The notes under the pieces are model-generated. The model did not search any database. It was not told the DNA's origin and saw nothing but the letters and a program-made list of their open reading frames with translations. Shown piece after piece: positions 1-64,000 of a stretch of 64,000 bases of DNA. The DNA is from an uncultured virus (IMG/VR IMGVR_UViG_2865217878_000004). Lineage: Duplodnaviria; Heunggongvirae; Uroviricota; Caudoviricetes. How positions within the stretch are numbered: position 1 is the stretch's first letter; every line of letters starts with the position of its first letter. A program made the translations under genes and the position numbers. The DNA is taken from the IMG/VR virus record IMGVR_UViG_2865217878_000004, one strand, 5' to 3'.

Positions 1-1875
1 TTACGCCCGAACCCTCCCGGATGGGAAGGGAATGATCTTCGCCCCCTCTGGCGTGAGCGTGGCGTGAGCGGAGGTATTTTCAGGAGGGGCGTCGCCCTCA
101 TGCTCCTCCTCCAGAATGTCTGTTCTCCGGAGCGGAACGAGCCGGACGGCTGCCTCGGCCGCCGCGGCTCCGCGCTGGATCTCGGCGGGGGACGACGTGC
201 TGCCGCTCAGCTCGGGGGCATCCTGAACCGCGGTACGGATGGCGTCGGCAAGCTGCTCGACGAACGTCTCGGCGCGAAGGTCCAGCGTGGCCAGACGGGC
301 GGCGAACGCCGGACTGTTCAGAAGCCGATCGGGGTCGATGGCCGAGAGGCTGGGCGCAGGCTTGGCCGCTTCGCCTCGGGGAATCATGCGCGCTGTGGCT
401 TCGGCCGCCTTGAGGGCCACCTGGGGAAGCACGTGCTGATAGACCTCCCGTGTGACACGGGTGTCGCTGTGCCCCAGGGTTTCGGCCACGATCTTGGCGT
501 CAACTCCGGCGGCGAGCATGAGCGAGGCCGCGCCGTGCCGCAGATCGTGCAGTCGGATCGGCGGCAGTCCTGACGCCTCGACGAGCCGATCGAACTCGGC
601 GCTGAGCCAGCGAGGATCGATCCACGAGCCGTCCTCCGTCGTGAACAGCCGGCCGGTGTCCTGCCACGCCTCACCCAGTTCGCGCCGCTTCGCGTCCTGC
701 CGTGCGAGTTGGTCGTCAATCACCTCATCGGTGATCGAGTCGAGGGCGATGACCCTTGCGCCGCTGTTGGTCTTCGGCGCGCTCTCACGGACTCCCCAGC
801 CGTCCTCGGTCCGCGTCTGGACGAGTTGCTTGGCGATGGTGAGCGTCTTGACCTTGCGGTTCCGGTCCTGTCGCCGGCATCCGCATGCCTCGCCACGCCG
901 CAGGCCGCGGAAGGCGATCACATGCCACACACCGTACAGCCAGTGATCTGCGACGAAGTCGAGCCACTGCCCGGTTTGTTCTGGGGTCCAGACCATCACG
1001 GGCGATGGCTTGATGCCGGTCCTCCGCCACTCCTCGACACACTCGGCCGTCCAGAACAGAGCCTTGGGCCGCTCGGCCGGCTCCAGTTCGACGTGACCCG
1101 CGGCGTTGAAGCTGAGCTGTCCTCGCTTGATCGCCGTGTTCAGGGCAGCCCTAAGGGTGGCCTTGATGCGATGCTGGGACGCCATGCCCGTGACGCGGCG
1201 GAACGGCGGCATGGCCGCGATGGCATCCTTCAGCCCTCTGCGGCGGGCGCGGTTCTCCGCCCCCTTCCACGGGATGCTGGCCAGTTCCTCGATCGCGGCC
1301 CGCCGCATGGCGTTCGCATCGCGGATCTCTTCGTTCGTTGCCTCGATGGCGGCGAACATCTCGTCGAGGTGCGGAACGGTCAGGCGGTCGCGTCGGATGT
1401 GCCCAAGGTGAGGTTTCAAGTGCACGCGTACGTCAACGTCGTATCGCGTCTTCGCGCCGTCGCGGAGTTTCTTCTTTCCGGCAAGCCACTCGTCGAGCCA
1501 CTCACCGATCGTGATGTGGGTGATCAACGACTGACCGGTGCTGAACTTCTTCCTGGTTTCCTCCAAGTCCGGTATGGGGTCCTTCTCGCCTACCGAATCG
1601 AGCAGGTCGCCGATACGCGTTTGCCCCTCGTTGTCCTCAGCGCTGGGGAGGGCTAGCAATGCACGTACCTTGTCGAGGTCGGCCTGTGCCTTCGTTGACG
1701 TGGGATAACCGCTCCGGCTGAAGGACCGCCGCTGGCCCTCCTTGCTTGGTGGCAGCTCCTGGCGGATCGAGTAGGAGCCGTGCTTCTTCTGCCTGAGCTT
1801 CGGGCACTTACTGCCCAACGGCTTGCGGGTTTTCGGGTCCCGGCAGAAGCACCGCCTGTACGTCGAGCCCTTCAC
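1..1875 (-). CDS. int: Tyrosine integrase
   Basis: Motifs GLRRGE, HDLRH, LGHS and catalytic Y (EVYQHV). GTG start at 1875 chosen by resemblance to Streptomyces integrase N-termini (KGSTYRRCFC); the ORF track extends it to 2145. Confidence 0.95.
   Translation of the reverse strand: MKGSTYRRCFCRDPKTRKPLGSKCPKLRQKKHGSYSIRQELPPSKEGQRRSFSRSGYPTSTKAQADLDKVRALLALPSAEDNEGQTRIGDLLDSVGEKDPIPDLEETRKKFSTGQSLITHITIGEWLDEWLAGKKKLRDGAKTRYDVDVRVHLKPHLGHIRRDRLTVPHLDEMFAAIEATNEEIRDANAMRRAAIEELASIPWKGAENRARRRGLKDAIAAMPPFRRVTGMASQHRIKATLRAALNTAIKRGQLSFNAAGHVELEPAERPKALFWTAECVEEWRRTGIKPSPVMVWTPEQTGQWLDFVADHWLYGVWHVIAFRGLRRGEACGCRRQDRNRKVKTLTIAKQLVQTRTEDGWGVRESAPKTNSGARVIALDSITDEVIDDQLARQDAKRRELGEAWQDTGRLFTTEDGSWIDPRWLSAEFDRLVEASGLPPIRLHDLRHGAASLMLAAGVDAKIVAETLGHSDTRVTREVYQHVLPQVALKAAEATARMIPRGEAAKPAPSLSAIDPDRLLNSPAFAARLATLDLRAETFVEQLADAIRTAVQDAPELSGSTSSPAEIQRGAAAAEAAVRLVPLRRTDILEEEHEGDAPPENTSAHATLTPEGAKIIPFPSGRVRA
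49..70. repeat. Tandem 11-bp direct repeat TGGCGTGAGCG x2; candidate integrase arm-type sites
   Basis: Perfect repeat at 49-59 and 60-70 inside the 3' end of int; the att function is inferred. Confidence 0.5.
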
Positions 1876-2141
1876 CTCCTGATCCCTCCCACAACGTCTG
1901 AGAGGCCGGTGAAGGTCAACGAAAGGGGGGCGTTCGCAGCGGAACGGCGGTGCGCGTTCACGAACCCTCGCAGGAGGGCATGTGCCATGGTGGGCATGGT
2001 GTCTCCGTCGTTGGAAGACGGCCCTGGGAACCGTAGGCAAGGCGTCAGGGCCGCCTGGTGTCGGTTGGGCATCGGGCCCTCGGTGCGGATGCGGTGCTGC
2101 AACACCGCGGAGTTCGCGCCGAGGGCCGTTCGATCTGGCGA

Positions 2142-2417
2142 TCACACGGCCGTGTTGTCCGTATCGGCCGTGGGGGCCGGTGTGTCTGGGCTGATGCCGA
2201 GGACGCGCAGCAGGGCCGCGCGGGCGACGCGGTAGGTGCGGCCGGCCCGCAGCACGGGAACCGGGTACCTCCCGCTCCTGGCAAGGGCATAACCGGTTGA
2301 ACGGCGCAGAGAGAGGGCGCGATTGGCGTCGTCGAGGGGCACACTAACCGGCAAGGCGAGCAACTCCTCGAGCGTCATGCCCGGTATCTCCGTCTCCTCG
2401 GCTCCGTGGTCGGTCAC
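2142..2417 (-). CDS. xis: Excisionase / HTH DNA-binding protein
   Basis: LLALPVSVPL...LRRSTGYALARSGRYPVPVLRAGRTYRV, a winged-HTH xis pattern. GGAGGAG RBS; lies just upstream of int. Confidence 0.85.
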   Translation of the reverse strand: MTDHGAEETEIPGMTLEELLALPVSVPLDDANRALSLRRSTGYALARSGRYPVPVLRAGRTYRVARAALLRVLGISPDTPAPTADTDNTAV

Positions 2418-2481
2418 CGTGGACTCCTCCGATCTAACCTGCTCGGCCGAGATTTCCTGACGGCTCGGCGGATGAAGGAGG

Positions 2482-2498
2482 AGGGTAGGTGCGTGTAC
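2482..2498 (-). promoter_or_regulatory. Phage-specific promoter motif copy (GTACACGCACCTACCCT) upstream of xis
   Basis: One mismatch to the motif repeated five times in the late arm. Confidence 0.6.
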
Positions 2499-2523
2499 CA
2501 CGCGGAGCTGGATGAAGAAGCCG

Positions 2524-3198
2524 TTAAGCGACGGAGACGTGGGTTTCGTCGTTCTCCTGGCCGACGTTGGCGGCTGGGGCGTGTGCGTGCCGCGTCCTCC
2601 AAGCCGACCGGACCACGTACGACACGGGATACCACCGTGAGTCCGTGGTGGATGTGAGCGCAGTCCAGTGACCCGTGGGGTTGGTGGAGAGTGAGCCGTC
2701 ACCCCTGGTGGAGATGGCGTAGGCCACGGCTGCCACGGTGCGCAGGTCTACGTGGGTGTTCCGTGCCTGTTCCAGCGAGAGCAGCAGACGCGTGAGGGAG
2801 TGCCTGCTGCGTGCGACGAGTTCCTTGAGGGTGATCTCCAGCGAGACGTCCGAGAGCTGGCGGGCGGCGCCGAGGACCTGGCCGATGTCCGGACCGTCGA
2901 CGTGATGGGCTAGGCCGTTGGGGGCATGGGGTTTGAGGAGCGCGCTGGCGGCCAGCACGGCGGCGAGGGTGGTGTCGTACACGGCCTGTTGCTGGACCTC
3001 GGTGTCGGGAGGCAGCGGCAGGTCGGCTTCAGTTGCTGCCCCATAGAGTTGGAGCGGGTCATTGGCGACGCGCAGGAACACCCCCTGGCGGTCGCCGTGC
3101 TCGCGCGGCCAGCGCAAAGCACGTACGGTCCAGTGGCCGTGCCGGGGGTGGTGCTCGGTAAGGTGGCGGCACAGGTCGCCGAGGTAAGTCTCGTCCAT
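2524..3198 (-). CDS. Hypothetical protein
   Basis: 224-aa ORF with GAGGAG RBS and protein-like composition. Confidence 0.7.
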   Translation of the reverse strand: MDETYLGDLCRHLTEHHPRHGHWTVRALRWPREHGDRQGVFLRVANDPLQLYGAATEADLPLPPDTEVQQQAVYDTTLAAVLAASALLKPHAPNGLAHHVDGPDIGQVLGAARQLSDVSLEITLKELVARSRHSLTRLLLSLEQARNTHVDLRTVAAVAYAISTRGDGSLSTNPTGHWTALTSTTDSRWYPVSYVVRSAWRTRHAHAPAANVGQENDETHVSVA

Positions 3199-3321
3199 GA
3201 TCTGCTCCTCTTCCTCTTCGTGATGCGTGGGTGCCAGGTGAAGTAGGGCGGCCGGTACCGTTCCCGCGTAAGGGCTCCCTCTGGGCCCGAGGTGATGTCC
3301 TAGGTATTCCGGCCACCCGGT

Positions 3322-4582
3322 CTATGGGTTCGACTCCTCGACGGGTGCGTCCTGGGAGCCGTGGGCGGGGAAGGCGCGCTCCTCGCTGTAGAACTCGTCG
3401 TGGATGAGGCAGTGGTGTAGCGAGCTGAGCAGCTTCCCCGCCAGGCGCCGCAGGGCTGCGGCGAAGGCGTCGCCGACCTCCCGCCGTCGGTCGTAGTAGG
3501 CGCGGCAGGCTGAGGAGTGAGGCAGCGCGGTAAAGCCCCACAGATGGCACGTGCCTTTGAGATACCGGTTGGCCACCTTGCGGTGGGTGACTGTGGTGCT
3601 GTTTCCGCTGGCCCAGGTCAGCGGGGCGACGCCGGCGTAGGCTCGGAGTCCGCGGGCGCTGGTGAAGCGGCCCAGGTCGTCGCCGAGCCAGGAGCCGAGC
3701 TCCAGTCAACGGCCCGACCCCGGGGAAGCTGAGGTACACCGGGGCGTGGGGATGGTCGAGGAACGCCTCGGTGGTCTGCTCGGTCAGCTCGTCCAGGATG
3801 CGGCAGGCTTGGTCGACCATGGCCAGGGTGGTGAGCATCCGCTGGCCCATGGCCTCCTCGACAGCCGCGGGCTGGCGTAGCTGAGGCTGGCGGAACAGGT
3901 CACGCAGGCGGCCGGCGTGCTCGTCGACCTGGCGAGTGCGCCCGGCTGCGGCCAGGACGTCGAACAGCTTCTTCTTGCTGATGCGGGCGGCGCGCCCCGG
4001 GGTGGAAGCCAGCGCCAGCACCGCGCGTGCCTCGGGCCGGAGCAGCCCGTGCGGCAGGTGGTCCCACGCCTGGAGGGCGGCGGGGAAGTACTCGCGCAGC
4101 TGGGAGCGCAGTTGGTTCCCGTGGTACTGCCGGGTCCGCGTGGCATGATGCTGGGCGCGTGCCAGTTCCTTGATCGCCGCTGCCTGCTCCGAGCGGCCGG
4201 CCAGTGGGCGGTGCCGGGTGCCGTCCATCCGGACGATGTTCGCCAACAACTCCGCGTCGCTCTTGTCATCCTTCTTCTTGGCTGGGCTGAGCCTGCCGCG
4301 ATACCGGGCCACGACGGTCGGATTGAGCATGATCACGGGCTGCCTCTGGCGCATCAGCTCGGTGACCAGCAGCCCGCGGTCGGTTTCGATTACCACTGGA
4401 ACCTGGCGACGGCTGTGGCGGTGGCTGGTGGGGTGGAGGCCCCGAAGCAGGTCAAGGAGTTCGGCGACACCGTCGGGGGTCTCGGCGATCCGCGCGCGGG
4501 CGACGACCTGACCTGCCCGGTCCACCACAGCGACGTCATTCAACTTCTGAGACCAGTCGATCCCGCACCACCACCGCGTCAC
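3322..4582 (-). pseudogene. IS110-family recombinase/transposase, frameshifted
   Basis: N-terminal CGIDW/IET/KDDKSDA (DEDD) and PGVG motifs. The frame breaks near 3685 (LLA|GDDLGRFTSARGLRAYAGVAPLTWASG); the C-terminal ANRYLK...YYDRRR is in another frame ending at 3322. Confidence 0.88.
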
Positions 4583-4604
4583 CGATGACTCCTCCGTCGC
4601 GCCA

Positions 4605-4825
4605 CACAGCGCGGGCCAGGCGGCCCGCCGTTCTCTCGTGAGGGCTCATAGGGCCGGGATCGCAACAGGCGTGTGCTCACTCGGCCCGCACCGCCTCAAC
4701 CATATATGGATGATGACCAGAATGTCATGGGGTGATGGAGGGGTCGGCAGGCGGAGTCGCCACTCTCTAGGAAGGGCTCAATTCCCTGGTTCTCAACAGG
4801 CGTACGCCCGCCTGCCCGACGGTGG
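4605..4825 (-). ncRNA. Candidate bridge-type RNA in the IS110 5' non-coding region
   Basis: Two similar stem/internal-loop units sharing ACGCCTGTTG and TGAGCCCT blocks; position fits IS110 non-coding ends. Confidence 0.45.
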
Positions 4826-4957
4826 AGCTACCTATCGGTCGCTCATTCGAACAAACCCTATACGGTTGAAGCTGGGGGCGTTGAGTCGAAGATCAGCGAT
4901 CCGCGAGATGATGAGGAGGGCAATCCTGTGGGTGACCAGGTGTGGGAGGACGGTGAC

Positions 4958-5257
4958 ATGCGGGCCGAGAAGCCCCGCTCCTACGTCATCGAGGGCCAGT
5001 GGCCGTACGCGGTCCTCGACGAGGAAGCGCCTGTCGCGGCTCACTACGGGCAGGAGGTGGCGCTTCGTGTCGCTGAGGCGATGAAGCTGAGAGGGCTGAC
5101 GCAGGAAGCGCTGGCGCGGCGCGCTGACCTTGGTCAGGTCACCATCAGCCGGGTGCTGCAAGGCGAGGTGTATCCGGACCTGGTCACTCTCGCGAAGCTG
5201 GAACAGGCCCTGCGCGCTGACGTCTACCCGACCGGCCTGTACCGGGTGCACGAGTGA
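4958..5257 (+). CDS. XRE-family HTH regulator
   Basis: RGLTQEALARRADLGQVTISRVLQG; GGGAGG RBS. Confidence 0.88.
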   Translation: MRAEKPRSYVIEGQWPYAVLDEEAPVAAHYGQEVALRVAEAMKLRGLTQEALARRADLGQVTISRVLQGEVYPDLVTLAKLEQALRADVYPTGLYRVHE

Positions 5258-5379
5258 GCGGTCATGGCGCCTACTCGACCGGCGAGAGTTTGTCCGAAGA
5301 GAAGGCTCCTCCCGGACGGGTACGGAGTGTCATGGTGTGAGTGCGCGGGGCCCACGTCGATTGGGCCCCACGCACTCTG

Positions 5380-5625
5380 TCACGGAGAGTCCGCCGATGG
5401 GTCGAACCAGTCGCTGATCCACTGGTTGAGATGACGCTCCAGGTGACGTCGGTTGTCCTCGTCTCCTAAGAACCACTCGACGACCCACACAAAGATGTCC
5501 TGCCCTCCTGTCGCCAGGTCAGCCCCGTCGATGTAGATCCTCCCGCTGTGGGGGATGAACGGGACTGCCACGACGTGGACCCGCATCTGCGGCGCCCCCC
5601 TTACATGGAGATAGCCGCCCTCCAC
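5380..5625 (-). CDS. Hypothetical protein
   Basis: 81-aa ORF with plausible composition; weak RBS. Confidence 0.45.
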   Translation of the reverse strand: MEGGYLHVRGAPQMRVHVVAVPFIPHSGRIYIDGADLATGGQDIFVWVVEWFLGDEDNRRHLERHLNQWISDWFDPSADSP

Positions 5626-5729
5626 ATAACTGACAGAACATCACGCGAGTTGCGACACCGGGAGGGTGCGACTGTACGACTCTCGTAAGTGCACGACTTT
5701 TTCACGTTTCATCTACGACTGGTGCCGGT

Positions 5730-6242
5730 TTACTGGTCTTCCTGCTGCTGCTCCAGCAGAATCCGGCGGATCTTCCGCTGGGCCTGGCCCCACGCCTTGA
5801 GGTCTTCGCGGACTTGATCCCGCGACGCGGTGGTTCCGCCGCGCTCAACCACCAGGGTCAAGACGGCAGTCGAGCCGTCCTCTCTGAGGTCCAGGACGTC
5901 GGTGTCGATGACCTCCCCGTCGGTGAGCTCCTGCAGCACGCGTTCCGGCAGCCGGTCAAGGAGGTCCTGGCGCGTCGCCTCCGTGCCGGAACCCTCTCCC
6001 GCTTGGCCGGCTACGGAAGTGGGCTCTCCTCCCGCAAGTACGTCCTCGATGGACCCGGCCGTCCAACCGACCTCTCGGGCGAACTTGGTGATCGTGTCGG
6101 TGACTCTCCTGGCCTTTCCCTGCTCGATCCGGCGGATCGTGTTGCGGTCCGCACCGATGCGCGCGCCCAGGGTCGCCTGCGTATCTCGGAGCCGGTCTCG
6201 GCTCTCACGCAGGTACGAGCCGAGTCGTGCCCAGTCCTTCAT
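5730..6242 (-). CDS. Prophage repressor (XRE HTH)
   Basis: TQATLGARIGADRNTIRRIEQG; divergent from the cro-like gene. Confidence 0.85.
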   Translation of the reverse strand: MKDWARLGSYLRESRDRLRDTQATLGARIGADRNTIRRIEQGKARRVTDTITKFAREVGWTAGSIEDVLAGGEPTSVAGQAGEGSGTEATRQDLLDRLPERVLQELTDGEVIDTDVLDLREDGSTAVLTLVVERGGTTASRDQVREDLKAWGQAQRKIRRILLEQQQEDQ

Positions 6243-6262
6243 GCACGGCATGATGCCGCATC

Positions 6263-6446
6263 CCATGCAACAACGCGAGCCGCTGCGAGGTGCATGACCA
6301 GCGCATCGGTAGCACGAAGAGGGCGCACGTGTTGCATGGAGGGCGATAGGTGGCGAGCACCCAGGGCCTGCTGTAGCGACAACGGCAAGGCAGAAGCGAC
6401 AACTTGTGAGCCGAGTTGTTGCTTGTGTCGCCTCCGAGCGATAAGT
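6263..6446. promoter_or_regulatory. Lysis/lysogeny switch intergenic region with operator-like repeats
   Basis: AGCGACAAC at 6375 and 6395, inverted GTTGTTGCT at 6415; CCATGCAACA/TGTTGCATGG inverted pair at 6263/6330; TTGCTT-N17-TAAGTT before the cro GTG. Confidence 0.6.
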
Positions 6447-6454
6447 TCTGATGG

Positions 6455-6661
6455 GTGACGCCCAACGGAGCAGCCATCCGTGCCTTCCGTGAAGCTAGAA
6501 GTTTGAGCATTCGTGCTACAGCTCGGCTCGCCGAATGTGATCCGTCCCATCTCTCGCGACTGGAGAGAGGGCTGGCGGGTGCAGACGAGACGCGGCTGCG
6601 GCGCATCGCGGAGGTGCTGGAGGTTCCGGTCGCCGCCATCGTCCGAGAGGAGATGCCGTGA
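6455..6661 (+). CDS. Cro-like XRE regulator
   Basis: LSIRATARLAECDPSHLSRLERG; 68 aa; first gene of the early arm. Confidence 0.88.
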   Translation: MTPNGAAIRAFREARSLSIRATARLAECDPSHLSRLERGLAGADETRLRRIAEVLEVPVAAIVREEMP

Positions 6662-6767
6662 CGACCGTGCTCCTGGGCTTCGCCTGGTCTCAGGGAGAAG
6701 GGGCCGCCGGACACGACCCGACGACCCCGTGACCTCCCCCCATCAACAGAGAACTGGAGGCAGGCCG

Positions 6768-7133
6768 ATGCAACAGGGTACCCCTCGAATACAGAAGGCG
6801 GGCCGGCGCGAGCTGACGCTTGGTGATCAGCAGCTTCCCGCGGCGGCTCTGGTCGCCCTGACCGAGATGTTCCCGAACCTCCCCCGGCCGCACATCGTGC
6901 TCCCGAACTTCGACGCCAGCGGTTTCGAGCTGCACATCCACAGCTCCCTGGAGGACTGGGAGCGGTGGAGGGAGGCGCTGCAGGTGCCCTCCTCGACGGT
7001 GCAGCGCAATGATTCCCCGCCGCGCTTGATCGCTCAGACCACCTTCCGTGGCGCCTCGGTACGGCTGGTCGGCTACGAGTCCGATCCGGCTCAGGCGACC
7101 GACGCCCGCACGCCCAAGGCGATGGCGGCATGA
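6768..7133 (+). CDS. Hypothetical phage protein
   Basis: GGAGG RBS; ATGA coupling to the next gene. Confidence 0.75.
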   Translation: MQQGTPRIQKAGRRELTLGDQQLPAAALVALTEMFPNLPRPHIVLPNFDASGFELHIHSSLEDWERWREALQVPSSTVQRNDSPPRLIAQTTFRGASVRLVGYESDPAQATDARTPKAMAA

Positions 7134-7513
7134 GCGAAGTCCCCGTTCAGATCCCGGGCGTTCGTCCGTGGCTCCCCATCGGCGAGTCCGGTCATGTCTG
7201 CCGGTCGTCTGGGCATCGACGGCAGCGCCGCCGCAGGCAGTTGGCCTGGCGCATCCGGCAGATAGCTCCCCGCGCTGATCTGATCAACGTCTGCCCGGTC
7301 GAAACCGCGTCCACGACCCAGGACGTGGATCGCACCTACACCCTCAAAGTCCTGGATGCACAGGGCACCATGCTGACCCTCGGCTGCGACGTCCCGACCC
7401 GCATCGTGTCCCTGCTCCAGAGCGCGCACCCGGAAGCGGACTGGTCTCGTCCTGTGTCCTGGCGTGCCGATGCCGAAGCCGTGACTCCCGCGCCCGGCGG
7501 TGAAGGACCGTGA
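7130..7513 (+). CDS. Hypothetical phage protein
   Basis: Overlap-coupled within the early operon. Confidence 0.7.
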   Translation: MSEVPVQIPGVRPWLPIGESGHVCRSSGHRRQRRRRQLAWRIRQIAPRADLINVCPVETASTTQDVDRTYTLKVLDAQGTMLTLGCDVPTRIVSLLQSAHPEADWSRPVSWRADAEAVTPAPGGEGP

Positions 7514-7914
7514 CCTTGCCGATCTACGCGGCACTGGGTTCGGTCGCCGCCCTGGCAGCGCTGTGGCTGTGCATCGAGGCTGATGTCCGACGATTCGATC
7601 GCATCCTCGCCCTGGAGAAGCAGGCGCGCAAGGACGCTGCTTCGAAGAGCGCCAGCGGCTCGGCGCCGCAGCCCGCTTCGGAAGAGCCGATCACGCTCGG
7701 CACCTGGGAGATTCGCGGGGAAGGCCCCAGCGAGACCCCGACCGAGGTCCCGATCAGCGGACCGTTCACACTGCGGTACTCCTCAGACCTTGATCACGAC
7801 ACCTGGTTCGCCCCGGCGTACAACGACGCCACACCCCCCTGGGCAGGCGCCATCTCCGTCGAGACGCCACCGGAGTCCCCGACGCATCTTCTGAGGCAGG
7901 GGGCGACGGTATGA
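7510..7914 (+). CDS. Hypothetical protein with N-terminal TM segment
   Basis: Hydrophobic N-terminus; coupled start and stop. Confidence 0.7.
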   Translation: MTLPIYAALGSVAALAALWLCIEADVRRFDRILALEKQARKDAASKSASGSAPQPASEEPITLGTWEIRGEGPSETPTEVPISGPFTLRYSSDLDHDTWFAPAYNDATPPWAGAISVETPPESPTHLLRQGATV

Positions 7915-8858
7915 GCTTCGCCTTCTCCCCAGCGGTTCGCGAACAGTTCAAGGCACGGATCGCTCTGTGCGGCCCCTCCGGAGCCGGAAAAACCTACACG
8001 GGTTTGACGATGGCCACGGCCATGGGAGATCCGGTCGCCGTGATCGACACCGAGCACGGCTCGGCCGCGAAGTACGCCAAAGGCAAGGACGGTCAGGGAT
8101 GGGAGTTCGATCACCTCGCCATGACGTCGTTCGAGCCCTTGGCCCTGGTCGAAGCCCTGGCAACGGCCGCTCAGCAGCGGTACCCCGTCATTCTGGTCGA
8201 CTCGCTGAGCCACTTTTGGAGCGGACCGGGCGGGATGCTCGAACAGGCCGATGCGGGCGCCAGGAGGTTCGGCGGGAACTCTTTCGCGGGCTGGAAGGAA
8301 GCCCGGCCGATGGAGCGCCAGCTCATCGAGGCCATGCTCGCCTACCCCGGCCATGTCATCGCCACGATGCGTAGCAAGACGGAGTACGTCATTGAGGAGG
8401 ACGACCGGGGACGGAAGTCTCCGCGCAAGGTCGGCATGCGTCCCGAGCAGAGGGATGGGATCGAATACGAATTCGATATCGTCGGCGATCTTGACTGGGG
8501 CCACGTCCTCACGGTTTCCAAGACCCGGTGCAGTGTCCTCGCGGACTCTGTCATCGCCAAGCCCGGTGCCGAGCTAGCTACGACGGTCCTGGAGTGGCTG
8601 TCCGGCGGTGCCGAAGTCCGCGATCCGGCGAGCTATATCGATCAGGCCCGTGATCTGGCCACGTTCGCCGACGCGCAGGAGCTCTACGCCGAGCTGACGG
8701 CCCGGCGGCTGCTGTACACGCCGATGCTGCATCCCCTTTCCGGGCAGCCGATCACGCTCGGCACCTACGTCATCGAGCGCGGGCACGAGCTGCGCTCCGC
8801 CGAGGCACGGGCCGCTGCTGCTGCATCATCCACCGTCCCTGCCGATCCGGCCGCCTAA
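7911..8858 (+). CDS. AAA-family ATPase (Sak4-like recombination protein)
   Basis: Walker A GPSGAGKT, IDTE, VDSLSHFW, IEYEFD. Confidence 0.88.
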   Translation: MSFAFSPAVREQFKARIALCGPSGAGKTYTGLTMATAMGDPVAVIDTEHGSAAKYAKGKDGQGWEFDHLAMTSFEPLALVEALATAAQQRYPVILVDSLSHFWSGPGGMLEQADAGARRFGGNSFAGWKEARPMERQLIEAMLAYPGHVIATMRSKTEYVIEEDDRGRKSPRKVGMRPEQRDGIEYEFDIVGDLDWGHVLTVSKTRCSVLADSVIAKPGAELATTVLEWLSGGAEVRDPASYIDQARDLATFADAQELYAELTARRLLYTPMLHPLSGQPITLGTYVIERGHELRSAEARAAAAASSTVPADPAA

Positions 8859-8930
8859 GCCTGCCCCGACTCCTGCCGGGCGGCGGATGACGCCAGACCG
8901 CCGCCCGGCAGGCACCAAGGAGAAGACCAC

Positions 8931-9461
8931 GTGGGACTGAAAGAGACCGCCACAAGGGAGGCGGTGCTGAAGGTGGTGACCGATTTGGTCACCCAGACCT
9001 ACAGCGACGCGCGCGGCGATACCCAGCAAGCCCTGGACAAAGCCCATGCGGAGCTCGGTGTCGACCGCATCCGGCTCGAACTCCCGGACGGTACGGCGCT
9101 GGCCACGACCAGCCGTACCAGTCCGAAGCAGGAAGCGCGTGTCACCGATCCGGAAGCGTTCCTCGCCTGGGTACGCACCGCTTACCCCTCCGAGGTGGTG
9201 ACCCGCACCATCACCGAAGCCAGGAAGTCCTTCACCGACCGGCTGTTGAAGGAGATGAGCAAGACCGGAGCGCCCGAACTCGCCGATGGCGAAACGGGCG
9301 AGGTCCACGAGGTACCCGGCGTCACCGTCGCGACCTGGCGGGAGCCCGGTCATGCCATTCGGCTCGCCGACGGCGCTGAGCAGGCCGTTGCCGACGCATG
9401 GCGTTCCGGGCAGCTCGCTCACCTGGGTCTCCCGGAGCTGAGCACCGGGGAGGCGCAATGA
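8931..9461 (+). CDS. Phage recombination-module protein (hypothetical)
   Basis: AAGGAG RBS; ETGEVHEVPGV motif typical of phage recombination-region proteins. Confidence 0.75.
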   Translation: MGLKETATREAVLKVVTDLVTQTYSDARGDTQQALDKAHAELGVDRIRLELPDGTALATTSRTSPKQEARVTDPEAFLAWVRTAYPSEVVTRTITEARKSFTDRLLKEMSKTGAPELADGETGEVHEVPGVTVATWREPGHAIRLADGAEQAVADAWRSGQLAHLGLPELSTGEAQ

Positions 9462-9919
9462 CGCGGCGACAGCGACATGAAGTACACGAGCTGGCCGAGG
9501 AGAACGTCGCTCTTCACACGCAGCTGCGTGACCTGACGGGGCACCTTCAGCGCGCGGATGCCTCGCTGGAGATCACCCTCATCCAGTTCGTGGACCTGTG
9601 CGGTCGCTTCGTAGCACTGGCTCTCAGACAGAAGCTGCTGCGTACGGAACTGGCCGAGCAGAAGCGGGTTGCGGAATGGCAGGCCGAGCAACTGCTCGCC
9701 GCGACTGGGTGCCCTGAGCCGACCCAGCGGGCGCTCGGCATGGATCTGTGGCAGCGCGTTGCCGATGCCCTCAACGCGCTGGCGGACAGCGGGGTCACGG
9801 TCGAGCTTCATCCGCGCGGAGTGATCACCACGCCGCTGAGCGATACGCAGGTCCGCTGGGACCAGGCGACATCCTGCTGGCTGCTCTCGCGCCAGCAGCC
9901 TGCCGCGCTGGGGGGGTGA
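9458..9919 (+). CDS. Hypothetical coiled-coil protein
   Basis: GGAGG RBS; ATGA coupling. Confidence 0.7.
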   Translation: MTRRQRHEVHELAEENVALHTQLRDLTGHLQRADASLEITLIQFVDLCGRFVALALRQKLLRTELAEQKRVAEWQAEQLLAATGCPEPTQRALGMDLWQRVADALNALADSGVTVELHPRGVITTPLSDTQVRWDQATSCWLLSRQQPAALGG

Positions 9920-10086
9920 GACCGCGTGACGACAACGGCATGGCTGCTCATCGCCGTGGCCGCATTCGCCGTCTGGGCGGCCTTCGAACGTCTGCGGCAC
10001 ATCTCCCGCCGCCGGGCGCAGCGAAGGCTGTCAGCGCCGCTTCGACCTCCTGCCACCCCCACGAACACAGAGGAGCGTGACGACCG

Positions 10087-10380
10087 TTGAACGCCACCGT
10101 CCACCCCGGCCAGGTCTACCGCGCCTGCCACCCGATGGAGAACTATCGCCGTATCCGCGTCACCGAGGTCGCGCCCGGAGGCGATCAGGCCACGGTCGTG
10201 GACGCGGATTCCGGCACGCGCCCCCGACGCATCTTGACCAAGGTGCTGCACGCCTCCGCGGTCACGCGCAGCGGCCGCCGCCGCATGTCCGGATACGCCC
10301 TTGAGTCCCAGCCGGAGCCGCCGGCCGAGCCCCACGGCACAGCCGACAACTCGGCAGCCGACCACGTTGAGGAGCGGTGA
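10087..10380 (+). CDS. Hypothetical phage protein
   Basis: GAGGAG RBS; PGQVYRAC...IRV pattern. Confidence 0.65.
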   Translation: MNATVHPGQVYRACHPMENYRRIRVTEVAPGGDQATVVDADSGTRPRRILTKVLHASAVTRSGRRRMSGYALESQPEPPAEPHGTADNSAADHVEER

Positions 10381-10472
10381 GGTGACCGCTGTCGTCCTTT
10401 ACCTGCTGCTGGCCGGGCTGCCTGCGGCCGCGCTGTGCAACACGTATCACTCCCTGCTGTAACCCCTAAGCC

Positions 10473-10520
10473 GCCCCACCGCCGGGAGATCCCCTCCCCC
10501 CAGGGCCCCGGCGGCGGGGC
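10473..10520 (+). repeat. Conserved hairpin with C-rich loop, copy 1
   Basis: GCCCCACCGCCGGG-AGATCCCCTCCCCCCAGGG-CCCCGGCGGCGGGGC; near-identical copy at 11271. Confidence 0.75.
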
Positions 10521-10552
10521 TCCGACCCTTGAGAACTGAAGGACAGAGCGCG

Positions 10553-10918
10553 GTGACGGTGACCGTGACGATCAACCCCTTCGAGCTGATACCGCTCCTT
10601 CTGCTGCTGACCGGCGCTGCCACCTGGTGTTTCGGCATCGTCATGGCGCTGGTGGGCGTTGGACGCGGACTGGTCTTCCTGGGCCGGGCCGTTTCCGGTC
10701 GCGTACGCCGCCGTCCGGCTGTTGGGCCTGAGCAGGGAACGGCCGCGTCGGTGGGCGAGATCACGGCTGAGATTCCGCTGCCCGGCAGCGAAGAACAGAC
10801 CCTCAGCCTCCACCCACCGCTGCCCTTCCTCCTCGATTCCACTGACGAGAGCCGATCGACCGGCCGGGAGCAGCCCTGGCCTCGACGGGCGCCACACGAT
10901 CCGGAGACTTCCTCATGA
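10553..10918 (+). CDS. Membrane protein
   Basis: Long hydrophobic N-terminus; GAAGGA RBS. Confidence 0.65.
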   Translation: MTVTVTINPFELIPLLLLLTGAATWCFGIVMALVGVGRGLVFLGRAVSGRVRRRPAVGPEQGTAASVGEITAEIPLPGSEEQTLSLHPPLPFLLDSTDESRSTGREQPWPRRAPHDPETSS

Positions 10919-11259
10919 ACACGTCTGACCCTCGCCATCCGCTGAACCTGCACGCCCTTGTCACCGCCGTTGCCGACGAGACGGGGGCGCCCCCACGCCA
11001 GACCGAGCAGATCATCTCCGCCTTCATGGACGTGGTGGTGCGCACGGTCACCACCGGGGGCGCTGTCACAGTGACCAACTTTGGCTCCTTCCACGCGGTG
11101 GAACGGCCGGCCCGCGCCGCGCGCAACCCGCAGAACGGCGAACGCATCCAGCTTCCGGCCACACGGCAGATGCGTTTTCGCGTCGCACCCAGGGCACGCC
11201 AGATCGTCGCCGCCGGTGATCCGTCCGCCAGCCGCCGCAAGCGCCCTCGCCGCCACTGA
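10915..11259 (+). CDS. HU/IHF-family DNA-binding protein
   Basis: NFGSF...RAARNPQNGERIQLPA...FR. Confidence 0.92.
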   Translation: MNTSDPRHPLNLHALVTAVADETGAPPRQTEQIISAFMDVVVRTVTTGGAVTVTNFGSFHAVERPARAARNPQNGERIQLPATRQMRFRVAPRARQIVAAGDPSASRRKRPRRH

Positions 11260-11270
11260 CCTGTCAAACG

Positions 11271-11314
11271 GCCCCGCTGCCGGGAGATCCCTCCCCAGCC
11301 CCGGCGGCGGGGCT
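11271..11314 (+). repeat. Conserved hairpin with C-rich loop, copy 2
   Basis: GCCCCGCTGCCGGG-AGATCCCTCCCCAG-CCCCGGCGGCGGGGC immediately after the HU gene. Confidence 0.75.
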
Positions 11315-11335
11315 CCTCCTCAACCCGGGACACCC

Positions 11336-11578
11336 ATGCACGACGAACGACACACCCTGCTCGGCAGAACCGTACGGCCGCAGCGCGGCGTTGCCCTCAC
11401 TCGGGACTTCGCCACCTGTCGCGATCCCAGCGGCCGGAATGACCGGGTCTTCGACAGCTCCGGAATGGGCCCGGACAGCGGCTTCGTATGTCTCGCGTAC
11501 GCAGCGCGCGGCACGGGCGACGAAGACTTCGGCCACCTGGGGCACGTCACCGCCCAGCACCGCGAAGGAAGCTCGTGA
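11336..11578 (+). CDS. Hypothetical protein
   Basis: ORF coupled (GTGA) to the next gene. Confidence 0.5.
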   Translation: MHDERHTLLGRTVRPQRGVALTRDFATCRDPSGRNDRVFDSSGMGPDSGFVCLAYAARGTGDEDFGHLGHVTAQHREGSS

Positions 11579-11916
11579 TACCCGACACGCCCGAGATCGC
11601 CGCGGTGTACCGGGAGCGCGCCGAACTGCTGGCCTGGCTTGCCGCAACACACCCGGCTGTCGTCACTCCGGCGACGGACATCGAGGAACCCGGATGGATG
11701 CTGCTGTTCATCACAGCGGCCGGCCATCAGATGTCCTGGCACATCCACCCCCGCGACGCCGCGTTGTTCGAGCACGTGGAACACGTCGAGCCCGGGGACC
11801 CGCGCGCTCACTGGGACGGACACACCAGCGCCGAGAAGTACCAGCGGATACGGCAGATCATCACCGCCGTCACGATGATCTCGAATCTCCTGCAGGGCGG
11901 AGACGCCCGTGCCTGA
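11575..11916 (+). CDS. Hypothetical phage protein
   Basis: YRERAELLA...GHQMSWHI...WDGHTSAEKYQR pattern; protein-like. Confidence 0.75.
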   Translation: MIPDTPEIAAVYRERAELLAWLAATHPAVVTPATDIEEPGWMLLFITAAGHQMSWHIHPRDAALFEHVEHVEPGDPRAHWDGHTSAEKYQRIRQIITAVTMISNLLQGGDARA

Positions 11917-12003
11917 ACGGCCGCTGCCCACGGCGCCGCCCCAGCGCGGGCCGATGCCATCGTCACCGACGCCCTCAGCCGCGCCGACCCGGCCTGCCGT
12001 CTG

Positions 12004-13284
12004 ATGGCTACCGCGCCCGCCGCCGCGAAGCCTGGCCGCCCGCAGGGTGGCCAGGCTGCCGAGGCCTGCCCTGCGCTCGGCGGGCGTGGGCGGCGGCGTG
12101 GGCAGCGGGTCCAGATCCCATGGCGCCTTGTGGCTTCCGCGCACTACGCCGACGCCGACCTCACCGTCTATACCAAGGTCGCCGCCCTGGCACAGCGCCG
12201 GGAGATGTGCACCGCGTCGGTGGAGACCATCGCCTCCTTCGTGGCGCTGTCGAAGTCCGCGGTCGAGCGAGCGCTGCGCCGCCTGGGAAACGCCTCACCG
12301 GACGACGGCGTGGTCGAGGTCTTCACCCGCCGTCGCACCCACCATCGCTCCGGCACCGGGCGCACCGCCGAACGCTGGGTCCGCGACCTCGCCGACACCC
12401 CCCATGAGCACTGGGTGTGGCTTCCGGTCGCGACCTGCGAAGCGCTGAGCCCTCGCCTGCTGCGCTTGTACGCCGCCCTCGCCTACGCCACCGTCCGTCG
12501 GCTGCCGGTCACCTGCGCCGAACTCGGCAACCTCCTGGGCGTGACCGAGCGGACCACCCGCGGTCTGATCGACCGGCTGGAAGACCTTGGCTGGATCAAC
12601 GTCCACCGCCGCGCCGGGTTCCGCGGCCGCCACCGGTACGAGGTCCACGACCGCCCGCGCCAGCCCGTTCTTCCCGCGCTCGGCAGCCCGGAAGGCGATG
12701 ACGGATCGGGTCCGGACGCGGGTGACGGATCGCTCGCGTATAAGGAAGACCCACTACTGAACGACCCGGAGAAAACGCAGGTAGTTCGTGGTGTCCGCCA
12801 TAGGCGAGATACCGGTGGTGAAGCTGTGGATAACCCGCCGCCTCCCCGCCGTGCTGCTGGCGCGCAGCGCCGATCAGGCTCGGCCTATATCGGTCCGCCG
12901 CTGAGCCTGTCGCCGCGGGTCTGGGCATCCTTGGAGCCGGTACGGGACCTGCTGCCGGGCATCTCGGCCTTCTTGCTGCGCCAGGCGGCTCGCGAGATCG
13001 GAGCGCAGCTCGATACCTACGCCACCCCGGAGCGGATCGCAGCGCGCATTACCTGGCGCCGCGCCGGCCTGGACGGCGGACGTCCACACAACTCCGGCGC
13101 CTGGCTGCTGCACGCGGCCCTCCCTCGCTGGGGCTGCGGCCTGATCGCCTGCGAGTCCGGATGGCTGTGGGAGACCGGACGCCGCTGCGCAATCTGCGAG
13201 GACCTCGCCGCGGCGCGCCCTCCCCCTGCCGCCGCGCCGCTCGCGACACCGGCGTACACACCTGCCTCCCGGCCCGAGCCCTGA
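12004..13284 (+). CDS. HTH replication initiator-like protein
   Basis: Two HTH segments (SVETIASFVALSKSAVERALRRL; AELGNLLGVTERTTRGLIDRL) and a C-terminal Cys cluster (CGLIAC...CAIC). Confidence 0.75.
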   Translation: MATAPAAAKPGRPQGGQAAEACPALGGRGRRRGQRVQIPWRLVASAHYADADLTVYTKVAALAQRREMCTASVETIASFVALSKSAVERALRRLGNASPDDGVVEVFTRRRTHHRSGTGRTAERWVRDLADTPHEHWVWLPVATCEALSPRLLRLYAALAYATVRRLPVTCAELGNLLGVTERTTRGLIDRLEDLGWINVHRRAGFRGRHRYEVHDRPRQPVLPALGSPEGDDGSGPDAGDGSLAYKEDPLLNDPEKTQVVRGVRHRRDTGGEAVDNPPPPRRAAGAQRRSGSAYIGPPLSLSPRVWASLEPVRDLLPGISAFLLRQAAREIGAQLDTYATPERIAARITWRRAGLDGGRPHNSGAWLLHAALPRWGCGLIACESGWLWETGRRCAICEDLAAARPPPAAAPLATPAYTPASRPEP

Positions 13285-13311
13285 CCTTGACGAACGGAGA
13301 CCTCCACTGCC

Positions 13312-13629
13312 ATGCCCAGCACCCACGACGCGGTCTCGTGCGCCACCTGCGGCCAGCGGGTCCTGTGGACCACCACCGCGCGCGGTGAACGTATGCCGAT
13401 CGACGCCGAACCCGACCCCGAAGGGCGTACCGCTGTGCATCGGGACGCCGCCGGCCGTCTGCGCTCCCGCGGCCTGACCCGTGAACGACCGACCCTGGAG
13501 GGCGCGGAGTGGCCGGCCACCTCGCACTTCGCGACCTGCGCAGCCTCGCCGGGCACGCCCGCTCGACGCGGCGAGCGCCGCCGGCCTCTCCCGCGACTCA
13601 TTCGTCCGCCCACCGGGCGGCCGCGGTGA
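13312..13629 (+). CDS. Zn-ribbon phage protein
   Basis: CATCG...MPIDAEP...SHFATC. Confidence 0.75.
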   Translation: MPSTHDAVSCATCGQRVLWTTTARGERMPIDAEPDPEGRTAVHRDAAGRLRSRGLTRERPTLEGAEWPATSHFATCAASPGTPARRGERRRPLPRLIRPPTGRPR

Positions 13630-13829
13630 ACCCGCCCTCAGGCTGCCTTGGTCACGTGCCGCCTCACCGGTGCCTTCGATGGGCCCTCTCTCCGCTTCAG
13701 TCCGCGGAGAGGACGCTCCCGCGAGCAGCCGTGCTCCCTGCTGGCCCGGCTGTACCCCGCCCGGCTTCCGCCGTGCGGCGCCCTGCCTCAACAACCCGCC
13801 ACCCAGCCATCGAACTTGGACGGCACGGC

Positions 13830-14387
13830 ATGAACACGATCATCCCCGCCTTCCTGGCCCAGCTCGGCCCGAACGAACACACCCCGTGCTTCGGACAGAG
13901 CAGCCTCTTCATGAGCACCGCGCAGCAGTCGGTACGCCGTGCCAAGGCGTTGTGCGCCACCTGTCCCGTCCGGGAGGCGTGCCTCGAGCACGCCATTCGC
14001 ACCGGAGAGTCCCGAGGTGTCTGGGGCGGCCGGACACCCGAAGAACGAGGCGTCGGCGCGGTCCCGGCCTGTGGCACCCGCACCGCCCGCCTGCGGCATC
14101 TGCGGCGGCGTGAGAACTGCCAGACCTGTGCGGAGGCCCATGCAGAGGAAGTACGCCGCTCACGGCTGGAGCGGCTGGAAGCGGAGCACGCCCGGCCGGA
14201 GGGCGGCAGCATGGCCGGCTACCGGCTGGAACGCCTCCTCGGCATTCCCACGTGCGAGGCGTGCCGCGCCGCTCGGCTCGCTTATGAGGCTGGCAGGCCG
14301 CGCTCCCAACGACGGCAGACCTGGAGCGGCGAGGCCGACTACCTCCGACGACGCGGCACGCTCCGCAACTTGAGCAGGGTGGCGTAG
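13830..14387 (+). CDS. WhiB-family regulator with C-terminal Cys/His extension
   Basis: AKALCATCPVREAC...GVWGG. Confidence 0.9.
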   Translation: MNTIIPAFLAQLGPNEHTPCFGQSSLFMSTAQQSVRRAKALCATCPVREACLEHAIRTGESRGVWGGRTPEERGVGAVPACGTRTARLRHLRRRENCQTCAEAHAEEVRRSRLERLEAEHARPEGGSMAGYRLERLLGIPTCEACRAARLAYEAGRPRSQRRQTWSGEADYLRRRGTLRNLSRVA

Positions 14388-14453
14388 CTCCATGGCTGGG
14401 GTCTGTGCAGAGCTGCCTCCAGGTGCGGTGGTCTGCCGCGCCCTATTTAGAGA

Positions 14454-14487
14454 TGTTGACAACCGGTTTTCTGCACGCTTAAAGTGG
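14454..14487 (+). promoter_or_regulatory. Promoter/operator copy 1: TTGACA-N18-TAAAGT
   Basis: TTGACAACCGGTTTTC core shared with the copies at 19183 and 43451. Confidence 0.85.
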
Positions 14488-14528
14488 CGTGTGTTGGGCC
14501 ACGACGAAGGCCAAGGAGGGGCAAGATC

Positions 14529-15239
14529 ATGACGAAGTTCCCCGTCTTCAGCGTTGCGCAGGACCAGGGCAGTCGCAGCTACCAGTGCGACCACTGGGCC
14601 ACGTATCGCGACGACACGACCGGCGCCCACGCCTTCGTCGTCCTCGACGGCATCGGCGACCGCGCGGCGGTACGCGACTTCGTCCACTACTACGCCCCGC
14701 GCCTGGCTGAAGCCACCGCCCGGCAGCCCAACCCCGCTGATGCGCTGGCCGAGATCCGAGCCGAGTGCCTCGGGGAGCTCCACGACGCGGTTGCGGTCGC
14801 GGCCGTCTACCGCCCCGACGACTCGAAGCTGCGCTTCGCCTGGTCCGGTGACAGTCGCGCGTACTGGCTGAGCCGCATCTGGGGCATCGAGTGCGCCACC
14901 CGTGACCACAACGCCGCCCAGGAGCTCCGCGACCAGGGCCGAAAACCGGGGCCGTACGACCACAACATCGTCACCTCCACCCTGGGGGAAGGGGAGATCG
15001 GGACAGCAGAGGTCGACCGGGACCGCGTGCTGCGAGCGCTGCTGTGCACGGACGGCGCCTACCACCCGCTCGAGACCTACAGGACGCCCCTCCTGGAGAA
15101 CATCCTCGCCCTGTCCGACGACGCGCAGGAAGCTGCCACCGACCTCGTGCGCGAAGGGGTGACCAAGAGCCGCACCGCCGACCGTTCCTACGCCGACAAC
15201 GCGACCGCGCTGGCGATCGACTTCGCCCCCTTGAGCTGA
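14529..15239 (+). CDS. PP2C/PPM-family Ser/Thr protein phosphatase
   Basis: LDGIG, WSGDSRAY, TRDHN, LLCTDG, DNAT motifs; AAGGAGG RBS. Confidence 0.9.
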   Translation: MTKFPVFSVAQDQGSRSYQCDHWATYRDDTTGAHAFVVLDGIGDRAAVRDFVHYYAPRLAEATARQPNPADALAEIRAECLGELHDAVAVAAVYRPDDSKLRFAWSGDSRAYWLSRIWGIECATRDHNAAQELRDQGRKPGPYDHNIVTSTLGEGEIGTAEVDRDRVLRALLCTDGAYHPLETYRTPLLENILALSDDAQEAATDLVREGVTKSRTADRSYADNATALAIDFAPLS

Positions 15240-15330
15240 CCACGCCCGGCAGGCAGCCCGGGAACCGCTGGAGCCCCGGGCCTCCCAACCATGCCCATCC
15301 ATGAGCACCAGCGACTGACAAGGAGTAACC

Positions 15331-15621
15331 GTGATCGTCTCCTTCGAGACCCCGACCGAACCCGTACCGAAAGACGAGAAGACCCTGGAGCAGTTCGCGG
15401 CGGCGCTGAGCGCGGCACCGGGACAGTGGGCGCTGCTGGGCCAGTACATCGGGACGCCCGGCGGCGGACGTTCATACGCATGGTCGATCAGCCGGGGCAC
15501 GCCTGAGCTCCCGGGCCGAGCGTTCGGCCCCGGGTTCGAGGTGGAGACGCGGACGATGCTGGGTGAGCAACGCGTCTACGTCCGCTTCTCTCCCGACAGC
15601 CAGCCTCCGCAGGAGTCCTGA
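15331..15621 (+). CDS. Hypothetical phage protein
   Basis: AAGGAG RBS. Confidence 0.7.
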   Translation: MIVSFETPTEPVPKDEKTLEQFAAALSAAPGQWALLGQYIGTPGGGRSYAWSISRGTPELPGRAFGPGFEVETRTMLGEQRVYVRFSPDSQPPQES

Positions 15622-16223
15622 TGGGAACCCGGGGCTTCATCACCCTCGCCGTCGACGGTGAGAACAAGACCACCTACAACCAATGGGACAGCTACCCGGA
15701 GGGTCTCGGCCTGACCGTCGTGTCCTGGGCACGCGAAGCCGCCAAGGACCTGGACGCCGTCCGCAAGGCCGTCACCGCCCTGCGTGTGGTCACCGAGGAC
15801 GACTCGCCAACCGACGAGGACATCGAGAGGCTGCGCCGGTTCGCCGACTTCGAGGTGGACCGGAGCGCCTGGAACGGCGAGACGTACGTCCCGCGCGAGC
15901 GGCCGTCCTGGTACCAGCTGCTCCGTCGCACGCAGGGCGACCCGGCAGCGATGATCCGCGCAGGAGTCATCGAGAGCGCGGACGAGTTTCCCGCCGACTC
16001 ACTGTTCGCCGAGTGGGGATACGTCGTCGACCTCACCGCCGAGACGTTCGAGGTCTACCAGGGCTTCCAGACCCGGCGGCACCGGCAGGGCCGCTTCGCG
16101 GACATGACGCCGGAGCGCGACGGCTACTACCCCGTGCGGCTGGTGAAGTCATGGCTGCTGGCCGAGCTGCCCGGCGACAAGGACTTCGCCGCCGAGGCCG
16201 AGTGTGCCGGGGAGGTCTACTGA
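15621..16223 (+). CDS. Hypothetical phage protein
   Basis: MGTRG...YNQWDSYPEGLG...SLFAEWGYVVDL pattern; TGATG coupling. Confidence 0.8.
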   Translation: MGTRGFITLAVDGENKTTYNQWDSYPEGLGLTVVSWAREAAKDLDAVRKAVTALRVVTEDDSPTDEDIERLRRFADFEVDRSAWNGETYVPRERPSWYQLLRRTQGDPAAMIRAGVIESADEFPADSLFAEWGYVVDLTAETFEVYQGFQTRRHRQGRFADMTPERDGYYPVRLVKSWLLAELPGDKDFAAEAECAGEVY

Positions 16224-16954
16224 TGGCCACCCACGACCAGCCCGACCCCATCACCCCGCTGCCCCAGGTCACCCGCCTGGAGACCATGCTCAACAGCCGC
16301 CGCGCGCGGCAGCGCGTCACCCTCGCCGACTTGGAAGACGCCGTCACCGTCGCCCGGGAGCTGGCCGCGCGGCTGGCGGAGACCGAGGAGACTACTGCTC
16401 GGTGGGCGCAGTACCTCGCCCCCACCCGCGAAGCCCTTGGTGCCCGGGACTGGCCCAGCCTCCCCGAGACCGCGCGTGCTCTGGCCGCCGAGCAGGACCA
16501 GCTGCGCGCCCGCGTCGCCGAGCTGGAGCACCAGCCCTCCCGACCGCCCGTGTGCGGTCGGGAGGGCGCCACAGGGCGCCCGTGCCCCGACCACGCACCA
16601 AGCGCCGACGTCATCGAGTTGACGTGGCGGGCGCAGGACGTCGAGATCGGGGACGACGACAGCGCCGATCTGATGCTCACCACCGAGGACGGTCGCCCGG
16701 CGATCCTGCGGCTCGACCCCGACCAGCGCCGCGCGCTGCTGGACGACCTCGCCAACGCCGGGACCGTCACCGAGTACGGCGTGCGCTTTCCCACCCGTGA
16801 TCCGGATTTCGTGGTATCGGCCGACCGCGCCACGGCCGAGCGGGACATCGCCCGCGCCGCCCGACATGGCCTCCGTGCCGAGCTGGTCGTTCGCATCGTC
16901 CGGTACGGCGACTGGCAGTCCGCAGATGTCGAGGACGGAGGCGACGACCAGTGA
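16223..16954 (+). CDS. Hypothetical phage protein (mosaic)
   Basis: TGATG-coupled; protein-like from MATHDQ onward. Confidence 0.7.
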   Translation: MATHDQPDPITPLPQVTRLETMLNSRRARQRVTLADLEDAVTVARELAARLAETEETTARWAQYLAPTREALGARDWPSLPETARALAAEQDQLRARVAELEHQPSRPPVCGREGATGRPCPDHAPSADVIELTWRAQDVEIGDDDSADLMLTTEDGRPAILRLDPDQRRALLDDLANAGTVTEYGVRFPTRDPDFVVSADRATAERDIARAARHGLRAELVVRIVRYGDWQSADVEDGGDDQ

Positions 16955-17328
16955 GCATGCAGACTGCACTCCCGTCGCCTGCGGTGCTGGCCGAGGTGTA
17001 CCGCGCCGCCGCCCAGCTCATCGCCGAGCGCGGGCTGTTCAGGGGCGGATTCAGCAGCATAGCGCGGAGCCCTGAGGAGCGGTGCTACTGCACGGTCGCC
17101 GCGATCCGCGTCGCCGCAGGCGTGGCTCCAGACGACGATGGCCACCCGGTCGCCGAGGCGGCGATCCGCCGCCTGGCGCCCATGGTCGATCCGGCAGTGA
17201 TCAACTCCGATCCCGTCGAGCGTGTGGCGGCCTGGAACGACCGCCCCGAGCGCACCACGTGCGAGGTCGTCGCCACGCTGAACGCAGCTGCTGAGGACGC
17301 CGAGGGTGATGGACGCCATGGGCAGTGA
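16951..17328 (+). CDS. DUF6197-like phage protein
   Basis: C.VAAI...AWNDRPERT..EV pattern. Confidence 0.65.
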   Translation: MSMQTALPSPAVLAEVYRAAAQLIAERGLFRGGFSSIARSPEERCYCTVAAIRVAAGVAPDDDGHPVAEAAIRRLAPMVDPAVINSDPVERVAAWNDRPERTTCEVVATLNAAAEDAEGDGRHGQ

Positions 17329-18118
17329 GCCGACCATGCAGGTGCCGTCGGAGGTCATCGTCGCCGCGTTGCGGGACGCCTGGCGCGAGCCGGGAGCTGG
17401 CCAGCCGCTCTACGGCTCCGGCCCGCCGCTGCGGCCCATCGCCGAGAGCGAGGAGGACCAACTCATCCCGAGCGGGGGGAGCAGCCCGCTGTGGGAGATC
17501 GTGCGCTGGATGCCGGCCGAGCCGGACGGCCAGGCGCTGAGCCCCACGTCCCTGTCGGAGGCGTTCGCCCGGCCCCTCGCGTTTCGCCTGGACGTCCTGG
17601 GCGCCTCCCGGCACGCTCTGGCCACGCGCTTCACCTGGTCGATCATCTCACCGGGAGACGTGGCCTGGGTGGTCGCCCAGCTCGAAGGCCGGGCGGTCGT
17701 GGAGATCGGCGCGGGCACAGGCTACTGGGCCTGGCAACTTCAGCAGGCCGGAGTGGACGTGGCCGCCTACGACCCGCACTCGCCCGGCGAGGATAACCGT
17801 TACTGCACGGCCGGCCCGTACACGACTGTCCTGGTTGAAGACGCGTCGGCCGTGAAACGCCACCCAGACCGGGCGCTGCTGATGGTGTGGCCGCCCCTCG
17901 GTGGCGAGCACGCCCGCCACGCCCTATCCGTGTACGAGGGCGACCTGCTGCTCTACGCGGGCGAGGGACTTGGCGGATGCACGGCCGACGACGCCTTCTA
18001 CAAGATGCTGAACGCCGAGTGGGAGCTGACGTCGGTCGCCCCCCGGCACGTGACGTGGTCGGGAATTCACTGCGAACTGGCCGCCTACCGGCGCAAGCGG
18101 GGTGAACACCGTGGCTGA
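17318..18118 (+). CDS. SAM-dependent methyltransferase-like protein
   Basis: VVEIGAGTGYW motif I; LLMVWPP; YAGEG. Confidence 0.75.
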   Translation: MGSEPTMQVPSEVIVAALRDAWREPGAGQPLYGSGPPLRPIAESEEDQLIPSGGSSPLWEIVRWMPAEPDGQALSPTSLSEAFARPLAFRLDVLGASRHALATRFTWSIISPGDVAWVVAQLEGRAVVEIGAGTGYWAWQLQQAGVDVAAYDPHSPGEDNRYCTAGPYTTVLVEDASAVKRHPDRALLMVWPPLGGEHARHALSVYEGDLLLYAGEGLGGCTADDAFYKMLNAEWELTSVAPRHVTWSGIHCELAAYRRKRGEHRG

Positions 18119-18599
18119 GCCCCACCGAAAGGCGAGGGAAGACGGCCGGGCCGGGGCCGTGGAGGAACTGCTGGCCGCCGCAGGACTGCTGCGGCGCCGG
18201 GCGACCGAGGCGACGAACGGGCCGTGGTGGCGTCCGTTGGACACTCGGCACAAGGACATCGTGCTCGCCCCGCTTCCGGATGGCGAGCGCGGCACATGGA
18301 CGGACGGCGTTGACCCGGCCACCGGCCTTCGCGAGTCGTGTGTCGTCGTGAAGGTGCCGACCTGGTCCACCGGGCGGCACTCCCGGTCCCGATCAGGCCG
18401 CGACCTGGAGTACATAGCGCTGATGGACCCCGAGGTCGGGCAGGGGGTGGCAGCGCTGTTGGAGCTGGCCGCATCCGAGGCCCAGGGCGACTTCGATAAC
18501 GACCCGAAGATGACGGAGAAGGACCTGGCGGAGCGGTATGCCGGGCCGCTGACCGTTGCCCACCTGCTGCTGGGGGACAACCGGAGGACGATGCCGTGA
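18102..18599 (+). CDS. Hypothetical phage protein
   Basis: AT.GPW...YIALMDPEVG pattern. Confidence 0.7.
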   Translation: MNTVAEPHRKAREDGRAGAVEELLAAAGLLRRRATEATNGPWWRPLDTRHKDIVLAPLPDGERGTWTDGVDPATGLRESCVVVKVPTWSTGRHSRSRSGRDLEYIALMDPEVGQGVAALLELAASEAQGDFDNDPKMTEKDLAERYAGPLTVAHLLLGDNRRTMP

Positions 18600-18770
18600 C
18601 GTTCCGGCCCTGGCCTCGGTCGAAGTCACCGGACGACGAGACGTTCACCGACGTCGGAGCCGCTCAAGAGACCTCTGGCACCGGCTGCCCGATCCTCTCC
18701 TCCACGCTTCACACCTTCCGCTTGACACGCGGACGACGCCCCGCACCCCTATCGCTTGAAGGAATCAGCC

Positions 18771-18929
18771 ATGCGTCAGTTCTTCCTCGGCTTGCTGCTG
18801 GGCGCCCTTTCCGGCGGCATCACCTATGGCGGCACCAGCGACGGCCAGATGGCCGCGATCATCGGACTCATTGTCGCCATCCTGTGCTGGTTCGGCGGCG
18901 TCGCAGCCGTGATCTTCTTCGACGACTAG
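18771..18929 (+). CDS. Small two-TM membrane protein (52 aa; not in ORF track)
   Basis: MRQFFLGLLLGALSGGITY...AAIIGLIVAILCWFGGVAAVIFFDD; AAGGA RBS. Confidence 0.7.
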   Translation: MRQFFLGLLLGALSGGITYGGTSDGQMAAIIGLIVAILCWFGGVAAVIFFDD

Positions 18930-19180
18930 CCCTGCTGCTCGACGCCTCCAACTCCGGCTACGCCCCCTTCCCGCGGTCAGCGATGCCCGGAGTGGCGCTT
19001 CCCCGGCTTCACGGTCTGCGGGCGGCCAGCAAGACGACCACCAGCCCCGTGATCGGACGACTTCGCTGCCCGCCCGTTGGCCGCAGCGCCTGTTCCGCCG
19101 TCCGACCGCGTCTCAACCGCAACCCTTGTGCAGTCGCCCAAAGGTCCAGATCGGGCAGGCCCCCACCCCTGATTTAAGCG

Positions 19181-19215
19181 TGTTGACAAACGGTTTTCTG
19201 CATTCGTAAAATGGG
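19181..19215 (+). promoter_or_regulatory. Promoter/operator copy 2: TTGACA-N18-TAAAAT
   Basis: TTGACA 19183-88, TAAAAT 19207-12; GTG 6 nt downstream suggests a leaderless mRNA. Confidence 0.85.
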
Positions 19216-19218
19216 ATT

Positions 19219-19641
19219 GTGATGAGCCACGAAACCGACTACACCCAGCTCCGCGCCGTGCAGTTCGAGCAGGACGGCGACCGCCACACCGTTTACGCGT
19301 CCGTCCATGACCTTGAGCGCCGGAGCGAGCCCGAGCTCTTCGGAGGCGAACGCCGGGGCCTGTACGCCCGACTCCACGTCTCGACGCAGCCCGGAGAGCG
19401 CCCCACCGTGCGCCACATGTCCAGGCTGGTAGGCGAGCAAGCCTGGGTCGTCGACGGCGAGTTCGCCCCGAACGGTTTCCCGCGCCACAACAACGGCTTC
19501 GGCGCCCGCTACCTGCGCACCCACGGCCTTGTGGTCGAACTCGACAAGCTGCTGAACAACGCCGTCCTCGCCCAGGAACTCGCCGTCGAGATCGGCATCG
19601 ACACCCCACTCGTCCTGGACGACGAGAGCCCCGAGGACTGA
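19219..19641 (+). CDS. Hypothetical protein (probably leaderless)
   Basis: 140-aa ORF directly behind the promoter. Confidence 0.75.
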   Translation: MMSHETDYTQLRAVQFEQDGDRHTVYASVHDLERRSEPELFGGERRGLYARLHVSTQPGERPTVRHMSRLVGEQAWVVDGEFAPNGFPRHNNGFGARYLRTHGLVVELDKLLNNAVLAQELAVEIGIDTPLVLDDESPED

Positions 19642-19717
19642 GCCCACGGCGCGGAGAACGCCCGTCCCGCCACCTCTCCGCGCCTCTTCGGCGGGAACGA
19701 ACCCTCAAGGAGTCTCC

Positions 19718-20032
19718 ATGAGCAGAACCCTCGTCGGCACCCGGTTCACCACCGGCTGCGGTCACTCCTGGAAGCGCCGCCACCCCAAGTGGACAGCTGG
19801 GGAGCTGCGCGGAGCCAGCACCGACTGCAACTACTGCGGAGTGCTACTCCTCATCGTCATCCCCGACGACATGCCGGACCACCTCTACCCCGCCAACGTC
19901 CACTGTCCCTTGTTCCACGCCCAGTTGGCGAAGGAGACGGATGGCCTGTGGCCCGCCGACGGTGCCGGCACCTTCTCCGTGGGCTTCTCGCCGACCCCCG
20001 AGCCCGACCAACCAGCGGACGGCCAGGCGTAG
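19718..20032 (+). CDS. Hypothetical Cys-containing protein
   Basis: AAGGAG RBS; CGH...CNYC. Confidence 0.7.
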   Translation: MSRTLVGTRFTTGCGHSWKRRHPKWTAGELRGASTDCNYCGVLLLIVIPDDMPDHLYPANVHCPLFHAQLAKETDGLWPADGAGTFSVGFSPTPEPDQPADGQA

Positions 20033-20142
20033 AGAGCCCTTATCAGGCCCTCCAGTTGAGGGCCACCGACCCCAGTGGTCGCGACCTCCCCATCTCTCCC
20101 CAGGGCGCCGCCGTGGGCGTCCCCACCATCTTGGACACGACC

Positions 20143-20406
20143 ATGAGTGATTACGCACAGGCCAGGCTGCCGTACGTGTACACCGACAGGGATGGCGACA
20201 CCATCGAGATCGGCTCCGTGCTTGCCAGCTCTTCCGCGGGCGACAGACCGGTCGTCTCCGTCACCGTCGCGGGAGTCGGGGGCGTCGCAGGCAACGGCCG
20301 CCGCGCGGTCGCGTACATCGAACTGGCCGATCTCGAAGCCGTCATCACAGCGCAGCGCGAGGCCGCCAAGGCCGCCGACAAGCTGACTTCGGGGGAGGTG
20401 TCTTGA
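20143..20406 (+). CDS. Hypothetical protein
   Basis: Protein-like ORF coupled to the next gene. Confidence 0.6.
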   Translation: MSDYAQARLPYVYTDRDGDTIEIGSVLASSSAGDRPVVSVTVAGVGGVAGNGRRAVAYIELADLEAVITAQREAAKAADKLTSGEVS

Positions 20407-20861
20407 TGCTGTACGTGATGAGGTGCCCGTGCTGCGGCGACCCGCTGGCCGTCACCGAGGAGCAGCGGCACACCGCGACGAGTCTGCTGATCGACCCGGA
20501 GACCGGCCTTCCCCCGGACGTCGACCCGGAGACCGGGGCGCAGGTCAAGCCCCATCCCGAAGCGGTGAGGCGATCGAAGCGTCGCCCCATCTGCGCCTCG
20601 TGCCTGGAGCAGTTCATCTTCGAGGGACACGTCACCTGGAAGGTGCGCCTGCCCGGCGAGCCCGAGGCGATCGGCCACGCGTGGGGGGAACCGCTGACCG
20701 ATGCTTCCGGCAAACCGCTGGCCACGCAGTGCCCATTTCCCGCGTGCAGCAAGGTCGTGGAGGTCATCAACGGCCGCATCGAGAAGCACACCATGACACC
20801 CAGTCTGTCGGATGTCTGCCCGTGCTCGGAGGCCATGGTGGTCTTCAGTGATCCAGCTTGA
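20403..20861 (+). CDS. Zn-finger hypothetical protein
   Basis: CPCC, CASC, CPFPAC; GGAGG RBS. Confidence 0.7.
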   Translation: MMLYVMRCPCCGDPLAVTEEQRHTATSLLIDPETGLPPDVDPETGAQVKPHPEAVRRSKRRPICASCLEQFIFEGHVTWKVRLPGEPEAIGHAWGEPLTDASGKPLATQCPFPACSKVVEVINGRIEKHTMTPSLSDVCPCSEAMVVFSDPA

Positions 20862-20924
20862 GGATCGGATCACTCATCGTGCTCCGTCATCCCAAGACCC
20901 GCTGTCCGTCGCGAAGGAGACCTC

Positions 20925-21194
20925 GTGCTTCCCGTGCTGGCAATCGTCGAGGCTTCGTGGGCCTTCGGCATGGTCGTGCTGGCGTGGCATCTGCGACGCG
21001 CCGCTCGCGACCCCGACTTCCTCGCAGCGATGAACCGTTACAGCCGGGAGGAGATCGCGCTCATCATGACCGTCGCCTGCGCCGCGTGGCCGCTGCTCCT
21101 CATTCAGCTGGCCATCAATCGGGTTCTCAACCGCCGCGATCGCCGTCGCCGTCGTCGGGACAGCGACCGTGGAAAGCCGCCTCCGACAGCCTGA
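20925..21194 (+). CDS. Small membrane protein
   Basis: Two hydrophobic segments; AAGGAG RBS. Confidence 0.65.
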   Translation: MLPVLAIVEASWAFGMVVLAWHLRRAARDPDFLAAMNRYSREEIALIMTVACAAWPLLLIQLAINRVLNRRDRRRRRRDSDRGKPPPTA

Positions 21195-21356
21195 CGTCCG
21201 GGAAGCTCCACAACGGTCCTCCCCAGCGCCCGGCCCCAATTCCCCGACAGAGAAATGCTGTAGCTGCCTCACTGACCAGCAACGTAACGAAGTTCACCAC
21301 GCCCGACATCGGCACCAGCAGAATTGAAGCCGAGTCGCGACCAGAATAGTCACAGG

Positions 21357-22130
21357 ATGATGGGAATGAGTGCACTAAACTTGCTCGTGGTGGATTGGGA
21401 CTTCTTCTTTCCCAATCCCACACTGAGTGCCGACCTCGGACACAACGCTGTCCTGTACCTCTGGGATCATTCGGAAGCCCCGATATTCCAGACAGCAGTC
21501 GTGTGGGCGCCACGCGCTGCCGCCTTCCAGCGGAATGGACTGGAACTTCCCATGACCGAGGGGTGGGAGAACTTCTGGAGAAGGTTCCATTTCTCGGAAG
21601 GGGTGACGGTGCTCTACGGGGACAGCAACCTACATGCGGGACGCATCTTTCCGACAACGTTCGGATGGGACCAACCGGCATGGGGCACGGTATCGCTGTG
21701 GGATGCGCACCACGACTGCGGATACAAGCGCACCATCTCGTTTGAAGAATGGCAGGCGCGGGGTGTTTTGAGCTGTGAGGACTGGATGCTCGCTCATTAC
21801 GGCCGGGGCAGCACGCTGGAAGTGATCTATCCGGAATGGCGTAAGCGGGTGGGCACAGTAGAGCCTGAGCCGCTGGTGCCTGTTGACAGGCGCGTGGACG
21901 ACGGCACGACCATCGACCGCCCCTACCACGCCGTGTACGTGTGCCGTTCCGGAGCATGGGTGCCGCCATGGTGCGATGACCAGTTTTCGCAGTTCATCGA
22001 GGGCGCGCCGGATTCGTGGCCCACAGAGATACCGGGCAATGAGTGGGTGCACCCGCGTCCGGATGTGCTCCAGGAGGCACGCCAGCAGATCAGGAACTGG
22101 GAGCAGTTGCAGGAGCGGCTGGGGGAGTAG
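21357..22130 (+). CDS. Arginase/ureohydrolase-fold (UPF0489-like) metalloprotein
   Basis: VDWDFF, WDAHHD, CEDW, CRSGAWVPPW motifs. Confidence 0.65.
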   Translation: MMGMSALNLLVVDWDFFFPNPTLSADLGHNAVLYLWDHSEAPIFQTAVVWAPRAAAFQRNGLELPMTEGWENFWRRFHFSEGVTVLYGDSNLHAGRIFPTTFGWDQPAWGTVSLWDAHHDCGYKRTISFEEWQARGVLSCEDWMLAHYGRGSTLEVIYPEWRKRVGTVEPEPLVPVDRRVDDGTTIDRPYHAVYVCRSGAWVPPWCDDQFSQFIEGAPDSWPTEIPGNEWVHPRPDVLQEARQQIRNWEQLQERLGE

Positions 22131-22292
22131 GGACTCCCGTGTCGCGCCGGCGGACGTCGTCTCCTCCGGCCTGATGACGATGGCGAAGGCGCGCGACGAC
22201 CTTCACCAGCTTCACTGCCCTGCCCCACGAGAAGACACGACAACGGGCCTATACCGTTCGATCGAACACGCTTCAAGGGAATGAGCTGAACT

Positions 22293-22523
22293 ATGTCCGT
22301 ACACAACAGCGCCAGCGGCAACATCACCGGTCTCATCCAGGGCGGGGACTTCGGGTCGATCACTTTCGGGTCCGGTGGCCCCGCAGTCGACGGCGAACAG
22401 ATGCTGAGCATCAGCGCTCAGACACGAGACACCATCGTCGGCCTGCTCGACCGCCTCGCCTCCCTCGACCCGGAGACGGCCGCGGAGGCCCGGCAGACCG
22501 CCGAGCAGCTGCGAGGTCTCTGA
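22293..22523 (+). CDS. Hypothetical small protein
   Basis: 76 aa; NSASGNITGLIQGGD low-complexity N-terminus. Confidence 0.55.
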   Translation: MSVHNSASGNITGLIQGGDFGSITFGSGGPAVDGEQMLSISAQTRDTIVGLLDRLASLDPETAAEARQTAEQLRGL

Positions 22524-22691
22524 GCTCGCAAACTCGGGCCATACGCCGTCGCGCGCTCCTTCCACCAGAGAGCTGAGTTGGGTTCGAGCGTTGAGCGTGG
22601 CCGGGGGACCTCGGACGGCGTGGCCAGTGCGTGATTCGCAAGCAGAACAGCGGACCGAGGAGATCGCGGCGACCAGCGACCAACTCCGGGT

Positions 22692-23015
22692 TCAGATGGT
22701 TGGTGTCAGGTCGCGGGCGGAGATCTTCTCCAGGTGTGCGGCGAAGGTCTGGCGGGCTTCAGGGGAAAGGCGGGCGAGGGTGACCATGGCTGTGATGATC
22801 ACGTCGCATACCTCGGCTTCGACGTCTTGCCAGGTGTGAGTGTGCCCCTTGCGGGGGTTCTGACCGGTCGCTCCGAAGACTGCTTCGGCGACTTCTCCGG
22901 CTTCCTCCGTGATCTTGAGGATCTGGAGGAGGCGGCGCTGCTCTGCCGGGAGTGCGCTGCTGTGGTGTTCCAAGCGGGCGGCGAGGCGTTCGATTACGTC
23001 CCAGGTGTCGTGCAT
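22692..23015 (-). CDS. MazG-like nucleotide pyrophosphohydrolase
   Basis: KITEEAGEVAEA...GQNPRKG...EVCDV. Confidence 0.88.
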   Translation of the reverse strand: MHDTWDVIERLAARLEHHSSALPAEQRRLLQILKITEEAGEVAEAVFGATGQNPRKGHTHTWQDVEAEVCDVIITAMVTLARLSPEARQTFAAHLEKISARDLTPTI

Positions 23016-23040
23016 GGGGTGCTCCGATTCGAGGTGAGGC

Positions 23041-23365
23041 TCAGCGGGCGCCTTCGGCGCAGGTGACGTGTAGGGCGAGGGCGGAGTGGTCGGTCAGGCC
23101 CAGTTCCCGAGGCCGGTGGAGGTAGCCGCAGGACAGCAGCCGGGAGTGATGGGCGGTGGCGAGGAAAGCGTGGTCGAAACGGTAGCCGTTGCCGCCGCGG
23201 CCGAACCAGGAGTGTTCGACGGTCTGGGGATGGAGGTGGCAGTAGGCGTCGGTCAGTCCGGCTGCGGCGAAGGAGCGGTAGAAGTCGTACTCCCACGTGC
23301 CGAAGACGGGGTAACGGGGGGCATGGTCGGGTTCGAGGATGTTGAGGTCGTCGGCCACGATGGCG
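23041..23365 (-). pseudogene. C-terminal fragment of an endonuclease/exonuclease/phosphatase (ExoIII-like) gene
   Basis: DDLN...LTDAY...HSW...YRFDHAF...TDHS; N-terminal half missing. Confidence 0.8.
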
Positions 23366-23671
23366 CCTGCGCCAGTCAGGAACGGTGGTAACGCTGGAGA
23401 GATGGGCGGTCAGCCCTGCCCGGTGGCCCGGTCGGCAAAGTCCGCGGTGGATGAACCCCACGGCTGCCGAGGCGAGCCCGGACCTGTCCGGCGCGTCGAT
23501 CACGAAGGCCACCAGGTCCGGATCTCGCTGGAAGAGGCGCCGGGAGAGGTCGTTGCCCAGAGTCGAGCGCCACCCTTCGTCGACCACCCGGCCAGCGCCG
23601 ACTTCCACGTGCAGTCGTATCAGCTCGCCAACGTCCCCGAGAATCGCTCGGCGCGGCGCTGGCTTGCTCAC
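23366..23671 (-). pseudogene. N-terminal fragment of a GNAT acetyltransferase
   Basis: RRAILGD...HLSSVTTVPDWRRR ends at the acetyl-CoA motif and joins the EEP remnant out of frame. Confidence 0.75.
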
Positions 23672-24561
23672 CAGGCGTTCCTCTTTTCCTTCAACACCAG
23701 CTCGCCGAGCTCCTCCGCCAACTCACGGGCGGAGGGCCGAGCATCCGGCTGGAATGCCAGCGCCCTGCGCAGCACCGCGCCGAAGTCGTCCCAGCCGAAC
23801 GAACCGATTGCGTAGCGTGCCTGCCCGGAGGCGACCACCTCGCGCTTCGCCAAGAGATCACCCGGCGCGGGATCGACACCGGCTGCCTCGTAATCCACCG
23901 GCCACATCTCGGTCCAGCACCGCCACAGCGTCCCTCCCAGCGCGTACACGTCGGCCTGGGGTGTCGGTGTGGTCGGCTGGCCATCCAGCAGTTGCTGGGA
24001 GATCTCCGGTGCTTCCAGGTGCACGAGCATCCCCGTGTACGGGAGCCGTACGTCTTCGGGGAGAGCGTCGCCAGGGCCGTGGGCCAGGGCAAGGTCCAGG
24101 AGCCGTGACCGTTCGGCTGTGCGGATGACGTGCTCGGGCTGGAGGTCCCCGTGCGCCCATCCCTCCTGGTGGAGAGAAGCGAGCGCGCTGGCGGCGGAGG
24201 CTGCTGCCTGGAGCGAGTGGAGTCGCGCGGCACGGAGGAGCGGATTGTGGCGGACGCCAGCGAAATCCTCCCACAGAGAGGGGCCATGCCACCACGGCGT
24301 GGCCATCCAGGAGCCGCCGTCCGGCAGACGCCCGGCGCCCAGCACCCTGCCTGCGGTCTCTCCGATGGCGTGAATCACCGCCGCCTCCCGTGCTGGCAGC
24401 ACGGCCCCCTCGCCATCGGGGGCTGCGGCCTTCACCGCCACCGTGACTCCGTTGATCACCTGCACACGCCACACCTGCGCGCCACGCCGGTTGGTCACTT
24501 CCTCGGCGTTGATCAAGGGACCGAAGTGCTTTCGGAGAGCGTTCGTCAGGTCATTCTGCAT
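23668..24561 (-). CDS. Ser/Thr protein kinase-like protein
   Basis: VAVK, HGDLQPEH, LLDLALA, APE, ADVYALG, RP.ARE. Confidence 0.85.
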   Translation of the reverse strand: MQNDLTNALRKHFGPLINAEEVTNRRGAQVWRVQVINGVTVAVKAAAPDGEGAVLPAREAAVIHAIGETAGRVLGAGRLPDGGSWMATPWWHGPSLWEDFAGVRHNPLLRAARLHSLQAAASAASALASLHQEGWAHGDLQPEHVIRTAERSRLLDLALAHGPGDALPEDVRLPYTGMLVHLEAPEISQQLLDGQPTTPTPQADVYALGGTLWRCWTEMWPVDYEAAGVDPAPGDLLAKREVVASGQARYAIGSFGWDDFGAVLRRALAFQPDARPSARELAEELGELVLKEKRNAW

Positions 24562-24658
24562 TCCTGTCGTCCAATCGTTCTGCGCGGCTGATGGGAACTG
24601 TTACGGCTGCTCTGCCGTGGCAGCCGCTCCGGTGCTGCCGTTCGGGCGTGGCGGCGCC

Positions 24659-24838
24659 TTAAGAAGATGGCGGGTCACCCGGCCGAGGCGGGGTCTTGGC
24701 CTTGTACTCCTGGGCGGCTTGGCCGTAGACCTGCTGGCCCAGGGCGCGCAGCGTGGGGTCTGACGAGTCAGCCAGCTCGGCAGCGGCGTCCAGGACCTCT
24801 TCGAGCTCTTCGTCGCTGGCGCCTGGTGTGGCGGTCAT
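24659..24838 (-). CDS. Small 59-aa peptide
   Basis: GAAGGA RBS; acidic helical N-terminus and Pro-rich tail. Confidence 0.6.
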   Translation of the reverse strand: MTATPGASDEELEEVLDAAAELADSSDPTLRALGQQVYGQAAQEYKAKTPPRPGDPPSS

Positions 24839-24858
24839 GCTGTGGTTGGATCCTTCGC

Positions 24859-25529
24859 TTACGGTCGGTGAGGGAGCTGTCCGGACCAGGCGCGCACGGC
24901 CGGTCACGGGGTCGGCGTCGGGTGTCAGGCCCGGCACGGTCGTCCAGACCGACCGGCCATCGTCGCGCGCCGTCGAGACCGCGCGCGCCAGCTCGGGCGT
25001 GCCGGTCAGGAGGTCCGGGTCGCGTGCGGGGATCGCGGCGCGGACGGCGAGGATCCGCGTGGGGGGCGGCGCCACTCGGCTGCCGTCCCGGCATCGGAAC
25101 TCCGTGGGGGAAACTTCCTGAAGAGCACGCCGATAGGGGTGTAGAGGCGCTTGAGTGCGCAGTGGGGCCAGGACAGGACGGCGGCCTGGCGGGCGCGACT
25201 GTTGTCCCATTCGAGCGCGATGACCTCGAACGGCAGGCGATGCCCGGCCTTCACCTGGTTGCGTACCCTTTCTGCGGCCTCGGCTCCCGCGGCGAACAGG
25301 GCGGTCTCGACCTCGACGGCGTGGGCCGCTGACGGCATGCGGTAGCGGGTCCACCAGGTCTGACCTGATGCCATGGCCTGACCGAGATTCGGGCAGGCGT
25401 GGGCGACCGCCGCCGCGTACCGCGTGAGGCCGACTTCGACGGGGTCTTGGGTTCGAATGTCGGGCAGGGGCGGTACCCCGGCAGCCGGGAGGCCTGCCGG
25501 GGTACCGCGGTGTGCTGCGTGATGCTCAT
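24859..25529 (-). pseudogene. DUF6875-like protein with about three frameshifts
   Basis: Segments CPNL, WPHCALK..Y..IGVLF.KF, PPTRILAVRAA..RD and AVRAWS lie in successive frames. Confidence 0.55.
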
Positions 25530-26068
25530 CAGGAAGAGCCGCCGGAGGAACGGGGCGAGTACTGGAGGCCGTCCGGGTCCCGACGCAGCGTGGGCACACC
25601 GCTGTCATCGCCGTCCGGCTTCTGAGGCGAGCAGTCCCAGCTGGTTGCGATGTTCCCGGTGTAGCGGTAGGTGTCCAGCGTTCCCTGGTCGACGACTCCC
25701 TCAGCATCGGCGAACCAGATGTCCGGAAGTGCGCCGAACTGCTTCTCGTAGGCAGCGATCCAGTTCACCGGGCCCTCGCCGGCGAGTTCCACGTGCTGGA
25801 TGGAAGCGCCGGCGTGCGTCCGGCAGAAGGCCTCGTACTGCTCGGGGTGGTCCAGCATCCGATGCCACGCGACATCGATGAAGCCGGAGAACATCGGCAT
25901 CTCGCTGTTCGACGGCTGGCTGCGGGTGAGGTGGAAGAACCGGCCCAGCTCGGCCAGGGCCTCGTCCTCGGTGAAGGAAGGGCGTTCCATGAGTAGGGTC
26001 ATTCGGGCGATATCTCCTAGATAGCGTTGTTGCGGTTGGTGCTCCCCTCCGCGCGTCGAGGACGTCAC
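25529..26068 (-). CDS. GRDP/DUF1399-like protein
   Basis: EL.RFF...S.FIDVAWH...Y.AFC...G..I.H pattern. Confidence 0.65.
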   Translation of the reverse strand: MTSSTRGGEHQPQQRYLGDIARMTLLMERPSFTEDEALAELGRFFHLTRSQPSNSEMPMFSGFIDVAWHRMLDHPEQYEAFCRTHAGASIQHVELAGEGPVNWIAAYEKQFGALPDIWFADAEGVVDQGTLDTYRYTGNIATSWDCSPQKPDGDDSGVPTLRRDPDGLQYSPRSSGGSS

Positions 26069-26452
26069 GGAAGGGCAGTACCGTCCGCTGCCGGTCGCAT
26101 TTCTGCCGGCCGACGGCGGACGGAGCAGTTGCCGGGACAGAGGAGCGGTTCAGACGGGCCGTCTGGATGTGCTCCTGTGCCCCGGATGCGTGAACGGCGG
26201 CTCAGTGTGCGCCGGCCGCCATCGCGTGAGAACGGCTGGACGGCGAGTGGCGGTGCCCCCTCCGGGCCGGGAGCAGGGGCTCACCGGCCCGGAGGGGGGT
26301 GCAGGCCCGCACCGAAAGGGGGTGTGCGGGCCGGGCCGTCCCTCCTTGAAGGGGGTGAACAGGGAGGGACGGCGCTCTCCCGCCCGGTGCCGGCTGGGGC
26401 CGTTTGCGCCGGGACCGCTCCGGAGCCGGGGCGGGAAGCGACGAGGCTGAGT

Positions 26453-26974
26453 TCACCCGGAGGGGGTGGTCCGTCTCCAGGCCGAGGTCACGATGGACGG
26501 TGGGTTACCAGTGAGGCAGGGCGCGGGATACTCCCCGTCCCGGACGGCTGCGGCGGCGCGGATGTGCCATGCCATATACGGCTCCGCCTGTTCGGTCAGT
26601 TCGTCCTTGGTGAGCCAGAGATGGGAATGCGCTCCCGCTCCCAGTGCGATATCCGTGGTGTCCCGTTCGACGGGGCCGCCGTCGAACACGATGGTGACGC
26701 CGTCGTGCGCACTCCCGCTCTCGCTGGGCATTTCGTGCACGACGAGCATCTTTCCGGGCGTGATCGTCAGGCCGGTCATCGTCAGACACGTCTGCTGGCA
26801 AGCCTTGTGGAAAGGGTCGTGGGCGTCGACGGGGCCGCCAGGCAGCCCAAGCACCCGCCGATCGCCGAACTCCTGCTCCACCAGCAGGACACGGCGCTTA
26901 TCAGAGCTGTAGATCAGAGCTTGTGTGTATATCTGCCGACCGGGAGAATCGGCGAATTCGTGCACGACGTTCAC
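26453..26974 (-). CDS. NUDIX hydrolase (degenerate Nudix box)
   Basis: VLLVE...LPGG.VD...C...TGL, VFDGG; the catalytic REXXEE is replaced by QTCLTM. Confidence 0.75.
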   Translation of the reverse strand: MNVVHEFADSPGRQIYTQALIYSSDKRRVLLVEQEFGDRRVLGLPGGPVDAHDPFHKACQQTCLTMTGLTITPGKMLVVHEMPSESGSAHDGVTIVFDGGPVERDTTDIALGAGAHSHLWLTKDELTEQAEPYMAWHIRAAAAVRDGEYPAPCLTGNPPSIVTSAWRRTTPSG

Positions 26975-27120
26975 GGGTGATTCCCTTCGTTCCGTGGCTG
27001 CGCTGGATCGACGACATCGGAACCTTCAGGACCGAAAATTTTGGCCAACAACTCCTCCTCCCGGCCGAGAGGAGTCGAGGTGGCATGTCTCACGGCAACG
27101 TCGAGGGCAAGACGGTTCAT
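26971..27120 (-). CDS. Small hypothetical protein
   Basis: GAGGGAG RBS; GTGA coupling to the NUDIX gene. Confidence 0.5.
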   Translation of the reverse strand: MNRLALDVAVRHATSTPLGREEELLAKIFGPEGSDVVDPAQPRNEGNHP

Positions 27121-27268
27121 GGCTCCCTCGAGGTAGCCCGGCTGCGCTGTACGTTCGCGGACGCTCCGGTGGATGCGCCGTCGTTTCCGGCTCAACAGCC
27201 GTACCGTCAGCGACTGGCCCTTGAGACACCACCACCGGTGGCAGGCGCCGAGCCAGGTACGAGCCCTC

Positions 27269-28075
27269 CTAAGCACAGCTCGCCACCACCCTCGGGTACG
27301 TCGACGTCAGCGGAACCGGACGGGCGACGAACTCGTAGATTGCTTCGGCGCCTTCGGCCACGCAGCTCACCAGTTCTCCGCGGCGCAGTCGCTCCAGCGT
27401 CCCGGAGCTGCCAGCCTCGGTGCTGATCCACTCGTGTAGGGCATCTGCGGCTAGCGGGTCTTGGTCTTCGAGGTCGATGGCGACCTGACCTGCACGGGCG
27501 ACGAGCGTGCCCAAGGCCACCGCAGGGTCGTCGGTACACCAATCGCCAAGAGCCAGCAGACGAGATCCGTCGTTCTGCTTCCAGAAGTACGCCACGGATT
27601 CGATGCGGTAGAGGGCTCTCGCGTATGCCCCTTCGATGGGTCCCGAGGGGTTGGCTTTGACTTGGAACCAGACGGTCTTCCCGGTTCCGAAGTGTCGGGG
27701 ATCGTTGAACCAGTCGAGGGTGCTGACGGCGCTCTTGAGCATCCACAAGCCTCGTCCGGAGGTAGCCGTCCAGTCGTCCGGCTCCTTGATCACCGGCAAG
27801 GTCGAGCAGGGGTCGGTCACGCGAACGAAGACCGCAGCGCCGACCTCCCGCAACTCCAGGACGCAGTGCCGATCGCCCGCGTGGCGCAGCACATTGGTGA
27901 GCAACTCGGACACCCCCAACACCACGTCGTTCCTGACGTGCTCGTCGAATCCCCATTCGTCGACGGCAACGGCGGCCTCGTGACGCCAGCGCTGGAGGTC
28001 CCGACCCTCCGGCAGTAACTGAATGTCCCAGCAGCGGAACGGCGTGCACCTCTGGATCGGTTCAGCTACGGCCAT
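27269..28075 (-). CDS. HATPase_c ATP-binding protein (AbaA/anti-sigma-like) with C-terminal extension
   Basis: VSELLTNVLRH, V.D, SGRGL, GKTVW. Confidence 0.88.
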   Translation of the reverse strand: MAVAEPIQRCTPFRCWDIQLLPEGRDLQRWRHEAAVAVDEWGFDEHVRNDVVLGVSELLTNVLRHAGDRHCVLELREVGAAVFVRVTDPCSTLPVIKEPDDWTATSGRGLWMLKSAVSTLDWFNDPRHFGTGKTVWFQVKANPSGPIEGAYARALYRIESVAYFWKQNDGSRLLALGDWCTDDPAVALGTLVARAGQVAIDLEDQDPLAADALHEWISTEAGSSGTLERLRRGELVSCVAEGAEAIYEFVARPVPLTSTYPRVVASCA

Positions 28076-28348
28076 GGGGGTCCTCCGGCTGGGAGAGCAG
28101 GGTGCCGCCGACTCAGGGCGAAACGCCTGCTCACCCGAGACGTGAGGAGACGTCAACTCGCTTGAGCCAGCCGCCGCATGACCGAGAAGGCAGTACGGCA
28201 GCTTGATTCGTAGGCTGCCATGAGGGAACGTTGTCCGCAAGTGGCTGTACGCCAACTGTTGTTCGAAGCGAGATGGACTGAAGTCGGGAGGTTCCTGATG
28301 GAAGAGGTTCCCGAGGGCGGTAAGCTACCCGCGAAGGGAGGAGCTGCC

Positions 28349-29215
28349 ATGACGGACGCACAGCCCAACCTCCACAGGAGGCGTCTCGGTCTACAGCTGA
28401 GGTCGCTACGCAAGGCAACCGGGATGTCGCTGGACGAGGCTGCCGAGAAGCTGGATCTTCCTGGCAAGCCGTCGCTCAGCCGCATTGAGAACGGCAAGCA
28501 GCGGGTGCAGCCGACGGCGATCTTCGGTTTCTTCGAGGTCTACGAGCTGGAGGACGAAGGGCGGCGTCAGTACATCAGGCAACTGGCGAAGCTCGCCGCC
28601 TCCGGCAAGCGGAGCAACCTCATCAACGAGTACCGACACGCCATCCCAGATCCCTTCGCCGAGTACCTCGACCTTGAGGAACTGGCAACCAAGAGCGAGA
28701 CGTTCGCCTTCCTCATCCCCGGCCTCCTCCAGACGGAGGCGTACGCCCACGCCGTCGTCGAGAGCAGTCGCGGCTGGCAGCACCAGCGGGAGATCGCCAG
28801 CTTCGTCGAGCTACGCATGGCTCGGCAGAAGGTCCTGAGGAGACAGGAACCCCTCCATCTGTGGTGCATTCTTGAAGAGGCCGCGCTTATGCGGCGCGTT
28901 GGTGGGAATGCCCTCATGAAGGAGCAACTACAGCATCTACTCAACGTGACCGAGGAGCTCGGTCACGTTCATGTTCAGGTGCTGCTCTTTGATCACGGGG
29001 CCCACACTGGGATGGATGGGAGCTTCCATCTCCTACACTTCCCAGCGGGCCCACCCGTCGCTGTGGTCGAGCCGATGACAACCTCTCTCTACCTGGAGGA
29101 AGACAAGCACTTGGCGCGCTACGAGACGGGGTTCAACCACCTGCGGGGCGAAGCCCTTCCCGCCAAGGCGGCTCGGGACTACATCAACAGAGTGATCAAG
29201 GAACGCTACACATGA
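28349..29215 (+). CDS. XRE regulator with DUF5753 domain (WhiJ/Scr1-like)
   Basis: RRRLGLQLRSLR, SRIENG, IPGLLQTEAYA, LRMARQ. Confidence 0.92.
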   Translation: MTDAQPNLHRRRLGLQLRSLRKATGMSLDEAAEKLDLPGKPSLSRIENGKQRVQPTAIFGFFEVYELEDEGRRQYIRQLAKLAASGKRSNLINEYRHAIPDPFAEYLDLEELATKSETFAFLIPGLLQTEAYAHAVVESSRGWQHQREIASFVELRMARQKVLRRQEPLHLWCILEEAALMRRVGGNALMKEQLQHLLNVTEELGHVHVQVLLFDHGAHTGMDGSFHLLHFPAGPPVAVVEPMTTSLYLEEDKHLARYETGFNHLRGEALPAKAARDYINRVIKERYT

Positions 29216-29433
29216 TCAAGAAGGTCGACCTCACCAACGCGGTCTGGGCCAAGAGCGCCCGAAGCAACGGCGGCACCAACTGCTTGGAGGTCGCATTTGT
29301 CGACGGAGTCGTCGCCCTGCGTGACTCCAAGGACGTCGGTGACCCCAATGCCACGGTGCTGTTCATCTCGGAAGACGACTACCGCGCCTACATCGGAGGA
29401 GTCCAGGACGGTCAGAGGGACCTCCTGCCCTGA
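29212..29433 (+). CDS. DUF397 protein (Scr2-like)
   Basis: WAKS..S...NCLEVA...ALRDSK. Confidence 0.92.
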   Translation: MIKKVDLTNAVWAKSARSNGGTNCLEVAFVDGVVALRDSKDVGDPNATVLFISEDDYRAYIGGVQDGQRDLLP

Positions 29434-29627
29434 CCTTGACGACGAGGCGTCCCCGTAGCCCTCTGCCAGGCACTCCCGGCAGAGGGCTGCCCATGTCCGG
29501 CCGGCGCTCGCTGCGACCGACCGGCAGGCGCACGATGAGGCATAGTCGGAGGGCGGTACCGGGTACCCGTTACCGCTCCTGAGGAGCCAGAGAAGGGACC
29601 GCGCTCGTCCCGGGCAGAGGAGAGTGG

Positions 29628-30077
29628 ATGCCACAGGACAGCCCGCGGGGAACATATCTTCAAGTCGCCGAGTCCATCCGCACGCGGATCGTCGAAGATC
29701 CTCATCTCGTTGACCTCCCGCCGGTCAGCAGGTTGATGGAAGACCACGGGGTATCGCGGAGCTTGGTTACGCGTGCGCTGAAGAGCCTCCAGCGCGACGG
29801 CGTCGTCACATCCATTCAGGGCGCCGGCTGGCGCGTTGTCCGAAGCGAAGACGACGCGCGCCCCTTGGTGGACCGCATCCGTGCGGTCTTCGCTGAGGAC
29901 TCCCTGGGGATCGGAGATACCTTCCCCAGCGAGGCGCAGCTGTGTGCGCGATTCGGACGCTCGCGCACGGCCATCCGCTCAGCCCTTGCCGAGCTTGAGG
30001 GTACCGGGCTGCTTGAGCGGGTCCCCGGAAAGCCGCGAACTGTGCGCGTCGTGCCCGAGGAGCAGACCGGCCCGTAG
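29628..30077 (+). CDS. Tandem GntR-type winged-HTH regulator
   Basis: Two GntR HTHs: LPPV..L...GVSR..V.RAL and FPSE..L...FGRSRTAIR.AL. Confidence 0.85.
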   Translation: MPQDSPRGTYLQVAESIRTRIVEDPHLVDLPPVSRLMEDHGVSRSLVTRALKSLQRDGVVTSIQGAGWRVVRSEDDARPLVDRIRAVFAEDSLGIGDTFPSEAQLCARFGRSRTAIRSALAELEGTGLLERVPGKPRTVRVVPEEQTGP

Positions 30078-30088
30078 CCTTGAGCGGC

Positions 30089-30240
30089 ATGGGACTCACC
30101 GCCTCGGCGTGTCCGCTGGCCGAATCACTGCTTGCCGAAGCGCTCCCCGGGCCGCTGGGCTCATTGCCTTGGCGTGGCGGAGCGGGCCTGCACTCTCGCT
30201 CCCGTCCGCGGCGAGGATGTCGATCTGGCCGCGACTCGAC
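30089..30240 (+). pseudogene. HD-domain phosphohydrolase N-terminal remnant
   Basis: LAESLLAEALPG|RWAHCLGVAERA..LAPV.GEDVDL, frameshifted and cut before the HD motif. Confidence 0.65.
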
Positions 30241-30351
30241 CGGCAACGAAGCTGGCGCGCGCCTCCGCCAGCAGCGGCTCGGAGCACACCCGAACCACCG
30301 CAAGTACGTTCTTCCTGACCGCCGATTCGGGTGGGGGTGCGGGGTACCCGG

Positions 30352-31170
30352 TCAGCGGAGGATGGCGAGCTGGTGCGGCGGCGGCGTTGGGGAGCTGACG
30401 TACCCGGCCGCGTACAGCCGCCGCCAGATCAACGCCTCTCCCTTGGGAGTGACGTAGGTGGTCGAGCGGGCCTGCGGAGGCCGGTCAGGATGGGTCTCGA
30501 TGACGAAGGTCTTCAGCTCGAAGTGCCCTCTGCGGACGTGGTCTGCGTACGGCTCGTTCTTACGGGTCCCGGAAGGTATGAGCAGCCCCTCGGCGTAGAG
30601 GAACTGCCGTAGCGCTCGCTCCTGGATGCCGAACCGCTTGGCGACGGAACCCACCAGAGCCAGCCCGGCAGCGTCGAGGGTCTGCCGGGCTCGGGCTGCG
30701 TCCGGGGCAAGTTCGGCGGCGCGCTGCTCTGCGGCGTCGGCGCGGTCTCGTTCGGTCTTCGCGATCTCGATCGCGCGGGCGGTCAGCTGGGTCTGCCGCT
30801 CCAGCTCGGCCAGCGGGTCGCCCAGCGCTGGGGCTGCCTCGTATCGGCCCGTCCGGCGGATGGAGGGGATGACCTCCTCGGCGATCCAGTCCTGGAAGCG
30901 CTCGGCGGCCGACAGGTTGCTGCGCATCACCAGCCGGTACACGCCTGACTCCGAGACGATCTTCCGGTTAGGGTTACCCGGGGTTCCGTCAGGAATCGTG
31001 ACGGAACTCTTCATCCGGTCCGGGAGCTGGCCCACGGCCATCCGGCCGTTGGCGTACCCAAGGATGTCAGTCACGTCGGAGGCGACGAACCAGGGTTCAT
31101 CGTCGATGAGGAGCGTGCGCACCCGCGCGCCGTCGAAGCTGAACGGGATCATGTTGGTCATGGCGATCAC
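30352..31170 (-). CDS. Phage antirepressor (BRO-N + KilAC)
   Basis: EPWFVASDV..ILGY, SESGVYRLVMRS, FQDWI..EVIPSIRRTG, TYVTPKG. Confidence 0.92.
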   Translation of the reverse strand: MIAMTNMIPFSFDGARVRTLLIDDEPWFVASDVTDILGYANGRMAVGQLPDRMKSSVTIPDGTPGNPNRKIVSESGVYRLVMRSNLSAAERFQDWIAEEVIPSIRRTGRYEAAPALGDPLAELERQTQLTARAIEIAKTERDRADAAEQRAAELAPDAARARQTLDAAGLALVGSVAKRFGIQERALRQFLYAEGLLIPSGTRKNEPYADHVRRGHFELKTFVIETHPDRPPQARSTTYVTPKGEALIWRRLYAAGYVSSPTPPPHQLAILR

Positions 31171-31203
31171 GTCCCTTGGTCGTAGTGGACAGCGGCGGGT
31201 GTT

Positions 31204-32280
31204 TCAGATGGGCCGGCCATCTGCTGCTGAGCCCGTCGAGGCTGGGTCGGCACGCCTGATGCGGGGCCGGAACAGTCGCTTGCCGCGTTCGTGCACGGTG
31301 ACCGAGAAGATCACCTGATGAGCGGCCGGTCCTCCGAGGAACGCCTGGTTGGTGATGAGGAGCTGGTTGTCGTGGAAGGCGACGCCACCGAGGAGGTCGA
31401 AGGGGACCTGCGGCTCCTCGTTGTCCTGGGAGGCGGCCGGCAGGCGGGTGATCTCCCGGCCGTCGCGGCTGAGTACGAGCAGCGTGCTGGCGACGGCGAG
31501 TGCGACGTAGACGGTGCCGCTGCGGCTGACGGCGAACCCGTCCGGGGTCTCGCCAGGGCCGCCTTCCCAGAACAGGCGCCGCTGTCCGGGCCGGCCGTCA
31601 CGCCCGATGTCCAGGGTGTACAGACGTCCTCGGGCGTTCGCGAGCTCGTCGGGGTCCTGGAGGTCGTGGGCGGACTCGGCGAGCAGCAGGGTGCGGCCGT
31701 GGTCGAGGAAGCGGACGGTGTTGGGGCCGAACAGCGAGTCCATGTCGGAGGCGGTGTACCAGACTTCTCCGGTGCCGCCGCCGGGAGGCACACGCCAGAT
31801 CAGGGCCTGGGTGAGGTCGCCGATGTACAGGTTGCCGTCGGGGTCGAACGCGAGGTTGATCGGCGCGGCCGGCCGGTCGGCCGTCGCGGCGGAGCATCCG
31901 GCGTCTCGAGCGTCGCCTTCGCACAGCGGTACGTCGGGGAGTTCCGCGTACGTCGTCTGCTCGCCGGTGCGGGGGTCGAGGGTGATGACCCGCGACGGCG
32001 ACTGGTCGACGGCGTAGAGAATGCCGTCATGGTCGAGCGCCAGACCTGATATCCCTTGAACGGGGTGGATTTGACCTTTCACCGTGAAGTCGGCGGTGAT
32101 GTCGCCGTGGCGGTTGTAGGCGTAGATGTGTGAGGCGACGTCGGGTTGGTTGGTGATGTCGCGGTGCGTTGCGACATAGATGGTGTCTCGATCGACCGCG
32201 ATTCCGAGGGGGTGCCCAGGGAAGGGCACCTCAGCCCAGACCTCGACCTGGAACGCGGGATGGTGCGGAGAGCAGTGCAT
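31204..32280 (-). CDS. SMP-30/gluconolactonase-like beta-propeller, copy A
   Basis: P.NLAFD.DGNLY, GPN, PDGFA repeats; CAGGAG RBS. Confidence 0.8.
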   Translation of the reverse strand: MHCSPHHPAFQVEVWAEVPFPGHPLGIAVDRDTIYVATHRDITNQPDVASHIYAYNRHGDITADFTVKGQIHPVQGISGLALDHDGILYAVDQSPSRVITLDPRTGEQTTYAELPDVPLCEGDARDAGCSAATADRPAAPINLAFDPDGNLYIGDLTQALIWRVPPGGGTGEVWYTASDMDSLFGPNTVRFLDHGRTLLLAESAHDLQDPDELANARGRLYTLDIGRDGRPGQRRLFWEGGPGETPDGFAVSRSGTVYVALAVASTLLVLSRDGREITRLPAASQDNEEPQVPFDLLGGVAFHDNQLLITNQAFLGGPAAHQVIFSVTVHERGKRLFRPRIRRADPASTGSAADGRPI

Positions 32281-32326
32281 GAGATTCTCCTGTGATTCTC
32301 AGGCCCGTTGCCGTGTCCGAGCGAGA

Positions 32327-33409
32327 TCAGGTTGTCCAGTAGAGGATCTCGGCCCGGCCCCAAGTGATCGTGACCGGTTCCACATCGCCCGGTAGAAGAA
32401 CCTCACAGACGAGACGGTCGTCCCGAGAACCACCGATGTGGGCTGGCCAGTTGTGAACGAAGTGGCCGTCCCCGCCAGAGTGCACAGGCGAGCTGATAGG
32501 CATCCGTGCGCCCTGGTGCCATCCGTCGTCGTCGCGGTAGTTGTGGCCAAAGCGCATCTGGATCTCCTGGCCTTCGGTCATCCCAGCAACTCGGATAGCA
32601 AAGGCTCCGGTGTAAGAGGCCGGTCCGTGGAGGACCGTCTGCTCGGGGTGCTTTTCTTGCCACTCGCCTTCTCGATAGACTCGGTCGAAGGTGAGGGTGT
32701 GCCACGCGCCTGGCCGAATGGTCTGCACGTGTTGGGCAGTAGTGCTGTAAATAGCCCGCTCGGGCATATCCTCTTCCTCCTCGTTCGGATTCCAACTTGA
32801 GGGGTGCTTGAGCCGTTCGATGACGCGGCGTCGGATATCACGCATGGAGACACCGGGTCCGCGGGGATCGATCTTGCCGGGCTGCCACTCCAGGTGACCG
32901 ATCACGCTGGTGTCGCCGTCCCGGCCCCAGTGGTGAGCGCGGCAGAGGGCTGCGGAAGCGCGGACAATGGCCTCGACCTGCTCGGGAGGCCAGGGGTCCC
33001 TGTTGTCCCCGAGGTTGACGCATTCGAAGCCATAGAAATGGCGGTTGCCGTCGGTATCGGCCTCGTTGTCCGCAGGGAGTTCGCGTTCGGCGATGACTGC
33101 GGCGAGCACGTCACCATCGCCGGCTCCCGCGTGATTGGCTCGGCCGTGGCCCACCATGTGGACAGTGCCGTCCTTCGCTATGACGCCATGGCACAGCGGG
33201 CCCGGCAGGTCGGAGCGGCCTTCATAGCAGAGTTCGACGGAGGCGCCGGTGCCGGTGGTAACCGTGTGATGGATCATCACCCCGTGAACCGGGCCCCAGG
33301 ACCCGACGTGATTGCGGTTATGGGTGCGCCAATTCCTGAACTCGACCACCCGCACGCCCTCGTCTCGGAGAGCGTTGATAAGCCGGTCAGTGGAAAGTGG
33401 TTCAGCCAT
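32327..33409 (-). CDS. Endolysin, N-acetylmuramoyl-L-alanine amidase
   Basis: VMIHHT, LPGPLCH, ANHAG, GFEC, IGHLEW..GKIDP. Confidence 0.92.
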   Translation of the reverse strand: MAEPLSTDRLINALRDEGVRVVEFRNWRTHNRNHVGSWGPVHGVMIHHTVTTGTGASVELCYEGRSDLPGPLCHGVIAKDGTVHMVGHGRANHAGAGDGDVLAAVIAERELPADNEADTDGNRHFYGFECVNLGDNRDPWPPEQVEAIVRASAALCRAHHWGRDGDTSVIGHLEWQPGKIDPRGPGVSMRDIRRRVIERLKHPSSWNPNEEEEDMPERAIYSTTAQHVQTIRPGAWHTLTFDRVYREGEWQEKHPEQTVLHGPASYTGAFAIRVAGMTEGQEIQMRFGHNYRDDDGWHQGARMPISSPVHSGGDGHFVHNWPAHIGGSRDDRLVCEVLLPGDVEPVTITWGRAEILYWTT

Positions 33410-33414
33410 AGTGC

Positions 33415-35286
33415 TTACTCTCCCGGGAGGGCCTGTAGATTGCGGACTTTACCGATGAACGGCGCGGGATTCTGGGTGGCGAAGGATTCCTCTTTCTCTA
33501 CGAAGAAATAGGGGCCTCGGTACTGCGTGTCGTCGGTGGTGACGACGTACTCTGTGCCTCCGGCCAGGGTCCTCGTGAATGAGATCGATTCGGGTGTCAC
33601 GGCGAGTTCATAGGTGTTCCAGAATCCGGCTGCTACGGCAGGGCTGCTGGTGTCCTCTGCGAGCGTGGTGAGAGTGGAGGTTTCGGATTCCCATTTCCCT
33701 ATGCCGATAGCGCCGCTGGCGCGCTGCCATACCCGGTACATGCCCTGCGGGCCTTCCGGGAATCCAGCAGGGTTCAGGTCCGGGTTATCCGGCGGCCAGG
33801 CGTAGGGGTCGTCGTCGGATTCCGCTCCGAACAGCAGGCCCATCTTGTTGCGGGTTACCGGGTTCACCTCTTTGAACATCAGGTCGAATCTGATCCGGTA
33901 ATTCTGCGGGTCCGGAAGTGGGCAGGCGCGGCCGATGAGGATCGCAGGACGGCCTTGGCTGTTGCCCCATTCGCCGGGGATGACCAGGCCAGGGCCGTCC
34001 TCGTGGAGCGGCGGGGTCGCAGGGGTGCCTTCGGTGTAGCCGCGGACGTTCGTGCCGAGGATGGCGCGGGCGTCGGTCGCGAAGGTGAGCTGGCCGGCAG
34101 CCATCCGACGGTGTGTCCAGGGGTCCTCGCCGCGGCGGTAGTCATGGCGCTCGGGGCCGCGGTAGTAGACCGGGTCCAGGCTGAAGCCGCCGCGGATGCC
34201 GAGCTGGTTCACGCGCGCGCGGTGGCTGTGGCGGGTGGCGCCCCACATCAGGACCTGGATTCCGGCGTCCCGGTACGCGGCGAACACTTCGTCGGCGTAG
34301 TAGCGGTCGAGGATCATCCATTGCGCACCGGATGCGGCCACGTCCTCCACCGGCCAGGGAAGTGCCGTTTCGCCCCAGATGGTGGGGCGCGGTGAGGCCA
34401 GTCCGGCGGTCAGCCCGGCATTGACGATCGTCGAGACGTTGATCAGCTCGGAGGCGGTGATGATGGCCCAGTCCTGAGCGCATATCTGGAGCACGCCGCG
34501 GATCGCCGCGGCGACGTTCGCGGCCTCGGAGGTCTCCGGAGCCGGGTTAATGCCGACGTGACAGTCCAGCAGTGCCACGGACTTCCCGCCCAGCCGTTGA
34601 AGGAAGGCCGGGAGCAGCATCATGTGGTAGTTCGGGGCCAGCCAGCCGTACCAGCCACCGCGTCGAGCACCGCGTTCGGAGGTGCTTACGTACGGGTCGT
34701 CCGAGCTGCCGGCGTAGACGTAGGCGGAGGCGATGGTGTCGGAGTCCAGCAGCAGCGCGGGAGCGGACTCGTAGATCGAGCACCGCCCGGAGCGAAGGAT
34801 GGTGGTGTCGCCTTCCAGGATCACGCCGATGCCGTCTGCACTGGCGCAGACTGGCACCCCGGTGATGTCGATCTGGTGGGCGATGCAGTAGTCGACGCCC
34901 TGAGGGGAGTTGCCGGGGTTGTGGTATCCGGCCAGGCGATCAGCGCCGACCACATCCGGCGCGGGCGGCAGGGCAGCAATCGTCCGTACACAGGCGGCAG
35001 GGTCGCTACCACCGTCGCCGATGACCGCAAGGCCGCCGCTGGGCCCGAACGTTATCCCGCCGCCGGGTTCCAGCCGGGCCTGAAGCCGAGCGGTTCCTTC
35101 ATCCCAGACGAGCCCGGGACCGGTGTGCTCCCCGACGCTCGCGGCGACGCCTTCGGTGCCGGTATGGCCCTCGTGGTTGACGCCCACGGTCCACGGGTTC
35201 AGCACCGAGCCGTTGCCGTCCCTGACCAGGGGCGGTTCGACCTCCAGGTTGCAGAAGCACCCCTGGGCACAACCGCATCTCGCCAT
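33415..35286 (-). CDS. Tail-associated protein with GDPD-like TIM barrel and C-terminal lectin-like domain
   Basis: VGADRLAG..NPGNS...V.ASADG resembles GDPD AHRG..PENT; follows the minor tail genes. Confidence 0.65.
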   Translation of the reverse strand: MARCGCAQGCFCNLEVEPPLVRDGNGSVLNPWTVGVNHEGHTGTEGVAASVGEHTGPGLVWDEGTARLQARLEPGGGITFGPSGGLAVIGDGGSDPAACVRTIAALPPAPDVVGADRLAGYHNPGNSPQGVDYCIAHQIDITGVPVCASADGIGVILEGDTTILRSGRCSIYESAPALLLDSDTIASAYVYAGSSDDPYVSTSERGARRGGWYGWLAPNYHMMLLPAFLQRLGGKSVALLDCHVGINPAPETSEAANVAAAIRGVLQICAQDWAIITASELINVSTIVNAGLTAGLASPRPTIWGETALPWPVEDVAASGAQWMILDRYYADEVFAAYRDAGIQVLMWGATRHSHRARVNQLGIRGGFSLDPVYYRGPERHDYRRGEDPWTHRRMAAGQLTFATDARAILGTNVRGYTEGTPATPPLHEDGPGLVIPGEWGNSQGRPAILIGRACPLPDPQNYRIRFDLMFKEVNPVTRNKMGLLFGAESDDDPYAWPPDNPDLNPAGFPEGPQGMYRVWQRASGAIGIGKWESETSTLTTLAEDTSSPAVAAGFWNTYELAVTPESISFTRTLAGGTEYVVTTDDTQYRGPYFFVEKEESFATQNPAPFIGKVRNLQALPGE

Positions 35287-35289
35287 CGG

Positions 35290-35526
35290 TCAGACCTCCT
35301 GTTCGTCGCAAGGGCCATCGGCGCAGCGCTGGCCGGTCTCCCGGCTCTCCCACCACGCCTGGCCAAATTGGTCATGCGTCACCCGCCACCAGCGGCCGCC
35401 CAGGCGCACGGTCATCACTGCCGCCATGGCGCCATCGCCGAGTGCGGCGCGGCCGAGCGCACGCTGCGCCGCGACGGCGGCGCGCTGAGGGCGTTGTCCG
35501 GCGCGTTGTCCGGGGGCGGCGGGCAT
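35290..35526 (-). CDS. Small hypothetical tail-region protein
   Basis: Coupled between tail genes. Confidence 0.6.
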   Translation of the reverse strand: MPAAPGQRAGQRPQRAAVAAQRALGRAALGDGAMAAVMTVRLGGRWWRVTHDQFGQAWWESRETGQRCADGPCDEQEV

Positions 35527-35527
35527 G

Positions 35528-36664
35528 TCAGATCCCTTCCGGCAGCGCGGCGGTCGGCACGAGGGTCACCGCGACTTCTTCGCCGGCCGCCCCCCAGCCG
35601 ACCTCGACGTCCGAGAGGGTGAAGGCGGCGGTGGTCTCCATGCAGAAGCCCTCGGTTGTAAGGTCCAGCCGTTCTCCGGCGACGAGTTGGTGGATCGACA
35701 GCGGCGCGGTGGGGGCGAGGCGGGAGCCGGTCGGTACCGAGACCACGAGCGGCGCCGGGTACCGGCCGCGCAGGGCTTCGCGCGCCATCTGCTCCAGCTC
35801 GGCCTCGCCGGCGTCGGTGGCGGAGGCAACCAGCCAGTCCAGCCGTCCGTACGGCGTGCCGATCTCGCCGGTGCCGGCGGTGGCGCCGTCGGAGATGTCG
35901 TTCGAGCGCTGGCTGGTGGCCCAGGCGTACGTCGCGGCCGCGGAGCCGTCCTTGATCACTTCGATGTCGCCGATGACGTGGTCGAGGGTGAGCCGGGTCT
36001 GTGCGCGGTCGCTCTCTCGCTTGGAGAAGCGCAGCAGGAGCGACCGGCCGCTGGTGGTGAACTCCAGTCCCCGCAGCGCGAGCTCGTGAAGAACGTCCAG
36101 GACGCTCGCGCTCCAGACCGCCGCGTTCGAGCTGCCGTCCTTCTCGAAGCGCGCGGTCGGTCCGTCATTGCGCACGATGTGCCGCAGCAGGTTCGGGTAG
36201 TCGGGAGGGTCGGAGAACGGGGAGGTGAGGTTGGCCTCGATGATGTGCTGGGCGATCCACTGCACCGGGCCGCGCCGGCGGCCTGCGGCGTCCGGCGTGT
36301 CGGTGACATAGCGCAGCAGCCAGGTGTTCTGGCAGCGCGCCAGCCAGCCGAGCATGTCCTGGGCTTCGATGACGAAGGAGCTGCGGGTCTCCCGCGGCTG
36401 CCGGGCGATCGGCCCCTGCCAGACCAGATCCAGATCCCGGTACAAGGACAGCTCATGCACCCAGGGCTCGACCTGGCCGAGTTGGGCGCAGCATTCGGCC
36501 GCGCCGGCCTTGGCGATCGTGACCTGCGCTTCCGAGATGTCGTTGACCGTTCGGGACCAGGAGAGCTCGGTGAGCGCGTCGACGGACGGTGAGACGAACG
36601 GACGGCTGCCGCCGCGCCAGTGGATGATCGCCCGGTACTCCTGCGGGCTTCCCAGGACCGGCAT
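35528..36664 (-). CDS. Minor tail protein (baseplate hub-like)
   Basis: Second gene after the tape measure; WSR...S.A...L.LYRD..LVWQGP. Confidence 0.8.
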   Translation of the reverse strand: MPVLGSPQEYRAIIHWRGGSRPFVSPSVDALTELSWSRTVNDISEAQVTIAKAGAAECCAQLGQVEPWVHELSLYRDLDLVWQGPIARQPRETRSSFVIEAQDMLGWLARCQNTWLLRYVTDTPDAAGRRRGPVQWIAQHIIEANLTSPFSDPPDYPNLLRHIVRNDGPTARFEKDGSSNAAVWSASVLDVLHELALRGLEFTTSGRSLLLRFSKRESDRAQTRLTLDHVIGDIEVIKDGSAAATYAWATSQRSNDISDGATAGTGEIGTPYGRLDWLVASATDAGEAELEQMAREALRGRYPAPLVVSVPTGSRLAPTAPLSIHQLVAGERLDLTTEGFCMETTAAFTLSDVEVGWGAAGEEVAVTLVPTAALPEGI

Positions 36665-36671
36665 CAGTGCC

Positions 36672-37907
36672 TCACCCCATGTCCGATCGCGGGATGAGCT
36701 GGACGCGGGCGCGCGCGTCGGGGGCGACCGTGTCGGCCATAGCCATGACCTCCACGCACAGCCCGGACGGGCAGGGGAAGACCGGCCAGGTGAACGAGGT
36801 GCCTTGCGGGCCGTAGAGGGTGGGGGTGTCGGTGGCGGTGCCGACTTGAGAGGGGCATTCGACGACGGCGCGTTGCAGGCGGCCGTCTACCGTCAGGATC
36901 GAGCGGGCCGGCAGGTAGGGGATGGTGATGTGCCAGCACGCCTGGCAGGGGTCGGACACGTCGAAGCAGTCGATGCCCTGCGGGTTGGCCCAGCCGCGCA
37001 GCACCAGACGTCGGATCGCGCTGGTGCCGGTCATGACCTCGATCAACGGCACGGTCTCCAGCCATTGCGGCTGGTCGAGTACGCCCAGGGACACCACTTG
37101 CGCGCGGAAGGTGGCGACGCCGGTCGGATAGCACGCGTCGACCGGCACCGGCGGACGCGGCGGCAGCGCAGGCGGCGGGCAGTCCGGGTCCTGCGTGCAG
37201 GGAGGCGGGTCCTGGCAGTAGTCATGCACCGTGTCCGGGTCGAGATCGACCACCAGGCCCTCGCCGAGATCCACCCAGTCCGCGGAGGCGGCCAGCGGCT
37301 CACGGAAGATGAACGGACGTCCGGCGGCAAGGGCGAACGTCACGGTCGCGATCAGCCCGCCGCCAGTCAGGCGTAGGGTCGCGGTGACCTGCGGGCCGTC
37401 CAGCAACCCGACGTCATACAGATGCCGCAGCTCCGAGGTGCCGTCGATGGGGCAGGAGGCGAACACGCACATCTCGTCCCCTGCGCACGCCGTGCAGGCG
37501 CTGCCGCGCAGCGCGCTGGCCAGCCACTCCAGCCCGTAGGACAGCGCGGCGGGATCGGCGGCGACCAGGAGAACGGTGTAAGCGATCTCGCGATGTGTCC
37601 GTCGGAGAACCCCGAGGGCGGCGCCGTCGCCGACCAGCTGGGAGGGGGTGCGTTCGATCGGGTTGGTGTCGAAGCCGGCCACCGTCTGGCCGAGCACGCC
37701 GAGGAAGCCGCTGGACTCCCGGATAGCGGGGTCGAACCAGGGGGCAGGGTCCTGCCGGAGATCCCAGTACGGCATGTCGCCGACCGCAGCCGGGACCTCG
37801 GGGCATGGCTCGCAGGTGATCGGAATGCCGCTGGCGGTCGCATAGGCATGGGCTCGAGCGGAATTGATGACCTCGGTGCCGGCTAGGTCCATGTAGTCCA
37901 CCAGCAC
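36672..37907 (-). CDS. Distal/minor tail protein
   Basis: Directly downstream of the tape measure; APWFDP...S..F.G, Cys-rich. Confidence 0.8.
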   Translation of the reverse strand: MLVDYMDLAGTEVINSARAHAYATASGIPITCEPCPEVPAAVGDMPYWDLRQDPAPWFDPAIRESSGFLGVLGQTVAGFDTNPIERTPSQLVGDGAALGVLRRTHREIAYTVLLVAADPAALSYGLEWLASALRGSACTACAGDEMCVFASCPIDGTSELRHLYDVGLLDGPQVTATLRLTGGGLIATVTFALAAGRPFIFREPLAASADWVDLGEGLVVDLDPDTVHDYCQDPPPCTQDPDCPPPALPPRPPVPVDACYPTGVATFRAQVVSLGVLDQPQWLETVPLIEVMTGTSAIRRLVLRGWANPQGIDCFDVSDPCQACWHITIPYLPARSILTVDGRLQRAVVECPSQVGTATDTPTLYGPQGTSFTWPVFPCPSGLCVEVMAMADTVAPDARARVQLIPRSDMG

Positions 37908-37908
37908 G

Positions 37909-40893
37909 TCACACCCCTGCGGCGCGGGCGATCTGTCCCTGAAGGTGCTGCGCGAGCACCATCGGGTCGGTCATGTTCGATCGCAGGTGCCAGTGGTTGG
38001 TGATCGTCGTGGGTCCGCCCACGCCTTGTCTGGCCAGAAGCTCCAGCAGACCGGACTGCTCGGCCAGTTCGAAGGCGCGGCGGGGCCGGGTGAGAGGGAT
38101 GACGACCTCGGGACCGGCCTCGCCGATCAGCGCCCGGGTGGGCGCGGTGACGATCGCGCCGGCCGCGAGACCAGGGATGAAGTCCAGCGCTCCCGAGACG
38201 GCCCCGGAGAACGCGTCAGCGAGCTGGCCTCCGATGTCCCCGATGGCGTCGAGGATCATCCCGGGCAGTTGACCGAACTCGGACACGATGTCCCCAATGA
38301 GTTCGCCGACTCCGTTGAGAACCGTGCCAGCGGCACCGGTGAAGACACCTGCGATGCGTGAGCCGACGTTCCCGATCTCATCCATGACGCCAGGGACCAG
38401 GCCGGCGAACCGGGAGATGATGTCCGCGACGAACCCGGCGACCGCACCGAGAACCATCCCGGGCAGTCCGAGGAACAGCCCGACAATGGCGGTGATCAGG
38501 TCAGGGATGATCGAGTTCCCGACCAACGTGTTATAGAGACGCTGGAAGAAACCGATGACCGATTCCACGAAGCTCGCGATCGGTTCCAGCAGACTGGTGA
38601 TAGCCGACAGCAGACCGCCGAGAGCAGCGATGATCCCTTCAAGGATCGGGACAACGACGGATGTGCGCAGCCAACCCATGATCGCCGCCGTGACCTGAAG
38701 GATCGGGTTGATCAGCGCGACGACGATCTGCACCAGCGGCGTGATGGTCTCGACCAGCAGCGTGACCAGCGACGCCAGTTGCGGCAGAACCGGAATCAGC
38801 GGGTTGATCGCGACCAGCAGGAGCTGCGTCAGGGTCGGGATCAGCGGGAGGAGAGCGACCAGCAGCTCGCCCAGCGCCGGGATCAACTCCTCCGCGATCG
38901 GCGGCAGAACCGCAAGAATCAGCGGCAGCAGCTCCCCGAATGCCACGGCGAGCTGCTCGCCGAGCATCTCCGCGACCGGCCCCAGCGCGACGGCGAGGTT
39001 GTCGAACGCCTCCGCAAGAACCGGGATCACCGGCTGCAAGCTGTCGGTCAGGACGCCGATCAGCGGTTCCAGCAGCGTGATCGCCAGCAGCAGCGCGTCC
39101 GCGAGGACACCGCCGAACACCCCGGCCAGCTCGCCTACCAGGGGCAGCAGCGGCGACAACGCCGTCAAAGCGGCGCCGATGGCCTCGCCCAGCGGCTCCA
39201 GCGCTGGCCCCAGCGCATCCAGCGCCAGTGCGAGCCCTTCCGCGACCGGCGTCAGTGCCTGGAGTACCGGCCCGAGCGCCCCGCCGAGCTCGGCGATGAG
39301 CCCTTGCAGCGCCGGGCCGATGGCCTGGAAGACCGGGACCAGCGCCGGGGCCAGCGTGCCGACCTGGCGTACCAGCTCGGTGAAGATCGGGCCGAGCGCC
39401 TGCCCGACCGCGTTCAGCCCCTGGAAGAGGCCGATGAGCGCCTGCGATCCCTCGGTGCTGTTGAAGAACGCGGCCAGATGGCCGGTCAGGCTCCCCAGAA
39501 CACCGAGCAGATCACCCCCTGTCGCCCCTGCCGCTTGGAAGACGCTCCGCAGAATGGAGCCGACATTTTGAAGAATCGTTCCTGCGGCTGAGAAGACATC
39601 AAGCGCTCCTCGAACCCATGCGATGGCCTGGTCACCGCTCGCGGCCGCATTGAGAAAATTCGCGAGGCGCGTATTCAGGCCGACAATGGCGTCTTGCGCA
39701 TCCTGGCCGAACTCCTCCGCGATGACCTGCCCCAGGCGGAGAAAACCCTCAACAACTGGGGCGATCGAGTCAGCCAGGCCGCGAGTGGCCTGCTGCGCGC
39801 CGCTGACGATCCCCTGGATCGCATCGACGCCCTGAGCGGTGGTCAGGAAGTCCGAGACGTTCCGTGCCGCCAGGCCGAAGCTGCCGGAAATCGACGACAG
39901 CTGGGCTTCCAGCGGACCGCCCAGCGCGGCGGCGAGCTCGGTGATCTCGCCTTCGAGCTGGCTGAAGAAGGCGTCCTGAACGCTGTTGCGCAGGCCCTCG
40001 AAGGCAGGGCGCAGCGCCCGGACTTCTCGGGCGGCGCTCTGGGCGGCGGGCGAAAGCTGTTCAAGGGATTGGGTGAACTCTTCGGAGGTGCCGGTCAGGG
40101 CGGCGGAGAAGGCGTCCGAGACCCCGGACAGAGCCAGTTGCAGCGCCGCGAACGCGGCCACCGAACCGCCGAGGACGGCGGGGAAGGCGGCCAGGATACC
40201 GGCTGCCGGGGCGAGCGCGGCGGTGAACTGCACCAGCGCCGCGGCACTGGCCGCGGCCTGGGCCACCAGGATCGACAGCCCCAGGCCGCGAGTGAGCAGA
40301 GAGCCGACGTTGCCCGCAGTGCTGCCCAGCGCTGACAGCGAGCGGGTCAGGGAGTCCGCATCCGCGGTCACCGGAACCGTGACCGACGGCGGACGGTGCG
40401 CCCGGATCGCGGCGTCGAACCCGGTCAGGTCCGGGGTGACGCGGACGCTCAGCGGCGGCAACCGGTTCAGGCCGCGCTGGAGATCCAGCCAGAACTGTGC
40501 GGGTGAGTCCGGGGTGACCTGGACACTCGCCGACAGACCTGCGAGAGCACCGTCGATGGAGCTGCGCAGCGCCGCGGTGTCGGCCTGGACATCGACCGTC
40601 GCGGTGATCCCGTCCAGGGCCGTCTCGATTGACTGCCGCAGCCCAGCCGTGTCCGCCTGGACACCGACCGTTGCGCTCAGTCGGTCGAGCGAGTCCTGGA
40701 TGTCGTCAGCGATCTGACGACCGGCCCGCTCACCAGTGGTCCGCAGCGCGCGGCGGATGGACGTATCCAGCGCTCTGCCGGCATCCCGCCCAGCGCTGGA
40801 CAGCTCAGTCCGCAGCTCCGCGCGGAACTGCGAGGTGTCGGCGACAACGAGGACCGAGGCGCGCCCGTACGGCGGTGTGGACACCTGGCGCAC
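37909..40893 (-). CDS. Tail tape measure protein
   Basis: 994 aa, Ala/Leu-rich amphipathic repeats, C-terminal IGEAGPEVVIPL. Confidence 0.95.
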   Translation of the reverse strand: MRQVSTPPYGRASVLVVADTSQFRAELRTELSSAGRDAGRALDTSIRRALRTTGERAGRQIADDIQDSLDRLSATVGVQADTAGLRQSIETALDGITATVDVQADTAALRSSIDGALAGLSASVQVTPDSPAQFWLDLQRGLNRLPPLSVRVTPDLTGFDAAIRAHRPPSVTVPVTADADSLTRSLSALGSTAGNVGSLLTRGLGLSILVAQAAASAAALVQFTAALAPAAGILAAFPAVLGGSVAAFAALQLALSGVSDAFSAALTGTSEEFTQSLEQLSPAAQSAAREVRALRPAFEGLRNSVQDAFFSQLEGEITELAAALGGPLEAQLSSISGSFGLAARNVSDFLTTAQGVDAIQGIVSGAQQATRGLADSIAPVVEGFLRLGQVIAEEFGQDAQDAIVGLNTRLANFLNAAASGDQAIAWVRGALDVFSAAGTILQNVGSILRSVFQAAGATGGDLLGVLGSLTGHLAAFFNSTEGSQALIGLFQGLNAVGQALGPIFTELVRQVGTLAPALVPVFQAIGPALQGLIAELGGALGPVLQALTPVAEGLALALDALGPALEPLGEAIGAALTALSPLLPLVGELAGVFGGVLADALLLAITLLEPLIGVLTDSLQPVIPVLAEAFDNLAVALGPVAEMLGEQLAVAFGELLPLILAVLPPIAEELIPALGELLVALLPLIPTLTQLLLVAINPLIPVLPQLASLVTLLVETITPLVQIVVALINPILQVTAAIMGWLRTSVVVPILEGIIAALGGLLSAITSLLEPIASFVESVIGFFQRLYNTLVGNSIIPDLITAIVGLFLGLPGMVLGAVAGFVADIISRFAGLVPGVMDEIGNVGSRIAGVFTGAAGTVLNGVGELIGDIVSEFGQLPGMILDAIGDIGGQLADAFSGAVSGALDFIPGLAAGAIVTAPTRALIGEAGPEVVIPLTRPRRAFELAEQSGLLELLARQGVGGPTTITNHWHLRSNMTDPMVLAQHLQGQIARAAGV

Positions 40894-40936
40894 CTCCGGG
40901 CAGCGCGCGCCCCGAGAAAGACGGGGGCGTGTGCCC

Positions 40937-40982
40937 GGCCCACCAGCCAGCGGCTACGGCCGGGAGGGTAGACGCGTGTACG
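40937..40982 (-). promoter_or_regulatory. Phage-specific promoter motif plus downstream element before the tape measure gene
   Basis: CGTACACGCGTCTACCCT...AGCCGCTGGCTGGTGGGCC. Confidence 0.8.
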
Positions 40983-41090
40983 GGGGCGTCAGCGGGCCTT
41001 CGACGCCGCCCCGTTCGGAGGCGCTGGCCTGCCGAGCCAGTACCTCCGAACGGGCGGGGCGTGCGCCAGCGCCCAGTAGCAGGATGCGAG

Positions 41091-42128
41091 CTACAGGCGC
41101 CGGATGCGCGGACGGAACAGACGTCTGCCGCGTTCGTGCACGGGAATGGCGAGGACCGCATGATGTGCGGATGGTCCGCCGAAGTAGGCCTGATTGGTTA
41201 CCAGGATCTTCTTGCCGAGGAAGGAAACACTGGCGGGAAGATCATAGGGAACATCCAGGCGATCGTTCTCGGCAGGGGTGGCGGGGATGCGAGTGATCTC
41301 CCGCCCTTCTGGACTAAGAACGAGTATGGCGTTGGCTAGAGCCAGCGCGACATAGATCTTTCCAGAACACCCGATTGCAAAGCCATCGGGTGTCTCCCCA
41401 ATATCCCCTTCCCAGAATATTTCGCGGCGCCCAGGATGCCCGTCACGACGTATCTCCAGAGTGTAGAGAAGTCCGTGAGCATTGGGGATCTCGCTGGGAT
41501 CGCGGAGTTCGTGGGCGGACTGCGCAAACAGCAGTGTGCGTCCGTGGTCGAGGAAGCGGATGCCGTTGGGGCCGAACAACGAACGCAGATCTGGTGCGGT
41601 GTACCACGCCTCAGCAGAACCGCCGCCAGGAGCTACACGCCAGATCATGCCCTGGGTAAGGTTTGTGACATACAGAGTGCCGTCAGGGGCGAAGACGAGA
41701 TCGTCCGGAACGGGCGGCTCATTGGCGGGGGTATCGGCGCTACCTCCGCTCGGGAGTTCGCTAGGACCAGGGGGAACCCCGGGAAGTTCAGCGTAGACGG
41801 ACTGTTTCCGGGTTCGAGGGTCCAGGGTAAGTATCCGTGAGGGTGCCCGATCGAGGATATACACGATGCCGTCGTGATCTACTGCCAGCCCGAGAATGCC
41901 CTGGCCAGTCGGGTTCTGCCCCTCAATGGTGAAGTCGGCAGTGATCTCACCGCGGCGATTGTAGGCGTAGAGGTGAGAGGGGACGTTGGGAAGACCTGAG
42001 GAGTCCTGGTGCGTTCCCACATAGACAACGTTGCGATGGATGGCGATCCCTTCCGGGTGACCCGGGAAAGGGACGTGACCGAAAACGTCGGTGCGGAATG
42101 AGGGGTGTCGCCGGAGGAAGGGGGACAT
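41091..42128 (-). CDS. SMP-30/gluconolactonase-like beta-propeller, copy B
   Basis: Clear paralogue of 31204-32280. Confidence 0.8.
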   Translation of the reverse strand: MSPFLRRHPSFRTDVFGHVPFPGHPEGIAIHRNVVYVGTHQDSSGLPNVPSHLYAYNRRGEITADFTIEGQNPTGQGILGLAVDHDGIVYILDRAPSRILTLDPRTRKQSVYAELPGVPPGPSELPSGGSADTPANEPPVPDDLVFAPDGTLYVTNLTQGMIWRVAPGGGSAEAWYTAPDLRSLFGPNGIRFLDHGRTLLFAQSAHELRDPSEIPNAHGLLYTLEIRRDGHPGRREIFWEGDIGETPDGFAIGCSGKIYVALALANAILVLSPEGREITRIPATPAENDRLDVPYDLPASVSFLGKKILVTNQAYFGGPSAHHAVLAIPVHERGRRLFRPRIRRL

Positions 42129-42166
42129 GCGGACCTCTTGGGCGTCGTTGCTGATCATTGATGCCC

Positions 42167-42213
42167 GGCCCACCAGCCAGCGGCTACCCGCGTAAAGGGT
42201 AGGCGCGTGTACG
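42167..42213 (-). promoter_or_regulatory. Phage-specific promoter motif plus downstream element before lactonase copy B
   Basis: CGTACACGCGCCTACCCT...AGCCGCTGGCTGGTGGGCC. Confidence 0.8.
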
Positions 42214-42219
42214 GGGGTG

Positions 42220-42792
42220 TCAGCCGTCCGCGAAGTCCTCGTGCTCGGCGAGAGCGGCGAGTTCGGCGGCCTGCTGTGCCAGGTCAGCGTCGCTGAATCC
42301 GGGCGGACGCGCGCCGGCCCGGATCATCTCCGGCGGCGGTGTGAAGACCCGCTGCTCCAGCCGCACGAGATCCTTCTCATCCCGGCATGCCGCACGCAGC
42401 CACGCCAGCACGGCCGCGCAGATGCGATGCGCCGGCGCGCCCGCCGGGTCGAACCCGTGTGTCACGGTCCACGCTGCGAAGTCGCGCCAGCGGGACTGCG
42501 CGGTGGCACACAACCGGATCGCCGCCCACCACGGCATCCCGTAGATCTCCTCGGCCAGACCAGTAGCGATCCGCCAAGTCGTCCGCCAGCTGATCGGACC
42601 GAGCGGGTCACGAAGCTCGGACATCCACACCCCCCGGCATTCAGCGGCCAGCAGGCCGGGAACGATCTCGGGCCACTGGCCGGCGGCGGCGATCCCGGCC
42701 AGCACACTGCCGTCGTCAGGGAGATCGAGCGCGTACTCGACGCCGTCGACCGTGAACCACAGGCGCCCCGCACCGGCAGGGCCGAACCTCAT
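42220..42792 (-). CDS. Tail assembly chaperone (second)
   Basis: G.PWW.A..L pattern; ATGA-coupled; upstream of the tape measure. Confidence 0.65.
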   Translation of the reverse strand: MRFGPAGAGRLWFTVDGVEYALDLPDDGSVLAGIAAAGQWPEIVPGLLAAECRGVWMSELRDPLGPISWRTTWRIATGLAEEIYGMPWWAAIRLCATAQSRWRDFAAWTVTHGFDPAGAPAHRICAAVLAWLRAACRDEKDLVRLEQRVFTPPPEMIRAGARPPGFSDADLAQQAAELAALAEHEDFADG

Positions 42793-43235
42793 GCCCGCGC
42801 GCGCGGCGGGGTGCGCGTTCCCTTGCCCTTCTTCCGGACCGCGTTCTTGGCCGCCGTCGCCTGCCGCTTCGGTTCCGGCTCGGCCAAGCCCATCTCCTCG
42901 CGCTGTGCCCGGAGGTCGGGCTCGTAGTGCTCGCTGACGAGGTTGAGCAGGTGAAGGACGTATCGCAGGGTGACGCGGCGGTTGCCCAGGTCGAGCACCT
43001 TCGCCAGCAGCTGGTCCGCATCCTCTGGTGTGAACAGGCTCTGGAGGATCTGATGGACCGCCTCGCGCTGAGCGGCCGGGTCGCTCGCACGTTCCTGGAG
43101 CTCCGCCAGGATCAGGCCGACGCTGTCCTTCGGGCAGTGCGCCTGGTACACCTCCCCGTCGATCCGGACGGGAACGGGAGGTAGATCGTCCGGGGCATAG
43201 CCAGCATCGGCATCGATGACGAAGTCGGTAGGCAC
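42789..43235 (-). CDS. Tail assembly chaperone (first)
   Basis: V.IDGEVYQA.CPK; position upstream of the tape measure. Confidence 0.7.
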   Translation of the reverse strand: MPTDFVIDADAGYAPDDLPPVPVRIDGEVYQAHCPKDSVGLILAELQERASDPAAQREAVHQILQSLFTPEDADQLLAKVLDLGNRRVTLRYVLHLLNLVSEHYEPDLRAQREEMGLAEPEPKRQATAAKNAVRKKGKGTRTPPRARA

Positions 43236-43261
43236 AGCTCTTCCCCCTTGTTCGGGAGCCC

Positions 43262-43308
43262 GGCCCACCAGCCAGCGGCTTGCGCGCGGGAGGGTAGAGG
43301 CGTGTACG
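43262..43308 (-). promoter_or_regulatory. Phage-specific promoter motif plus downstream element before the tail chaperones
   Basis: CGTACACGCCTCTACCCT...AGCCGCTGGCTGGTGGGCC. Confidence 0.8.
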
Positions 43309-43448
43309 CCGCGGCGCGCTGGATGGCTGCGGTGGAGAGCCGTGCGCTCGAGCGGCCAAGCAGCAGTGAGGCATCCCGTCGACGCTGGCTCACCACCACT
43401 TCTTGGCACTCTGTTGCAACTCCCGGCGGCCCCCAAGGCGTATAAGCA

Positions 43449-43483
43449 TGTTGACAACCGGTTTTCAAAACTCTTAAAATGGG
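43449..43483 (+). promoter_or_regulatory. Promoter/operator copy 3: TTGACA-N18-TAAAAT
   Basis: TTGACAACCGGTTTTCAA, one mismatch from a perfect 18-bp palindrome. Confidence 0.85.
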
Positions 43484-43609
43484 AGCTGTCGGCTTGGTTG
43501 CTTGTCCAAACCGTCCACCGAGCGAGCGAGATTCACGTTGATCACCAAGTGGCCGTCCGAATGGCGTCGCGCACGCCCCTCCGGGAACGTTTCAATCTGA
43601 TTCAAGGAA

Positions 43610-44560
43610 GTGGTCATGACTATCTCGGGAAACCCCGAGGAAGAGTACGCCGGGCCGGAAGAGGAGGTGCTGTCCCTCGTCTCGCTGGGCCTGTCTTATG
43701 CGGCGATTGCCGAACATTTTCGCAGGCAGCATGGAGTTGTCGTCCCCTCGGAACGTATCGCTGCCATGGCGAGCAGCGCCGACCCGGAGATGTCAGAATG
43801 GTTGCAGCGGCCACTGGACTCTGTCTATGTGGTGATGTGGGTCGATGCCATCCGGCTCAAAATTCGAGGGACTGAGATGGCGAACAGGCCGGTATATGTC
43901 GTCTTTGCGATCGACGTCAACGGGCGCAGGGACATTCTCGGCCTGTGGGTTGGTGACGGCAGAGCGGAGAGCGCCCGATTCTGGCTACGGGTCCTTACCG
44001 AGGTTCAGAACCGTGGGGTTTCTGATGTTCTCCTCTTGGCTTGTGACGGTCTGCCTGGGCTGCCGCAGGTTGTGAACACTGTCTGGCCAGAGGCGCTGGT
44101 CCAGCGCTGCATAGTCCACTTGGTGCGTCGAAGCTGGGAGCTGGCGGGAAAGCAGCGGCACTGGGCGAAAGTGGGGCCAGCCCTGAGAAGAGTTTTTAAT
44201 GCTCCGACGATGATGCGCGCTATGGATGCGCTGGAGGAATTTGAAGATGAGTGGGGCGAAAGATTCCCGGCCATCGTCAAACTGTGGCGCAAGGATTGGG
44301 CGGACATCAGTCCGTTCCTGGAGCTTCCCTTTCACGTGCGTCGCATCGTGAGTTCGACGAATCCGGTCGAATCGCTTAACGCCAAAATCAGGAAAGTCTC
44401 CAATGTGCGGATCTATTTTCCCGATGAGGCATCAGCATTGCGAACGCTGTATCTCGCCATGGTCAAGTATTGGAGCCCTCGTTCCATGCGGGAATGGCCT
44501 GAGGCGCTGAACGTCTTCCACACCTATTTCCCCGGGCGTCTCTTTCTGGACGCAGACTGA
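43610..44560 (+). CDS. IS256-family transposase derivative, N-terminally shortened
   Basis: WVDAI..KIR, CDGL.GL, QRC.VH, STN.VES.N; about 100 aa shorter than typical; no terminal IRs seen. Confidence 0.85.
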   Translation: MVMTISGNPEEEYAGPEEEVLSLVSLGLSYAAIAEHFRRQHGVVVPSERIAAMASSADPEMSEWLQRPLDSVYVVMWVDAIRLKIRGTEMANRPVYVVFAIDVNGRRDILGLWVGDGRAESARFWLRVLTEVQNRGVSDVLLLACDGLPGLPQVVNTVWPEALVQRCIVHLVRRSWELAGKQRHWAKVGPALRRVFNAPTMMRAMDALEEFEDEWGERFPAIVKLWRKDWADISPFLELPFHVRRIVSSTNPVESLNAKIRKVSNVRIYFPDEASALRTLYLAMVKYWSPRSMREWPEALNVFHTYFPGRLFLDAD

Positions 44561-44804
44561 GGGGCGTGGTGTAGGCGTGTAATCGTGCTTCCCGGGAGAC
44601 CCCCCCGCACAGCGCCCCTCGGGGGACCGGCCGACTGCGGTCGGTGTAGACGGTCTCGGCTGGGGCGCCGACGCGGGTTCGCCCATGGTGCCCGTCTGGA
44701 ACCGCCGGGGGTCGAGCGGCTCCCTCCGTAGCCGTCATCCGACAGCAGCGGAGGGCGCCGCTACGCTGAACGACCTGATGAACTTGCAAGGGAGGAGCAC
44801 CGTC

Positions 44805-45172
44805 GTGAGTCGGCCCCTTCTCTACCTTGACGTGGACGGCCCGCTGAATCCGTACGCTGCGAAGCCGGAGCGTCGCCCAGAGGGCTATACGACACACCGG
44901 GTGAGGCCCGAGAGCTGGATCGCCCAGCACCCGGGAAAGCCCCGGGTGTACATCAAGCCACTTCGGATCTGGCTCAACCCCAGCCACGGCCGACAACTTC
45001 TGCAACTGGCCGAGGTATACGACCTGATCTGGGCGACCACTTGGGGCGACGAGGCGAACACGTTCATCTCTCCGGTCCTCGGGCTGCCCGAGCTGCCGGT
45101 TGTGGACTGGCCCACGATGCATGACGCGGGGCCAGACGGGACGTTCTGGAAGACGCGCCACCTTGTCGCGCA
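44805..45172 (+). pseudogene. HAD-domain protein, 5' part (interrupted)
   Basis: LYLDVDGPLNP, WATTW, WKT; continues at 51019. Confidence 0.88.
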
Positions 45173-45433
45173 CGCGGCTTTACCGACTGCTAGGGCGTTC
45201 GCTTCGATGCCGAGGTGCGCAGATGCGTCGCGGGCATGTGCGGGATGGGGACCGTCATTCAGTCTGGCGGGCCGGTTCTCGCTGTTCCGTACACGGTTCT
45301 GACGAATTTGGAGTCGGCAGGGGAATTTGTTCACTGCAGGGCATGTAAAACAAGAAGGTATTCTAGGATCGGCAGCGAGAAGGGCACGTTACCTGAGACG
45401 ACGAGTAAGCAAGAGTGAGCCGCGAGCGGGTCT

Positions 45434-46369
45434 TCACGACCCACTCCCACCACTCACGCCAAGTGCATCTCGCAAATCAGGAATCGCCGCAATCTCCTCC
45501 TCGATCTGCGGCGCCTGATCACTTTCATTCCCACCTGCAGTTGCATAGACATCGACCAGCTCACGAAGATGTCGCTCATGCGCGTCCAGGCAGCTACGAA
45601 CCGCCTCCAACGGCTCCATCTCGCGCCCTCGCCATTTGAGGAGCCGTGGCGATTCTGAGGACAAACCCCTACTCCTCAACGCCTCCAACTCCTGCAATGT
45701 CCACGCTTCCTGGCATTGAGCCAGCAGCTTCCCAAGTTCGGAGCGGAGGTAGTTGATGGCTGCCCTTCGGGGATAAAATAGAACCGGCGACTGAAGCGTT
45801 TCATTGAAAGCGGCAACTCTTGTCGCGTTATAGACAACGGTCACGCGCGCCTTGAATGAAGCAACGGCCGGCCACTGCGACGTAGACAAGGAAGGTGACC
45901 AATCTAGACACACTCTGTCTACACTGCTCGGTTTCAACTCTTGGGAAAGTGGTATAGGAACTAGCACTTCTTTCGGCAGTTGGCGAATAAGTTGCTCTGC
46001 GCGGACATAAGCCCCGTATCTTGCCGACCATTCTGTCAGGTTCGCCCTGCTCAGGATGTCCTCCGACGGATCCCGGAGCCGAGGCATCTCCGTACCTGTG
46101 TGGTAAATAATTTCGGAGAGTTCCAGTTTCAGGGCATGAACATACGCTGGCTGTCCACCGTTATTAAGTAGCTTGACGTCGATGATTAACTCTGGGAGAG
46201 GCTGGCCTAGGCTGGCCCGTTCCGCAGGCTCAAGGTTGCGCGGTTCAACCAAGGCGACATCAACGAGCATGACGTGCGCCTTGGTTGGGGTGCGAGCCTT
46301 CGTTGCCGCCCAAGCGCCGATTAGGGCACCTATGATGGTGCCTAGCCCTCCGATCACTGCCTCCTGCAT
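45434..46369 (-). CDS. Transposon cargo: low-GC hypothetical protein with N-terminal TM anchor
   Basis: MQEAVIGGLGTIIGALIGAWAA; TACAGT-N6-ATG leaderless-like start (ORF track starts at 46537). Confidence 0.65.
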   Translation of the reverse strand: MQEAVIGGLGTIIGALIGAWAATKARTPTKAHVMLVDVALVEPRNLEPAERASLGQPLPELIIDVKLLNNGGQPAYVHALKLELSEIIYHTGTEMPRLRDPSEDILSRANLTEWSARYGAYVRAEQLIRQLPKEVLVPIPLSQELKPSSVDRVCLDWSPSLSTSQWPAVASFKARVTVVYNATRVAAFNETLQSPVLFYPRRAAINYLRSELGKLLAQCQEAWTLQELEALRSRGLSSESPRLLKWRGREMEPLEAVRSCLDAHERHLRELVDVYATAGGNESDQAPQIEEEIAAIPDLRDALGVSGGSGS

Positions 46370-46533
46370 GGCAAGACTGTACGGGTTCAGGACGGGGGAA
46401 CGCCGCGCTTCGTGAGCGATCGCGCCAGTCGGCAGACCAAGGTGATAAGTCCAGAAACCGTCCGCGGCCAGGTCGGCCAAGCGCCGCCACACCTGTTCAC
46501 GGTCGAGTCGGTTCGGGAAGCCAGTCGAGGTGG

Positions 46534-47109
46534 TCATGTCTGTCCATATTCGAGGAGTTGGGCTTCGAGGTCGGCGATGCGTTTCTCGGCGAATCGGAGG
46601 TTGGAGCGGGCGCCTTCGATCCGTTCCTGGAGCTTGCGGTGCTCCTGGGTGAGCTGGTGGATACGGTGCTTGAGGGTGGTGTTCTCGGTGGCCAGCTGCT
46701 GGACGGACTCGCCGGGGACCATCTGGTCGAAGTCGCGGATCTGTCCCATGAGCTCACCGATCCGCTGCCGCTGGGCGAAGACCTCGTTCTGGGTGCGGGT
46801 CAGCTCGGCCTCGGCGTTCAAGGCACGCTCCCGCCAGGACGCCTCGATCCGCTCGTGCTGTTCCTGCCCGAGACGGTCGCGCTGGCTGCGGCTATCGGCG
46901 AGTGCGGTCTTCACGATGGCGCGAGCGTCGGTGTTCTCGTAGAGGAACGTGGCGGACACCCCGGCTCGTTCGGCGATGGCGCGGACGGTCAGGCGTCCGC
47001 GTTCGCGGCGGAGCTGGCCGATAGCCTTCTCGACCTGGGCGAGCTTGGTCTGGGTCTGCTGGCGACGGGCTGCGATAGCGGCCCTGGTGGATTCGGGTCC
47101 GGAGCTCAT
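46534..47109 (-). CDS. tnpC: TnpC-like coiled-coil/HTH protein (DUF6262-like)
   Basis: TVRAIAERAGVSATFLY plus a coiled coil; ATGA-coupled to tnpB. Confidence 0.8.
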   Translation of the reverse strand: MSSGPESTRAAIAARRQQTQTKLAQVEKAIGQLRRERGRLTVRAIAERAGVSATFLYENTDARAIVKTALADSRSQRDRLGQEQHERIEASWRERALNAEAELTRTQNEVFAQRQRIGELMGQIRDFDQMVPGESVQQLATENTTLKHRIHQLTQEHRKLQERIEGARSNLRFAEKRIADLEAQLLEYGQT

Positions 47110-49700
47110 GCGGCTGTCCCAGTGTCCTCGCGGGCGAGTTCCTGGGCCCGGAACGCGGTGCTCCAAACGCGACCGAAGTAGTCCTGGGGCCGTCGCAGAT
47201 CGAGGGCGAGGGCTTCCTCGAGGAGGCCGACAGCTTCCAGTGCTCTTTCCAGGCCGGCGATTGCCTGAGCGGTGGGCTCGAAGGCCTCGTGCAGGTAGTC
47301 CGCGGTCGCGCTGTCCGGGGCCCGCTCTGCAAGGATCCGCCACTGCTCCCGTTTGCGGTGCCAGTAGACGAGGTCGGCGCCGGTCATGACGAACTTGTCG
47401 CAGCTGTGGCAGTTGAGCTTCCAGGGACATGCATCTCCGTCGACGACGGGCTGGAAGGTGCAGAAGCCTCCTTCGGCCGGTGTCGACTTGCGGGTGAGAT
47501 CGACCAGCATGGCTTCGGCTTCTTCCCTGGTCATGGGCTCGCCGGTGGTCAGCAAGGTTCCTGGTTCCGGGGTGCCCGGACCGGCGACCCAGATGGCGTT
47601 GAGGGCGTCGTTGAGCCGGGAATCGGTGTGGGCGAGATGGACGTAGTGCTCGGCCATTCGTTCGGAGACCTGGCCGAGGTAGCGCTTGACGTGAGTGAGG
47701 TCGGCGCCGTTGCGCAGGAGCTGGGTGGCCAGGGTGTGCCGCGTCTGGTGCGGGACGCAGTGTCCGATGTCGAGGGAGATCACCCATGTGCGGAAGAGGC
47801 GGTGGAACCATCCGTAGCTCACGCCCTTCAGGCATTCGCGGTTGGCGGTCCGCCGCGGGAAGAGCGCGATCTGCGACCTCTCCTCGGCGTTTGGCTCGTG
47901 CCCTTGCCGCTGGACGAAGCGGGCGATCGTGGTGGCCTGCCGTCGCTCGATGGTCTGGTAGAGGCGTTCGGGGATGCGGATCGCGGCGTCGAGGTTGCCG
48001 ACCTTCGTCTGGTCGTGCCAGAACAGCGGGACTCCGTTGTGGCGGCTGATGCAGTTCAAGCGGGCGTTGAGGACTTCCTTGCAGCGCCGGCCGGTGAAGA
48101 CGAGCGTCTCCCAGGCATCCCGCAGGCCCCTGTCGCCGGGATCGCCGGCCGCCAGGCGGGCCAGGTTGTCGGGGTGGGCGAGGGCACGGGCGACGTCGTC
48201 GGGGAAGGGACGCCGGCGCCCGGACTTGATGCCGCTGGTGGGGAGCGCGACAGTGAACGTGCGGTGCAGTCCGGCGCGTTCGGCCTCGCCCGACTCGAGT
48301 GCCTCTCGAAGGAGCTGGCGAAGGCCGTTGAGGAGCTGGCCGACGGACATTTTCGTCATCCTGGTCGGCTTCTGGCCACCTCTTCGGGTGGGGAAGGCGA
48401 GCGAGGGCAGTCCATGTTCGGCGCGGTGGCGCTGGTCGGTGAGGAAGTCGATCATGTGGTCCGCGGTCAGCAGCGTGGGGTCGTGACCGCCCTCCGGCGC
48501 CTGGGCCTCAAGGTAGGCACTCAGTTCCATGCAGCCGCGCCGTCTGGTCTCGAGGGGGTTCCGGCTGCGGGGAGGAGCCTTAACCAGTCGGTCTGCCAGA
48601 GACTCCCAGAGCAGGTCACGTAGCCAGCGCTGCGAGATGCCGCTGAGGTCGAAGAGGCCGTCGCATTCCTCGATTCGGACGCCGAAGTGCCCCAGATCGA
48701 TGAAGCCCGCGTCCTTGGTGTCCTGCCGGGTGAAGTAGATCAGGCGTAGATAGCGCAGCATCGTCTTCACGATCTTGCGTGAGACCTGTCGGCAGCGTCC
48801 GAGGTCGAGATCCGCCAGCGAGTCGGCCCCCTGCCGACGGCAGTCCTCCGCGACGTGCTGGAGCCACTGGACAGGCCACGGGTTGCCTTCCACGGGCATC
48901 TGCGTGTGCTGGAACATCGACCACTGGATCTCACGCTTCACCAGCGGACGCAGACGAAGCAGGCTCAGGCAGCCGTTCATCCGCGCGATCGGGCCGGTCT
49001 CGGTGCACCACCGCCGGAATCGGGCTTCATCGGTGTAGGTCACCGGGACGGGCTTGCCGAGGTCGGCCAGCCATCTGCCCCAGTTCTTCGGGAGATCGGC
49101 GCCGCCGGGCCGCCCCTCGCTCTTGTAGCGGTAGCGGTGCCGACTGCACAGCCCCAGAGGGCTCACGGCCTGGTCGGGACAGACATCGACCCGGCACTGG
49201 CCGAACGGCACGAATGCGGACTCGGAAGCCAACCACACGTCGAGTTCGGCAGGTTGTCCCTGCCGTTGCTGCCGCAGACGGTGCTGATACCAGCGGTCCA
49301 CGTGCAGCTTGCACAACCCGATCGAGCTGGCCGCCGGAATCCCCGGACAGATCAGACAGTCCGGCGGGTCGTGCCATGACACGGTCGGCAAAGGCCGGGC
49401 GTTTTGGAGGAAGGCGTTGAGCCCCTGGCCTTCCCGTTTCAGGTTCCGCCACTCGACATCATGGTTGAAGCAGAAGTCGGCCGTGGCCTCCCGTCCCCGT
49501 TGGCACTCCGGAACACCGCAGATCCATCCATAGACGGGATGGTCTCCGGGGACCTTGATGACGTCCGGGCGGAACAGCGGGTCGAAGGTGGGCGCGTCCA
49601 TCAAGGCGGTGAGGAGTTCCAACCGGTCCCGCGTGGTGCGTCCGTCCCGCCCGGGAACGATGACCGGCAAGGCCCGCAGTGCCGGTGCAGGGTGCGTCAT
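47106..49700 (-). CDS. tnpB: Large tyrosine recombinase (TnpB of Tn554 type)
   Basis: TGRR..E, HQTRHTLAT, YLGQVS..MAEHY; Cys/His-rich N-terminus. Confidence 0.88.
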   Translation of the reverse strand: MTHPAPALRALPVIVPGRDGRTTRDRLELLTALMDAPTFDPLFRPDVIKVPGDHPVYGWICGVPECQRGREATADFCFNHDVEWRNLKREGQGLNAFLQNARPLPTVSWHDPPDCLICPGIPAASSIGLCKLHVDRWYQHRLRQQRQGQPAELDVWLASESAFVPFGQCRVDVCPDQAVSPLGLCSRHRYRYKSEGRPGGADLPKNWGRWLADLGKPVPVTYTDEARFRRWCTETGPIARMNGCLSLLRLRPLVKREIQWSMFQHTQMPVEGNPWPVQWLQHVAEDCRRQGADSLADLDLGRCRQVSRKIVKTMLRYLRLIYFTRQDTKDAGFIDLGHFGVRIEECDGLFDLSGISQRWLRDLLWESLADRLVKAPPRSRNPLETRRRGCMELSAYLEAQAPEGGHDPTLLTADHMIDFLTDQRHRAEHGLPSLAFPTRRGGQKPTRMTKMSVGQLLNGLRQLLREALESGEAERAGLHRTFTVALPTSGIKSGRRRPFPDDVARALAHPDNLARLAAGDPGDRGLRDAWETLVFTGRRCKEVLNARLNCISRHNGVPLFWHDQTKVGNLDAAIRIPERLYQTIERRQATTIARFVQRQGHEPNAEERSQIALFPRRTANRECLKGVSYGWFHRLFRTWVISLDIGHCVPHQTRHTLATQLLRNGADLTHVKRYLGQVSERMAEHYVHLAHTDSRLNDALNAIWVAGPGTPEPGTLLTTGEPMTREEAEAMLVDLTRKSTPAEGGFCTFQPVVDGDACPWKLNCHSCDKFVMTGADLVYWHRKREQWRILAERAPDSATADYLHEAFEPTAQAIAGLERALEAVGLLEEALALDLRRPQDYFGRVWSTAFRAQELAREDTGTAA

Positions 49701-50893
49701 TCGTCCTCACCCCAGACGGCCTGGAGAGCAGCCGTGAACTCGGGCGAGTGCAGGTCGGGATGGCCGTAGACCTCATCGACCATCCTGGCCGACGCCCAGT
49801 TCCCGACGGCCTTGGCCACCATCGAGTCGCCGTTCGTGACGTCCAGCACGTCGTTGGTGATCTGGTGGCGAAACGCCTTGGGCGTGATCCTCCCGGGCAG
49901 CCCGGCCCTACGGCCGGCCCGGCGCAGCATCCCCCGGGCGGCATCCGCGCTCCAGGGCTCTCCACGGTTCGGGCCGGCCAGCTGGATCAGCAGCATCCCG
50001 TGCCCCGTGGCGTACGCCGCGTACTCCGTCGTCATGTACTTGAAGTAGCTGCTGATCATGGCGGGGCTGGCGCGGTAGATCTCCCCGCCGGTGATCACCC
50101 CGTCGACCGCCTTCCAGTCCGGCTTGATCTTCGCGGCGGCCCGATTCGGGTTGCCCCAGCGATGACAGACATGCAGGTGAGGGCTCTTGCATTCGCCGCA
50201 GGCCGCGTTCTCCCGCAGGTGCAGGTCCATCAGGTGTAGCCCAGCCAGCCCGCCCGGTCGCAGGCTTGTGTCCGACAGCCACTGCAGGACCATCTCGTCG
50301 CGGGCCGTGTTCAGCACGCCTCGCAACTCCTCCTTGGCCCCGTCCGGCAGCATCTTCGGGTGCCGACGACGCGGCGGCCGCTTCGGAGCCAACGGGTTGG
50401 CCGCCATCGACGTCTTCACGTGCCCCAACAGAGCCCGGTCCCGGTCCACCCTCGTCGGCAGCCGAGTGACCGCAAGGGCCTCCCTCAGCTCATTGTTCAC
50501 GCCCTTGCTGGCGCACGCGTTGAGGTAGAAGCCCTTGAGACATGCCGCCGCGACCTGGAGAGCCGAGGCGCCGTACGGACGTTGAGGAGGCACCCGCCAC
50601 GGCTGCCCGTAGGGCATCGGCACGTGGGCACCCACCGCCCCCATGTAGCGGTGCAGGTCACTCATCGTGATCGTCTCGGTGGTCAGCCCCTCCCGGATCC
50701 GCCACCGCAAGTGATCCACCAACGAGTAGGCGTACGTCTTCTGCGACCCCGACCCTTCGAACGGCCGCAGATACGAGTCCGCCTCCGCGTCGACCGTGCA
50801 GTCCGGCCCCACGATCGTGTACGACCTGCCACCACCAGCCCTCTCGAGCACCTGCACCCGCAGGTCCCCGAGGACCACTCGACTACGTGCCAC
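49697..50893 (-). CDS. tnpA: Tyrosine recombinase (TnpA of Tn554 type)
   Basis: TSLRPG, TPKAFRH, VGNWAS...VYGH. Confidence 0.85.
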   Translation of the reverse strand: MARSRVVLGDLRVQVLERAGGGRSYTIVGPDCTVDAEADSYLRPFEGSGSQKTYAYSLVDHLRWRIREGLTTETITMSDLHRYMGAVGAHVPMPYGQPWRVPPQRPYGASALQVAAACLKGFYLNACASKGVNNELREALAVTRLPTRVDRDRALLGHVKTSMAANPLAPKRPPRRRHPKMLPDGAKEELRGVLNTARDEMVLQWLSDTSLRPGGLAGLHLMDLHLRENAACGECKSPHLHVCHRWGNPNRAAAKIKPDWKAVDGVITGGEIYRASPAMISSYFKYMTTEYAAYATGHGMLLIQLAGPNRGEPWSADAARGMLRRAGRRAGLPGRITPKAFRHQITNDVLDVTNGDSMVAKAVGNWASARMVDEVYGHPDLHSPEFTAALQAVWGEDE

Positions 50894-51018
50894 CCCTGCC
50901 TCCCCGATCGATCTCCCTCACGTATCGAAAGGAACGGAGAGAGTCGGTTAACCGGCACGGGTCGCCAGTAGAGAACACCCGAACGATGGACACGAACACT
51001 CACAGGCCAGTTGGTAAA

Positions 51019-51202
51019 CGCCTCCGACAGGCCCTTCGCCTGGATTGACGACGAGCTGAGCGACACCGACCGAACCTACGTCGCCGCACACCACCGAAAG
51101 CCGGCGCTGCTCCATCATGTCGATGCGCGACTGGGCCTGCGTGACCCCGACTTTGCGACGCTCAGCGCCTTCGCTCACACCACGAGTTCGTCTGTGACGT
51201 GA
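51019..51202 (+). pseudogene. HAD-domain protein, 3' part
   Basis: RPFAWIDDE...HVDARLGL. Confidence 0.88.
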
Positions 51203-51375
51203 GCCGACGAAGTCCTAACTTCGCGCGAGAGGCGGTGTTCGGCGTAGCGCCGGTGTCACCTCCCTCGCACCACGGGCCTGACGTTCCGAGCATCGACGGC
51301 CTGACGTATGAGACCGGCCGCTGGACCGGCGATGACGTGAGCGTCGTCTCGGCGCACACCAGATGGAGGAGAAGC

Positions 51376-51741
51376 GTGACGGAGAGACAGCAGCCATCAG
51401 CAGTCGGAAGGCAGTTTGTCGACGAGGATGGTCGCCGCGGAGTCGTGGCCGTTCTGGAGTCCGGAACTGTCGCCGAACTCCGCACCGGACAGCCGGTCTT
51501 TCTGGACCTGAACCTCATCGGCATGGGCCGCTGGCCCTTGGGGCTCTGTGATGGGGGGTGGATGGAGCGGCACCCCGACGTTGGCCTGGTAGCGCCCGGC
51601 CCCGTGATCCACCTGACCGGCGAGGAGTTCGCCGACCTCGCAGCTGGTCAGACCGTACACCGGTCAATCGAGGTAACACCCCTCTGGGCTTCGTTCCCGC
51701 TCCGGCTCACCCAGGTCGACAGCCTCGCCGATCCGGCGTGA
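51376..51741 (+). CDS. Hypothetical protein
   Basis: GGAGGAG RBS before the GTG. Confidence 0.6.
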   Translation: MTERQQPSAVGRQFVDEDGRRGVVAVLESGTVAELRTGQPVFLDLNLIGMGRWPLGLCDGGWMERHPDVGLVAPGPVIHLTGEEFADLAAGQTVHRSIEVTPLWASFPLRLTQVDSLADPA

Positions 51742-51789
51742 TACAGAACCCCTCATGGCGGCGAGCTCCACAATGAATCACCCTCCGGT

Positions 51790-51817
51790 AGCGTGCAAAG
51801 AACCGGTTTTCAACATT
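51790..51817 (-). promoter_or_regulatory. Operator copy 4 (inverted, degenerate -10)
   Basis: Reverse strand ATGTTGAAAACCGGTTCTTTGCACGCT matches copy 1 ATGTTGACAACCGGTTTTCTGCACGCT. Confidence 0.65.
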
Positions 51818-51844
51818 CCTTTAGCGGAATCGGTGCTGCCTGTG

Positions 51845-52264
51845 TCAATCCCGCCGCACTGGCCACGGCGAGGCGGCGAGAAGGCCGTCCATCAGGAAGG
51901 GCCGTGGGCGTTGACCTTCCACCTGCCGCGCGAAGACACGTTCGCCGCTGCCCAAGTCCCGCCAGGTCAACACCTGCCGTCGAACGGGGCGTATCGGTCG
52001 TCGGCGCGGCCCATACACACCGGTCCCCTCATGAACGTACCGCGCGTAGTCCAGGTCGCTGAACACCTCACCCAGCACTTCTCCCGGTCGGTCGGTGATC
52101 TCGGACTGGATGCTGGCACGGAGCGGGCCGTTGCCTGGACAGCGCGCGCGTGCGGAGGCTTCGACCGCCTCGGTGACCTCTCGAACCATGGTGCCGACCC
52201 AGCCTGCTGCGGACAGTTCACGGTCGATCACGCCGTTGTCCAGCTCGATGCGGATCTCGCTCAT
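51845..52264 (-). CDS. HK97 gp10-like neck/tail-completion protein
   Basis: G.LRASI...YARYVHEGT...RPRPFL. Confidence 0.8.
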   Translation of the reverse strand: MSEIRIELDNGVIDRELSAAGWVGTMVREVTEAVEASARARCPGNGPLRASIQSEITDRPGEVLGEVFSDLDYARYVHEGTGVYGPRRRPIRPVRRQVLTWRDLGSGERVFARQVEGQRPRPFLMDGLLAASPWPVRRD

Positions 52265-52375
52265 CGCAGATCACCCAGTCTCTTGCTGCTCGTCCTGTGG
52301 TGGCCGACTCGCTACCTGCGTACCGGCCGAGCCGCGGACGTGCCGGTCTTCCCCCTCACCGCGCATCGCCTTCGT

Positions 52376-52915
52376 CTACGCCTCGACGGTGATCGTCAGC
52401 AGGACTCCGGCGCAGCCACCTTGGGGGCCAAGGGGGCGTTCGGTGTCGGGTTCGACGGTCACGTCCTGCAGGGCTGAGCAGCAGGCCACCGCTTCGCGGA
52501 GCAGGCGGGCGTCGGCGAGGAAGCCCCAGAACTCGGCCGCGCGCTGCTGGCAGTCCGGGGCTGATTGGCCGTCCGGGGCGGTGACGGCGACGCAGCGGGT
52601 CACGCCGAGTTCGATTACGTGGCGTCCGCGCCAGGACAGGCAGCCGCGGGAGGTGCGCCGGTTTCCGGCGAGGTCGGCGACCGGGTCGCGGCGGATCCAG
52701 CGCACCCATGCCTGTCCGTGGCCGCCGTCGCAGTCGCAGCCGCACCAGTCCAGGGCGGGGAGGCGTTCGCCCCAGGTGAGGCAGCAGGAGCAGACCGGCC
52801 GTTCGGCTGCGGTCAGCGTTGCGCACAGACAGGCGTGCAGGCCGGACAGGATCGGGCCGAGGAGCGGGTCGGCGTCCGGGGGCAGGAGAGGCTCGTGCTC
52901 GACTGGCTGGGTCAT
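52376..52915 (-). CDS. Tail terminator-like structural protein
   Basis: Cys-rich; ELGVTRC...GPQGGCAG; position in the neck module. Confidence 0.65.
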   Translation of the reverse strand: MTQPVEHEPLLPPDADPLLGPILSGLHACLCATLTAAERPVCSCCLTWGERLPALDWCGCDCDGGHGQAWVRWIRRDPVADLAGNRRTSRGCLSWRGRHVIELGVTRCVAVTAPDGQSAPDCQQRAAEFWGFLADARLLREAVACCSALQDVTVEPDTERPLGPQGGCAGVLLTITVEA

Positions 52916-53730
52916 CGCTTGGCTCCTGGGGGATAGCGACGCGACAGGGGCGCTGGGGGAAGGTCGAGGGAGTAGACGGCCGGGCGTTGCTGGCCGGGGG
53001 TGGGGTTGACCAGTTGGACCCAGGAGTAGATGTGCGGCATGTGGGTGCGCAGCGTCTCGGCCCAGTCCCCGTCCGGCACGATGTCGTAGGTCACGCCCTC
53101 GCGCTGAACGGTGCGCACGCCGCGCGGCAACGCACAGCCGGTGGCGCCTGGGGTGCACGCTTTGTCGATCTCGCAGGCAAGGCGGCCGACCGCGCGGCGT
53201 CCGCCGATGGGCACCTCGAGGCCGCGCAGGTAGGTGACGGAAAGCGTTCCCGGGGCGGTGTCCGGCAGCGTGAGGTCCTGGTGGTGCGGCCAGCACGCCC
53301 CGTCCGTACGTGCGAGGAGCGCGCCGACCGCCCGAGGAAGCACGGCGTAGGCGGTGGTTGGCAACTCAGTGCCGGCGTGGCGTACGGCGAGCACGCTGTG
53401 CACCGGCCCGTGCAGGTAGATGGCGCAGCGGGGGGTGCACCCGCATCGCGTCTGTCCGCAGCCGCAGGGCGTCTCGCCCCAGTGCCCGGCGCCGAGCCCG
53501 GGAGACGTCCTGCCGGGGGATGACGCCGCGCACCGGATGCCGCAGGGGCGTTCGACCTCCTCGCACAACCCGTATCGCCCTCCGGTCAGCCGCCAGAGCA
53601 CGTCGGTGGCCTCCTGCACGGCCGCGAGGTGATCCTCGGTCCACTCCCCGGGGTCGTCCGGCCAGCCGGGGCAGCAGGACGGATCGACCGGCCACGGGGC
53701 GCAGGGACCGTCCTGCACCTGATCCGGCAT
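52912..53730 (-). CDS. Head-to-tail adaptor
   Basis: A..VLW.LTG.RYG.C...RP, LACE..K, C.LP..V..VQREGV. Confidence 0.75.
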   Translation of the reverse strand: MPDQVQDGPCAPWPVDPSCCPGWPDDPGEWTEDHLAAVQEATDVLWRLTGGRYGLCEEVERPCGIRCAASSPGRTSPGLGAGHWGETPCGCGQTRCGCTPRCAIYLHGPVHSVLAVRHAGTELPTTAYAVLPRAVGALLARTDGACWPHHQDLTLPDTAPGTLSVTYLRGLEVPIGGRRAVGRLACEIDKACTPGATGCALPRGVRTVQREGVTYDIVPDGDWAETLRTHMPHIYSWVQLVNPTPGQQRPAVYSLDLPPAPLSRRYPPGAKR

Positions 53731-53791
53731 GGCTCTCTCCATCTATGTCTGCGGTTCGGCCGGCACCGAGTGGTGCCGGCCGAACCGGCAG

Positions 53792-54595
53792 CTACTTCGG
53801 CTCCGTCTCCTTCTTCTCCGGGCTGCTGGCGCGTCTCGGCTCGGAGCGGCGTGCCGACGCCTGCGGCCGCGGCTGCGACTGTGGCGGCGGGGTCTGCTGG
53901 CCCGGAGGCGGGGACTGGGGCTGCTCAGGTTCCGGCTCGGGAGCGGGCGGAGCCGGGGGCTGCGGCTCCTCGTTCCCGTCCTGGTCGGGGGCTGCGGTAG
54001 CGATGGTGATGGGCACCGTCGCAGCGGTGAGCACGCGTGCCGAGCCGTGGCCGACCGCGCCCTGGACGCTGAACTCGTAGGTGGTGTCCGGCTCCAGGCG
54101 GCGGATCGGCACGACGCGTTCGTAGCCGCGCAGTTCCTTCTTCAGCCAGTCGTGCTCGGGCTCGTCCTCGGTGGCCTGGGCCCGGTAGCGCAGCACCCAG
54201 CCGTCCGGCTCGGTACGCTCCTGTGAGTTTCCCGAGTAGTCCCAGGCGATGACGATGGTGTCGGTGGTCGGCTCGCCCTTGGCGCCGAGGCCCTCGACGA
54301 CCATGTCGTACTCGATGCCGTGATCCGGGTGGATCCCGTCCACCTCGAAGACGGTCGGCTCCACCCAGACCATGCGGTCGATGCCGGGCTCGATCGGCTG
54401 TGAACCCTCGGCGAGGACGAGGTCGCCGTGGTCGCCCGCGAACACCTCGGCCGGGATGTGGACGTAGGAGACCGGGTTGCCGATGTGGTACCGGATGCGG
54501 CTGCGGTCTTCCTGCGCCCACCACATCACCCGCTGGAGCACGGCCGCTCGGGTGTCGGGATGGACGACGAGGTAGGTACCGGTCATACGGGGCAT
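53792..54595 (-). CDS. Structural protein with FN3-like domain and Pro-rich tail
   Basis: IAWD...LRYR...LEPDTTYEFSVQ. Confidence 0.65.
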   Translation of the reverse strand: MPRMTGTYLVVHPDTRAAVLQRVMWWAQEDRSRIRYHIGNPVSYVHIPAEVFAGDHGDLVLAEGSQPIEPGIDRMVWVEPTVFEVDGIHPDHGIEYDMVVEGLGAKGEPTTDTIVIAWDYSGNSQERTEPDGWVLRYRAQATEDEPEHDWLKKELRGYERVVPIRRLEPDTTYEFSVQGAVGHGSARVLTAATVPITIATAAPDQDGNEEPQPPAPPAPEPEPEQPQSPPPGQQTPPPQSQPRPQASARRSEPRRASSPEKKETEPK

Positions 54596-54598
54596 GGG

Positions 54599-56401
54599 CT
54601 ATCGCCTCCTTGGCCGACTCGACCGGCGGCTGCGCGGCGCGGCGGCTGGCAGCGGGATGGTGACCTGCTGCTCGGTGCAGCGCGCCGGCTCGGCCCCGGA
54701 CACGCAGACGGTGACGGTGTGCGCGCCGGGGGCCAGGACCTGTTCCGCGGTGACGCCGCTGGCCGGGACGTCCACGACCGGCTGGTCATCCCACTGGATC
54801 GTGTAGGTCTCGCTGTCGGTCACGGTCACCGTGATCACAGCTGAGTTCGCCGCCTGGCCGGGGGCGACGGTGAACTGCGGGCCGGTTCCCGGCTGCTGAC
54901 CGCCCGGGGTGAACGTGGTGCTCGCGATCACGGCCAGGTCGGCGGTCGAGGTCGCCGTGATCGTCTGGTCGCCGGAGATGTTCTCGTCGTAGGCGTGGGT
55001 GGACTGCGTCTGCCCGGCGGGAACGACAGTGACCGGCGTGCCGTCGCCCCAGTCCACCTCGATGTCCGCCTCCGCCGGGAACCCGGTGAGGGTGATCAGC
55101 GCGGTGCGGCCGGTGGCATCGGACGGGTCGGCCTCCGCAGTCAGGGTCGGCTCCGGGGGCTCCTGACCGCCGCCCGGGGTGAACGTGGCGCTGGCTGTCA
55201 CGGACGGGTCGGCCTGGCTGGTGACCGTGATCGCCACCTCGCCGGTGACGCTCTCGGCGAAGGCGTGGGTCGCCTCAGCCGTGCCGGCCGGCAGCGACTC
55301 CGGCTGTGTGCCGTCGCCCCAGTCCACCGTCAGCGCGTCCGCGGCCGGGAATCCGGAGAGGGTGATCAGCGCGGTGCGGCCGGTGGCGTCCGCCGGGTCG
55401 GCCTCCGCAGTCACCGTCGGCTCGGCGGGAGCCCCCTCACCGGGGGTGAAGGCGGCGTTGGCCCGAAGCTGTGGGTCCGTCTCGGAGGTGAGGGTGATGG
55501 TCACCGTCCCCGTGACGTCCTGTGCGTAGGCGTAGGTGAGTTCCCCCTCGGCCGGGTGCCCGGTCTCCGGAGCCGTGCCGTCGCCCCAGTCGATCGCCAC
55601 CGTGCTGTCGGCGGGGAAGCCGCTGTAGGACAGGAGCGCGGTGCGGCCGGTGGGGTCGCTGGCGTCGGCGGTTGCCTGGGCGGTTGGCTCCGTCCCGCCG
55701 CCGTCGAACGGCACGGTGACCTGCTGGCTCGTGGTGCGGGAGGCGTCGACCGTGTCGGTGGCGGTAACGGCGTAGTCGCCCGGGGTGGTGAACGCGTGAC
55801 CGGTGGGCGTCTGCCCGTCGCCGGGGTTGGTCTGCGGCTCGGTGCCGTCGCCGAAGTCGACCAGCGCCTGATTGCCCTGGTTGTCGATCAGCGCGTTCAC
55901 CGACATCCCGGTGGTGTCGGCGGTGTCCTCCTCGATGGTGAGCGTGATGTCGGCGACCTCGCCGAACGGCACGGTCACCTGAGCGGTGCCGGTGCGGGTG
56001 GTGTCGTCGGCGTCCCTGGCGGTGACGGTGTAGTCGCCGGGGGCCGCGTACGGGTGGGGCGTCGCCTCCTGGCCGTCACCGGAGTTGGACCCTGCGGGGG
56101 TGCCGTCGCCGAAGTCCAGGGTCACGGGGCCCTGGCCTCGGTTGTCCACGGTGATGGAGGCGGTCATGCGCGAGGCGTCGGTGGTGTCCTCGCCGGCGGT
56201 GACCTCCATCTCCTCCGGCTCGCCCCCGACGTCGAAGGGCAGGGTGAACGTGACTTCGGTGCGCGCCTGGGGGTTGTCGGCGTCGGCGACGACGGCGGTC
56301 TTCGCCCCGGGGGTGGCGTACTGGTGGGAGACCTGCCCCTGCTCGGGGCCGTTCTCCACCGGGCTGCCGTCGCCCCAGTCGATCGTGGTCGGTCCAGCCA
56401 T
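54599..56401 (-). CDS. PKD/Ig-repeat virion decoration protein
   Basis: Six D(W/F)GDG repeats plus one degenerate repeat; own AAGGAG RBS; starts mid-domain. Confidence 0.88.
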   Translation of the reverse strand: MAGPTTIDWGDGSPVENGPEQGQVSHQYATPGAKTAVVADADNPQARTEVTFTLPFDVGGEPEEMEVTAGEDTTDASRMTASITVDNRGQGPVTLDFGDGTPAGSNSGDGQEATPHPYAAPGDYTVTARDADDTTRTGTAQVTVPFGEVADITLTIEEDTADTTGMSVNALIDNQGNQALVDFGDGTEPQTNPGDGQTPTGHAFTTPGDYAVTATDTVDASRTTSQQVTVPFDGGGTEPTAQATADASDPTGRTALLSYSGFPADSTVAIDWGDGTAPETGHPAEGELTYAYAQDVTGTVTITLTSETDPQLRANAAFTPGEGAPAEPTVTAEADPADATGRTALITLSGFPAADALTVDWGDGTQPESLPAGTAEATHAFAESVTGEVAITVTSQADPSVTASATFTPGGGQEPPEPTLTAEADPSDATGRTALITLTGFPAEADIEVDWGDGTPVTVVPAGQTQSTHAYDENISGDQTITATSTADLAVIASTTFTPGGQQPGTGPQFTVAPGQAANSAVITVTVTDSETYTIQWDDQPVVDVPASGVTAEQVLAPGAHTVTVCVSGAEPARCTEQQVTIPLPAAAPRSRRSSRPRRR

Positions 56402-56416
56402 GGCGATTCTTCTCCT

Positions 56417-58078
56417 TCAGGCCGTGGTGGCGTTGTCGATGTCGAGCTGTATGGTCATGCCGCTGGGATCGGAGGTGTCCGCTCCTGCGGTGGCCTGCGG
56501 CTCGGTGGGCTGCCCGGCGCCGGTGTTGTCGATGTCGAGCTGGACCGTCATGCCGCTGGGGTCGGACGGGTCGGCGGCGGCGGTCACCTGCGGGCCCGGC
56601 TCGTCTTGGCCGAGAGGCACGGTGACCGGCAGCTCGACGGCCGCGGTGGGCTCGGCGACCGAGGCGACACGGATGGTGTAGTCGCCCTGGGCGGTGTAGG
56701 CGTGCTCGGCGGTGCCGGACTCGGGCACCTGCTGCACCGGGGTGCCGTCGCCCCAGTCGATCGCCACCAGGCCGTTGCCGGTGTTGTCGTAAGTGACAAC
56801 GGCGGTCATGCCGGTCGGGTCGTCCGGGTCGGCTTCGACCTCGGCGGCGGGCGCCTGGGCGACGGGTACGCGGATGGCCTCGCGGGTGCGGTAGGTGGGC
56901 AGGTCTCCGCGCCGGGCGGCCACGTAGTAGATGTTCGGGAACTGGTAGGTGTGCAGGACAGAGACGGTGCCTGCCGCGCTGACCGTGACCTCCTCGGCGG
57001 CGGTGCCGTCGCCCCAGTCGACGGTGGCGGTGCGGTTGGCGTGCGAGGGCAGGCCGATGGTCGCGGTGATCTCGAAGGGGTTGTCGGGGTTGTCGCCGCT
57101 GAGGGTGAGGGTGGGTTCGTCGGCCGGCAGCGGGATCGTCACGGACCGAGTGGCGGTGACTACCGGGGTCTGGGCGTCCGCGACGGTGATCGGGTACTCG
57201 CCGTCCCCTTCGTAGGTGTGGGTGACCCAGGTGCCGTCGGCAACCTGCTGCGGCTCGGAACCGTCCGCCCAGGTCACCAGCACGGGGCCGAGGCCATGGT
57301 TGTCCGCCCGCAGTCGGACGGTGCGGCGCGGCGTCTCGTTGACGACGCCGGTGACGTACAGGTCGGCCGGGTCGGGCACGGGACGGTCCACCGGCAGGCA
57401 CTCGGTCTCCGGCTCCGGCGGACGCAGCGTGGTGACGGGGATGAGACGGCGGTGCTTGGTGGGCGGCATCGGCTGAGGCAGCGGACCGGGAACTCCGTTG
57501 GCGTCCGCCCAGACCTGGTAGGGACCGCGTCGCCAGCCGTTCGGGGCGCGGGTCGTCCCAGTGAACGTGGTGGTCAGCGCAGCGTTCGCCACTTCGAGAT
57601 CGCCTTCGGAGGCGCCGACCACGCGGGGGTAGAGCAGGTAGCCCCAGCGTCCTTGTGCGACGCTGCCGGTGCACACATCGTCTTCGGAGCTGACCGCCAT
57701 CCACAGCTCCAGTGCGAATCCGACCTCATTGGTCGACAGGCCCGAGCTGTCGCCGGTGTCGTAGCCGATGATCTCCTCGCCGTCGTGGACCAGCTCGACG
57801 CTCGGGTCGATGATCTGGGCGAGCACCGGGTTGACCGCACACAGCACGATCTCCAGCTCGTAGTGGGAGAATGTGTTGGTGGCGGGGATGTTCAGGCAGG
57901 TCCCGCCGTCAGCGGCGGGCTGGGATATCTCTTCACCCTCAGTGAACTGCGCGCTCTGCGAGACGCTGACGAAACCGCGGGTGACGATCTGGCCGCACTC
58001 GCCGTAGACGGGGCGGCCACACACATCAAGCCTGGTAAAACGGGCGACGAGGCCACGGTAGAGACGTGCCTCAGGCAT
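56417..58078 (-). CDS. Major tail protein with C-terminal PKD domains
   Basis: R.TRLD.CG, GFALELW, W.RGPY.V tube domain followed by three W(A/G)DG repeats. Confidence 0.85.
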   Translation of the reverse strand: MPEARLYRGLVARFTRLDVCGRPVYGECGQIVTRGFVSVSQSAQFTEGEEISQPAADGGTCLNIPATNTFSHYELEIVLCAVNPVLAQIIDPSVELVHDGEEIIGYDTGDSSGLSTNEVGFALELWMAVSSEDDVCTGSVAQGRWGYLLYPRVVGASEGDLEVANAALTTTFTGTTRAPNGWRRGPYQVWADANGVPGPLPQPMPPTKHRRLIPVTTLRPPEPETECLPVDRPVPDPADLYVTGVVNETPRRTVRLRADNHGLGPVLVTWADGSEPQQVADGTWVTHTYEGDGEYPITVADAQTPVVTATRSVTIPLPADEPTLTLSGDNPDNPFEITATIGLPSHANRTATVDWGDGTAAEEVTVSAAGTVSVLHTYQFPNIYYVAARRGDLPTYRTREAIRVPVAQAPAAEVEADPDDPTGMTAVVTYDNTGNGLVAIDWGDGTPVQQVPESGTAEHAYTAQGDYTIRVASVAEPTAAVELPVTVPLGQDEPGPQVTAAADPSDPSGMTVQLDIDNTGAGQPTEPQATAGADTSDPSGMTIQLDIDNATTA

Positions 58079-58261
58079 GACGTACTCCTTCATTGAGGGC
58101 CGTGGTGAGCGGCAGCGGGCGGAGGTCGTTCTCCGGGGTGGTGCGGCCGCGAGTCGTCAACCTCCGGCCCAAGAGGGGAGCTGTCCGAGGGCCCGGGAGG
58201 GGTGGGTGGGTTGCGGATCTACCGGCTGTTCGAGGAGCCGGCAGGCTCTTGAGGGCCGCCA

Positions 58262-59086
58262 TCACCACTCACTGCTTCCGGAGGGAAGCTGGAGAAGGAC
58301 GGCTGCGGCGTAGCAGTCGGCGTCCAACGCGTAGGTGCGCTCCGCGATTGCGATACGGGTGTTGGTTTCCGGGGTGACGGCCTGGTGGGCGAAGGGGGCG
58401 CTGCGGCGTGCGGTGACGGTGCCGGTGGCGATCAGCCAGCACCGTCCCGAGACGGGGTCCGGCTCGGCGGGTTCTGAGGGGTCGTCGAAGTAGCCGCCCC
58501 CGAACGCGATGCGGCTGCCGAGCTCGGTTCGCATCATCGGTCCGTTCGGCGTCACCTGCCGCGCCGCCGCGAAGTGCGGCTGCGTCCAGCGAGGAGCGTG
58601 AACGGTAGGCCGCCCGGCATAGTGCAGGGCCGCGTCAGCCTCCAACGCCCCGAGTGCGGTCAGAAGCGGAACCGGCTCGGTGCCCAGGGGAAGCCGCGGG
58701 TCAACATCGGCGATCTGAAGCGAGAAGACGCGCTCCACCTCGCGCGGTTCGATCAGATGCAGGCGGCGCAACGCGGTGCCCTCGGGGTCAGCGAAACCGA
58801 CCGTCGAGCACTCCAGCCGCGTGTAGACCGTGAACGGTCCGCCGCCGTTGACCCAGGTCACCCCCTCGGCCTCAGGCTTGTCGTGGCTGGTGCCTCCGGG
58901 CGCGGGCTGCGGGCGGGAACCGATCACGTGCCCGCCTTGCGCACAGGCATCGGTGGCGTAGGTGACGCCGTCGAGCTGCCAGCGGCCGTCCTCGGTGATG
59001 ACCCGAGCCACGCTGAGCAGGCCGTAGGTGTAGGTCTCAAGGGGCGGCGGGTCGACTTCCACACTTCCCGGGACCGGGATCGTCAT
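58262..59086 (-). CDS. Second capsid protein (pentamer-type)
   Basis: YGLLS, RW..G, PFTVY...C, AERTY; directly follows the major capsid gene. Confidence 0.65.
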   Translation of the reverse strand: MTIPVPGSVEVDPPPLETYTYGLLSVARVITEDGRWQLDGVTYATDACAQGGHVIGSRPQPAPGGTSHDKPEAEGVTWVNGGGPFTVYTRLECSTVGFADPEGTALRRLHLIEPREVERVFSLQIADVDPRLPLGTEPVPLLTALGALEADAALHYAGRPTVHAPRWTQPHFAAARQVTPNGPMMRTELGSRIAFGGGYFDDPSEPAEPDPVSGRCWLIATGTVTARRSAPFAHQAVTPETNTRIAIAERTYALDADCYAAAVLLQLPSGSSEW

Positions 59087-59198
59087 TGCGTCTCCAGATG
59101 GGTCCAGCGAGGCGGCCCGGAGCTGGGTGACGGAGCCGAGCAGCACAAGGGAAGAAAGGTGCGCTCGCGCAGCTCCGAGCCGCTGGATTGAGAAGAAG

Positions 59199-61082
59199 TC
59201 AGGCCGCCAGGGCGGGGACAGGAGCGGGGGCGGCGTAGGTGACCGACTGGAAGGCGCCGGACAGGCCGTTGGCGAACAGCGGGATCGTCAGGGCGTAGGA
59301 GGTGCCGCCTCGAATGCAGACCTGGACGCCTTCTTCCGTGAAAAGGCTGGTGAAAACGTTGTGCGTGAGACCGTCGTGGTCGTACACCCCGTCCAGCGAG
59401 ATCACATCTGCCTGCAGGCGGAAGAACGTGCCGGCCGGGTACAACAGCACGCGCACTTCGGTCGGCCACGCGGTGTGCACCAGACGGCCACCGAATCCCG
59501 CCTCATCGCCGTCGGCGTAAGCGTCCTGCCAGTCGTACACCCACTGCGGCGCCACCCCGGCGTTGCGGAGGTAGGCGTCGAGCTGCTGATCAGAGATGGA
59601 CCAGCGGTTGTCGATGCCGGCCTTCTTCCTCAAGTCGCTCTTCAAGATCCCTTTCAACCACAGCGGTGCGATGAGTTCCAGCGTCGCGTTCGGCGCCAGC
59701 CGCTCGCGGTAGCGCTGCTGCATGACCTGGTGCTCCAGAATCGACAGCACCGACTCCACCGCGCCCGGTCCGTGCAGATCCACGACTGCCGCCTGAGGGT
59801 CCGGGGTACCCACTGCAGGGAGGGCGACCGGCCTGGACAATGCCTCCATCCGCGCGAGCTGCCAGGCGTTCATCTTGTGGCTGTGCACCGCGAGCGCGCC
59901 TTCGGTGAAGCGCGCGATGCGCTCCGGCCACCCGCGCTGGGTCAGGATCGGCGTACGCAGGCACACCCCGTCCGCATCCAGGCGGCACTCGACAAAGTCG
60001 TCATCGCACGGGACTTCCAAGCACGCTTTGCTCTCTCCCGCGACAGCCTGGGCCTCGGTCTGATGGAAGCCGACACTGCCCCAAATTTCGGCCCAGTCGA
60101 ACTCGGCCGGGTATCTCAGCCCACCACGGGTTGCGGTCAGCGTCGGCAGATCCACCATGCCCTGATCGGTGATACGCAGCTCGGTCAGGTCGTAGAGGGT
60201 GAGGCTGGGCGCACACCAGCCGCCGGCCGCGACCAGTGAGCCGCCCTCCAGCCGCGACTCGTCCGTGACGAAGTCGATCTTCGAAAGGCCCTCGTCATGG
60301 TTGGTCGGGTCCAGGACAGTGACCTCGTCCGGGGAGGCGCGGATCAGGCGCGCGACTGGGATCTGCTGCCGGTCCCGGCTGCGTGAGTTGATCAGCGGCC
60401 TCAGCCGTTCCTCCCACACCGAGCCAAAGGCCCCCAGGGTCTCCAGGCGTTGCCCGGCGGTTACCTGCCGACCGCCGCCGCCAGTTACATCGGCCGAGGC
60501 GATCAGGGTGTAGGAGTCCTGCCAGGACTCGGCGTCGTCCGGCTGCTGGGGCGGCGGCGTGGAACGCAGCCCCAGCGGGACACGAGGCGGTGCCGAAATC
60601 GGCACTCGGCCGGAAGAGACGGAGAGTTCCGCACCCGCTGCGGCAGGCTGCGGGTCGGAGGGACCTGCCGGAGCGGAGGTACCGGTCGCGTCAGCCTCAG
60701 CGGAAGGGGCCTCCGGTTGAGCTACCGGCTCCGGACCGGTCGGTTCCAGCTCCGGATCGGCAGCAGGCTCCGAGGGAGGCGGGGGCGCGAGGGCCTGGAT
60801 GCGGGCCTGGGCGTCCGCTATCCGCTGTACGCGCTCCTCGACAGCAGCGGTGTACTCGTGAACGCCGTCAGCGACGCGGGCCAGTGTCTCCAGGGAGTCC
60901 ACCGCAGCGTCGTTGACCAGGCTGTCCTCGACGGTGGCCTCGTTGAAGCGGGCGTGGATGTCCGCCGTCAGAGCGACGAGATCGAGATCGGCTGCCTCGG
61001 CCAAAGCGGAGCGGATGATGTCGGCGTGCTGCTCGACCGGTTCATCAGCGAGCCTGGCCAGCAGGTTGTCGAGGAAGCTCAC
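59199..61082 (-). CDS. Major capsid (hexamer) protein with N-terminal scaffold-like region
   Basis: LVAAGGWCAPS..YD, RGG, K.C.EVPC, WPE, LFTEEG. Confidence 0.88.
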   Translation of the reverse strand: MSFLDNLLARLADEPVEQHADIIRSALAEAADLDLVALTADIHARFNEATVEDSLVNDAAVDSLETLARVADGVHEYTAAVEERVQRIADAQARIQALAPPPPSEPAADPELEPTGPEPVAQPEAPSAEADATGTSAPAGPSDPQPAAAGAELSVSSGRVPISAPPRVPLGLRSTPPPQQPDDAESWQDSYTLIASADVTGGGGRQVTAGQRLETLGAFGSVWEERLRPLINSRSRDRQQIPVARLIRASPDEVTVLDPTNHDEGLSKIDFVTDESRLEGGSLVAAGGWCAPSLTLYDLTELRITDQGMVDLPTLTATRGGLRYPAEFDWAEIWGSVGFHQTEAQAVAGESKACLEVPCDDDFVECRLDADGVCLRTPILTQRGWPERIARFTEGALAVHSHKMNAWQLARMEALSRPVALPAVGTPDPQAAVVDLHGPGAVESVLSILEHQVMQQRYRERLAPNATLELIAPLWLKGILKSDLRKKAGIDNRWSISDQQLDAYLRNAGVAPQWVYDWQDAYADGDEAGFGGRLVHTAWPTEVRVLLYPAGTFFRLQADVISLDGVYDHDGLTHNVFTSLFTEEGVQVCIRGGTSYALTIPLFANGLSGAFQSVTYAAPAPVPALAA

Positions 61083-61117
61083 GCGAGCCCCTTTCGCAGG
61101 GGTGTCGTCGAGCTCTC

Positions 61118-61172
61118 GGCCCACCAGCCAGCAGAGCAGAGGTCGTGGCTGGGAAGGGTAGGCGCGTGTACG
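61118..61172 (-). promoter_or_regulatory. Phage-specific promoter motif plus downstream element before the capsid gene
   Basis: CGTACACGCGCCTACCCT...GCTGGCTGGTGGGCC. Confidence 0.8.
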
Positions 61173-61230
61173 CGCCCGTCACGCCTCGGCGGGTTGGGCC
61201 CGTCGCCTCTCGAAGGGGTCAGGCGACAGT

Positions 61231-61449
61231 TCAGGTCCCCGCTGGCGGCACGACCAGTTCCAGAACCTCATTGGTCCTCGTGTTGATCTTCTCGACCTTG
61301 CCGCCGTTCCGGTGTTGGGCGAGCAGCGCGAGGTTCTGGTCGTAGTAGGGAACGCGCCCACCGTGCTGATCGGTGTGGAGCCAGGCGACGGGCACACCAC
61401 TGGCCAGCAACGGCCTGGCCGCTTGACGTCCTCCGCAACCGCACGCCAT
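61231..61449 (-). CDS. Small MACGC-type head-region protein
   Basis: GAGGAGG RBS; has its own promoter motif. Confidence 0.7.
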   Translation of the reverse strand: MACGCGGRQAARPLLASGVPVAWLHTDQHGGRVPYYDQNLALLAQHRNGGKVEKINTRTNEVLELVVPPAGT

Positions 61450-61477
61450 GACCTGCCTCCTCGTTTCCGGGGCTGGC

Positions 61478-61495
61478 AGGGTAGGCGCGTGTACG
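61478..61495 (-). promoter_or_regulatory. Phage-specific promoter motif (no downstream element)
   Basis: CGTACACGCGCCTACCCT exact copy. Confidence 0.8.
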
Positions 61496-61599
61496 TGTTC
61501 GTCGGGACAACCAGGACGTGATGGCGCGCTCGGCGGGGGCTCAGCCCGGCAGGTCGACTCCGTGGGCGTAGCGGTGGGCGCCGGCCGGGCCGGGGCCTG

Positions 61600-62361
61600 C
61601 TACGGCTTCCGCTCGCGTTCCTCGTCGAACAGGCCGTCGCACAGCTCGGTTAGCTCCCACGCCTGCTTCACGAGCGTGTCGACGATCTTCTCCAGCTTCT
61701 TCTCCCGCTTCGCGCCGGCAGGAGTGCTGTCCGGGTCGGTGACGATTCCGCCGATGAAGTGGGCGAGGTGGTTCAGCACGGAAGCGGTGAGGCGCAGCTG
61801 ACTGATCGCGTCGAGGTCCGGCTCGGCCACCGGGCCGTGCTGGGTTGGGTAGCCGTTGGCGAGGCGTTGGGTCACCCGGGTCTGGGTCAGCCGCAGTCCA
61901 GCGGCCACGAGCCTGGCCAGTTGGACGCTCTGCGGCGGCACCACAGGGGTATCGGCGTCAGCCGGGCCAGGCGGAGCGTCCCCGGGGAAGCCCACGACGC
62001 TCGCCCCGAGCAGTTCCAGGATCTCCTCGGTGCACCGCTTCGGCCGGGCGATGCCCTTCTCGTCCAGGGGCAGCACGTCGAAGGTGTCGTGATCGGGCGC
62101 CGGCCCCCCGTACGGCGGGTAGTGCCGAACCACCGTCACCGGCGGGCCGAACTCCCGCACACAGGCCCGCACCAGGGCCTCCGCCGCGTTGATCAGCCCG
62201 GCGCCCAGCTCCAGGTCGGTGGCAATCACCAGATGACCGCCGTCGTTCGTCGGCCACACCCGCAGCCGCACGTGAGTGCGGTGGCCGTTGATGTCCGGGA
62301 AGTGCCAGGCATGGTCATCACGGATCGGCGACAGCCGCGTCGGGGTGGGCAGTTCGGGCAC
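61600..62361 (-). CDS. Hypothetical protein (moron-like)
   Basis: GAGAGG RBS; 253 aa. Confidence 0.7.
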   Translation of the reverse strand: MPELPTPTRLSPIRDDHAWHFPDINGHRTHVRLRVWPTNDGGHLVIATDLELGAGLINAAEALVRACVREFGPPVTVVRHYPPYGGPAPDHDTFDVLPLDEKGIARPKRCTEEILELLGASVVGFPGDAPPGPADADTPVVPPQSVQLARLVAAGLRLTQTRVTQRLANGYPTQHGPVAEPDLDAISQLRLTASVLNHLAHFIGGIVTDPDSTPAGAKREKKLEKIVDTLVKQAWELTELCDGLFDEERERKP

Positions 62362-62592
62362 AGGCGGTCCTCTCGTCGTGCAGCAGACAGACGACGATTA
62401 CGCTAGCCAGCAGCCCGGCGCACACGCCCGAACCCGGAACTTTGGCCGGAACTCCCGTCCCGCCCGACGGAGACGTGACCGCTCCGGCTGTACGGGGAGA
62501 CCACCGGGGCGGAATGCCATTATCGCAGTTCAGGCCCTACTTTGTTGATTTTCCGGCGACTAGCCAGGGCGAAGTAGCACCTGCACACCCTG

Positions 62593-63153
62593 TCAACGGC
62601 GGGTGACGTTGAACCCGCTGTCATGGAGAGCAGCGGTCCACTTGTCGCGGTCGAACCACTTCATGATGTCGGGCACCTGCGCGGTGATGCCCTTCATACG
62701 CGCGTCCCAGTCGTGGCCGGCCGATCCGCGGCTGCCGTCGCACCCGGGGCAGCCATCCTCACCGTGGATGTGACCAGCCAGCCACGCATTCACGATCGCG
62801 TTCAGAACCACCGCGTACAGGTCGCCGCCGGTCTCGGCCAGGGCATCGGGAACGCTCCCCAGGATCAGCGCCAACTCGGGGTTGTCGATCGGCGGCATGG
62901 GCGCCTGCCCCACCCCGTGGGCCGCGCTGCCGCTCTTGAAGTCCCGGTGCTGCTGGGCGATCGTCTCGGCGAGCCCGGCGGCGTCGAAGTACCGCCAGGC
63001 GGAACGCACCTGGATGCCCATTTGTTCAGCCACCGCGTTGACGTTCTTTTCGATGACGTCCGCGACCGTCCCAGACCGCACAGTGACTCCTCGCCGGGCC
63101 AGCTCGGCAAGCGTCTGCGCTACCGCTTCCTTAAACGCCTTGGTGTTCCTCAC
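62593..63153 (-). CDS. Hypothetical protein (moron-like)
   Basis: 186 aa; HIHGEDGCPGC motif. Confidence 0.7.
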   Translation of the reverse strand: MRNTKAFKEAVAQTLAELARRGVTVRSGTVADVIEKNVNAVAEQMGIQVRSAWRYFDAAGLAETIAQQHRDFKSGSAAHGVGQAPMPPIDNPELALILGSVPDALAETGGDLYAVVLNAIVNAWLAGHIHGEDGCPGCDGSRGSAGHDWDARMKGITAQVPDIMKWFDRDKWTAALHDSGFNVTRR

Positions 63154-63249
63154 CCACAGCAGAGTAGGCCCTCACAGGTGGCTCCCGAGCCGGAGAGCCG
63201 GCTGGCCTCGACCATGATCAATCTCACCGCTCCCATGCCGACGCCACCG

Positions 63250-63999
63250 TCAGGCGCGGGACTCGGTCATCTCCTCACGCATGAAACCGTCGGCAATGTC
63301 CCGGATGTACGCGGAGAGCCCGCCGACGTCATCCACCCAGTTCAATGACGGAACCGCAGCCCCGAATCCGGGCGCTGGATCATCCTCCTTGGAGTCGGCT
63401 GCGACAGTGGTGGGCGTGAGTCTCCGTGGCGGGCGCACGCGGCGGGACGCGGTCTGAACGCGTAGGGCCTGGATCGATCGATGCGCGTCTTGAACCCGGC
63501 GGCGGAACTCCGCTCGGCGGGCGTGTTCCGCCTCGACCGCATCGACAAGTCGGCTGAACGCCTTCGGGGAGAGGCCCTCCGGCTCGTCGAGGGAGCGGGG
63601 TCGGATACCGGCGGCGATCAGCGCCCAGGGGCGACCGGCTGTGTCGCGCTGTTCGAGCGGGGCCAACAGCGGCTGGTAGTCCACGGTGGCGGAGGCGGCC
63701 AGGGCCTGCCGTTCTTCCTCCGGCAGATCGACCGAAATCTCCAGGAACCCTGGTGTGTTGACTGCGTGCGCGCCGACCATTTCCAGTTGCCCGTTGATCA
63801 CGCGCCAGTCGCCGGACCAGTCGGTGATCCCGAGTGCGTTGGTCTGGGGCACCCGCAGGTGCGGCAGAATCGCCCCGGCGACCCAGATACCGTGGGCGTC
63901 CTCGCCACAGGCGACGACCGCTCCCTGGGCGCAGGTGTTGTCGTAGTGGTCGATAGCTGCGGCAGCCGACAGACGCTGGTGGGCGTGCCGGCTGGCGAA
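63250..63999 (-). CDS. Capsid maturation protease-like protein (5' end outside window)
   Basis: Open to the window edge: HYDNT...GED.HGIWVAG...SGDWR...AVNTPGF. Confidence 0.75.
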   Translation of the reverse strand, partial: FASRHAHQRLSAAAAIDHYDNTCAQGAVVACGEDAHGIWVAGAILPHLRVPQTNALGITDWSGDWRVINGQLEMVGAHAVNTPGFLEISVDLPEEERQALAASATVDYQPLLAPLEQRDTAGRPWALIAAGIRPRSLDEPEGLSPKAFSRLVDAVEAEHARRAEFRRRVQDAHRSIQALRVQTASRRVRPPRRLTPTTVAADSKEDDPAPGFGAAVPSLNWVDDVGGLSAYIRDIADGFMREEMTESRA

Positions 64000-64000
64000 G

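Follow-up and report, generated by a model that had tools for sequence, protein, structure and literature searches.

A PKD domain divided between an annotated phage major tail protein and the product of the adjacent gene

The two genes and the break between them

The window, a stretch of 64,000 nucleotides from an uncultured virus of the Caudoviricetes (IMG/VR record IMGVR_UViG_2865217878_000004), carries two adjacent genes on its minus strand, the first of which ends with the beginning of a PKD domain while the second starts in the middle of one. The first gene (56417..58093, minus strand, TGA stop at 56417-56419) encodes a protein of 558 aa that matches the family phrog_792, "major tail protein", with an E-value of 6.3e-70 over residues 6-366 (profile positions 3-319 of 350). 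This protein, called MTP in the following, is matched by 855 phage records, and the best 30 of these 855 all carry the annotation major tail protein. The name given to 56417..58093 is thus that of a family annotation, and the tube function it implies is a putative one. Recombinase genes are located within the tail module of this prophage, which is of Streptomyces type and could be defective.

The layout of MTP, as delimited with a profile built from the PKD domains of this family, is a tube domain followed by three PKD-like domains and two orphan tags. Pfam recognises PKD (31.2 bits, cut-off 23.5) and PKD_4 (28.1 bits, cut-off 27) in the protein. The last complete domain (56609..56845, minus strand, residues 417-495) matches positions 2-83 of the family profile with 84 bits and positions 3-66 of PKD_4. 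Behind it the C-terminus reads ...ADPSDPSGMTVQLDIDN-TGAGQPTEPQATAG-ADTSDPSGMTIQLDIDN-ATTA-stop and contains what the initial annotation had described as two tandem copies of only the first half of the repeat, a description borne out by the profile. Tag 1 (56513..56590, minus strand, residues 502-527) corresponds to the first part of a PKD domain, strands A-B, and matches positions 1-27 with 18 bits, with the rest of the domain absent after it by the same profile. Tag 2 (56432..56494, minus strand, residues 534-554), also an orphan first part, matches positions 2-22 with 11 bits and is followed only by ATTA and the stop codon. The DNA repeat that encodes both tags (56429..56593) had been noted for its 93-bp period, and its two copies, 56429-56500 and 56522-56593, are indeed 82% identical over 72 nt at a spacing of 93 nt.

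The second gene (54599..56401, minus strand) encodes the partner, a protein of 600 aa. It begins with half a PKD domain, has five complete copies of the domain behind this and closes with a diverged β-domain and a basic tail; both PKD_4 (51.7 bits) and PKD (31.1 bits) score above the Pfam cut-off in it. Its N-terminus is MAGPTTIDWGDG, and the half-domain to which this belongs (56237..56395, minus strand, residues 3-55) comprises strands C to G only. From residue 3 onward it matches positions 27-81 of the family profile, in agreement with the earlier claim that this gene begins with the second half alone. Against the 85 positions of PKD_4, residues 8-48 match positions 40-76 only (18.4 bits, below the cut-off), which shows that the N-terminal part of this first domain is missing. 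The five complete domains that follow (54893..56206, minus strand, residues 66-503) each match family profile positions 1-81/85 with 73-120 bits, and the protein ends in the basic sequence PRSRRSSRPRRR (54602..54637, minus strand); a basic tail of this kind also terminates relatives in which MTP and the PKD domains are fused. Neither tag taken singly has a Pfam PKD match, and by Pfam and the family profile together the half-domain and each single tag are fragments rather than complete PKD domains.

The two genes are separated by a spacer of 15 nt (56402..56416, minus strand, AGGAGAAGAATCGCC) which is in frame with both. Read on the minus strand, the junction is GCC TGA AGG AGA AGA ATC GCC ATG GCT, with the Shine-Dalgarno-like AGGAGA upstream of the ATG, so that the junction proposed earlier, a TGA and 15 nt with a ribosome binding site between two in-frame genes, is exactly what the sequence contains.

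Recurrence of the break in related loci

The comparison covered 89 usable rows, namely 88 related loci and the window. Tags and half-starts, i.e. partner proteins beginning inside the domain, were called with the family profile, which has 86 positions and was built from 29 complete domains of this family; a classifier based on regular expressions was dropped, as it had missed the tags in the MTVTIQWD clade and the half-starts of loci L020 and L043. One or two tags were found in 31 of the 89 rows (24 of them distinct), and in all 31 the open reading frame that follows begins at profile position 26-30. Such a start is absent from the 53 untagged rows with a next open reading frame. In the tagged rows the tags correspond to profile positions 1-22/27, and positions 26-30 to about 81 are covered by the partner from residue 2-5 onward. 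The complementary break in the window is far beyond chance; it recurs in every tagged row and in no untagged row with a next open reading frame. Profile scores are low in the most distant clade (MTVTIQWD...), in which the tags reach 8-13 bits and the half-start 7-12 bits.

The initial annotation had asked for the conservation of the split in related prophages and had named, as the case that would speak against it, homologues that are all uninterrupted, with the break being a recent nonsense mutation. The MTPs of the 24 distinct split loci are only 30-61% identical to that of the window, and a recent nonsense mutation is excluded by the retention of the split in so many diverged loci together with purifying selection on the tags. 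This selection acts with a dN/dS of 0.22-0.40 for the tag region (five clades), as compared with 0.14-0.43 for the half-domain and 0.06-0.30 for the remaining MTP. The tag residues D, G and T are invariant among 22 aligned sequences, and the alternating hydrophobic pattern of the buried strand B is retained. The number of tags varies from one to three per protein among the relatives; loci with a single tag exist, as does a protein with three (P0059), in which the tags at the end are followed by the basic tail.

The MTP tree has six changes of tag state, at least three of which are required by well-supported branches. Throughout this tree tag and half-start occur together, and they were jointly gained or lost at least three times. 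In P0011, P0021 and P0057 the same domain is found uninterrupted behind the same MTP core, with P0011 and P0021 terminating in the same basic tail as the partner and P0057 in two tags behind a complete domain. What these relatives have as one intact domain is divided, in complementary parts, between the adjacent genes of the window.

Among the isolated phages of the phage collection, none has the arrangement of a tagged MTP and a half-domain. The partner matches single PKD domains only, in five Streptomyces phages, and MTP is matched in its N-terminal part only; a two-gene match in phage Tank turned out to be a trivial overlap and was discarded.

Proposed docking of the half-domain and competing explanations

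An AlphaFold2 model was calculated for a single chain consisting of the in-frame read-through piece, with the natural spacer acting as linker. The part of this model that holds tag 2 and the half-domain, residues 36-128, aligns with solved PKD domains in their entirety, with a Z-score of 8.7 and an rmsd of 2.4 for 78 of 81 residues of 4l9d_B and a Z-score of 8.6 for 80 of 84 residues of 6aem_A; the scores of FN3 domains are almost equal to these (Z 7.3-8.1). The mean pLDDT is 64, with 59-66 for tag 2 and about 50 for tag 1, which lies outside the fold, its strands being located at residues 10-15 and 25-30 of the model. One complete PKD fold can thus be modelled from tag 2 and the half-domain, with moderate confidence for the tag. 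In a model of partner residues 1-150 the first domain has four strands, as compared with seven in domain 2.

The best reading of these sequences and models, and in our judgement a probable one, is a natural split-domain docking system for the decoration of the tail. MTP and the 600-aa PKD-repeat protein would be made as separate polypeptides from tightly coupled genes, with a stop codon, a Shine-Dalgarno motif and an ATG between them. One PKD domain would be cut in the B-C loop in such a way that strands A-B form the short tags at the C-terminus of MTP, while the partner begins at strand C and would form no complete sandwich on its own. Insertion of a tag into the half-domain of the partner would then complete the fold, and the completed fold would dock the long PKD chain on the tail tube's outer face. 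All tests made here favour the split PKD/Ig-like domain, the two polypeptides and the putative docking in trans proposed at the outset, and all speak against the alternatives named with them. Both tags of a subunit might be occupied in the window, as the initial annotation had suggested with its two docking tags per tube subunit. Binding in trans and a location on the tail are what the complementary parts suggest; a partial occupancy set by re-initiation and an adhesive role of the chain and its basic tail may follow from the same arrangement.

A more far-reaching version, to which we would give slightly less than an even chance, regards the system as a portable tag-and-catcher of the virion. 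Here an A-B hairpin of about 21 residues, present in one to three copies per tube subunit, would capture a long PKD adhesin by its open half-domain, and the number of tags together with the efficiency of stopping and restarting would set the density of decoration. Tags and partner would form one cassette that moves between prophages and exchanges with covalently fused versions.

The strongest competitor of the docking model accepts the split as real and dispenses with the complementation of the fold. The tags would serve another purpose, for instance as a C-terminal arm reaching neighbouring tube subunits, and the truncated domain of the partner would be stable alone, or the partner would bind elsewhere or nowhere. 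C-terminal arms of tail tube proteins do exist, e.g. in 80alpha gp53 (PMC8718954). The half-domain alone is predicted by AlphaFold2 with a pLDDT of 84-92, so that the prediction does not indicate a need for the tag; the tags have only 50-66, and the three terminal tags of P0059 run into a basic tail. A PKD sandwich that lacks strands A and B would, on the other hand, have its core exposed. Tags with no role in the fold would also leave unexplained why the partner starts at exactly the complementary position in tagged rows only, why tag and partner are gained or lost jointly, and why the tags keep the hydrophobic alternation of strand B under purifying selection. On balance this explanation is considered unlikely.

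A second competitor, rather less likely still, concerns the identity of the anchor. If the family called major tail protein were not the tube protein here and were, for example, the base of a head or neck fibre, docking would decorate another part of the virion. The MTP gene is located between the genes for the capsid and the head-tail adaptor and does not adjoin the tape measure gene, no solved structure matches the N-terminal part of the protein by sequence, and the name is one of annotation. Against this, the curated genomes of isolated phages annotate no gene other than that of this family as major tail protein and have it in the same odd position, and none of the other open reading frames scanned in the window matched a major-tail-protein family.

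Recoding would explain the gene arrangement by assuming that some ribosomes pass the TGA by readthrough, shift or hop, and that the resulting covalent MTP-PKD fusion carries the chain to the tail. The two genes share a reading frame in the window and in five further distinct tagged loci, the read-through model of a single chain folds, and SPP1 is an established case of an Ig-like domain added to a major tail protein by frameshift (PMC8718954). Of the 24 distinct loci with tags, however, 18 have the partner out of frame (frame 1 in 12, frame 2 in 6, as against frame 0 in 6). All three stop codons are used (TGA in 10 loci, TAG in 10, TAA in 4), L023 ends its MTP with a tandem TAG TAA, and the gap between the two genes ranges from -16 to +86 nt, the extremes being a 16-nt overlap in the L026 group and an 86-nt spacer in L012. 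Each of the 24 partners has its own ATG, with a Shine-Dalgarno-like motif 3-12 nt before it, and in none of these loci is the second frame an extension without a start of its own, as it is in the recoded SPP1 gp17.1*. Because of the three frames, the three stop codons and the separate start signals, readthrough is excluded as a general mechanism, and the sequences point to two polypeptides, as had been claimed. For the window itself, in which readthrough at a low level is conceivable, translation of the spacer would meet three rare arginine codons (14 of the 245 arginine codons counted over nine genes of the element are AGA or AGG), and tag 1 would still be unpaired in a fusion. A hop from the GCC before the stop to the GCT after the ATG was considered and rejected, as matching codons are confined, among the 24, to the window, L001, L003 and L004. 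Taken together, recoding is very improbable. Decay, in which a gene broken by a nonsense mutation in a dead prophage acquired a chance ATG, has a negligible probability in spite of the recombinase genes in the tail module of this copy, given the same split in 24 distinct loci of five clades with both sides under selection.

Relation to known split and decorated systems

Decorations of the Ig-like or FN3 type are known from the major tail proteins of the siphophages lambda (gpV), T5 (pb6) and YSD1, and the frameshift product gp17.1* of SPP1 is a decorated tail protein that is incorporated sub-stoichiometrically at a ratio of 3:1 (PMC8718954). The likeness to the present case lies in an Ig-like β-sandwich that would extend outward from the C-terminus of the tube protein. 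In those systems the domain and the tube protein form a single polypeptide, either directly or through the frameshift, whereas here it belongs in part to a separate gene product and the junction lies inside the domain. If docking takes place as proposed, a third route would thus be added to the two known ones for Ig-like domains of tails, inclusion in the tube protein and programmed frameshift: the domain would be cut at the gene boundary and its fold would reassemble. This would also explain how a plain tube could be built first and a bulky adhesin of 600 residues added later in adjustable amounts.

A domain divided between two phage tail proteins is also found in the split nozzle of the Pseudomonas podophage A1002, in which β-strands of one of the proteins gp39 and gp42 fill the missing blades of the other, and the two together rebuild what relatives have as a single protein (PMC13730344). 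The nozzle is a core β-propeller resolved by cryo-EM in a single phage, whereas the present case concerns an accessory PKD domain that is divided in many loci, with sequences and models as the evidence. The tags of the tube protein are moreover repeated one to three times, unlike the parts of the nozzle. In the literature outside subscription journals, a split Ig-like or PKD domain shared by tail tube and decoration proteins was not found, and the A1002 nozzle was the nearest case.

The completion of an incomplete Ig-like fold by a strand of another polypeptide is the principle of chaperone-usher pili, which had been invoked as a precedent for the docking. In pili the C-terminal G strand is missing and is donated by the N-terminal extension of the next subunit, with the involvement of a chaperone and an usher. 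By contrast, the strands missing from the partner are the N-terminal A-B strands (profile positions 1 to about 26), and the donor would be the C-terminal tag of a different protein, so that the split PKD domain shows neither a missing G strand nor an N-terminal donor; the neighbouring open reading frames scanned had no match to chaperone or usher families. Donor-strand complementation and exchange of a β-sandwich fold have also been reported for TasA fibres (PMC9674648).

The proposed pair of tag and half-domain differs from engineered ones in its origin and in its chemistry, being natural and giving no sign of a covalent bond. SpyTag/SpyCatcher and other engineered split domains consist of a peptide tag and a truncated Ig-like domain which together rebuild one fold, and SpyTag/SpyCatcher is locked by an isopeptide bond. 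If the docking model is correct, the loci described here would provide a natural, non-covalent pair of peptide tag and half-domain in many diverged versions, and such pairs would be attractive for phage display and protein assembly.

A PKD domain divided between adjacent genes

The 558-aa major tail protein (MTP; 56417-58093, minus strand) carries at its C-terminus two copies of the initial portion of a PKD repeat, here tag 1 and tag 2, followed by ATTA and a TGA stop, and the next gene encodes a 600-aa PKD-repeat protein, the partner (54599-56401, minus strand), with the N-terminus MAGPTTIDWGDG. At the DNA level the repeat has a period of 93 nt, its copies at 56429-56500 and 56522-56593 sharing 82% identity, and the junction reads GCC TGA AGG AGA AGA ATC GCC ATG GCT with MTP and partner in frame, all of which bears out the initial annotation. 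Pfam places partner residues 8-48 at positions 40-76 of the 85 in PKD_4, and a complete MTP repeat at positions 3-66. A profile of 86 positions, made from 29 complete PKD domains of the family, aligns tag 1 with positions 1-27, tag 2 with positions 2-22 and the partner from residue 3 with positions 27-81; after this half-domain the partner has five complete domains and a further, diverged one. Such a domain is absent from all other window ORFs searched with the profile.

Conservation of the split among relatives

Among the C-termini of 94 MTP homologues, many diverged proteins terminate in one to three tags and others in a complete domain. In all, 90 related loci were fetched, 8 from genomes, 23 from metagenomes and 59 from viral contigs, of which L024 and L028 were left out as the MTP runs off the contig, giving 89 rows including the window. 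The division is kept in relatives: each of the 31 tagged rows has a next ORF whose start (residue 2-5) falls at profile position 26-30, while by the same profile this half-start is found in none of the 53 untagged rows having a next ORF (the other 5 of the 58 are without usable downstream DNA). Even in the most distant clade, MTVTIQWD, alignments give the same pattern despite low profile scores (tags 8-13 bits, half-start 7-12 bits). Removal of the duplicates L029, L032, L042, L045, L046, L048 and L052 leaves 24 distinct tagged loci, 10 of which have a single tag only. On a tree of 44 MTPs built from their first 330 residues (rows from the closer relatives, the 24 tagged plus 20 untagged, with L054 and L056-L090 left out), the tag state changes 6 times, at least 3 of these being forced by well-supported branches, and tag and half-start are never separated. 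Judged from sequence, the conservation of the split settles most of the question.

Across five clades dN/dS is 0.22-0.40 for the tag region, 0.14-0.43 for the half-domain and 0.06-0.30 for the rest of MTP, as calculated from all within-clade pairs, which are non-independent. In 22 aligned sequences the tag never varies at its D, G and T, and its strand retains an alternating hydrophobic pattern. These comparisons indicate that tag and half-domain are kept by selection. The two tags within one locus have a similarity of 0.55-0.81 in 12 of 13 loci, compared with 0.36-0.67 between loci, the exception being L041 with tags only 0.29 alike; in the MSGPVT clade differences between tag 1 and tag 2 are maintained.

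The homologues P0011 (681 aa) and P0021 (506 aa) have the same MTP core running directly into complete PKD domains of the partner subtype and terminate in a basic tail of the partner's kind, and in P0057 the domain split in the distant clade is intact. Lineages therefore differ: some have this domain in one piece, others have it cut in the B-C loop. P0057 has two more orphan tags after this domain, and P0059 ends in three orphan tags and a short basic tail. A Cys-rich variant (L026, L027, L029 and L030) has Cys beside the tags, an MTP extending 13 residues beyond tag 2 and overlapping the partner start by 16 nt, and a short, likewise Cys-rich partner of 174 aa.

Separate translation of the two proteins

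Recoding by readthrough, frameshift or hop would join MTP and partner into one chain, and a trace of readthrough may occur in the window itself, where the genes are in frame; ribosomes would have to cross AGG AGA AGA, and in nine genes of the element AGA and AGG account for 14 of the 245 Arg codons. Among the 24 distinct tagged loci, however, the partner lies in frame 0 relative to the stop in 6, in +1 in 12 and in +2 in 6, and the stop is TGA in 10, TAG in 10 and TAA in 4, with tandem TAG TAA in L023. The gap is mostly 9-16 nt, with 86 nt in L012 and the 16-nt overlap in the L026 group, and all 24 partners have an SD-like motif 3-12 nt 5' of their ATG, a motif that often shares bases with the stop (TAGGAGG, TGAGGAG). 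Matching Ala codons suitable for a hop are present in just four closely related loci. Taken together, the frames, stops, gaps, start signals, rare Arg codons and narrow scope of the hop codons show that recoding is not the general mechanism.

In L023 (6621-6638; also in L045), the tandem stops between tagged MTP and partner are immediately followed by a Shine-Dalgarno motif. In L012 (1636-1724), a G+C-rich inverted repeat lies in the spacer between a one-tag MTP and a half-domain partner, and, going by this locus, tight coupling of the two genes is not a requirement.

Predicted completion of the domain and its setting

An AlphaFold2 model of the in-frame read-through piece (134 residues, single chain, 39-row alignment) has a mean pLDDT of 64, with 69-89 for the half-domain, 59-66 for tag 2 and about 50 for tag 1. 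Its residues 36-128 match solved PKD domains in their entirety, 4l9d_B (Z 8.7, rmsd 2.4, 78/81 residues) and 6aem_A (Z 8.6, 80/84), with FN3 domains scoring close behind. As the half-domain has just ~56 residues, tag 2 must make up what is left of the aligned fold, of which tag 1 is not part. In single-chain models tag and half-domain are thus compatible with one predicted PKD fold. The first 150 partner residues modelled alone reach a pLDDT of 82, with four strands in the first domain versus seven in the second; high confidence for the half-domain modelled on its own is no evidence of its independent folding.

Under separate translation, MTP would be released at its stop and some ribosomes would re-start 15 nt downstream to make the partner, whose open half-domain would take up the A-B hairpin of a tag to complete the sandwich. 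This would anchor six further beta domains and a basic tail to every decorated tube subunit, with one or both tags presumably occupied. The chain may have an adhesive role. By analogy with SPP1, restart efficiency could set partial decoration.

Donor-strand complementation in pili works similarly to the proposed completion but differs in the strand, the terminus and the use of helper proteins. Tail tube proteins bearing Ig-like domains, either in cis or through a frameshift, are textbook examples, SPP1 has partial decoration at a 3:1 ratio (PMC8718954), and cryo-EM of the podophage A1002 nozzle has two tail proteins completing one split domain (PMC13730344). The literature searched, chiefly outside subscription journals, describes no tail tube protein whose orphan strand tags serve an Ig-like chain encoded by a separate gene.

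The pair belongs to a Streptomyces-type prophage structural module on the minus strand (window G+C 67.8%), which has a portal/protease fragment (from 63999 downward), the major head protein (59199-61124, phrog_777), a phrog_779 protein (58262-59146), MTP (phrog_792 'major tail protein', E 6.3e-70), the partner, a 267-aa FN3 protein (53792-54595), a head-tail adaptor (52912-53742), Neck1 (51845-52264) and the tape measure (37909-40893), with minor tail proteins further on. MTP matches 855 phage records by tblastn, the best 30 all annotated major tail protein. In Microbacterium phage Gazebo its homologue is in the same unusual place, 3' of the capsid gene and 5' of the adaptor, and is the sole annotated major tail protein within the stretch viewed.

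The FN3 match of the 267-aa protein is weak (24.2 bits, just below the cut-off of 25), and its C-terminal tail is proline-rich and basic; distant-clade partners themselves have FN3-like sequence at their ends. The major head protein is long (641 aa), its phrog_777 match begins at residue 38, and its Ala/Pro/Glu-rich N-terminal part may be a built-in scaffold. Between the neck and tail genes, a row of two tyrosine-recombinase genes (398 and 864 aa; Phage_integrase) and a DUF6262 protein gene (433 aa) at 46534-50893 (minus strand) looks like a mobile element inserted in the structural module; the prophage is possibly defective. A little 5' of the tape measure gene, 41091-42173 (minus strand) encodes a 360-aa protein with matches to SGL/NHL beta-propellers, an unusual position for such a protein.
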